Assembly: GCA_964453775.1 (NCBI GenBank)
Contig: CAYVSF010000002.1
Span: 1 to 27,281 of the forward strand
DNA length: 27,281 bases
From: an uncultured Bacteroidales bacterium
GTDB taxonomy: Bacteria; Bacteroidota; Bacteroidia; Bacteroidales; UBA12077
Direction: 5' to 3'
This document shows, piece by piece, positions 1 to 27,281 of this stretch; the first letter of the stretch is position 1; each line of letters starts with the position of its first letter. A program made the position numbers and the translations under genes. The notes under the pieces were generated by a model. It saw only the letters and a list, made by a program, of their open reading frames with translations, searched no databases and had not been told where the DNA came from.

Positions 1-801
1 CCAGAAGGGAATATTTTCCATTTCCAGGTCCTGGTACAGCATGGGAACGACACAAATCGGAAAATCTCCGGCAATGCCGCCGCCAATCTGGAAGAAACCC
101 ACGCCTTTTCCTGTGGAATTGTTGGTATACCATTCGGCCAGCCACATCATATATTCAATCCCCGACTTCATGATGTTTGGCTCCAGTTCTTTTTTAATAC
201 AGTAGGAAGCAAAAATATTGCCCATGGTGCTGTCTTCCCACCCGGGAACAACAATGGGAATGTTTTTTTCGGCTGCGGCCACCATCCAGCTGTCTTTTGG
301 GTCAATTTGGTAGAATTGCTCCAGCTTTCCCGAGCGAATAAGCTGGTACATGTATTCATGCGGGAAGAAGCGTTTTTTTGATTTTTGGGCCTCCTGCCAA
401 ATATCAAATATGGGTTTTTGAATTCTTCGAAAAGCCTCTTCTTCCGGGATGCATGTGTCGGTTACGCGGTTCAGTCCGCGATCCAGCAGATCGCGTTCCT
501 GCTGTGGTGTCAAATCGCGGTATTGGGGCACCCGTTCGTAGTGCTTGTGTGCCACCAGATTCATGATGTCTTCTTCCAGGTTGGCTCCGGTGCAGGAGAT
601 GATGTGTACTTTGTCGGCACGGATCATCTCTGCCAGGCTCTTCCCCATTTCGGCAGTGCTAATAGCCCCGGCCAGGGTTACCATCATTTTCCCGTCATCA
701 TTGATGAATTGTTCATACCCAATAGCGGCCTCTTTCAACGCAGCCGCATTGAAATGGCTGAAATGCCGGTTGATGAATTGTGATATACTGTTTCTTTGCA
801 T
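1..801 (-). CDS. Deoxyhypusine synthase-like protein (probable SpeY-type homospermidine synthase), 3'-truncated by the window edge
   Basis: Not in the ORF track. Manual translation from ATG at 801 gives 267 codons without a stop: MQRNSISQFINRHFSHFNAAALKEAA...MVTLAGAISTAEMG...IISCTGANLEED...GLNRVTDTCIPEEE...VVPGWEDSTMGN...GFFQIGGGIAGDF. These are DHS NAD-binding motifs. The gene starts 13 bp after the agmatinase stop. Confidence 0.92.
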   Translation of the reverse strand, partial: MQRNSISQFINRHFSHFNAAALKEAAIGYEQFINDDGKMMVTLAGAISTAEMGKSLAEMIRADKVHIISCTGANLEEDIMNLVAHKHYERVPQYRDLTPQQERDLLDRGLNRVTDTCIPEEEAFRRIQKPIFDIWQEAQKSKKRFFPHEYMYQLIRSGKLEQFYQIDPKDSWMVAAAEKNIPIVVPGWEDSTMGNIFASYCIKKELEPNIMKSGIEYMMWLAEWYTNNSTGKGVGFFQIGGGIAGDFPICVVPMLYQDLEMENIPFW

Positions 802-814
802 TTTTATGGGATTA

Positions 815-1678
815 TTAAAAGGTAAAAGGTCTTTCATTGTAGCTGGCAATATAACTGAGCAACTTATAATAGAGCTTGGCAGCCATAAAATCAGAAGCTT
901 TGGACGCTTCATTGGGGCAAAGCTCCATCATATCAAAGCCTACTATCTTGCGTTGTTGAGCTACCATCTTCAGGTATTTTAAGGTGGGGTACCATTCCAG
1001 TCCGCCCGGCTCCGGAGTTCCGGTTGCCGGCAAAATGGAAGGATCAAAGGCGTCCAAATCAATAGTGATGTAAACTTCTTTTCCCATCTGATCAATGGAT
1101 TGTTGCATCCACTCGTCCTTATCCCAAATATCATTGGCAAAATACACCTTTTTATCGTCCATGTGTTGCTTTTCTTGCGCATCCATACTTCGGATGCCTA
1201 CCTGTAAAAGATTGGTGGTTTTGGAAGCTTCGAACAGGGCACAGGCATGATTGTTGGCAGAACCTTCATATTCGGGACGCAAATCGGCATGTGCATCCAG
1301 TTGAAGTACTGTTAAATCCGGAAAATGCTGCTTGTAGGCACGGATGCTTCCGATGCTTACCGAATGCTCCCCGCCAAAAAGGCTCACAAATTTCCTGTTT
1401 CCCAGGTGGTACGAAACGGCCTTGTGGACTTCGGCCACCATGCTTTCGGGGGAACGATTCTCCCGGATAAACGGAGCCAGGAAGATGCCCTCTTTGTACA
1501 CTTCGCTATCGGTTTCGATGTCATACAGCTCCATGTTTTCAGCTGCCTCCAGGAAAGCCTTTGGCCCTTTATTCGCACCTTTTATCCAGGTGCTCGTGCC
1601 ATCGTAGGGCACGGGCAGGAGTACAATCTTTGCCTCTGCTTCATGAGCGTATTTATCATCTATTCCTGCAAAATTCAT
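815..1678 (-). CDS. speB: Agmatinase (ureohydrolase family)
   Basis: Motifs PYDGTSTW..GA..GP, GGEHS, LDAHADLR and DLDAFDPS..PATGTPEPGG carry the binuclear Mn ligands. The gene lies in an operon with arginine decarboxylase. Confidence 0.93.
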   Translation of the reverse strand: MNFAGIDDKYAHEAEAKIVLLPVPYDGTSTWIKGANKGPKAFLEAAENMELYDIETDSEVYKEGIFLAPFIRENRSPESMVAEVHKAVSYHLGNRKFVSLFGGEHSVSIGSIRAYKQHFPDLTVLQLDAHADLRPEYEGSANNHACALFEASKTTNLLQVGIRSMDAQEKQHMDDKKVYFANDIWDKDEWMQQSIDQMGKEVYITIDLDAFDPSILPATGTPEPGGLEWYPTLKYLKMVAQQRKIVGFDMMELCPNEASKASDFMAAKLYYKLLSYIASYNERPFTF

Positions 1679-3234
1679 GATGATTCTTTTTTAGAGGATG
1701 CAATTTCCGATTCAATTTTCCGGTACAAATCTTTGCGCCTGTCTTTCAGGTTGTTGACACTACCGGTAGTATGCAATTCTTTGAGAAGATCCAGATTCAC
1801 ATCAACCATTAGCGTCATTTCTGTATTGGGTGTTGCCTCGGAAACCACCCCGGAAATAGGGAATGAGAAATCGGCCGGTGAAAAAACAGCCGACTGGGCA
1901 TACTGGATATCCATATTGGCCACCCTTGGCAGGTTTCCTACAGAACCGGCAATGGCCACGTAGCATTCATTTTCAATGGCCCTGGCCTGGGCGCAGTTCC
2001 GCACGCGGAAATAGCCGTTTTGCGTATCGGTAAGGAAAGGGACAAAGATCATCTGTACGCCTTGTTCGGCATACAACCTTGAAAGCTCGGGAAATTCAAC
2101 ATCATAGCAAATAAGTATCCCTATTTTCCCGCAATCGGTATCGAATGCCTTTAGTTCTTCTCCGGCTGTTACTCCCCAACTGGAGACTTCGTTGGCAGTA
2201 ATATGAATTTTCTTAAACCATTCCCAGCTGCCATCCCTGCGGCAGAGATAGCTGATGTTGTAGAGCTTTTCATCTTCAACAATCGGCATGGTTCCGGTGA
2301 TGATATTTACGTTGTAAGCGATGGCAAATTCAATAAATTTATCCCTGAAGTAGTTGGTGTGATGGGCCAGCATTCGCATGGCTTCGTTCTCATCCAGGTG
2401 GTTGTATTTTTCCATCAGGGGAGCGTTAAAAAACTCCGGAAAAAGGATAAAGTCGCTTTGGTAGTTGCTTACCGAATTTACAAAGAATTCTACCTGGTTG
2501 ATCAACTCCTGTTCTGATGAAACATTTCGCATTTGCCACTGGATAAGTCCAATGCGCACCACAGACTTTTTACGGTTGATCAGTTTTTCACTTTCATCGT
2601 AATAAATATTGTTCCATTCAATTAAGGTGGCATACTCCTTTGATTCGATATCGGTGGGGAGATAGCCTTTGAGGATTTTTTTCACATGAAAGTCATTACT
2701 GAGTTGGAAAGTAAGAATAGGATCGATAATTTCTTTCAGTTTTACTTTCTCGATGTATTGTTTGGGTGTTAATTCATGCGCATAATCGGCATACAAAGGG
2801 ATGCGTCCTCCAGCAATTATGGCGCGCAGGTTGAGGTTTTCACACAGTTCTTTGCGTGCATCATACAGCCTTCGACCCAATCGCATCTCCCGATATTCGG
2901 GATGAACAAACAAGTCGATTCCATAGAGCACATCACCGTTGGAATCATTGGTGTTGAAAGTTTCATTTTCTGTAATTTCCGCATAAGTGTGCTTGTCGCC
3001 ATATTCTTCATAATCGACAATGAGGGCCAGTGCAAACCCCACCACTTTGTCGTTTACGACTACACAAATTTGGCCTTCCGGAAAAATTTCCAGCAGATCC
3101 CGGATATGATTTTTTTCCCATACCGGCTCAGGAATGCCTGCATAGGCTGTGCTCATAGCTTCTTTCAGATCCTGGTAGTCCTTTAGCCTTAAATTACGCA
3201 GTTCAATGATATTTTCCTGTCCCTTAGTTTCCAT
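1675..3234 (-). CDS. Bifunctional GNAT N-acyltransferase / carbon-nitrogen hydrolase (nitrilase superfamily), YhcX-like
   Basis: N-terminal GNAT motif A (LFVHPEYREMRLGRRL). C-terminal nitrilase triad Glu (FPEFF), Lys (FKKIH), Cys (ICYDVEFPE), plus RAIENECYV. Its stop overlaps the speB start (ATGA, 1675-1678). Confidence 0.9.
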   Translation of the reverse strand: METKGQENIIELRNLRLKDYQDLKEAMSTAYAGIPEPVWEKNHIRDLLEIFPEGQICVVVNDKVVGFALALIVDYEEYGDKHTYAEITENETFNTNDSNGDVLYGIDLFVHPEYREMRLGRRLYDARKELCENLNLRAIIAGGRIPLYADYAHELTPKQYIEKVKLKEIIDPILTFQLSNDFHVKKILKGYLPTDIESKEYATLIEWNNIYYDESEKLINRKKSVVRIGLIQWQMRNVSSEQELINQVEFFVNSVSNYQSDFILFPEFFNAPLMEKYNHLDENEAMRMLAHHTNYFRDKFIEFAIAYNVNIITGTMPIVEDEKLYNISYLCRRDGSWEWFKKIHITANEVSSWGVTAGEELKAFDTDCGKIGILICYDVEFPELSRLYAEQGVQMIFVPFLTDTQNGYFRVRNCAQARAIENECYVAIAGSVGNLPRVANMDIQYAQSAVFSPADFSFPISGVVSEATPNTEMTLMVDVNLDLLKELHTTGSVNNLKDRRKDLYRKIESEIASSKKESS

Positions 3235-3236
3235 AA

Positions 3237-4634
3237 TTATGTGTTATATCCCAGAATAGGAAGCATGTCTTCTGGTGTTTGTTCATCCTGGAACAATTGT
3301 ATCGTTAATTTTCCGGTTTGGTTTCTGTCCAGAATAACGTGTTTGGGGGCAGGAATCAGGCAATGCTGCAATCCACCGTATCCCCCGAGCGTTTCCTGGT
3401 AAGCACCTGTATGGAAGAAGCCAATGTACAAAGTTTCATTTTCAGCTGCTTTCGGGAGGTATATGGCGTTGGCATGCTGCTCGGAATTGTAGTAATCGTC
3501 GCTGTCGCATGTTAGACCTCCCAAGAAGACTCTCTCGTAGTTGTTTTGCCAGAGATTCAGGGGCAAGAGGATAAAGCGCTTGTTAATTGCCCAGGAGTCT
3601 GGCAATGTAGTCATAAACGAGCTGTCAATCATGTTCCAAAGCTCGCGATCGTTTTGCTTTTTTTGGCCCAGTACCGAATAGATCATAGCACCGCTTTCGC
3701 CTACTGTAAAGGAGCCAAATTCTGAAAAAAGATGCGGTTCTGGAAGATCATTGGTTTCGCAGAATATTTTTGTTTGGGTTACGATTTCTTCCACCATGTA
3801 GGCATAATCATAATCGAAGGAAAGTGAGTTCTTCACAGGGAAGCCACCTCCGATGTTCAGGGAATCGAGATCCTTGCTTGCTTTTTTAAGTTCCCCGTAA
3901 ACATTCAAACATTTTATCAATTCGCTCCAGTAGTAGGAATTGTCCTTAATGCCGGTATTGATGAAAAAATGCAGCATTTTTAGCCGGAATTTTGGGTTGT
4001 CCTTTATTCGTTTCCTGTAAAAGGGAACGATGTCTTTGTAACCAATGCCCAACCTGGAAGTATAAAATTCAAATTTAGGTTCTTCTTCAGAGGCAATGCG
4101 GATTCCTACATTTACCGTTTTATGAACTTTTTCTTCCAGTTGATCCAACTCGCTGATGTTATCAATGACCGGGATTACGTTTTCGAATCCGTTGTTGATG
4201 ATTCGGGCAATGTTATCGATATATGCTTCGCGCTTAAACCCGTTGCAAATGATATAGGTTTGTTTGGTGATTTTTCCTTCCACGTAAAGTTTCTCTACAA
4301 TATTGATATCAAAGGCAGAGGAGGTTTCGATGTGGATGTCATTTTTCAATGCCTCGTGCATAACATGCTTAAAGTGGCTGCTTTTTGTACAATAGCAATA
4401 GGTGTAAGTGCCTTTATAGTCCACTTTTTTCATGGCCCCGGAAAACCATTTTTTTGCCCTTTTTATTTGGGAAGATATTTTGGGTAGGTAGGTTAGCCTA
4501 AGCGGGGTACCATATTCATGAATAATGTCCATAAGAGGAATTTCATGAAAAAGTAAATTGTTCCCGTCAAGAGTAAATTCTTCTTGTGGGAAATCAAAAG
4601 TTTGCTCAACTAAGTCAATGTATTTTATCTTCAT
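3237..4634 (-). CDS. speA: Arginine decarboxylase, short alanine-racemase-fold (fold III PLP) form
   Basis: PLP lysine in YCTKSS, plus LNIGGGFP, EFGSFTV, GLTCDSDDYY (catalytic Cys) and FHTGAYQ. 465 aa. The arginine substrate is inferred from the co-transcribed agmatinase. Confidence 0.85.
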   Translation of the reverse strand: MKIKYIDLVEQTFDFPQEEFTLDGNNLLFHEIPLMDIIHEYGTPLRLTYLPKISSQIKRAKKWFSGAMKKVDYKGTYTYCYCTKSSHFKHVMHEALKNDIHIETSSAFDINIVEKLYVEGKITKQTYIICNGFKREAYIDNIARIINNGFENVIPVIDNISELDQLEEKVHKTVNVGIRIASEEEPKFEFYTSRLGIGYKDIVPFYRKRIKDNPKFRLKMLHFFINTGIKDNSYYWSELIKCLNVYGELKKASKDLDSLNIGGGFPVKNSLSFDYDYAYMVEEIVTQTKIFCETNDLPEPHLFSEFGSFTVGESGAMIYSVLGQKKQNDRELWNMIDSSFMTTLPDSWAINKRFILLPLNLWQNNYERVFLGGLTCDSDDYYNSEQHANAIYLPKAAENETLYIGFFHTGAYQETLGGYGGLQHCLIPAPKHVILDRNQTGKLTIQLFQDEQTPEDMLPILGYNT

Positions 4635-4805
4635 CTCCCTTGTAAGTTATTATAAAAAATGAACCGGCTAAAAGTAATTATTTTTCGAATTTGAGCTACC
4701 TCCTGGCAGAAAAAAATCAGAAAAAACATAGGGTTGTATCATTCATAAATTCAACCAGATAGTTGCTATGGTTTTCATATACATAAAATACACTATTTCT
4801 GGCAG

Positions 4806-4839
4806 AAAAAAAAAGCTGCATTCTAAAAAAAGCAGCTTT
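4806..4839 (-). terminator. Intrinsic terminator of the HU-SPOR gene
   Basis: Inverted repeat AAAGCTGC (4812-4819) / GCAGCTTT (4832-4839) followed by a T-run on the minus strand, 20 bp after the stop at 4860. Confidence 0.75.
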
Positions 4840-4859
4840 ATTTAGGAGTGGAATTTATT

Positions 4860-6044
4860 TTATTGATAAAGCAACCAGGCCTTTTTGCCTTTTTCCTTTG
4901 TAATGAAATTCAGCTCTGCCTGAGCTTTTCGCTTATCGGGGAAAGAATTATAGCTTACCCGGTACATTCCATTATGAATGGGGAGTTTTTCAGGTTTGTA
5001 GCCTTGTTTCTTTAAATCTTCCATGAATGCATCTGCATATTTTTCGTTTTGAAAACTACCGGCAATAATGTAATATTTTTTCCCGGCTGGTTTGGCCGTA
5101 GTCTTCTTTGCCTGGGCTTTTTGTTTCGTAGTAGTTTTATTTGCTGTTTGAGTTTCTTTCTTGTCAGGGCTGGTGGTTTCTTTTTGTCTTTTTTCGTCTT
5201 CTTTTTTCACTTTTGCAGCATCCTCTTTCGCCGGTTTCTTTTTTGCAATTTGTTCGGTTTTTACTTTTCCTTCATTTTTGGAGAAGAAGTCTTTTACCAC
5301 ATCAAAGTTTAGGATGGCAAGAATGAATATGACAGCTAAAGGAACGCTAATAGCGATCGTAATAATTAAGCCTTTGTTCAAACCATCTTTTTCTTCCAAT
5401 CGTTTGGGAGCATAGCCTTCTTTAGGTTTCAGGGGCTCGGATGATTTTTCTGTTTTTGCTGCTGTGGCGGCTTTTTCTTTAACAGTCGTTGCTTTCGCCT
5501 GTTCAGCTTTCACTTTTTGAGGTTCTTCTTTTTTGGTTTCTGTTTTTTCCTCTTTTTTAGGAGGTGTTGTTTTTTTAACAGCAGGTTTCTTTTCCGGCTC
5601 TTTTTTAGCAGTTTCTTTTGCTTTTGCAGCCGATGTTTTTGCAGCTGCTTTCGGTTTGGGCTCTTCTTTCTTTTCCGTTGTTTCTGCTTTGGCACCAGAG
5701 GCAACAACGAATTGTATCTTACCCTGTTTGTCCATGGAAAAGTCTCCCATACCTTCAATTGCATAGGATTTTCCAGCTTCCAGGGATTTATTAATATCGT
5801 TTACAAAGTCTTTTATTTTCGTATTGGCTTCTTCCTGTGTAATATTCTCTTTTTTTACGATATGATTAACCAACAGTTCATCATTAAACTTAAGGAACGG
5901 GCTGAAATAGATGTCGTCAATCTTTTTTGAAAGATCTTTAGAGTCCTTGTGCTTGGATGTTGCACGCACAAGAAAAGCTCCGAATTGTGGGATGATAACC
6001 CTGTTATTCGTTGCTAATAATTCTTTTATGTAAGTTGCTATCAT
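4860..6044 (-). CDS. HU-like (CCDC81-type) domain / transmembrane / SPOR domain protein
   Basis: N-terminus IATYIKELL..NNRVIIPQFGAFLV and IEGMGDFSMD resembles HU-CCDC81 domains. It is followed by a K/E/A/T-rich linker, one TM helix (LIITIAISVPLAVIFILAIL) and a C-terminal SPOR (YYIIAGSFQNEKYA...YRVSYNSF). Confidence 0.8.
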   Translation of the reverse strand: MIATYIKELLATNNRVIIPQFGAFLVRATSKHKDSKDLSKKIDDIYFSPFLKFNDELLVNHIVKKENITQEEANTKIKDFVNDINKSLEAGKSYAIEGMGDFSMDKQGKIQFVVASGAKAETTEKKEEPKPKAAAKTSAAKAKETAKKEPEKKPAVKKTTPPKKEEKTETKKEEPQKVKAEQAKATTVKEKAATAAKTEKSSEPLKPKEGYAPKRLEEKDGLNKGLIITIAISVPLAVIFILAILNFDVVKDFFSKNEGKVKTEQIAKKKPAKEDAAKVKKEDEKRQKETTSPDKKETQTANKTTTKQKAQAKKTTAKPAGKKYYIIAGSFQNEKYADAFMEDLKKQGYKPEKLPIHNGMYRVSYNSFPDKRKAQAELNFITKEKGKKAWLLYQ

Positions 6045-6111
6045 AATGATAAAGCTTTAATTTTTCTTTATTTAACGGGCTTTTGATAATTGCCATAATT
6101 CATCATTACAA

Positions 6112-6119
6112 CAAATATA
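6112..6119 (-). promoter_or_regulatory. Bacteroidota sigma-A -7 element for the HU-SPOR gene
   Basis: TATATTTG on the minus strand matches TAnnTTTG and lies in the intergenic gap upstream of the ATG at 6044. Confidence 0.55.
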
Positions 6120-6160
6120 GGAAATTAATTAAATAAGCGAAAGCCTTATAGTGAAGACTT

Positions 6161-9100
6161 TTAGTTAATTATGAGGTTTTTGCTTATTGTTTGCAGCAAT
6201 TGATCAATATGAATGGGTTTGGAGATGTAGCTGTCAAAGCCAGCTTTTATGCATCTTTCTTCCTCATTATCATGAACATATGCCGTTTGGCCTATCACCC
6301 GAATATTGTTTCTAAATCGCTTAATTTCTTTGGTTGCTTCAAAACCATCCATAACCGGCATTTTGATATCCATTAATACCAAATCGATGTTTTCATTCTT
6401 TTTACACATCTCCACGGCTTCTTTTCCATCACGGGCCCATAATACCTTGGCTCTTGTTGGACTGAGCGCTTCCTGGATAAAAACATAGTTCATATCTAAA
6501 TCTTCAGCTATCAGCACAACCTTATTGTGCCAGTCATAACTGTCATCAGGGATGATTCCTGTTTCATCAAACTTGGGCTCATTAATTTCTAATGGAATAG
6601 TAAAATAAATGCTGGTACCTTCTTTGGGAGTGGATTGCACCCAGATATCGCCTCCCATAAATTTGATAATTTTCTTTGCAATAGACAGACCGATGCCAAT
6701 ACCTCCATACTCTCGTGTTGAAGAATCGTCTGCCTGGCGGAAGATTTCATAAATTTGTCCAAATTTATCTTTGTTGATGCCAATTCCCGAATCAATGACG
6801 TAGAATTGGAGCATGTTTTTATCCTTTAGCAGGCTGTAGCCTACTTCAACAAAGCCTTTATCGGTAAATTTAATGGCATTTTCAACCAGGTTGTAAACCA
6901 CTTGTCTCAGACGGCTTGGATCGGTAATTACCTTGAAATTTTTGTCCTTAATTCCTTTGTGCAGGGACAGCCCGATTTTTTTGTTTTGATTTCGCTGCAG
7001 TTTCAGTTCAAATTCGTTGTAAATATCCTGCAAGAGTGCATTGAGTTCGCATTCTGTTTTATGGAAAGCAATTTCTCCATTTTGGATCTTTGAAATATCA
7101 ATAACGTCGTCTATCAATTTAAGCAGGTTATTGCTGTTCTCAACTACCAGATTTTTAATTCGTTTTCGCTCGTCATCAGGCAGATTTTCTTCCATGAACA
7201 GGTTTGAAAATCCAATGATGGCATTTAAAGGGGTCCTGATTTCATGAGAAAGGTTGGCCAGGAAGGCAGATTTTAAATTATCTGCTTCTTCTGCTTTTTC
7301 CTTGGCAACAATCAGTTCTTTTTCACTTTTCTTCCTGTCCGAAATATTTTCCGAAATAAATACGAAGTGTGTAATTTCGTTTTTCTCATTGCGAACAGCA
7401 GATATTGAAGTTAGTTCCCAGTATAACTCTCCTGTTTTTTTACGGTTGTTAAATTCTCCCTGCCAATCCTCGCCTGTTTTAACATACTCCATGATATCGT
7501 TGAAGAGTGTGTCCGAGAGTTTTTCGGGTCGCAAGATGCTGATTTTTTCACCTTCTACTTCTTCGGCACTATAGGTCGTAACTTCAGTAAAAGCAGGGTT
7601 CACATATTCAATATTCCCTTCAAGATTGGTAATTGCCACGCTAACCGGGGAATGGTGAATAGCATTGGAAAGAATATGCAGCTTGTATTCGGTTTCTTTT
7701 CTTCGTGTGATATCCAGGGATACCCCGCCAATTTTCCACTTGTTGTCCGTACCAATAAAACGGAATTTATGTGTCATATAGGTATGTGCATTGCCTTCCT
7801 TATCGGGCAAATCCTCTTCAACCACCAATACTTTCCCCTCTAAAACCTGCTTGTCTTCTTTAATCACCCTTTTAGCATATTTTGATGGGAAGATTTCCTG
7901 AGGGGTTTTATTCATGCAATCCGATTTTGAAAAAACGGTATCCATGTATTTGTTAAGATAAATAGCTTTGCCATCCTCATCTTTTATAAAAATACCGAGG
8001 GGCAGGTTGTCCATAAAAATGGAAAATTGTCTTTCGGATTTTTTCAGAGCTTCTTCGATTGCTATTCGTTGGGATATATCTTTGTAATCTTCTATAACAC
8101 CTAGCAATTCTCCGTTTTCTCCCTTAAAGGCCACTGCTGTGAGAATACCGGGAATTGTTTTTCCAGCCTTATTTCTTTTTTTGATGTCTTGTTCTACCAG
8201 TTCTTCACCATTTTTGATTCTGTTAATCGGGCACTCTGCAGTATGGCAAAAAGGTCCGGGGAACACGTCGTAGCATTTTTTGCCTTCGGCATCTTCTTTA
8301 CTTATTCCAGATGTGTTGGTAAACGACCGGTTTACCCGTAATACGGTATAATCCTTAGTAATCAGACGCATGCTGTTCCCGGTGGTGTTGAAAATTTGAT
8401 TCAACTCCGTATTCGTGTCGATAATTTCTTTTGATTTTTCAGCAATTCTGGCATCCAGGGAGTTTTGTAGATTGAAGAATTTGTCCAGTAGGCTGTTAAA
8501 TGAGAAGTACAGTATCAAGAAAACAGCAATAAGAATGAGGAAAATAATTAAAAGAGATTTATAAATATATATTAGGTACTGATTTTGAAGCTTGCTGACA
8601 TCTTTCGCTAAATAGATACCAGTGAAACCCTGCGAGGTAAAAATATTCTCTACAGGAAGATAGTTCAGGTACCACACTTTATCTTTTATGCGTGTTAATC
8701 CGGTGGGAAGGTCTTTAGATATGGGTTTTTCTAATAATTCAGGAAAAAGGGTGCTATTTACCGAAGGCCTGTACATCTTATTCTGATGGAGAAGCCCTTT
8801 GTTGAATTTTATTTGGAGTTCATTGTTCAGAGCATCTTTCTCAAAAACGGAGGCAATAGATACTTCATGCTCTTGATGGATATAATCTAATATTTCTTTT
8901 TCATGAATTCCAAATTCAATACATCCGATGTACTCATTATTAAAGAAAACGGGTTCGGTAATGATGTAAACCAATTCGTTATTTTCCAGCCCAAAGCCCA
9001 TTAATTTTTGGCGGGTAGAGTTTACTTCTTTTACCCATCGAGAGGGTGGTGCGTCCACTTCTTGTTCGGGTCCTTTGGCTGTTTTAAGCAAGAGCTGATT

Positions 9101-9448
9101 TCCAGGCGTGTAAAAGTTAATGATAAAAGAGAATGGGTATTCGGCTTTAAGGACTGAGTAATAAGGGAAAACCGTTTTGTATAGCTGTTGGGAGTCATTT
9201 GCGGCGAATTGCTTTTTTATTTTAGGATTGGTAACAAAATAGTGGATCTTTTCCCGAAAGAGTTGATTGGTGGTGTACAATAGGTTTTTAATCTCCAATT
9301 GTACGATTTCACTGTTCTTTTGGATTTTCCAGTCACGAGCCTGCTTCTGACTTTTTAGGCCAATAAAAAAGTAGAGTGTTGACAATCCTAGCAGAACAAG
9401 CATTACAGCCAGAATTGTTTTGTTTCTTAGTTTCGTTTCAAAGTTCAT
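6161..9448 (-). CDS. Hybrid sensor histidine kinase/response regulator (TM-Cache-TM-PAS x3-HisKA-HATPase-REC)
   Basis: H box FLANLSHEIRTPLNAIIGF, N box NLVENAIKFT, G1 DSGIGI, G2 GIGIGLSI. Receiver motifs IAED, LMDIKMPVMDG, SKP. Three PAS-like repeats and two TM helices flanking a Cache-like periplasmic region. Confidence 0.93.
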   Translation of the reverse strand: MNFETKLRNKTILAVMLVLLGLSTLYFFIGLKSQKQARDWKIQKNSEIVQLEIKNLLYTTNQLFREKIHYFVTNPKIKKQFAANDSQQLYKTVFPYYSVLKAEYPFSFIINFYTPGNQLLLKTAKGPEQEVDAPPSRWVKEVNSTRQKLMGFGLENNELVYIITEPVFFNNEYIGCIEFGIHEKEILDYIHQEHEVSIASVFEKDALNNELQIKFNKGLLHQNKMYRPSVNSTLFPELLEKPISKDLPTGLTRIKDKVWYLNYLPVENIFTSQGFTGIYLAKDVSKLQNQYLIYIYKSLLIIFLILIAVFLILYFSFNSLLDKFFNLQNSLDARIAEKSKEIIDTNTELNQIFNTTGNSMRLITKDYTVLRVNRSFTNTSGISKEDAEGKKCYDVFPGPFCHTAECPINRIKNGEELVEQDIKKRNKAGKTIPGILTAVAFKGENGELLGVIEDYKDISQRIAIEEALKKSERQFSIFMDNLPLGIFIKDEDGKAIYLNKYMDTVFSKSDCMNKTPQEIFPSKYAKRVIKEDKQVLEGKVLVVEEDLPDKEGNAHTYMTHKFRFIGTDNKWKIGGVSLDITRRKETEYKLHILSNAIHHSPVSVAITNLEGNIEYVNPAFTEVTTYSAEEVEGEKISILRPEKLSDTLFNDIMEYVKTGEDWQGEFNNRKKTGELYWELTSISAVRNEKNEITHFVFISENISDRKKSEKELIVAKEKAEEADNLKSAFLANLSHEIRTPLNAIIGFSNLFMEENLPDDERKRIKNLVVENSNNLLKLIDDVIDISKIQNGEIAFHKTECELNALLQDIYNEFELKLQRNQNKKIGLSLHKGIKDKNFKVITDPSRLRQVVYNLVENAIKFTDKGFVEVGYSLLKDKNMLQFYVIDSGIGINKDKFGQIYEIFRQADDSSTREYGGIGIGLSIAKKIIKFMGGDIWVQSTPKEGTSIYFTIPLEINEPKFDETGIIPDDSYDWHNKVVLIAEDLDMNYVFIQEALSPTRAKVLWARDGKEAVEMCKKNENIDLVLMDIKMPVMDGFEATKEIKRFRNNIRVIGQTAYVHDNEEERCIKAGFDSYISKPIHIDQLLQTISKNLIIN

Positions 9449-9663
9449 GTTGTCGATTCAAAATCCCCTTAGATCTTTCCCTTCGGCTACAAATAAAATA
9501 ATTTTTTCACAACAAAAAAATTATTCGGGAACTCTCAAAAGAATTAGTATCTTTCGATAATGATATTATTATGCTCAAATCTAATGATTTTGAGCTAGAT
9601 AGATAAGAGAGTTAAATCAATACTTATTAACAAAAAGAAGTTTTACACGAAAAAATCTATATT

Positions 9664-10788
9664 ATGAACGTTAATAACTTTTATAAGACGCTGTTAGTGG
9701 TTGTTATAATGGTGCTTGCTGATTTAGGTGTCGCCCAGGAAAACAACTACGTTTTTGATGAAGACATCCGTTTGCCGACTACTTCAGTAAAAGACCAGGG
9801 GAGGACCGGAACCTGCTGGAGTCATGCCACACTTTCGTTTCTGGAATCGGAACTTATAAGAAAAGGGAAAGGCGAGTATGATCTTTCCGAGATGTATGTT
9901 GTTCGACATTCCTACAAATTACGTGCAATAGAATATGTTCGGTATCATGGTCATCTTAACTTTGGTCCGGGAGCAGAGGCCTGGGACGTTTTGAATGTAA
10001 TTAAAATATTTGGAATTGAACCCGAAAATGTCTATAACGGCATTCGAACTGAGGAAGCTTTTCACAATCATGCAGAAATGGATGCTGCATTGAAAGGGTT
10101 TATGAATGGTATTTTGGAAAACAAGAGAGGAACACTCAGTGATGTTTGGCCGGATGCTTTTGACGGCATTATGGATGCCTATCTTGGAGAAATTCCTGAA
10201 AATTTTGCCTATGCTGGAAGTCGGTATACTCCGGAAAAATTTAGGAATATGCTTGATATTAATACAGATAATTACCAGGCTGTAACTTCATTTACCCATA
10301 AACCTTTTTACAAGGAATATGTATTTGAATCGCCTGATAATTGGTCGAACGGATTGATTTACAATGTTCCCCTGAAGGATTTTATTGCAGCTATTGATCG
10401 TTCATTGGAGCAGGGATATACGGTAGCCTGGGCCAGTGATGTAAGTGATCCGGGATTTAAGCATGATAAAGGACTGGCAATTGCACCGCAGCAGGGATGG
10501 GAAGAGATGACAGACGAGCAAAAAAGGGCTGCTTTTTATGCTCCGGTGAAACAAGCCCAAATTAGTCCGGATAGAAGACAAAAAGAGTATGATAATTATG
10601 CTACAACAGATGATCATCTGATGCATATTATTGGCAGGGCTTATGATCAGGAGGGGACAAAGTATTATATTGTTAAAAATAGCTGGGGAACGAATAATCC
10701 ATACAAGGGCTATTTATATGTCTCTGAAGCTTATGTAAGATTAAAAACCATGTCTGTTTTGGTTCATAAAAATGCTCTAAATCGTTAA
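9664..10788 (+). CDS. Exported C1B cysteine aminopeptidase (PepC/bleomycin hydrolase family)
   Basis: Catalytic motifs DQGRTGTCWS (Gln/Cys), DDHLMHIIG (His) and VKNSWG (Asn). Signal peptide ends in VA-Q. Confidence 0.9.
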   Translation: MNVNNFYKTLLVVVIMVLADLGVAQENNYVFDEDIRLPTTSVKDQGRTGTCWSHATLSFLESELIRKGKGEYDLSEMYVVRHSYKLRAIEYVRYHGHLNFGPGAEAWDVLNVIKIFGIEPENVYNGIRTEEAFHNHAEMDAALKGFMNGILENKRGTLSDVWPDAFDGIMDAYLGEIPENFAYAGSRYTPEKFRNMLDINTDNYQAVTSFTHKPFYKEYVFESPDNWSNGLIYNVPLKDFIAAIDRSLEQGYTVAWASDVSDPGFKHDKGLAIAPQQGWEEMTDEQKRAAFYAPVKQAQISPDRRQKEYDNYATTDDHLMHIIGRAYDQEGTKYYIVKNSWGTNNPYKGYLYVSEAYVRLKTMSVLVHKNALNR

Positions 10789-10793
10789 AAACC

Positions 10794-11672
10794 ATGCAAA
10801 AAGAGTTAACTTTAGCACAGGAAAAGGATATTTTGCAATTTCAAAAAAATGAGATTACAGAATATTATATCTATGAGCGCCTGGCAAAGCAAATTAAAGA
10901 TGCGGATAATTCAGGCCTGTTAAAAAGGATTGCTGATGATGAGAAGCGACATTATTATTTTTGGAAAAAGTATTCCGGAAAAGAAGTAAAACCAAATAAA
11001 TGGAAGATATTTAAATATTACTGGATAGCGCGTATACTGGGTCTTACTTTTGGAATTAAGTTAATGGAAAAAGGAGAGGATAAAGCACAGGATGCTTATG
11101 AAAAGGCCTGTGAATATATTCCGGAAGCGCGGGAAATTGTGAAAGATGAAGATCAGCATGAGCAGGAGTTAATTGGCCTTATAAAAGAAAAGAAACTGGA
11201 TTATGTGGGATCTATTGTTCTTGGGCTGAATGATGCTTTGGTAGAATTAACAGGTGCTTTGGCCGGATTAACACTGGCTTTGCAAAACACACGCTTAATT
11301 GCAGTTGCAGGCCTAATCACAGGTATTGCTGCTTCCTTCTCCATGGGTGCCTCGGAGTACCTTTCCCAAAAATCCGAAGGGAATCATGTCAATGCACTTG
11401 CTTCTTCCATTTACACCGGAGTGGCTTATATCGTGACAGTTCTCATTTTAATTGCACCGTATCTTATTTTTGATAACTATTATGTTTGCCTGGGATTCAC
11501 ACTGTTTTTTGCGGTATTTATTATTTTTCTTTTCAATTATTATATTTCAGTTGCAAAAGACTATAATTTTAAGAAACGCTTCCTGGAAATGGCTGTTCTA
11601 AGTTTGGGCGTAGCAGCTCTTACTTTTGGCATCAGCTATTTTATCAGGATGTTCCTGGGGGTTGATATTTAA
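10794..11672 (+). CDS. Ferritin-like (rubrerythrin/erythrin) domain fused to VIT1/CCC1 transporter (MbfA-like)
   Basis: Di-iron-type ligands E..E, DEKRH, EKGE and DEDQH, followed by VIT1 motifs VLGLNDALVELTG and ASFSMGASEYLS and further TM helices. Confidence 0.88.
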   Translation: MQKELTLAQEKDILQFQKNEITEYYIYERLAKQIKDADNSGLLKRIADDEKRHYYFWKKYSGKEVKPNKWKIFKYYWIARILGLTFGIKLMEKGEDKAQDAYEKACEYIPEAREIVKDEDQHEQELIGLIKEKKLDYVGSIVLGLNDALVELTGALAGLTLALQNTRLIAVAGLITGIAASFSMGASEYLSQKSEGNHVNALASSIYTGVAYIVTVLILIAPYLIFDNYYVCLGFTLFFAVFIIFLFNYYISVAKDYNFKKRFLEMAVLSLGVAALTFGISYFIRMFLGVDI

Positions 11673-11692
11673 TGCACTATAATTTATAAAAG

Positions 11693-11721
11693 AAAGAGCC
11701 AAGGTTTTTTGTTGGCTCTTT
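11693..11721. terminator. Probably bidirectional terminator between the convergent VIT1 and T9SS-cargo genes
   Basis: Perfect 10-bp stem AAAGAGCCAA (11693-11702) / TTGGCTCTTT (11712-11721) with A- and T-rich flanks. Confidence 0.8.
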
Positions 11722-11724
11722 TAT

Positions 11725-12747
11725 TTACAGCTTTAAAAAGTGTTGAGTGTATTTTTGTTTTCCGGAATAAATGATAAGGTTATAGGTGCCTTGGGGAAGG
11801 TTTATTTCTTCTGTATCTATTGGAATGGAATGGAAGCCTTTTGCCTTATTTTTTAATACGTCCTGGTGCAAACGCGTCCCTTGCATATCATAAATTTCAA
11901 TGCGAATTGTTCCGGGAGTAGTTATTTCTAAATCAACAGAAAACCTGTCCTCTGCAGGGTTCGGGTACAGCTTGATATTTCCTTTATTAACACCGGCCAG
12001 TTCTGTGCGCTGACTGTTCGTGTTTTTATCAATTTTCCCTGAATACCAGGCTGTTTTAACAGCATAGCTTTTTTGATTGTTTTTAAATTCGATAATACTA
12101 AGCAGAGGATAGCGCAATGAAGAACCATACCATTTATAGCTTACTACAATTGAGGGCGTGCTTGAATTATTGTAATACTGGGTTCTGGTGGTCTTTATTC
12201 GAAGTACGTTTTCTATTTTTCTGTTGCCCGGCAGAATGAGTGTTCCATAAGCGTCACCTTCCAGTTCGTAGGTTCCTTTAATGGTTGTAGAATTGGTTTT
12301 ATTGATGACAGAACCTGAATAATCTCCAGAATAATAATCCCCGAAATTAAAAGGGAAAACCATTTTTATGAAGGCTTTGTCATATGAAATAAGACTTCCA
12401 TTTGCAGTAAGTGTTCCATATTGTTTCATCATGTAATTGCTTACCCGGAAGTAGAAATGATTGCCAAATTCTTCCAGAACTGTATTACATTGAGGAAAGT
12501 TTACTGCTTCTTTACCCTTTAAAATGGGGAACATATGACTGGTTAACTGCCCGTTTTTCTCCAGATCGGAAAAATCCCAGGTTTGATTGGGTCCAGCCGG
12601 TCCGGGCATTGCTTTGCTACTCATATGAAAATTGTGCTGATCGCCATTCCGTAGAGCATGGCTTGTTTTCTCAAGGCGTATTTGTGCATGTAATTGGAAA
12701 ATGCAAAGAAAGCCAATAAGGAAGCTTAAATAAATTTTTTTCATCAT
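11725..12747 (-). CDS. T9SS type A sorting domain (CTD) protein of unknown function
   Basis: Start moved from 12855 to 12747, which gives the signal peptide MMKKIYLSFLIGFLCIFQLHA-Q. The C-terminal LYPNPA...IYDMQG...GTYNLII...QHFLKL is a Por secretion CTD. Confidence 0.85.
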   Translation of the reverse strand: MMKKIYLSFLIGFLCIFQLHAQIRLEKTSHALRNGDQHNFHMSSKAMPGPAGPNQTWDFSDLEKNGQLTSHMFPILKGKEAVNFPQCNTVLEEFGNHFYFRVSNYMMKQYGTLTANGSLISYDKAFIKMVFPFNFGDYYSGDYSGSVINKTNSTTIKGTYELEGDAYGTLILPGNRKIENVLRIKTTRTQYYNNSSTPSIVVSYKWYGSSLRYPLLSIIEFKNNQKSYAVKTAWYSGKIDKNTNSQRTELAGVNKGNIKLYPNPAEDRFSVDLEITTPGTIRIEIYDMQGTRLHQDVLKNKAKGFHSIPIDTEEINLPQGTYNLIIYSGKQKYTQHFLKL

Positions 12748-12891
12748 AGCTTTGTATTTTGAATGTTCGTGTTTTGGGTTCCGGGAAAAGACATCAACTT
12801 GTTGTGAAAAGAGATATAATTTCTCAAAAAGCAAAATATGAAAAATTTCGTACATTTAAAAGACGAATGTTGAATACCTTTACTAATTGAT

Positions 12892-13272
12892 ATGAAAATG
12901 AGTAAGAAGATCCTGTACTATCTATTCGTTTTGGTATTGTTGGTGTTGTTTGGTGGTTTTATTCTTGTCTATAAGGGACAGGGGGCTGCATGGTTGCGGA
13001 ATTCAGTGGGAGGTACAGTTTATGTAGCTTTTGGGGTGGTGTTGTTCACCTTTTTTTTACGAAAACACAGGTTAAAGACGGCAATTGCTGTCCTGCTTGT
13101 CACATGTGGATTAGAATTTTTGCAGTTGATAAAGAGTCCTTTTTTAACCGGCCTGCGATCTACTTTTATAGGAGCTGTCTTGCTGGGCAACAGCTTTAAT
13201 CCCGAAGATTTTTACTATTATAGTGCAGGGGCAATTTTGGGCTATTTCATTGTGCGCGGAATAGAAAAGTAA
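12892..13272 (+). CDS. DUF2809-like membrane protein
   Basis: Small hydrophobic protein with GGTVY, LEFLQL...LRSTFIGAVLLGNSFNPED, recognised from memory as the DUF2809 pattern. Confidence 0.7.
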   Translation: MKMSKKILYYLFVLVLLVLFGGFILVYKGQGAAWLRNSVGGTVYVAFGVVLFTFFLRKHRLKTAIAVLLVTCGLEFLQLIKSPFLTGLRSTFIGAVLLGNSFNPEDFYYYSAGAILGYFIVRGIEK

Positions 13273-13276
13273 AAAT

Positions 13277-13297
13277 CGTCCCCTAAACCGTCCCCTA
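13277..13297. repeat. 9-bp direct repeat CGTCCCCTA x2 (12-bp period) just downstream of tRNA-Gln
   Basis: CGTCCCCTA-AAC-CGTCCCCTA at 13277-13285 and 13289-13297. Confidence 0.7.
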
Positions 13298-13300
13298 CTA

Positions 13301-13339
13301 AAAAAACAAGCCCCGCTAAAACATTGTTTAGCAGGGCTT
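13301..13339 (-). terminator. Intrinsic terminator after tRNA-Gln
   Basis: Minus strand AAGCCCTGCTAAA-CAATGT-TTTAGCGGGGCTT (13-bp stem with one U-G wobble) followed by G and a T-run. Confidence 0.8.
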
Positions 13340-13352
13340 TTGTGTTGGTGAT

Positions 13353-13426
13353 TGGCTGTCCGACTAGGATTCGAACCTAGACTGTATGGACCAAAACCAT
13401 AAGTGCTGCCATTACACCATCGGACA
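13353..13426 (-). tRNA. tRNA-Gln (anticodon TTG), CCA encoded
   Basis: TGTCCGA TG GTGTAATGGCAGCAC T TATGG-TTTTGGT-CCATA CAGT CTAGG-TTCGAAT-CCTAG TCGGACA G CCA folds into a full cloverleaf. U1-A72 and G73 are typical of tRNA-Gln. Confidence 0.97.
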
Positions 13427-13443
13427 ATTCCATAATTCGTGTG

Positions 13444-13451
13444 CAAATTTA
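13444..13451 (-). promoter_or_regulatory. -7 promoter element for tRNA-Gln
   Basis: TAAATTTG on the minus strand, 17 bp upstream of the mature tRNA 5' end. Confidence 0.65.
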
Positions 13452-13502
13452 TAAAAAAAATATTGCCCGCAAATAAATTTCACTTTTTATTTAAAAAAAA
13501 TG

Positions 13503-15062
13503 TTACTTCTCAGCTTCTTCCGCCATGACACCCTCTTCGGTCATCACCAGGGAATTGTCGTAAATCGATGAAAATGAAGTGTTAGAATTTCTTCGCATGT
13601 AATTGATGAGTTCCTTCATGCTTTTGTCCACATATATTTTTTGATTTTCGGGGATGTAAACTCTGATGGTTACTTCTGGCATCTTCCATTTTATGTCCCT
13701 GTCCAGGTAATAGTAAGGGTCAAAGATGATGAGGCTGTCCTTTACGACCAGCTGATATTGAATGGCCTCCAGGGTTTTTGTTGCCTCCACTGAAGTTGCC
13801 CCTCTACCCCCTTTTTCAATTTCGATATGGGTATTTTCATTATCACCCGGATAGATATAAACCCTTGGATGCTGGTATACATTATTCTCCATGTCTAATT
13901 TTAGATCCAACTCTTCATCAAAGAGATATAGGGTGCTCATGTCATCCAACTCTGTTTCGGCTGTTTTTAAATACAAGCTTTGATCTTTTTCAATATTTAC
14001 ATCCATTTTTTCTTTGTCACCGGCTTTAATCATATAATCTTTCGCCTCAATAAAGATAGTAGCTGCAAGAATCAGAAGACTAAAAATCCAGGCGATAAGG
14101 CCAACAATCGCAAGTGCCCGGTCGTTTGATTTAAAGTTAAGCACCAGTTTTAATCCGCCATAGAGAATAGCAACAACAGGAATAAGTACCACGAAAACAG
14201 CACTTACAGGAATAATAACAGCACTATACGGATTCACAAAAAGTTCAAAAATTCCAGGGGATAAGATTTCCCCGGATGAAAAGAAGTGAGTTGCCGTGAA
14301 GGGTTCGCTAAACACAAATAAACCCGTAAAGGTGATAAGCATACCTAAGCCTGAAATAATCAGTGCTATACCTAGAATGACTAGAATAAACTTGACAAAA
14401 AACTTAAGGACTTCACCCACCCCCTGGAAAAAACGATAAAAGAAATCATTGGCCTGTTTTACTTCCGTACTGTCTTTAAGCTTCGATAGATTTTGTTTTA
14501 CTTCCCGGTATTCTTTTTTCACATTATTCTGAATATCAGATATATGGTTTGCTTTTCCCTTCATCTGCATTTTTTCTTTGCTACTGATAGCAGGGGGAAT
14601 AAATATCCATAAAATCAGGTAAATAATTGCTGCTGAAAAATAGAGAAAGGTAAACAGGATAAAAAGAAAGCGAATAATGCCCACTTCTAAATTCAGGTAG
14701 TGAGACAGTCCGGAACAAACGCCGCCAAAGATGCGTGTTTCTGTATCTCGGAACAGCTTTTTGTTATGTTTTTCTTCATTCGTATCGTCCTCCTCATATT
14801 CTTCCGAAATTTCTCCGGGTTTTCCCATTGTTTCAATTATTTTTTCGATATCTTCAAGGCTTACAACTTGTTTTTTTTCTGATATTTTGGTTTCCATCCA
14901 TTCGGCTATCCTGTTTTCAATGTCCTGGATGATTTCATCTGAAGCTTCCTCCTTTGAAAAATATTCAGAAAGTTGCCCCAAATATTGGTTCAGCTTTTCA
15001 TACGCATCTTCATCAATATGAAAAACCTGGCCACCGATGTTCATTTTGATTGTTTTCTTCAT
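13503..15062 (-). CDS. Long PspC domain protein (N-terminal HAAS-like helical domain, PspC, multi-TM, extracytoplasmic C-terminal domain)
   Basis: Start moved to 15062 (MKKTIKMNIGG...) because the ORF-track extension overlaps padR. PspC motif KLFRDTETRIFGGVCSGL...IYLILWIFIP. Confidence 0.87.
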   Translation of the reverse strand: MKKTIKMNIGGQVFHIDEDAYEKLNQYLGQLSEYFSKEEASDEIIQDIENRIAEWMETKISEKKQVVSLEDIEKIIETMGKPGEISEEYEEDDTNEEKHNKKLFRDTETRIFGGVCSGLSHYLNLEVGIIRFLFILFTFLYFSAAIIYLILWIFIPPAISSKEKMQMKGKANHISDIQNNVKKEYREVKQNLSKLKDSTEVKQANDFFYRFFQGVGEVLKFFVKFILVILGIALIISGLGMLITFTGLFVFSEPFTATHFFSSGEILSPGIFELFVNPYSAVIIPVSAVFVVLIPVVAILYGGLKLVLNFKSNDRALAIVGLIAWIFSLLILAATIFIEAKDYMIKAGDKEKMDVNIEKDQSLYLKTAETELDDMSTLYLFDEELDLKLDMENNVYQHPRVYIYPGDNENTHIEIEKGGRGATSVEATKTLEAIQYQLVVKDSLIIFDPYYYLDRDIKWKMPEVTIRVYIPENQKIYVDKSMKELINYMRRNSNTSFSSIYDNSLVMTEEGVMAEEAEK

Positions 15063-15099
15063 TATATCCGGATTTTTAATCAGTGATTCGCTGATTGAT

Positions 15100-15441
15100 T
15101 TACTGTTTTTTGCTTTGGTTTTCCTGAATGCTATTAACTGCATGCACCAGCTCTTCCCATGATTTATCCAATTCCTGCAGAAACTCACCTCCCTTTTCCG
15201 TTAAACTGTAGTATTTTCTTGGAGGGCCTTGGGTTGATTCTTCCCAGCGGTATTTTAACAGTCCGGCGTTTTTTTGTCTGGTAAGCAAAGGATAAAGTGT
15301 GCCTTCCACAACAATTAGTCGGGCTTCTTTAAGCTTGTTGATAATATCGGAGGCATAGTAGTCTTGGTGCTTAAGCAGTCCTAAAATGCAGTATTCCAGG
15401 ATTCCTTTTTTCATTTGTGCTTTCGTATTTTCTGGATTCAT
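15100..15441 (-). CDS. PadR family transcriptional regulator
   Basis: AQMKKGILEYCIL...YASDII..L...VEGTLYPLLTR...WEESTQGPPRKYYSLT.KG is the canonical Bacteroidota PadR pattern. Confidence 0.93.
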   Translation of the reverse strand: MNPENTKAQMKKGILEYCILGLLKHQDYYASDIINKLKEARLIVVEGTLYPLLTRQKNAGLLKYRWEESTQGPPRKYYSLTEKGGEFLQELDKSWEELVHAVNSIQENQSKKQ

Positions 15442-15458
15442 AGTGCTTGCTTGATTCG

Positions 15459-16058
15459 TTAGAAATTCATTTTTTTTCTCACATCCTCAAATTCATTCTT
15501 AATGGATTTAACGATATTGTCAATGTTTACCGGTTCTCCTTGCATTTCAAGTTTTTGGGCGGTAGTTGTTGCTTCCGGAATTACCATCCAAAGAATAAGA
15601 TAGAGAATCAACCCTGTACCCATGAATAAGATGAGCAAGGCAAATAGTATTCTAAAAACCAATGGGTCGGTTTTAAAATAGGCACCTAAACCGGCACACA
15701 CACCTCCAAAAATCCTTCTTTCCGTATCCCGGTAAAGTCTTTTACTGGCCTGTTTCTGCTTTTTTTGCTTTCCCCGATCAGTGTTTTCCTCCTCTTCGGG
15801 TGCAAAATCCTCAGGTTCACCTAAAATTTTCATTACAGCTTTGATGTCTTCTATTGTAATTACTTGTTTCTGATGATCCACCCTTTCCAAAAATAGTTCT
15901 GCTATCCTGCTTTCAATATCGGCCATTATTTCTTTCTTTTCGGTTTCATTGATGAATTCTTTTTCAATGGAACCCAGATAAGCCTGCAACATTTCAAAAG
16001 CAGATAAATCGGTATCGAAAACCATTCCACCAAGATTTACAGATATTGCTTTCTCCAT
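15459..16058 (-). CDS. Short PspC domain protein (HAAS-like + PspC)
   Basis: ATG at 16058 (the ORF track uses TTG at 16067). Contains RLYRDTERRIFGGVCAGL...LYLILWMVIP and is collinear with the N-terminus of the long paralog. Confidence 0.87.
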   Translation of the reverse strand: MEKAISVNLGGMVFDTDLSAFEMLQAYLGSIEKEFINETEKKEIMADIESRIAELFLERVDHQKQVITIEDIKAVMKILGEPEDFAPEEEENTDRGKQKKQKQASKRLYRDTERRIFGGVCAGLGAYFKTDPLVFRILFALLILFMGTGLILYLILWMVIPEATTTAQKLEMQGEPVNIDNIVKSIKNEFEDVRKKMNF

Positions 16059-16088
16059 AATAATCAATTTATATAATACTTATTAATG

Positions 16089-16096
16089 CAAAGATA
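16089..16096 (-). promoter_or_regulatory. -7 promoter element of the pspC-padR-pspC operon
   Basis: TATCTTTG on the minus strand, about 30 bp upstream of the ATG at 16058. Confidence 0.65.
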
Positions 16097-16106
16097 TATA
16101 AAAATA

Positions 16107-16133
16107 ATAGTACTATGCAATACAAGGTAGTAT
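16107..16133. promoter_or_regulatory. Candidate PadR operator (imperfect palindrome)
   Basis: ATA-G-TAC-TA-TG-CAATA-CA-AG-GTA-G-TAT overlaps the expected -33 region of the operon promoter. Confidence 0.5.
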
Positions 16134-16197
16134 GTTTTTTATATATTTTTTTCTATCCCCCGAATAATAGAGCTTTAAAGCGAGAAGATTTTTTATG

Positions 16198-16205
16198 TAC
16201 CTTTG
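16198..16205 (+). promoter_or_regulatory. -7 promoter element for the DUF2797 gene
   Basis: TACCTTTG, 16 bp upstream of the ATG at 16222. Confidence 0.55.
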
Positions 16206-16221
16206 GGTAAAATCTTAAATT

Positions 16222-17025
16222 ATGGCTAAAAAATTTAGGGGACATCTTAAAAAAATGATAGCAAAACCAGAAAACCCTGTGGTTTATGAACAGGAGTGGG
16301 ATGGGGATGATTTTATTTGGAATGATTTACTGGGACAGGAGATCAGGATGCAATTTCTTGAAGAAATTAGATGCATTCGCTGTGGAAGGATTACTCGTAA
16401 ATCCTATCATCAGGGTTATTGCTATCCCTGCTATAAAACTGCTCCGCAAACCGCAGATTGTATTTTACATCCCGAACGGTGTATGGCCCACAAAGGCATT
16501 GCAAGGGATTTGGAATGGTCGGAGAAGAATTGCCTGCAAGATCATTTTGTTTATCTTACCCAAACCAGCAATATTAAGGTTGGCGTAACCCGGGGGAGTC
16601 AGGTGCCCACAAGATGGTTGGATCAAGGTGCGGTTGCTGCAGTTCGAATAGCAAAACTGCCCAACAGAAACCGAGCAGGTGAGCTGGAGGTTGCGCTTAA
16701 AAAATATATCGCCGATAAAACCAACTGGAGAAATATGTTAAAGGAAACTCCAATTGAAGAGAAGCTTCTGGAGGCAGAGAGGAAAAATATACTTCCGAAG
16801 ATTTCCAAAGATTTCAGCGATTACCTAATAGAAGACGATACCATTCAGCACTTTAATTATCCGGTAGAGAAATACCCTGAAAAAGTAAAGCCGATTAATC
16901 TGGAAAAAGATAAGCAGATGAAAGCGAAGCTTATGGGCATTAAAGGCCAATATTTGATTTTTGATGAAGGTTTAGTACTTAATGTCAGAAGACACAATGG
17001 TTATCTGGTAGAAATTGAGGTTTAA
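16222..17025 (+). CDS. DUF2797-like protein (Cys-rich)
   Basis: CIRCG...QGYCYPC...CILHPERC...VYL...KVGVTR..QVPTRWLDQGA...KLMGIKGQYLIF is the DUF2797 pattern, recognised from memory. Confidence 0.8.
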   Translation: MAKKFRGHLKKMIAKPENPVVYEQEWDGDDFIWNDLLGQEIRMQFLEEIRCIRCGRITRKSYHQGYCYPCYKTAPQTADCILHPERCMAHKGIARDLEWSEKNCLQDHFVYLTQTSNIKVGVTRGSQVPTRWLDQGAVAAVRIAKLPNRNRAGELEVALKKYIADKTNWRNMLKETPIEEKLLEAERKNILPKISKDFSDYLIEDDTIQHFNYPVEKYPEKVKPINLEKDKQMKAKLMGIKGQYLIFDEGLVLNVRRHNGYLVEIEV

Positions 17026-20000
17026 TCCTCATTTCTATTGTCTTTTATCGCTTTGTTTAATTCTTCCTGGATATTTTCCAGCTGTTTTTTCTTTTTTACT
17101 TCCCTTAGCTTTTGGGCTGTGGTAGTAAAATAATGATGTCCTTTAATAAAGTTACTCTGATGATCGTTCCACTCCTCAAGGTTTTTTATTTTACCTCTTT
17201 CATGCATTTCTTTATAAAGATTTACAGAAACGGGCACGAAATCGGCACGTCCCAGGTAATCCAGATCTGCATCACACATTATTTCTTCCAGAAGGTTTTG
17301 GGGGTTAGGCGGCATTCTGGTAGCCATAATTAATGCAGTAATTTTTTCTATTTGTTCTTGGTTATAATGGTATCTTGGCAGGATTTTTTGAGCCATTTTA
17401 GCGCTTTCTTCTTCATGGGTATCATAATCAACAATATGCCCCATGTCATGAAAAAGGGCAGCAGTTTTGAGCAACAGCATATCTTCATCCGATATTTTTT
17501 CTGATCTTCCTATAAGTTCCACTTGTGTTACCACATCAATGGTATGCTTTACACTGTGATAGTATAAATTATCAGGCAGACCGTTTTCGAGCTTGCTCAA
17601 TACATATTCTTCGATATCATTTAAGCGAAGAAGTTGCAGCTGAGTGAAGAAAGAATCATTTGGGTATAATCCTTTTATATCGGAAGCCATTTCTGGCATA
17701 AAGCTTTCTACGAAATACATATCAATTTCTCCTTTATATTTTACCGGCATTTTACCCCGGTATTTACAAATGAAAAAATCTTTAATGAGCATATAGGTGT
17801 TTTCCGTAATATTTATTTTTCCGGGCTCACCGGAGGCTTCCATACGACTTGCTGTGTTTACTGTTCCGCCCCATATATCGTAAGAAATTTTACTTCTTCC
17901 AAGAACACCTGCAACCACGGGGCCTGTGTCTATCCCAATTCTTAAATCCCAAATTTTTTGTTTTCCATCACCCGATTCATGCTTTAGCGATTTCATGTAA
18001 TTTTGCATTTCCATCGCTGCTAGCACGACTTCTACCGGGTTGGTTCTGTTTTTTTCCGGAATACCACCAGCACACATGTATGCATCGCCAATTGTTTTTA
18101 TTTTTTCTATATTGTATTTTTCTACTACCTCATCGAATTTAAGGAAGAATTTGTCCAGTTCATCAATTAAATGCTCCGAGTCCAGCTGTTCTGATATTTT
18201 AGTAAATCCCTGTATGTCACTAAATAACACAGTAACCATGTTGTAATGATAGGGCCCTGCCCGTTTGCCTGATTTTAGTTCTTTGGCAGTGGTTTTCGGG
18301 AGTACCCGTTCAAGAAGGCGGTCGGCTTTCTCTTTTTGTAGAACAACTTCTTCGGTACGTTCGTTTATGATATTTTCCAGGCGAAACTTTTCTTTAGCAA
18401 AATAATAAGAGCGCCATTTTAGTAACAGAAAAATTAAAGCACCTATTACGGCAATATATATAAAGTACGCTACCGGATTCCTATACAAAGGAGGTTTTAT
18501 TCGAAATGAAAAGCTTTGTGTTGGACTTACTGTATCGTATATATTTTTTGCGCGAAGGTGTAGGGTGTAATTTCCTTCTCTAAGATTCGCAAAGCTTACA
18601 GCGTTTTGGTTGGTCCAATCTGACCAGGAATCTTCAAGACCTTCCAGTTTAGTTTGGAATCTTACAAGGTCTTCATTTTGGAACCCTTTTGCAGAATACG
18701 AAAATGCAACCTGGTTAAAATCATAGTTGAAGATAAATGATTTATTTGCATTTATTTGCGGTTGAGTTAGGCCGTTATAAAGTAGAGAATCTTTTCCAAT
18801 CGTAATTTGATTAAAGGCTACTTCACAAGGATGTGACATGGAAGGGTGATTGCTATCAAACCGGATTAAACCTTCAAATCCGCCAACCCATATTATTCCG
18901 GTAGTATCTGTATGGATTGAGTTTACAAACAGCTGGTCTAATTTATTGAATGATAGTATTTGATGTGATTCTTGCTCTGTTGTATCATATCTGTGAACGT
19001 AAACGTTTTTTCTACCCTTATCCAGGTTATGCTCTGTTAACCAAATATCTCCTTTTTCATCTTCGATGATTGGGAAAAACCAGGATTGATTAGCTTTGGA
19101 TTCCGGTTTCAACTCTTTGTCAGGATAAAACAAGTTTTTATCATGATCGTAGTGAAATAAGCCGAGGTTTGTTGAAAAAAACAGCCCCGATGATGTATTG
19201 TATAGTCTTACCCATTCCACTTCACCATATGTCTGAAGGGCTTTTTTGTAATCATATGTGTGTACTTTCATGTCGGGCCTGTAGGTTTCGAAAGCAGGAA
19301 TCATATAGAGTTTCGAAAACTTCCCCGACAACCAAATATTCCCATTATTATCTTCTGTAATGCTATTGATACCTTCCTTTATTTGTTCCATCTTTTTTTG
19401 GTGAATAAGCAATCCACCTTCAAGTCGAACGATTTGCAAGCCATCGTTTCGGCCCAGGAATAATAACTTTCCGTAGTTTTTACTATGATAGGCTGTTATA
19501 ATATCTCCAATTTCACGGTTGTAAAAAAGTGAGGATTTAAGATCACGGATACGATAACTACCGGTGCTGGTAACAACAAATAATTGATTATTGTAATGGA
19601 AAAAATAGTAGGATGGCATTCTTAAATGGCTTATCTGTTGAAAGGTATTGCAATTTTCACAAGGTAGTTTTTCCCGAGAATGGTTTAGTCCGTATACACC
19701 CTGGCTGGTAGCAATGTATATGTAATTCCTGTCCGAAATAATACTGTTGATGTTCCCTTCCAGCCCATGATTTTCATCGAAGTAACTAAAAGGGGAGGTG
19801 ATTTCTATTCTACTTATTCCATGATTATGGGCAGCCCACAGATTTGATTCATTATCTGTAAATAGATGATTGATTTGGGTGTCATACAATCCATCCTGTC
19901 TGTTGATGATTTGTTGTAAATTACCTGTTTCAGAGAGGATCAGGATGCCTGAATACTGTGTTCCCAGGGCAATTTTATTCCCTGCAATATTAACAGCACA

Positions 20001-20756
20001 TGTAATGTTGTCTCCTTTTAATAGATCCTTTTTGTTGAATTTTACAGGTCTTAACCCTCTATTCTCAATAAAGTAAAGACTATTATCTGCGGTAATTACC
20101 ATCATTTTTTCGGGTAAAGATAAAATGGCCGTAATTTTTCGGTTTTCAAAGAACATACCGGCTTTTATCGGAGAGATGTTATTCCTGTTTATCTGAAACA
20201 AGCCAATATTTTTTTTATGAAGTAAAACTCTGTTCTTTGTTGAGAAGAGTTGCATTCCTTCACCCTCGTCGATTAAAACGGCATGAGAATTCAACTGGTA
20301 ATAAAGTTTGTTATCAGCAATAAAATAGATGTTTTCATTGCCGGCAATAATTTGTTGAATCGTTTCAATGGAGATTGAAAGGGAGTCTTGGATTTCTTTC
20401 AAATAAGGTTCATTCAGGGCGTTGTAAGCCAAAACACCAATGCAGTTATGAGCTCCAATAATAGTTTGGTTTTCAGAGATGGCGCTATAAACCCGCCCAT
20501 TCGTTTTTATTCTTTTCCATTTGAACCCATTGTATAATAAAAGTCCATTGGTGTTTTCTACAATTAAAAGTCCTTCTGGAGATTGACGAATGGCAAAATT
20601 ATTGGATTCCGTTCCATAATTAGGAACAATAATTTTCTGAATATAAGGGCTCCCGGAAAAGCTCAGAGCGTTTTCTTTTTGGGCAGAAATTGCCAGAGAA
20701 AATAAGAAAACAGAAAAAAACAACGTAAAACTTCGAAAAAATCTGTTAAAATTCAT
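17022..20756 (-). CDS. Membrane-anchored class III adenylate cyclase with periplasmic beta-propeller/Y_Y_Y sensor and C-terminal HD domain
   Basis: Start moved to 20756 (signal peptide MNFNRFF...LAISA-Q). Propeller repeats, Y_Y_Y (FQTKLEGLEDSWS...GNYTLHLRAKN) and one TM helix. Cyclase motifs VLFSDIQGFT, EKIKTIGDAYM, RIGIDTGPVVAG, YDIWGGTVNTASRME. HD motifs YHSVKHT, FHDMGH, HEEES, CDADLDYLG. Confidence 0.92.
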   Translation of the reverse strand: MNFNRFFRSFTLFFSVFLFSLAISAQKENALSFSGSPYIQKIIVPNYGTESNNFAIRQSPEGLLIVENTNGLLLYNGFKWKRIKTNGRVYSAISENQTIIGAHNCIGVLAYNALNEPYLKEIQDSLSISIETIQQIIAGNENIYFIADNKLYYQLNSHAVLIDEGEGMQLFSTKNRVLLHKKNIGLFQINRNNISPIKAGMFFENRKITAILSLPEKMMVITADNSLYFIENRGLRPVKFNKKDLLKGDNITCAVNIAGNKIALGTQYSGILILSETGNLQQIINRQDGLYDTQINHLFTDNESNLWAAHNHGISRIEITSPFSYFDENHGLEGNINSIISDRNYIYIATSQGVYGLNHSREKLPCENCNTFQQISHLRMPSYYFFHYNNQLFVVTSTGSYRIRDLKSSLFYNREIGDIITAYHSKNYGKLLFLGRNDGLQIVRLEGGLLIHQKKMEQIKEGINSITEDNNGNIWLSGKFSKLYMIPAFETYRPDMKVHTYDYKKALQTYGEVEWVRLYNTSSGLFFSTNLGLFHYDHDKNLFYPDKELKPESKANQSWFFPIIEDEKGDIWLTEHNLDKGRKNVYVHRYDTTEQESHQILSFNKLDQLFVNSIHTDTTGIIWVGGFEGLIRFDSNHPSMSHPCEVAFNQITIGKDSLLYNGLTQPQINANKSFIFNYDFNQVAFSYSAKGFQNEDLVRFQTKLEGLEDSWSDWTNQNAVSFANLREGNYTLHLRAKNIYDTVSPTQSFSFRIKPPLYRNPVAYFIYIAVIGALIFLLLKWRSYYFAKEKFRLENIINERTEEVVLQKEKADRLLERVLPKTTAKELKSGKRAGPYHYNMVTVLFSDIQGFTKISEQLDSEHLIDELDKFFLKFDEVVEKYNIEKIKTIGDAYMCAGGIPEKNRTNPVEVVLAAMEMQNYMKSLKHESGDGKQKIWDLRIGIDTGPVVAGVLGRSKISYDIWGGTVNTASRMEASGEPGKINITENTYMLIKDFFICKYRGKMPVKYKGEIDMYFVESFMPEMASDIKGLYPNDSFFTQLQLLRLNDIEEYVLSKLENGLPDNLYYHSVKHTIDVVTQVELIGRSEKISDEDMLLLKTAALFHDMGHIVDYDTHEEESAKMAQKILPRYHYNQEQIEKITALIMATRMPPNPQNLLEEIMCDADLDYLGRADFVPVSVNLYKEMHERGKIKNLEEWNDHQSNFIKGHHYFTTTAQKLREVKKKKQLENIQEELNKAIKDNRNED

Positions 20757-20846
20757 ATCTTGGCCTTTGGGAGGAATGTTGCATCTTGAAATATAATAAA
20801 TTATTTTTATTCCTCGTTGGTTTAAAAGAATAAAATATTTCCGGTT

Positions 20847-21677
20847 ATGGAAGATCACCACGAAACAATTTTGGTTCCCTGGGATTTTACTCCAGTTGCT
20901 GAGTGTGCATTGGAACATGCGTTCCGTATGGCAAAGAAGATAGATTGTAAAAGTATTACCTTGCTGCATATTATTAAGAAAAGCAGGGAATATGACGATG
21001 CCCATAAACGCTTGACACTTATGGCTGGAGATTTTTCGGGGAAGAATGGAGTAAAGGTAGAAGTTGAAGTAAGTGTAGGCAGTATTTTTACAACCATCGC
21101 AGAAAAGGCTGATGAATTAAAAGCCAGTCTTGTTATTATGGGGACGCATGGAATTAAAGGTATGCAAAAACTTACCGGAAGCTGGGCCCTTAAAGTAATT
21201 GTGAGTTCAAAAGTCCCATTTGTTGTTGTTCAGGAACCACCTCACGAGAATGATATGGAGAAGGTGATTTTCCCGGTAGATTTTAAACGGGAAAACAAAG
21301 AAATTTTGAACTGGGTAAGCTACCTTTCTCATTTTTATAAATTAAAGTTCTATATCATAAAGCCCAACACTACTGATTTAGGTTTTATAAAAAGAATTAA
21401 AGGAAATATTGCATTTGCACGGCGGTTTTTAGATAGCAAGAATATTGATTACGAAATTCATGCCGCAGATGGCAAAAAAAGTTTTGCCGTAGAAACGATA
21501 GAGTATGCGCGGGAAATTCATGCGGATATGATTATTGTGATGTCAACGAAGAATATTGGTTTGGCTGATTATGTCATTGGTGCCTCTGAGCAATACATAA
21601 TTGCCAATGCTGCTAAGATTCCTGTGATGGTGATTAATCCCCGTGAAGATTTGACACGGTTTGGATCATTCGGATAG
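20847..21677 (+). CDS. Universal stress protein with two USP domains
   Basis: TILVPWDFT..AECALEHA, LVIMGTHG..G...GS, SKVPFVVV, then a second domain (VIFPVDF...IPVMVI). Confidence 0.9.
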   Translation: MEDHHETILVPWDFTPVAECALEHAFRMAKKIDCKSITLLHIIKKSREYDDAHKRLTLMAGDFSGKNGVKVEVEVSVGSIFTTIAEKADELKASLVIMGTHGIKGMQKLTGSWALKVIVSSKVPFVVVQEPPHENDMEKVIFPVDFKRENKEILNWVSYLSHFYKLKFYIIKPNTTDLGFIKRIKGNIAFARRFLDSKNIDYEIHAADGKKSFAVETIEYAREIHADMIIVMSTKNIGLADYVIGASEQYIIANAAKIPVMVINPREDLTRFGSFG

Positions 21678-21702
21678 TATGCAAGTTTTAATATGATACA
21701 GG

Positions 21703-21727
21703 CAGGCTGCCCCAAAAGGGTAGCCTG
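21703..21727 (+). terminator. Hairpin, probable terminator after usp
   Basis: CAGGCTGCCC-CAAAA-GGGTAGCCTG (10-bp stem with one G-U) followed by AT-rich sequence. Confidence 0.6.
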
Positions 21728-21760
21728 TATTATTATTAAAGAGTTATAAATGAACTGATT

Positions 21761-22339
21761 ATGGAGTTAATTTTTGCTACCAATAATAAACATAAACTTT
21801 CAGAGGTTGTCCCTCTTTTGGATGATCGATTCGACTTACTAAGTCTTGAAGATATTAGTTGCCGTGAAGATATTCCGGAAGATCAGGATACGCTGGAAGG
21901 GAACGCTTCTCAAAAAGCCTGGTATATATACAATAAATATCAGAAATCATGTTTTGCCGATGATACAGGGCTTGAAATTGAAGCTTTGAAAGGAAACCCC
22001 GGGGTTATTAGTGCCAGATATGCCGGTCAGCAAAGAAGCGCTCAGGATAATATGAGAAAAGTATTGGAGGAAATGAAGGGAGAGAACAATCGAAATGCAA
22101 GGTTTAGAACAGTTATCAGCCTTATTTGGCAAGGAAGAGAATATCAATTTGAAGGGGTTGTTGAGGGTTCAATTATAGCACAACAAAAAGGAGGGGAAGG
22201 TTTTGGTTATGATCCCATTTTTATTCCGGAAAATCACCAGGAGACTTTTGCCGAGATGGAGTTGAAGGAAAAGAATAAGATTAGTCATCGATCCCGGGCT
22301 ATAAATAAACTGGTAACTTTTTTAAATCAACATATTTAG
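21761..22339 (+). CDS. rdgB: Non-canonical purine NTP pyrophosphatase (RdgB/HAM1)
   Basis: FATNNKHK, ADDTGLEIEALKGNPGVISARYAG, GFGYDPIF, KNKISHR. Confidence 0.95.
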   Translation: MELIFATNNKHKLSEVVPLLDDRFDLLSLEDISCREDIPEDQDTLEGNASQKAWYIYNKYQKSCFADDTGLEIEALKGNPGVISARYAGQQRSAQDNMRKVLEEMKGENNRNARFRTVISLIWQGREYQFEGVVEGSIIAQQKGGEGFGYDPIFIPENHQETFAEMELKEKNKISHRSRAINKLVTFLNQHI

Positions 22340-22393
22340 GTAGGAATATGTGCATTCAAACACTAAAATCAGCATAATTGAGTTAGAAATAAA

Positions 22394-24679
22394 ATGATAC
22401 GGAGATTATTACTTTCTGGAGTGTTCCTTCTTGCTACTTTTTGCTCTTTTGCACAAATAGGTGTTGGTGAATGGAGAAGTCACCTCCCTTATGCTCACGC
22501 AATTGATATAGCCTATACCGGGGAAAGGGTGTATGCCGCTACGGAGCAGGCGCTGTTTTATTATGATGTGAATACCCGTTCTCTGGACAAACTTACTAAG
22601 GTGAATGCTTTATCGGATATCGGTATTTCGGCTATAGGTTATGATGAGTTGACAGAAAACCTGTTGGTGGCTTACAATAATGGAAACATTGATTTATTAA
22701 AAGACAATAACATTTATAATCTTTCCGATATTAAGAGAAAACCATTGGTTGGGGATAAAACGATTTATGATGTGCGCTTTTTTGATGGGCAGGCCTGGTT
22801 GAGTTGTGGCTTCGGTATTGTGGTTGTGAGTCTTGAAAACAGAGAAATTAAAGACAGCTATTTCATTGGAGATTTAGGCACGCAAATAAGAGTTTATGAA
22901 GTAACCCGGGATGACAATTATTATTATGCCGCAACGGATGAAGGACTTTACCGGGCCCCTTTAGAAGGTGTGAATCTGGCAGACTATTCCAATTGGGAGT
23001 TATTGACAGATATCCCCGATTATGCAGGCTCATTTTCCGCTATCAAAATGTATAATTCATTCCTGGTTGCAGTGAGGTCCTACGAAGATGGACCTGATAT
23101 GGTACTTAGAAAAAATGGGGCAAATTGGTCTGTACTTCGCTCTGATTTGATTGATGTGAATAAGGTTGCTGTTTCTCAGAATCAGCTTTATATCCTATCT
23201 TCACAAGGGGTGTTTATATATGACGGGGACTTTAATTTGATAGATGAAATTACAGCCTATAACGATTCAGAAATCAATCCTATGAATATTACCAGTGATG
23301 CTGGGGGGAATCTTTGGATTGCTGATGAGCTGAATGGGCTATTAAAATTGGATAATGGATTTGATTTTTACATTCCAAATGGTCCTTACACAGAAAATGC
23401 ATTTGACGTGGCAGCTGTAAATGATAAAATCTATGTTGCTGCAGGAGGATTGACGCCGGCTTTAAATAATGTATTTCTACCCGGGATGGTTTTTGTTTTT
23501 GAAGAAGAACAATGGGGTAGCATATTTAATTACGATGTTAGTGATATACTTCAAATTACCATTGATCCGCTTGACCCAGATCATTTTTTTGCTTCTACCT
23601 GGGGGAATGGATTGCTGGAATATCAGGATGGAGAGCTGTTAGCGGTTTATGATGAAAACACTTCAAATTTACAATCCATTTATCCGGGGAGTAATTTTGT
23701 TAGAGTTAGTGCTACCGCGATGGATGAACAGGGGAATTTGTGGATTGCTAATTCGCAGGTTACGGATCCTCTTGCCATGCTTGCTGAAGATGGCAATCTG
23801 GAAACCTATTACATGGATGGGATTGCCAGCAATTTAATAACTGGCGAAGTATTGGTAAGCGAAGCGGATCATAAATGGCTATTGTTGAGGGAGGGCGGCG
23901 GAATCCTTGTCTTTAACCATAATGGAACGCCCTTTAATAAAAACGATGATAATTTTCGTCGATTTTCTCTTATTGATGGGGAAGGAACACTTATTAGTAA
24001 TGATGTGTATTGTATTGCTGAAGATATTGATGGAGAAATTTGGGTTGGAACTAACACAGGCATTGTTGTTTATTCCCAACCGGAAAATGTATTTTCCGGA
24101 GAAGATTTTTATGCCCGGCGCATCTTGGTTACCATAGACGATTATACAAATTATTTGCTTGAATCGCAGACAATTACTTCAATTGCTGTAGATGGCGCTA
24201 ATCGGAAATGGATTGGGACGGCAGGCACGGGGGTTTATCTTGTTTCCGAAGACGGACAGGAAGAAGTGTATCATTTTACAGCTGAAAATAGTCCATTACT
24301 TTCTAATAAAATCAATAACATCGCCATTGATAATGGAAGTGGGGAAGTTTTTTTCGCCACCGATAAAGGTTTGATATCCTACAGGGGTTCAGCAACAATG
24401 GGGAATGATGATTTCAGGGATGTATATGTATATCCGAATCCTGTCAGGCCCGATTACTCAGGTGAGATTACTGTTCGGGGATTGGTTGCAGATGCCATTG
24501 TAAAGATTACCGATCTGAGTGGCAACCTGGTATACGAGACCAAAGCAGAGGGCGGGCAGGCAACATGGAATGGGAAGAGTTTTTCAGGAGACCGTGCTGC
24601 ATCAGGGGTGTACCTTGTATTCTGCACAAACAGCGATGGAAGTAAAACCCATATTACCAAGTTCTTAATGCTGAAATAA
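22394..24679 (+). CDS. porZ: T9SS surface component PorZ (beta-propellers + CTD)
   Basis: Signal peptide ending FA-Q, GEWRSHLPY, LSDIGISAI, DGANRKWIGT...GVYL and a CTD (VYPNPVRP...KITDLSGNLVY...WNG...SGVYLVF). 761 aa. It sits next to the HAM1 gene, as I recall for other Bacteroidales. Confidence 0.85.
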   Translation: MIRRLLLSGVFLLATFCSFAQIGVGEWRSHLPYAHAIDIAYTGERVYAATEQALFYYDVNTRSLDKLTKVNALSDIGISAIGYDELTENLLVAYNNGNIDLLKDNNIYNLSDIKRKPLVGDKTIYDVRFFDGQAWLSCGFGIVVVSLENREIKDSYFIGDLGTQIRVYEVTRDDNYYYAATDEGLYRAPLEGVNLADYSNWELLTDIPDYAGSFSAIKMYNSFLVAVRSYEDGPDMVLRKNGANWSVLRSDLIDVNKVAVSQNQLYILSSQGVFIYDGDFNLIDEITAYNDSEINPMNITSDAGGNLWIADELNGLLKLDNGFDFYIPNGPYTENAFDVAAVNDKIYVAAGGLTPALNNVFLPGMVFVFEEEQWGSIFNYDVSDILQITIDPLDPDHFFASTWGNGLLEYQDGELLAVYDENTSNLQSIYPGSNFVRVSATAMDEQGNLWIANSQVTDPLAMLAEDGNLETYYMDGIASNLITGEVLVSEADHKWLLLREGGGILVFNHNGTPFNKNDDNFRRFSLIDGEGTLISNDVYCIAEDIDGEIWVGTNTGIVVYSQPENVFSGEDFYARRILVTIDDYTNYLLESQTITSIAVDGANRKWIGTAGTGVYLVSEDGQEEVYHFTAENSPLLSNKINNIAIDNGSGEVFFATDKGLISYRGSATMGNDDFRDVYVYPNPVRPDYSGEITVRGLVADAIVKITDLSGNLVYETKAEGGQATWNGKSFSGDRAASGVYLVFCTNSDGSKTHITKFLMLK

Positions 24680-24706
24680 AAAAGAGGATTCATTTTCAGA
24701 ATCCTC
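24677..24706 (-). terminator. Terminator between the convergent porZ and WD40-caspase genes
   Basis: GAGGATTC (24684-24691) / GAATCCTC (24699-24706), with a T-run on the minus strand. Confidence 0.65.
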
Positions 24707-24730
24707 ATCCTTTTATGTGGTTAAATTGAC

Positions 24731-26665
24731 TTAAGGGTTGATTTTTAATTGCCCCCAGGTATTTTCAATATCTACACTTACATTGGTTTCAGGAATTTGC
24801 TCTTTATTATTGACCATAATTGATTTTACAGCAACATTTTCTTTAAGATATTCCGAAAGCTCACGATAAGTAATATTTCCTTTTGTCTCCTGTAGTTTTT
24901 TTAGCAAATGATACGTAAACATGCCATGTTGCTTTTCTTTGTAAGGCAGTGAGGATTGGTCTCCCGAGCTGGCTGAAAACACCACCATATTGCCTTTAAA
25001 AATATTTTCTTTCGGTTGGATTTTTACTCCTCTGGCAGCAATTAGTCCCTGGTTTCTAGCACCGCCACTAAAGCAGGCATCCAGAAATACTGTTACCCTT
25101 TTGGTTGGAAACTCGGTTAGTTTTTTATAAACCTCATTGAGGCTCAGGGCAAATTCTAAATCCGAACCACTCACGTCTACAGGCATAATATAGGGCTCCT
25201 TGGTCTTTTCATCCGGGAAGCCATGGCCTGCATAATAGAAGAAAATTTCTGATTTTCCTTTGGTAATATTAGCAATCATGTTAATCTTATTAATAGCCCG
25301 GTGCATCTGAATAGCCCTGGCATCCGTAAGGAATATAATATTTTCTTCAGGTACGCCCAGCACATGTTGAGCATATTTTTTAAAGATCTCTGCATCTCTT
25401 TGCGCAAAATCAACATTGGCTTCTGTTTTAAGGCCCAGCTGAAAACTACTGTAGTCTTCATTTCCAATAATTAAAGCATAACGATAAGGATCTGGTTGGA
25501 TACCTAAATCCCGAATCAAGTCCACATCAATAACATTTCCCTGAACTTTTTGGGGCGTCGATACCACAGTGCCAGCAATTGCTTGATTTGTTTCTTGCTT
25601 CTTTTCCGGCTTTTTTTCCTCAACAACTTTTGTTTCCGGCTCGCTTTTCTCCTCAACAACTTCTTGCTCTTTGGGTTTATTTTGGGCCATTAAAATTGGT
25701 TTTTGAGCAGAGGAAGGAATGTTTAATGACGCAACATCCCATAAGCTGATGTCATAAGTAAAATCTGAGGTGAGTATTTTTTTGCCATCCGGACTGAATT
25801 CTGCAGTGAATATTTTGTCTCTTTGTTTCTCTGAACTGTAAACCATCTTTCCCGATTCAACTTCCCAAATAATAAAATAGCGATCATGGCTTCCGCTTAA
25901 CAGGTATTTGCTGTCGTTGCTAAACTGTACGGTTTGCACCCAATCGCGATGCGCAAGGAGGGAATTATATTCTTTCCCATCTTTCCATATCTGGATGCGT
26001 TTATCATCACCAGCACTTGCGATTAGGCTACCATCCGGGCTGTAGGCTACAGCCCTTACCCAGGAAGAATGTGCTTTTATGGAGGATATTTCATTTCCCC
26101 TGGGGATGTTCCATTCTTTTACTGTTTTATCTGCACTGCCGGATACCAATTTAGATCCTGAAGGATGAAACATCAATGAAGTCACATTTCCCCGATGTCC
26201 TTTTAAATCTTCAAGGAATCTTCCTCTTTCCAGATCCCAGAGTTTGATATACTCATCTGCGCTTCCTGAAGCTATGTATTTGTCATCCGCGCTAATATCA
26301 ATGGCAATGATTTGGTCGCGGTGGCCTTTCATATCATGAATGATTTTTCCGCTTTTATATTCCCATATTTTTACTTTATTGTCTTTGCCTCCGGATACTA
26401 AATAACGACTGTCATGCGTGAATTTTAATGCACGTGGCCAGCCACGAGTCTTCATTTCATTTATGATTGCACCGCTATGTGCATCCCAAATAACAATTTT
26501 ATTATCGGTTCCTCCGGTGGCGATGTATCGGGAGTCGGGGCTGTAGGCCGAACAGATCACCTGGTGCCCCCGCTTGTGCAATGTTTTCGATAATTGAATT
26601 TGCCCATGTCCGCTTGAAAATACGAAAAGAAAAGCGAGACTCAGTAGGATAATTCTTTTTTTCAT
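24731..26665 (-). CDS. Exported WD40 (7-blade) + caspase-like (peptidase C14) protein
   Basis: Signal peptide ending GHG-Q, seven WD repeats (e.g. KGHRGNVTSLMFHPSGSKLVSGSADKTVKEW) and a K/E/P linker. Caspase motifs YALIIGN, FYYAGHG (His), FLDACFSG (Cys), HGMFTYHLL. Confidence 0.9.
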   Translation of the reverse strand: MKKRIILLSLAFLFVFSSGHGQIQLSKTLHKRGHQVICSAYSPDSRYIATGGTDNKIVIWDAHSGAIINEMKTRGWPRALKFTHDSRYLVSGGKDNKVKIWEYKSGKIIHDMKGHRDQIIAIDISADDKYIASGSADEYIKLWDLERGRFLEDLKGHRGNVTSLMFHPSGSKLVSGSADKTVKEWNIPRGNEISSIKAHSSWVRAVAYSPDGSLIASAGDDKRIQIWKDGKEYNSLLAHRDWVQTVQFSNDSKYLLSGSHDRYFIIWEVESGKMVYSSEKQRDKIFTAEFSPDGKKILTSDFTYDISLWDVASLNIPSSAQKPILMAQNKPKEQEVVEEKSEPETKVVEEKKPEKKQETNQAIAGTVVSTPQKVQGNVIDVDLIRDLGIQPDPYRYALIIGNEDYSSFQLGLKTEANVDFAQRDAEIFKKYAQHVLGVPEENIIFLTDARAIQMHRAINKINMIANITKGKSEIFFYYAGHGFPDEKTKEPYIMPVDVSGSDLEFALSLNEVYKKLTEFPTKRVTVFLDACFSGGARNQGLIAARGVKIQPKENIFKGNMVVFSASSGDQSSLPYKEKQHGMFTYHLLKKLQETKGNITYRELSEYLKENVAVKSIMVNNKEQIPETNVSVDIENTWGQLKINP

Positions 26666-26691
26666 AACTAGGCGGGTTTTATATATTTAAT

Positions 26692-26699
26692 CAAAAGTA
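26692..26699 (-). promoter_or_regulatory. -7 promoter element for the WD40-caspase gene
   Basis: TACTTTTG on the minus strand, 26 bp upstream of the ATG at 26665. Confidence 0.55.
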
Positions 26700-26768
26700 T
26701 TGCAAATCCAATTAACAGTAATATTACAAATTTACACTAAATTAAAGGAGCAAATTATATACCAAATG

Positions 26769-27281
26769 TTATAATTCTTTTGATTTTGCAAAACTAAACC
26801 GTATTCCCAACTGAAAGCTGGTAAGTTGAGCATTAAACTCTTCAAAAACTAACAGGTATGTCAGGTAGCTTACCTGTCCGTACAGAGCGAGGTGATCACT
26901 AAAGTTCCATTCTAATCCACCTCCAGGTTGCAGTCCTACTCCGGGATTAAATGTTTCCACATAATCATAACCAGAATAATTGTATTCATCATATGCAATT
27001 GAAACAAAATCAATATTGGTGTCTACAAATAAATAGGGAACAAACTTTTTGGCCCTTGTTAGCTTTAACCGAAAGCCAATACCAACACCAAAATGATTAT
27101 AATACAGGTCATAGCTACTTTCGCCTTCAAGTTCCGGCAAGCTGAAATATTTTACGCCAAGCATCATGGCAAATCGTTTGGTGAAATTAATGTGGAGGGC
27201 GCCATCAATAGAAGCTCCGCCTGAGAAATAATTCGTCAGTTCGTTTTGCGGATTCATTGCTCCAAGTCCCAAATTTAATGA
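26769..27281 (-). CDS. Outer-membrane beta-barrel protein (OmpA/OmpW-like), 5'-truncated
   Basis: The frame is open to the window end. It has alternating amphipathic strands (FGVGIGFRL, GLQPGGGLEWNF, LYGQVSY) and ends FQLGIRFSF. Confidence 0.72.
   Translation of the reverse strand, partial: SLNLGLGAMNPQNELTNYFSGGASIDGALHINFTKRFAMMLGVKYFSLPELEGESSYDLYYNHFGVGIGFRLKLTRAKKFVPYLFVDTNIDFVSIAYDEYNYSGYDYVETFNPGVGLQPGGGLEWNFSDHLALYGQVSYLTYLLVFEEFNAQLTSFQLGIRFSFAKSKEL

What the first reader, a model, noticed from the sequence alone, without database searches (positions are those of the whole stretch)
1675..3234. GNAT-nitrilase fusion wedged into the polyamine operon: candidate polyamine acylation/deacylation enzyme
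Seen: the fusion lies 2 bp after the speA stop and overlaps the speB start (ATGA), so it appears translationally coupled inside the pathway. Both the acyl-CoA motif and the Glu-Lys-Cys triad are intact. Known: I know of no established function for YhcX-like GNAT-nitrilase fusions. The nitrilase-family polyamine enzyme AguB is unnecessary when agmatinase is present. Inference: one polypeptide may both acylate and deacylate agmatine, putrescine or homospermidine (buffering or storage), or may produce a novel N-acyl-polyamine. That would assign a function to a widespread orphan family.
Basis: partly seen in the sequence, partly recalled or inferred. Interest (0 to 1): 0.72.

Follow-up and report, generated by a model that had tools for sequence, protein, structure and literature searches.

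The report
Orphan GNAT-amidase gene inside homospermidine operon
A widespread, highly conserved two-domain enzyme of unknown function (acyl-CoA transferase-like domain plus nitrilase-type amidase) sits inside a Bacteroidota homospermidine operon; it lies next to arginine decarboxylase in only a few lineages, so a polyamine role is testable but unproven.

Summary
A 519-aa ORF (1675-3234, minus strand) has an N-terminal GNAT domain and a C-terminal nitrilase-superfamily amidase. It starts 2 nt after the speA-like stop, overlaps the speB-like start (ATGA), and a deoxyhypusine-synthase homologue (SpeY) follows.

The amidase tetrad (E267, K342, E349, C376) is invariant in about 160 orthologues. The GNAT domain is closest to the CurA/malonyl-CoA-decarboxylase subfamily but lacks its Thr/His dyad. 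Its CoA loop is near-canonical, not intact.

The family is very large and 59-70% identical across phyla. It is normally a solitary gene. Only 4 of 160 surveyed loci have polyamine genes within 10 kb, and no neighbour is conserved family-wide.

Even so, adjacency to arginine decarboxylase recurs in about five different arrangements, including a gammaproteobacterium with a canonical SpeA. That is more than chance would give.

The surrounding operon matches the recently described agmatine to bis(guanidino)homospermidine to homospermidine route. Putrescine is therefore probably not an intermediate.

Best guess (about 0.35): an acyl-amide-forming and -cleaving enzyme acting on an arginine-derived cationic amine. 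Nearly as likely: an unrelated housekeeping amidase captured by local rearrangement. Interest is moderate.

The parts
1675..3234 (-). 519-aa GNAT / carbon-nitrogen hydrolase fusion protein (the finding)
   Evidence: ORF. Pfam PF00583 and PF00795. More than 8000 homologues; the best 120 are 65-97% identical and carry the same two Pfam domains.
2611..3213 (-). N-terminal GNAT domain (residues 8-208) of the CurA / malonyl-CoA-decarboxylase subfamily type
   Evidence: phmmer against PDB: CurA GNAT_L 2ree E=4.6e-10 over residues 8-208, and 7ucl/7uci E=9e-10. The CurA decarboxylase dyad Thr355/His389 aligns to Gly143/Gln177, which are conserved in 159 and 162 of 162 orthologues.
2869..2892 (-). CoA-pyrophosphate loop (motif A) codons R115-R122: REMRLGRR
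   Evidence: Read from the translation. Distant fusions P0145 and P0205 carry canonical QGKGVS / RGRGVA at the same columns.
1720..2565 (-). C-terminal nitrilase-superfamily amidase domain (residues 224-505)
   Evidence: Best solved relatives are mouse Nit2 2w1v (E=8.9e-18) and yeast Nit3 1f89. Foldseek of the AF2 model returns the same set with no discrimination among amidase branches.
2107..2109 (-). Catalytic Cys376 codon (gca on the + strand = TGC). The other tetrad codons are E267 at 2434-2436, K342 at 2209-2211 and E349 at 2188-2190.
   Evidence: Sequence. Conservation.
3237..4634 (-). Short (465 aa) alanine-racemase-fold arginine decarboxylase (speA-like), first gene of the operon
   Evidence: PF02784. 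Best NCBIfam match is biosynthetic ADC, in two stretches and below the equivalog cut-off, as expected for the short 'ancestral' form lacking the helical bundle (PMC13625781).
815..1678 (-). Arginase-family ureohydrolase (speB-like), probably a diagmatine (G44G) ureohydrolase
   Evidence: TIGR01230 216 bits, above cut-off 174.3. The W. algicola SpeB from the same cluster type acts on G44G and not on agmatine (PMC13625781). The substrate here is inferred.
1..801 (-). Deoxyhypusine-synthase homologue (SpeY-like), truncated by the window edge (267 aa seen)
   Evidence: Translation. PF01916 100.7 bits. The full-length 324-aa orthologue sits in the same position in L081.
4635..4859 (-). Intergenic region upstream of speA. 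It holds a terminator-like hairpin plus T-run of the preceding HU/SPOR gene (4839-4805) and is the only available promoter space for the four-gene unit.
   Evidence: Sequence. No comparable gaps between the four genes. The promoter itself was not identified.

Best explanation
The gene encodes a member of a very widespread, strongly conserved family of self-contained two-domain enzymes. One domain is an acyl-CoA-binding GNAT domain of the CurA/MCD structural subtype that has lost the decarboxylase dyad, so it is an acyl-transferase or an acyl-CoA sensor. The other is a catalytically complete Cys-nucleophile amidase of the Nit/omega-amidase type.

My best reading is that the family makes and/or cleaves an N-acyl (or N-carbamoyl) amide on a cationic amine derived from arginine decarboxylation: agmatine, bis(guanidino)homospermidine, or the final polyamine. 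It would then act as a polyamine-pool buffering or salvage enzyme, in the manner of SpeG plus a deacylase, or of glutathionylspermidine synthetase/amidase.

In most genomes it is expressed on its own. In this lineage it has been moved from a position beside the operon into it, between the decarboxylase and the ureohydrolase, so it is co-transcribed with homospermidine synthesis.

Shown: domain identities, intact amidase tetrad, operon geometry, recurrence of adjacency to arginine decarboxylase. Inferred: the substrate class, the direction of each half-reaction, and that the two domains act on the same molecule.
For: (1) Operon embedding with a 2-nt gap and a 4-nt overlap, with no internal spacer. 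The same insertion is found in an 82%-identical relative (L081).

(2) Adjacency to arginine decarboxylase recurs in different arrangements:
- Divergent from speA-speB-DS in a tight clade (L082-86, L166, L169).
- Divergent from a short ADC alone, with arginine deiminase family, DDAH-like and ArgRS genes 1.5-6 kb away on the other side (L137).
- After speA-speB-speY, separated only by an inserted Xre/RES toxin-antitoxin pair (L072 Aequorivita).
- Immediately upstream of a canonical long SpeA with helical bundle, plus SpeB, in Colwellia (L030).

(3) The nearest relatives of L137, L072 and L030 (about 74-82% identical) lack the linkage, so these are separate rearrangements. That gives 5-6 linked lineages among 48-70. 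My estimate of the chance expectation is about 0.2 linked lineages, assuming 1-2 ADC genes among about 3500 genes and a window of three genes either side.

(4) ADC is the only functionally specific family that recurs as an immediate neighbour in several lineages.

(5) The amidase tetrad is invariant and the GNAT loop residues R118, R121 and R122 are invariant, so both domains are under selection.

(6) At Cys+4 the family has an invariant Glu380 where Nit2 and Nit3 have Arg (alignments). An invariant Asp403 lies in the loop that in MtCPA carries the amine-binding Glu187. This is compatible with a cationic rather than an anionic substrate.

(7) Precedent: nitrilase-type NCPAH homologues are encoded with some SpeY clusters. 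AIH converts G44G to bis(carbamoyl)homospermidine there, and the final NCPAH step is implied rather than assayed (PMC13625781).
Against: - 156 of 160 surveyed orthologous loci have no polyamine gene within 10 kb.
- Close relatives P0010 and P0012 (68-70% identical) are unlinked.
- In the tight clade nearest the window, the fusion heads a string of unrelated housekeeping genes (purM-like, prfA, pyrF, rpsO, pnp). There the adjacency may simply be inherited synteny, and the window arrangement a local reshuffle.
- The amidase domain scores far below the cut-offs of every named equivalog, including AguB.
- Neither sequence nor fold search discriminates between omega-amidase, carbamoylase and NCPAH.
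- The residue aligned to MtCPA Glu187 is Gln405, not an acid.
- The GNAT domain lacks both the CurA dyad and the canonical Tyr at that position, and its first motif-A Gly is Arg, so acyl transfer itself is unproven.
- The window copy carries H96N at a 99%-conserved His.
- No experiment on any family member addresses polyamines.
Confidence: 0.35

Rival explanations
1. Hitch-hiker. The enzyme is a housekeeping amidase/acyltransferase unrelated to polyamines, for example a metabolite-repair enzyme of the Nit1/Nit2 kind acting on an omega-amide or N-substituted dicarboxylate monoamide. It reached its place in the operon by a local rearrangement from an adjacent position, and co-transcription is neutral.
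For: - The family is solitary in more than 95% of loci and has no conserved partner.
- Identity of 59-70% across Bacteroidota, Gammaproteobacteria, Ignavibacteria, Verrucomicrobia, Planctomycetes and Leptospiraceae suggests a universal small-molecule substrate.
- The best solved relatives are Nit2 and Nit3.
- In the clade nearest the window, the gene sits beside the operon at the head of an unrelated housekeeping gene string.
Against: - Independent ADC adjacency in L137, L072 and L030, whose nearest relatives are unlinked, is hard to get by chance.
- The Arg that Nit2 and Nit3 carry at Cys+4 is an invariant Glu here.
- All Nit1, Nit2-like and dGSH amidase models score far below their cut-offs.
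- This reading gives no role to the conserved GNAT domain.
Confidence: 0.3
2. Decarbamoylase. The amidase domain removes N-carbamoyl groups from amines, an NCPAH-like chemistry. The substrates would be N-carbamoyl-putrescine or -homospermidine, or amines carbamoylated by cyanate derived from the urea that the ureohydrolase releases. The GNAT domain would be regulatory.
For: - Nitrilase-superfamily enzymes commonly hydrolyse ureido groups. AguB, D-carbamoylase and beta-ureidopropionase are all among the fold and sequence hits.
- SpeY pathways with an iminohydrolase branch produce bis(carbamoyl)homospermidine and encode NCPAH homologues (PMC13625781).
- The operon's ureohydrolase releases urea (inference).
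Against: - TIGR03381 scores 48.5 bits against a cut-off of 410.
- The MtCPA specificity residue Glu187 aligns to Gln405, and Trp159/Trp162 are replaced by Tyr377/Glu380.
- No agmatine iminohydrolase is in the window.
- It does not explain strong conservation of the GNAT CoA loop.
Confidence: 0.1
3. Protein-modifying enzyme. A RimI-like N-acetyltransferase is fused to an Nta1-like protein amidase acting on protein N-termini or side chains. My recollection, unverified here, is that Pace and Brenner suggested this for GNAT-fused nitrilase branches.
For: The architecture itself. High conservation and a lack of metabolic neighbours fit a housekeeping protein-modification role. The JGI automatic name for several members is 'ribosomal protein S18 acetylase RimI-like'.
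Against: - The GNAT domain's only significant solved relatives are the CurA/SxtA small-molecule decarboxylase subfamily, not RimI or Nat enzymes.
- There is no linkage to ribosomal or N-degron genes beyond chance.
- The review could not be retrieved to check the claim.
Confidence: 0.1

Closest known systems
NCBI-annotated 'bifunctional GNAT family N-acetyltransferase/carbon-nitrogen hydrolase family protein'
   Same: Same two-domain architecture and length. The window protein is 59-97% identical to hundreds of so-named proteins in Bacteroidota, Gammaproteobacteria and other phyla.
   Different: Nothing distinguishes the window protein from its orthologues except its operon position and a few substitutions (H96N, G116E, D253N). 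Identity to Bacillus YhcX itself could not be tested because no sequence was available. Distant fusion paralogues at 28-42% identity include forms without the catalytic Cys.
Nit2 / omega-amidase and yeast Nit3 (PDB 2w1v, 1f89)
   Same: Best sequence and fold match of the C-terminal domain. Same alpha-beta-beta-alpha fold and Glu-Lys-Glu-Cys tetrad.
   Different: Only 21-26% identity. Cys+4 is Glu instead of Arg, and the loop after the fifth strand reads PFxTDTQNG instead of PGAFNLTTG. An N-terminal GNAT domain is fused on.
N-carbamoylputrescine amidohydrolase (AguB/NCPAH, MtCPA 5h8i)
   Same: Nitrilase-superfamily enzyme of polyamine synthesis with the same triad. NCPAH homologues are encoded in the iminohydrolase variant of the SpeY clusters.
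   Different: 48.5 bits against a 410-bit cut-off. The specificity residues Trp159, Trp162 and Glu187 are not conserved.
CurA GNAT_L, SxtA decarboxylase domain and malonyl-CoA decarboxylase (the CurA GNAT subfamily)
   Same: End-to-end sequence similarity over about 200 residues, including the C-terminal extension (DPxLxF motif).
   Different: The essential Thr/Ser and His of that subfamily are Gly143 and Gln177 here, so it is not a decarboxylase of that type. It is fused to an amidase rather than to PKS modules.
ADC-SpeB-SpeY homospermidine gene cluster (Winogradskyella algicola type; Li et al. 2026, PMC13625781)
   Same: Short ancestral AR-fold ADC, arginase-family ureohydrolase and DHS homologue, in the same order, in a Bacteroidota genome. 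L072, from another Flavobacteriaceae genus (Aequorivita), has 64-69% identical proteins.
   Different: The published cluster has no GNAT or nitrilase gene (no mention in the paper). Here one is inserted between ADC and the ureohydrolase.
Glutathionylspermidine synthetase/amidase (E. coli Gss) and the SpeG/acetylpolyamine amidohydrolase pair (functional analogues, from my own knowledge)
   Same: Precedent for one polypeptide, or a pair, that both forms and cleaves an amide on a polyamine to buffer the free pool. The Gss amidase also uses a Cys nucleophile.
   Different: No homology. Gss is ATP-grasp plus CHAP, and APAH is HDAC-like. The analogy is mechanistic only and is untested here.

Membership tests
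Nitrilase (carbon-nitrogen hydrolase) superfamily | PF00795 match above the gathering score | tested here: met
   96.8 bits against 23.2, residues 228-487.
Nitrilase (carbon-nitrogen hydrolase) superfamily | Catalytic Glu-Lys-Cys triad plus second Glu | tested here: met
   E267, K342, E349, C376. Conserved in 159-162 of 162 orthologues. Aligned to the Nit2 triad.
N-carbamoylputrescine amidase (AguB, TIGR03381) | Equivalog HMM score above 410.25 bits | tested here: not met
   48.5 bits.
N-carbamoylputrescine amidase (AguB, TIGR03381) | Amine-binding Glu187 and hydrophobic channel Trp159/Trp162 (MtCPA numbering) | tested here: not met
   The aligned residues are Gln405, Tyr377 and Glu380. The mapping was done by hand from ungapped motifs.
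Deaminated-glutathione amidase (Nit1 type; NF033621, NF043013) | HMM score above the curated cut-off | tested here: not met
   43.7 against 355, and 53.1 against 500.
Omega-amidase (Nit2 type) | Close similarity to Nit2, including the Arg at Cys+4 | tested here: not met
   26% identity. The Arg is replaced by an invariant Glu380. That this Arg binds the substrate carboxylate is my recollection and was not verified.
GNAT superfamily | PF00583 match above the gathering score | tested here: met
   33.4 bits against 20.7.
GNAT superfamily | Motif A Q/R-x-x-G-x-G/A (CoA pyrophosphate loop) | tested here: inconclusive
   R-E-M-R-L-G in the window. Family consensus is [R/Q]-G-[L/M]-R-L-[G/A], with the first Gly always Arg. 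Distant fusions keep the canonical form. CoA binding was not tested.
CurA-type GNAT decarboxylases (CurA, SxtA, MCD) | Essential His and Ser/Thr dyad (CurA His389/Thr355) | tested here: not met
   They align to Gln177 and Gly143. Essentiality is stated in PMC3701320 and bioRxiv 2025.03.07.642089.
Bacillus YhcX orthologue group | Reciprocal similarity to B. subtilis YhcX | not tested
   No YhcX sequence was available. Cluster names for distant fusions give only generic labels.
ADC-SpeB(DUH)-SpeY homospermidine cluster | Co-linear ADC, arginase-family ureohydrolase and DHS homologue | tested here: met
   PF02784, TIGR01230 and PF01916, in that order on one strand. Compare PMC13625781.
ADC-SpeB(DUH)-SpeY homospermidine cluster | SpeY forms G44G, and the ureohydrolase acts on G44G and not on agmatine | not testable with these tools
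   These are biochemical properties, shown for W. algicola proteins. They are inferred here by cluster type.

The most novel reading that the evidence does not exclude
The whole GNAT-Nit fusion family, found in at least about 600 species-level genomes across several phyla, would be a self-contained acyl-amide cycle on agmatine or polyamines. The GNAT half would acylate the amine from an acyl-CoA, and the Cys-amidase half would release it again. This would be a previously unrecognised, widespread mechanism of polyamine-pool buffering, and in this lineage it would be wired directly into homospermidine synthesis.
Probability: 0.18. Interest if true: 0.7.

Novelty: new variant of a known kind. Interest (0 to 1): 0.42.

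Why it matters
The family is one of the larger uncharacterised two-domain enzyme families in bacteria. The only experimental literature found is indirect.

The operon-embedded copy, together with the four other ADC-adjacent arrangements, gives the first concrete and cheaply testable lead to a substrate class. It also adds a possible fourth component to the newly described agmatine-dependent homospermidine pathway.

If the link is false, the result is still useful. It shows that tight operon packing in Bacteroidota can arise by capture of a neighbouring housekeeping gene, and so should not be read as pathway membership.

Tried and rejected
1. Family-wide conserved neighbours. Clustering of 1186 ORFs from 80 loci found only Flavobacteriaceae synteny, such as SSB. 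Pfam censuses of the immediate upstream and downstream neighbours and of the second neighbours found nothing beyond that synteny and ADC.

2. Enolase-superfamily (MR_MLE) neighbours, as a hint of an N-succinyl-amino-acid racemase-type pathway. The five hits are MenC-like genes in one Prevotella clade, plus unrelated sugar-acid dehydratases and one DgcA-like gene. Rejected.

3. The overlapping AIRS-family gene downstream in the nearest clade. I judged it purM-like from its N-terminal sequence and Pfam AIRS hits, and it heads a housekeeping string (prfA, pyrF, rpsO, pnp). Not informative.

4. Arginine deiminase and DDAH-like genes near the fusion. Seen only in L137.

5. CurA-type malonyl-CoA decarboxylase function for the GNAT domain. 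Rejected because the dyad is absent.

6. Structure. The AF2 model is only moderate (pLDDT 73.8, pTM 0.54, with residues 183-221 poor). Foldseek did not discriminate among amidase branches.

7. Stand-alone amidase relatives at 38-48% identity. None reaches any NCBIfam equivalog cut-off.

8. Literature. Searches for the fused architecture returned nothing relevant. The Pace and Brenner review was not retrievable. The role of the Cys+4 Arg in Nit2 could not be verified.

9. Regulatory RNA or an internal promoter or terminator in the operon. None found.

10. Composition. No sign of foreign origin for the fusion relative to its neighbours.
Full report
**1. Observation**

The window carries four co-linear genes on the minus strand:
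- 3237-4634: a 465-aa PLP decarboxylase.
- 1675-3234: a 519-aa GNAT/carbon-nitrogen hydrolase fusion.
- 815-1678: a 287-aa arginase-family protein.
- From ATG 801 to the window edge: a deoxyhypusine-synthase homologue.

Pfam and NCBIfam confirm each assignment.
- TAA-tt-ATG between speA and the fusion.
- ATGA overlap between the fusion and speB.
- 13 nt between speB and the DHS homologue.

Upstream of speA lie a hairpin plus T-run that ends the preceding HU/SPOR gene, then a 225-nt spacer. Inside the unit there is no spacer, Rfam element or notable terminator. By geometry the fusion can only be expressed with the operon.

**2. The protein**

*Amidase half.* Residues about 224-505 are a nitrilase-superfamily amidase. 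The closest solved relatives are mouse Nit2 and yeast Nit3 at 21-26% identity. The tetrad E267/K342/E349/C376 is conserved in 159-162 of 162 aligned orthologues.

The domain belongs to no named equivalog:
- AguB: 48.5 bits against a cut-off of 410.
- dGSH amidase: 43.7 against 355.
- Archaeal nitrilase: 59 against 500.

Two conserved acidic residues stand out. Glu380 at Cys+4 replaces the Arg of Nit2 and Nit3. Asp403 lies in the loop that in plant NCPAH carries the amine-binding Glu187. The residue strictly aligned to Glu187, however, is Gln405. I read this as weakly favouring a cationic substrate. The role of the Nit2 Arg is from memory and could not be verified.

*GNAT half.* Residues 8-208 match end to end only the CurA/SxtA GNAT domains (E about 5e-10). 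This is the subfamily that includes malonyl-CoA decarboxylase. The His389/Thr355 dyad essential for that activity is Gln177/Gly143 here, conserved in 162 and 159 of 162 orthologues. A CurA-type decarboxylase is therefore excluded.

The CoA loop is [R/Q]-G-[L/M]-R-L-[G/A]-R-R in the family and REMRLGRR in the window. That is near-canonical, but the first Gly is always Arg. More distant fusions keep RGRGVA or QGKGVS.

The window copy also has Asn at His96, which is 99% conserved. A 97%-identical relative keeps the His.

The AF2 model is moderate (pLDDT 73.8) and added nothing decisive.

**3. The family**

- More than 8000 database proteins match. The best 120 are 65-97% identical and share the architecture.
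A metagenome scan behaved the same way.
- Orthologues at 59-69% identity occur in Bacteroidota of many orders, including Prevotella. They also occur in Gammaproteobacteria (Rheinheimera, Colwellia, Aestuariibacter, Nitrincola, Motilimonas, Francisella), Ignavibacteria, Verrucomicrobia, Planctomycetes and Leptospiraceae.
- At 50% clustering the orthologues collapse to essentially one cluster. Beyond it lie fusions at 28-42% identity, some without the catalytic Cys. There are also stand-alone amidases at 38-48% identity that reach no named family.
- The only experimental literature found concerns Bacillus yhcX mutants, with 24-50% lower IAA. No paper on the architecture was found.

'Widespread orphan family' is therefore fair.

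**4. Genomic context**

*The survey.* I searched 160 orthologous loci (80 genomic, 80 metagenomic; 95 of the 165 loci fetched by then had at least 5 kb on both sides) with the window's SpeA, SpeB and SpeY. Four had hits within 10 kb: L030, L072, L086 and L137. De novo clustering of neighbours found nothing shared family-wide. Pfam censuses of first and second neighbours gave the same result. The exceptions are Flavobacteriaceae synteny (SSB) and the decarboxylase family.

*The linkage that exists is not random.* It takes five arrangements:
- (a) speA > fusion > speB > speY: the window and an 82% relative.
- (b) Fusion divergent from speA-speB-DS: a tight clade, 86-100% identical among themselves and about 70% to the window.
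- (c) Fusion divergent from a short ADC alone: L137. Arginine deiminase family, DDAH-like and ArgRS genes lie a few kb away on the other side.
- (d) speA-speB-speY-[Xre/RES toxin-antitoxin]-fusion: Aequorivita.
- (e) Fusion > canonical long SpeA > SpeB: Colwellia hornerae.

The nearest relatives of (c), (d) and (e) lack the linkage. That gives 5-6 linked lineages among 48-70, of which the two nearest the window were found by directed look-ups. Assume 1-2 ADC genes among about 3500 genes and count three genes either side. I then expect about 0.2 linked lineages by chance. This is an estimate, not a computed null.

*Caveat.* In clade (b) the fusion heads a housekeeping string (purM-like, prfA, pyrF, DUF2851, rpsO, pnp). 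There the adjacency may be plain synteny, and the window arrangement may be a local capture of a neighbour.

**5. The operon**

A September 2026 paper (PMC13625781) shows three things:
- SpeY homologues, including that of the Bacteroidota species Winogradskyella algicola, couple two agmatines to N1,N9-bis(guanidino)homospermidine (G44G).
- The W. algicola cluster consists of an ancestral short AR-fold ADC, SpeB and SpeY.
- Its SpeB hydrolyses G44G and has no detectable activity on agmatine.

The window cluster is of this type. It has a 465-aa ADC without the helical bundle, and its proteins are 64-69% identical to those of another Flavobacteriaceae species (L072). The pathway here is therefore most likely arginine to agmatine to G44G to homospermidine. 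Putrescine should be dropped from the list of candidate substrates. The paper mentions no GNAT or nitrilase-fusion gene.

**6. Mechanism**

*Shown:*
- A complete Cys-amidase.
- A conserved CoA-type loop in a GNAT fold that is not a decarboxylase.
- Obligatory co-transcription with homospermidine genes in this lineage.
- Recurrent neighbourhood with ADC of two different forms.

*Inferred (confidence about 0.35):* the family forms and/or cleaves an N-acyl or N-carbamoyl amide on an arginine-derived cationic amine and so buffers or salvages the polyamine pool. Glutathionylspermidine synthetase/amidase is the mechanistic precedent for opposing activities in one chain.

*Rivals:*
- An unrelated housekeeping or repair amidase captured by rearrangement (0.30).
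- An NCPAH-like decarbamoylase with a regulatory GNAT domain (0.10).
- A protein N-terminal acetylase/amidase (0.10).

**7. Verdict**

The protein is an ordinary orthologue of a known but uncharacterised family. What is new is its insertion into a known type of homospermidine cluster, together with the recurrent but low-frequency association with arginine decarboxylase. Interest is moderate (0.42): it is a cheap, well-posed biochemical test rather than a demonstrated new function.

Noticed in passing
window 2947-2949 (-), codon 96 of the fusion: The window copy has Asn where 99% of 160 orthologues, and even 28-42% identical fusion paralogues, have His (motif T-H-D-P-x-G-D). The 97%-identical P0001 keeps His. 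This may be a strain polymorphism, a sequencing error, or an impaired GNAT half in this strain.
   Followed up: partly
L082-L086, L166, L169 versus window 1-801: The DS/SpeY gene at the end of the speA-speB-DS cluster in the clade nearest the window is only about 25% identical to the window's SpeY, while SpeA is 67-69% identical. Two very different DHS-family paralogues therefore occupy the same operon position in related Bacteroidota.
   Followed up: no
L072 9035-9981 (Aequorivita capsosiphonis): An Xre-antitoxin/RES-toxin pair is inserted between speY and the GNAT-Nit gene, all on one strand.
   Followed up: yes
alignment A1 (P0147, P0151, P0205, P0212, P0264): Distant full-length GNAT-Nit fusions (28-36% identity) have Gly or His in place of the catalytic Cys. 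Some have also lost the GNAT loop. These are probable pseudo-enzyme branches of the architecture.
   Followed up: no
window 17022-21005 (-) and 20847-21677 (+): The ORF encodes 1327 aa with Reg_prop/Y_Y_Y, adenylate/guanylate cyclase and HD domains. Its listed 5' end overlaps a universal-stress-protein gene on the other strand by 159 nt. The real start is probably the internal MNFNRFF... signal-peptide-like Met.
   Followed up: no
window 24731-26665 (-): A 644-aa protein with an N-terminal signal-like sequence, WD40 repeats and a C-terminal caspase (Peptidase_C14) domain.
   Followed up: no
window 13503-15188 (-) and 15459-16067 (-): Two neighbouring HAAS/PspC-domain membrane proteins. The longer one also has LiaI-LiaF-TM and toast-rack domains. 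A tRNA gene lies just downstream at 13356-13426 (-).
   Followed up: partly
L137 12974-17263: An arginine-centred neighbourhood in an unidentified metagenomic Bacteroidota contig: DDAH-like amidinotransferase, arginine-deiminase-family protein and arginyl-tRNA synthetase. They lie on one side of the GNAT-Nit gene and a short ADC lies on the other.
   Followed up: partly

Follow-up and report, generated by a model that had tools for sequence, protein, structure and literature searches.

The window, meaning the whole stretch of 27,281 nucleotides analysed, comes from an uncultured Bacteroidales bacterium and encodes a 1244-aa sensor-cyclase-HD membrane receptor on its minus strand. Its domains, from N to C terminus, are a signal or anchor peptide, a propeller, Y_Y_Y, one transmembrane (TM) helix, transducer helices, a class IIIa cyclase and an HD domain, and a universal stress protein (Usp) gene lies divergently beside it:

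17022..20756, minus strand: whole gene, 1244 aa, stop codon 17022-17024 (ORF list and Pfam)
20679..20756, minus strand: signal peptide or membrane anchor at the N terminus, aa 1-26, MNFNRFFRSFTLFFSVFLFSLAISAQ (from inspection of the translation)
18687..20678, minus strand: beta-propeller part of the periplasmic sensor, Reg_prop (two-component-regulator) type, aa 27-690 (Pfam and PDB homology)
18498..18683, minus strand: Y_Y_Y (Ig-like) domain, aa 692-753 (Pfam PF07495, E=1.2e-9, above cut-off)
18414..18476, minus strand: single TM helix, aa 761-781, PVAYFIYIAVIGALIFLLLKW (read directly from the translation)
18249..18413, minus strand: juxtamembrane helices, cyclase-transducer-like element, aa 782-836, ...RLLERVLPKTTAKELK... 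(alignment and AF2)
17706..18248, minus strand: class III (IIIa-like) nucleotidyl cyclase catalytic domain, aa 837-1017 (Pfam Guanylate_cyc, E=1.9e-53)
17658..17705, minus strand: conserved cyclase-HD linker, aa 1018-1033 (conserved P1021, P1032 and N1033)
17025..17657, minus strand: hydrolase domain of the HD superfamily, from a distinct clade of ~200 aa, aa 1034-1244 (Pfam, alignment and AF2)
20757..20846, no strand: AT-rich divergent intergenic region of 90 bp between the cyclase-HD and Usp genes (sequence read)
20847..21677, plus strand: tandem Usp gene, 276 aa (Pfam Usp, E=2.1e-25, two stretches)

The enclosing ORF spans 17022..21005 on the minus strand, and the ATG at 20756 (MNFNRFF...) is the likely start, giving 1244 aa; a 95% identical protein (P0121) agrees with it in start as well as length, and the equivalent start was picked by the gene callers on three contigs. 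Domain identities, catalytic residues, conservation, topology (as judged from the sequence) and genomic associations were established by sequence and structure comparison, and the domain and motif matches far exceed chance.

The first-pass annotation had described the periplasmic input as a propeller/Y_Y_Y sensor of the hybrid two-component (HTCS) type. We confirmed this with Pfam (Y_Y_Y; Reg_prop at 33.2 bits for the whole protein vs a cut-off of 20.4, the individual repeats all being sub-threshold) and by the similarity of aa 27-760 to the periplasmic domains of Bacteroides HTCS (3v9f, E=4.6e-13; 4a2l/BT4663, E=5e-9), in which Reg_prop propellers and Y_Y_Y likewise precede a single TM helix. 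Unlike HTCS, the window protein has no HisKA, HATPase, receiver or AraC domain, its output being a cyclase and an HD domain, and the window holds no polysaccharide-utilisation genes near the gene. The suggestion that the propeller senses glycans found no support, as neither SusC/SusD nor glycoside-hydrolase genes adjoin the gene within the window and as the sensor was the fastest-evolving and most exchangeable part of the protein among homologues (33-35% identity to orthologues in the propeller region, 73-88% in the cytoplasmic part of the same orthologues). Residues 1-26 have a basic N-terminus, a hydrophobic core and small residues preceding Q26, and the hydrophobic stretch at aa 761-781 is retained in homologues. 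Residues 782-836, predicted by AF2 to form two helices, align with the stretch of AC8, AC5 and mycobacterial Cya that immediately precedes their catalytic domains, and we take them, from what is known of class IIIa/b cyclases, to be a cyclase transducer element.

Pfam placed Guanylate_cyc at nt 17706-18248, in agreement with the class III cyclase originally read at ~18240-17700, and every catalytic residue called there (SDI, GDAY, VNTASR, KIKT, YDIW) was present in the translation and conserved. These are the metal-binding D847 (FSD847IQG) and D891 (GD891AY), the transition-state N967 and R971 (VN967TASR971), and K887 (KIKT) and D960 (YD960IW), the adenine-specifying pair of class III cyclases, as in Rv1625c and the mammalian adenylate cyclases. 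All six were invariant or nearly so among 84 homologues, and each was retained in 96-105 of the roughly 105 representatives that carry a cyclase (K887 in 98, D960 in 103); judged by these alignments, the catalytic residues are under purifying selection. Sequence matches in the PDB were AC8/AC5/AC9, M. intracellulare Cya and Rv1625c (E 1e-56 to 1e-38), while Foldseek returned 5o5l/5o5k as best matches (TMt 0.84-0.87), with rhodopsin guanylyl cyclases and GC-A also among the structural neighbours. Similar to the class IIIa membrane adenylate cyclases (M. tuberculosis Rv1625c/Cya, M. intracellulare Cya, AC5/8/9 C2), the window protein combines the catalytic fold and six catalytic residues, including Lys/Asp, with a helical transducer segment before the catalytic domain, membrane anchoring and an implied homodimer. 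It differs from them in having a ~730-aa periplasmic sensor followed by a single TM helix instead of a 6-TM bundle, and in its extra C-terminal HD domain.

The linker to that domain is conserved (P230, equal to P1032, is invariant in the homologue alignment, and P219 and N231 are nearly so), and the two-domain AF2 model has pLDDT >90 across the linker and a pTM of 0.83, suggesting that cyclase and HD are coupled; HD is predicted to be rigidly linked to the cyclase. Pfam HD (PF01966) matched aa 1070-1164 (E=2.9e-9 with the whole protein, 1.2e-10 with the domain alone), within a domain of about aa 1034-1244 (nt 17025-17657) that bears out the HD domain first placed at ~17620-17022 and that is modelled as ten helices with a pLDDT of 92.7. 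Its motifs are Y1066-H1067-x3-H1071, H1103-D1104, H1114-E1115 and D1162-A-D1164. The earlier description of a full metal-ligand set stands for the conserved H1067, H1071, H1103-D1104 and D1162 but not for H1107 (HDxxH; F or Y in 119 of 150 representatives) or H1114 (N in 44 of 150), which are not conserved in the family. The same 150 representatives retained H1067 in 147, H1071 in 141, H1103 in 142, D1104 in 147, E1115 in 145 and D1162 in all, and W1196, Q1200, H1207 and R1218 are also conserved. Because the H...HD...D ligands and H-x3-H are kept in 94-100% of them, the HD domain is probably a working catalyst. Degenerate motifs in some family members ('HN' in P0081, 'NDANRAF' replacing 'CDADLDY' in P0095) suggest that their HD domains may be regulatory.

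The cyclase-HD module, combined with varying N-terminal sensors, was found in Bacteroidales, Flavobacteriales, Chitinophagales and Cytophagales. In the domain survey, sensor-cyclase-HD proteins made up dozens of Bacteroidota clusters at 50% identity; the window protein does not stand out in sequence space, and the design is widespread in the phylum. A class III cyclase is fused in 109 of the best 149 database HD representatives (110/150 with the window protein included). Fusions also occur in reverse order (HD-cyclase, P0324; HD-PAS-PAS-cyclase, P0357) and with cNMP-binding domains (HD-cNMP_binding, P0325; HD-cNMP_binding-SpoIIE, P0349 and P0356; MFS-HEAT-cNMP_binding-HD, P0353). Among the stand-alone copies, P0350 is found 63 nt downstream from a HAMP-cyclase gene and faces a HEAT-cNMP_binding gene in convergent orientation, and P0390 adjoins an operon for a histidine kinase, a receiver and a protein combining receiver and cyclase; at a further locus (L071) separate cyclase and HD genes converge, the HD gene being directly preceded by an ORF with a cNMP-binding domain. 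The fusions in both orders, the cNMP-binding fusions and these neighbourhoods tie the HD clade to cyclic-mononucleotide signalling. No Crp-like cNMP-binding gene was found beside any fused cyclase-HD gene. As the first-pass annotation had said of characterised examples, the literature likewise yielded none for a sensor-cyclase-HD protein, nor biochemical data on any member of the HD-clade family.

The tandem Usp is a conserved neighbour of the fused genes only, adjoining 20/40 fused cyclase-HD loci vs 0/44 cyclase-only loci (Fisher p=1.3e-8) in three gene arrangements. Its N-domain motif GTHGxxGxQxxTGSxALKV is conserved. Mycobacterial USP Rv1636 is reported to bind cAMP (PMC11107214), and the neighbouring Usp shares with Rv1636/MSMEG_3811 the USP fold and a related Gly-rich nucleotide motif. 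It differs in being a tandem two-domain rather than a single-domain protein; its best PDB matches were 3loq and MJ0577, with no Rv1636/MSMEG_3811 entry named among the matches. We regard it as a candidate partner of the cyclase-HD protein.

We favour, with slightly better than even confidence, a single-pass membrane receptor that is homodimeric, produces cAMP and most probably also degrades it. That HD acts on the cyclase product, as first proposed, agrees with the two-order cyclase fusions and the cNMP-binding fusions and neighbours but sits less well with the nearest solved relatives. The best profile matches were 2pq7 (5e-10), YedJ (1e-6) and YpgQ (9e-4), ahead of PDE9A (5e-3), and Foldseek ranked 2pq7 and YpgQ first (TMt 0.72); in bacteria, the activity described for the members studied, YpgQ and YedJ, is Mn-dependent (d)NTP pyrophosphohydrolysis. 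An alternative explanation, which we judge unlikely yet still worth consideration, is that the cyclase works as an ordinary sensor adenylate cyclase and HD hydrolyses a different nucleotide, coupling two nucleotide pools, with (d)NTPs as for YpgQ/YedJ, (p)ppGpp, Ap4A, 2',3'-cNMP and c-di-AMP as candidates; a Ham1/RdgB non-canonical NTP pyrophosphatase gene accompanying the locus in Bacteroidales relatives would fit. HD shares with this group a compact all-helical ~200-aa fold and H-x3-H ... HD ... D. However, HD and YpgQ are only about 20% identical, the clade has its own conserved E1115, Y1167, R1170, D1172, W1196, Q1200, H1207 and R1218 and is systematically fused to signalling domains, and its specific cNMP_binding fusions, together with gene clusters of cyclase, HD and cNMP_binding, favour cyclic mononucleotides. 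Moreover, a eukaryotic member of the group, Arabidopsis AtCN-PDE1, is itself reported to be a cGMP phosphodiesterase (PMC6692503). Assignment to the class I cNMP phosphodiesterases was rejected, PDEase_I scoring 16.2 bits against a cut-off of 24.8 and the nearest solved relatives being the 2pq7/YedJ/YpgQ group; HD resembles PDE4, PDE5 and PDE9 in its superfamily fold, Y-H-x3-H ... H-D ... D and weak sequence and fold matches (rmsd 6-10 A to PDE5/PDE4D), but its HDMGHIVDYD departs from the PROSITE-type HDxxHxG/AxxN and it has about 215 aa vs about 330.

It is improbable that HD is instead a non-enzymatic regulatory, nucleotide-sensing or dimerisation module tuning the cyclase, like degenerate GGDEF or EAL domains. 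The lost motifs of P0081 and P0095 and the variable H1107 and H1114 would suit such a role, and the rigid predicted coupling would be compatible with allostery; all core ligands are nevertheless intact in the window protein, the retention of H1067, H1071, H1103, D1104, E1115 and D1162 is as expected of an active site, and stand-alone 198-aa copies argue for autonomous activity. Class III domains include guanylate and pyrimidine cyclases, and guanylyl cyclases stand among the structural neighbours, so the cyclase might make cGMP, cCMP or cUMP and HD remove that product; the adenine-specifying Lys/Asp pair, its retention in relatives and the adenylate cyclases as best sequence matches make this quite improbable.

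Similar to GGDEF-EAL and RelA/SpoT (Rel) proteins, the favoured receptor would join synthesis and breakdown of one messenger in one polypeptide, and the Rel hydrolase is likewise an HD domain; the analogy is functional, since synthase folds and messengers differ. A cyclase and a phosphodiesterase that were both constitutively active would amount to a futile cycle.

For the cyclase product, HD substrate, reciprocal control, ligand and Usp role we infer the following course. Ligand binding by the periplasmic propeller/Y_Y_Y domain would signal through the TM helix and helical transducer to the class IIIa adenylate cyclase, converting ATP to cAMP, and the C-terminal HD domain would act as a metal-dependent hydrolase and eraser, most likely converting cAMP to 5'-AMP. 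The two activities may be reciprocally switched, which we assume, and the adjacent tandem Usp is a candidate binder of cAMP (or ATP). With HD beside the cyclase in one chain, a single polypeptide would therefore set the rise and decay of the signal, or its spatial range.

The minus-strand reading frame encoding the cyclase-HD protein spans 17022..21005, and its ATG at 20756 (MNFNRFF...) gives a product of 1244 aa. This ATG is likely the biologically sensible start, because a 95%-identical relative (P0121) has the same length and start and the gene callers on three metagenomic contigs agree. A longer start at 21005 (1327 aa) was rejected: its 83 extra codons overlap the Usp gene on the opposite strand and are used by no relative or gene caller. 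Pfam domains and the membrane segment were placed as follows.

Features of the cyclase-HD protein, window 17022..20756 (-)
whole protein, Reg_prop propeller repeats, 33.2 bits
aa 692-753, Y_Y_Y domain, E=1.2e-9
aa 761-781, single hydrophobic helix seen in the translation
aa 837-1017, Guanylate_cyc domain, E=1.9e-53
aa 1070-1164, HD domain, E=2.9e-9 (1.2e-10 for the isolated domain)

As the N-terminus resembles a signal peptide and the translation holds one hydrophobic helix, the predicted topology puts the sensor (aa ~27-760) in the periplasm and, beyond the TM helix, the cyclase and HD domain in the cytoplasm. All cyclase and HD motifs read by eye in the first-pass annotation were found in their places in the translation. 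Among the closest relatives, P0002-P0005 (80-82% identity) are recorded as proteins of 466-472 aa that start within the TM helix, the P0004 record opening with Leu; the equally close loci L007 and L008 have reading frames of 1252-1278 aa. These short entries probably reflect gene calls that were cut off or genes that are split.

The cyclase domain matched the PF00211 profile with 181.2 bits (cut-off 21.9, E=1.9e-53), and its closest solved relatives were mammalian AC8/AC5/AC9, M. intracellulare Cya and Rv1625c (E 1e-56 to 1e-38). The alignment to AC8/AC5 continued into the pre-catalytic helices (RLLERVLPKTTAKELK), the segment that serves class IIIa/b cyclases as transducer element. In an AlphaFold model covering aa 803-1244 (pLDDT 88, pTM 0.83), the cyclase half superposed on 5o5l/5o5k (Foldseek, E 1e-19, TMt 0.84-0.87). 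All six canonical residues were present, namely the metal-binding D847 and D891, the transition-state N967 and R971, and K887 and D960 for adenine selection; they were invariant or nearly so in 84 close homologues and kept in 96-105 of the ~105 cyclase-bearing representatives of the HD family. Their spacing follows the Rv1625c pattern (K = D-4; D, +7 N, +4 R). The cyclase fold, the nearest similarity to IIIa enzymes and the preceding transducer helices together place the domain in subclass IIIa, and the straightforward reading would be an active, homodimeric, ATP-specific cyclase.

The HD domain (aa ~1034-1244) was modelled with ten helices (pLDDT 92.7). The isolated domain matched PF01966 with 42.2 bits against a cut-off of 22, with H1071, H1103-D1104 and D1162 present and 94-100% conserved. 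An HD-only query of 1.84 billion representative proteins returned 3838 relatives at E<=1e-3, of which 544 reached E<=1e-30; the best 150, window protein included, were used for residue and architecture counts.

HD residues kept among the best 150 of 3838 relatives (window protein included)
H1067, 147/150
H1071, 141/150
H1103, 142/150
D1104, 147/150
E1115, 145/150
D1162, 150/150
D1164, 131/150

W1196, Q1200, H1207 and R1218 were also conserved in this set. The full metal-ligand set proposed in the first-pass annotation was thus upheld in part: H1067, H1071, H1103-D1104 and D1162 are kept, but the His of 'HE' and the second His of 'HDxxH' are not family-wide ligands, since H1114 is Asn in 44/150 and H1107 is Phe or Tyr in 119/150 of the same best 150.

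A single HD sequence was uninformative against the PDB, where the top match, a designed pentatricopeptide-repeat protein (E=3e-5), was discarded as a repeat artefact, its score being the sum of six very weak hits on a single pair of helices. Genuine relatives surfaced only with a family profile: 2pq7 (5e-10), YedJ (1e-6) and YpgQ (9e-4), each match covering ~100-130 of 198 positions, followed by PDE9A (5e-3). The two-domain model was likewise uninformative on the HD in Foldseek, all 50 matches listed being cyclases; the HD-only model used instead retrieved 2pq7 and YpgQ first (TMt 0.72, 19-23% identity) and then PDE5/PDE4D with high rmsd. Assignment to the class I phosphodiesterases failed both the profile and the signature test. 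PF00233 (PDEase_I, a catalytic domain of ~240 positions) stayed below threshold (16.2 bits vs 24.8) and matched over profile positions 1-46 only, and the class I signature H-D-x-x-H-x-[AG]-x-x-N is absent from the domain, which reads H1103-D-M-G-H-I-V-D-Y-D. By these comparisons the HD is a distinct clade, nearest to the YedJ/YpgQ group and only distantly akin to it.

The partners of this clade bear on its function.

Architectures among the best 150 HD sequences (window protein included), with individual Pfam architectures
propeller + Y_Y_Y + cyclase + HD, 42
Y_Y_Y + cyclase + HD, 19
propeller + cyclase + HD, 6
cyclase + HD with short or undetected N-termini, 42
HD without cyclase, 40, of which ~30 are stand-alone proteins of ~198 aa
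propeller + Y_Y_Y + HD without cyclase, 1 (P0370)
HD-cyclase, the reverse order, P0324
HD-PAS-PAS-cyclase, P0357
HD-cNMP_binding, P0325
HD-cNMP_binding-SpoIIE, P0349 and P0356
MFS-HEAT-cNMP_binding-HD, P0353
histidine kinase-receiver-HD, P0318 and P0341
HD-YitT, P0343

The clade hence occurs fused to a cyclase, as a stand-alone protein and joined to cNMP-binding domains. Where the HD stands alone, its neighbours were of the same kinds. The gene for P0350 follows a HAMP-cyclase gene in the same orientation, at a distance of 63 nt, and converges on a HEAT-cNMP_binding gene; P0390 adjoins an operon for a histidine kinase, a receiver protein and a receiver-cyclase fusion; and locus L071 has cyclase and HD as separate genes running towards each other, with a cNMP-binding ORF immediately upstream of the HD gene. 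The contigs of a further stand-alone HD, P0336, were too short to contribute. These split loci (L092 3502-9210, L093, L087 443-4852 and L071 4166-7231) look like sets of writer, eraser and reader genes; in the version with the HAMP-cyclase gene, the stand-alone HD has 198 aa and the HEAT-cNMP_binding protein facing it 1095 aa. The HD is fused to the writer in either order, it is fused to a reader domain, and it occurs in split clusters with writer and reader genes; on these three independent kinds of association, a cyclic-mononucleotide phosphodiesterase would be the most economical assignment for the HD. A YitT-family membrane protein with DUF2179 is also recurrently fused to, or in operon overlap with, the same HD clade (P0343; L087 3390-4852; L089 1158-2620).

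The periplasmic part is homologous to Bacteroides HTCS periplasmic domains of known structure (3v9f, E=4.6e-13; 4a2l/BT4663, E=5e-9), which bears out the sensor type named in the first-pass annotation. The likeness extends to a periplasmic Reg_prop/Y_Y_Y sensor followed by a TM helix; however, Pfam found no HisKA, HATPase_c, receiver or AraC-type HTH domain in the window protein, which therefore falls outside the HTCS definition. Such cytoplasmic domains do occur in more distant sensor relatives (e.g. P0132 and P0133), as do histidine kinases, SpoIIE phosphatases, GGDEF, LuxR-type and Ser/Thr-kinase outputs on other propeller/Y_Y_Y sensors, a variety that is the usual modularity of this sensor. 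Glycan sensing, which the HTCS-type sensor had suggested, was dropped because no PUL context was found: SusC/SusD and glycoside-hydrolase genes were absent from the 27-kb window and from the related loci inspected.

A scan of one genome per GTDB species placed the complete cyclase-HD module in Bacteroidota exclusively, in Bacteroidales MAGs, Marinifilum, Carboxylicivirga, Rikenellaceae, Crocinitomicaceae, Fluviicola, Taishania and other Flavobacteriales, Taibaiella (Chitinophagales) and Flectobacillus (Cytophagales); the many cyclase-only matches of the same scan were in Bacteroidota and also in Leptospira, cyanobacteria and others. The survey of architectures across genomes that had been proposed thus recovered the module in four Bacteroidota orders with varied front ends. 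Compared with relatives of ~51% identity, the window protein is 86-88% identical in the cyclase, 71-75% in the HD and 33-35% in the propeller, and short forms of ~480-510 aa (P0020) carry a membrane anchor alone as front end. Since the propeller diverges most and anchor-only forms exist, anchor-cyclase-HD is the conserved unit and the periplasmic sensor an exchangeable front end. By its domains the protein belongs to the class III cyclases and the HD superfamily and is common in sequence space, where relatives are recorded as 'adenylate/guanylate cyclase domain-containing protein' or 'HD domain-containing protein'.

The genomic surroundings of the gene are as follows.

Other genes of the window
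815..4634 (-), arginase/agmatinase-family protein, GNAT + carbon-nitrogen hydrolase fusion, and PLP-dependent Orn/Arg decarboxylase
6161..9448 (-), 1095-aa hybrid histidine kinase, the second large sensor of the window (dCache_3-like periplasmic domain, several PAS, HisKA, HATPase, receiver)
13503..16067 (-), block encoding a HAAS + PspC protein, a PadR regulator and a large PspC protein (LiaF-like TM region, toast-rack domain)
16222..17025, DUF2797 gene, convergent with the cyclase gene, the two ends overlapping by 4 nt
20847..21677 (+), tandem universal stress protein (Usp) gene, 276 aa
21761..22339 (+), Ham1/RdgB-type non-canonical NTP pyrophosphatase gene
22394..24679 (+), PorZ-like type IX secretion protein (N-terminal propeller, Reg_prop repeat, C-terminal sorting domain)
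24731..26665 (-), 644-aa protein with N-terminal WD40 propeller and C-terminal caspase-like Peptidase_C14 (E=2.5e-18)

The Usp gene, divergent and 90 bp upstream, keeps its place beside the cyclase-HD gene even in relatives as remote as 40% identity, in which all other neighbours have changed. Across all fetched loci, a Usp gene lay within ~460 nt of 20/40 fused loci (L004-L009, L011, L014, L016, L019-L021, L023, L025, L029-L031, L037, L069 and L074) versus 0/44 cyclase-only loci (Fisher p=1.3e-8, a value inflated by kinship among the loci). The Usp gene was placed in one of three ways: upstream and divergent, downstream and convergent, or downstream on the same strand. Its N-terminal domain carries GTHGxxGxQxxTGSxALKV, which resembles the nucleotide-binding motif of ATP-binding Usps and which is kept in the aligned adjacent homologues except the most divergent, L011; the second Usp domain looks degenerate. 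Together with the cAMP binding reported for the mycobacterial Usp Rv1636 (PMC11107214), this motif makes the protein a candidate reader or buffer of the signal, as a hypothesis only. A custom HMM for cNMP-binding domains, applied to the window and every fetched locus, found no Crp-like gene beside the fused cyclase-HD genes, its matches being limited to L045, L075 and L071, so that a cis-encoded Crp-type reader is unsupported.

The remaining neighbours varied in how far they were shared. Usp followed by Ham1 was also seen in Bacteroidales, Marinifilum and Carboxylicivirga relatives, and the PorZ-like gene followed Ham1 in the Pfam-annotated loci (window, L001/L002, L005 and L006); in L012, L022 and L026, Ham1 lies between two cyclase-HD paralogues. 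L001 and L002, the contigs with 95% identity, share the conserved WD40/Peptidase_C14 protein, and the envelope-stress-type PspC/PadR block with DUF2797 recurs on the downstream side of the cyclase gene in L001, L006, L007 and L008. Directly downstream of the cyclase-HD gene in L005 (10918-13593), an 891-aa HD-CE + HATPase_c_3 gene precedes AAA_15/AAA_21 ATPase genes, which looks like a defence-island insertion. The three genes at 815..4634, a possible polyamine set, lie in a region of higher G+C (0.43-0.48 vs 0.34-0.40 elsewhere in the window).

With the active-site residues of a synthase and a hydrolase both intact in one polypeptide, we favour, with moderate confidence, an enzyme that makes and breaks cAMP. 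A ligand on the dimeric periplasmic domain would reposition the two TM helices, as structures of BT4663 reportedly show for HTCS sensors. The transducer helices would then shift the register of the cyclase dimer and alter the rate of cAMP synthesis, and the HD would hydrolyse cAMP to AMP. Constitutive hydrolysis would produce brief, local pulses, whereas hydrolysis that alternates with synthesis would make the protein a true switch; the linker between the two domains is conserved and confidently modelled. More speculatively, the Usp might bind the nucleotide.

Three rival readings carry less weight. That the HD acts on a nucleotide other than cAMP is in our view unlikely, with the cyclase and cNMP-binding partners pointing to a cyclic mononucleotide. 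Fold and sequence alone leave the substrate undecided, because the literature describes the bacterial proteins YpgQ and YedJ as (d)NTP pyrophosphohydrolases that depend on Mn (PMC6692503; PMC8177086) whereas their relative AtCN-PDE1 from Arabidopsis is reported as a cGMP phosphodiesterase (PMC6692503). A non-catalytic HD, as might be suspected from the degenerate domains of a few homologues (P0081 and P0095), seems improbable, the residue conservation across the family being the pattern of a working active site. We give very little weight to a cyclase product other than cAMP, which would have to arise from a domain holding both adenine-selecting residues.

The bacterial cAMP phosphodiesterases known to us are of the CpdA/Rv0805 type (metallophosphoesterase) or class II, and cAMP signalling in Bacteroidota is, to our knowledge, essentially undescribed. 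Searches for the cyclase-HD fusion or the Reg_prop + Guanylate_cyc combination, and for bacterial HD-type cAMP phosphodiesterases or cAMP in Flavobacterium, Cytophaga or Bacteroidota, returned no specific study in a literature where subscription journals were thinly covered. Within that coverage no experimental study of the fusion was found, in agreement with the first-pass statement that no characterised example is known; a 2016 survey lists in passing a cyclase-like gene beside an HD phosphohydrolase gene, HSW_3800/HSW_3799 (PMC4886424).

Taken jointly, the first single-polypeptide adenylate cyclase/cAMP phosphodiesterase, an unrecognised clade of bacterial HD-type cNMP phosphodiesterases and a Usp acting as cAMP receptor would form a phylum-wide writer-eraser-reader pathway in Bacteroidota, a proposal we make tentatively and consider somewhat doubtful as a whole. 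If true, an HD-type cAMP eraser hard-wired to a cyclase would terminate the signal in a new way and would be for cAMP what GGDEF-EAL and Rel enzymes are for their own messengers, a likeness of functional analogy only. The conserved Usp neighbour offers a concrete candidate effector, and the exchangeable sensors (propeller/Y_Y_Y, Y_Y_Y only, bare anchor) form a natural series for the transmembrane control of class III cyclases. A 2005 census of bacterial signalling, which had four Bacteroidetes genomes to draw on, counted zero adenylate cyclases in them (PMC1183210); set against that count, a module found in four orders could open the cAMP biology of the Bacteroidota, a major environmental and gut-associated group.
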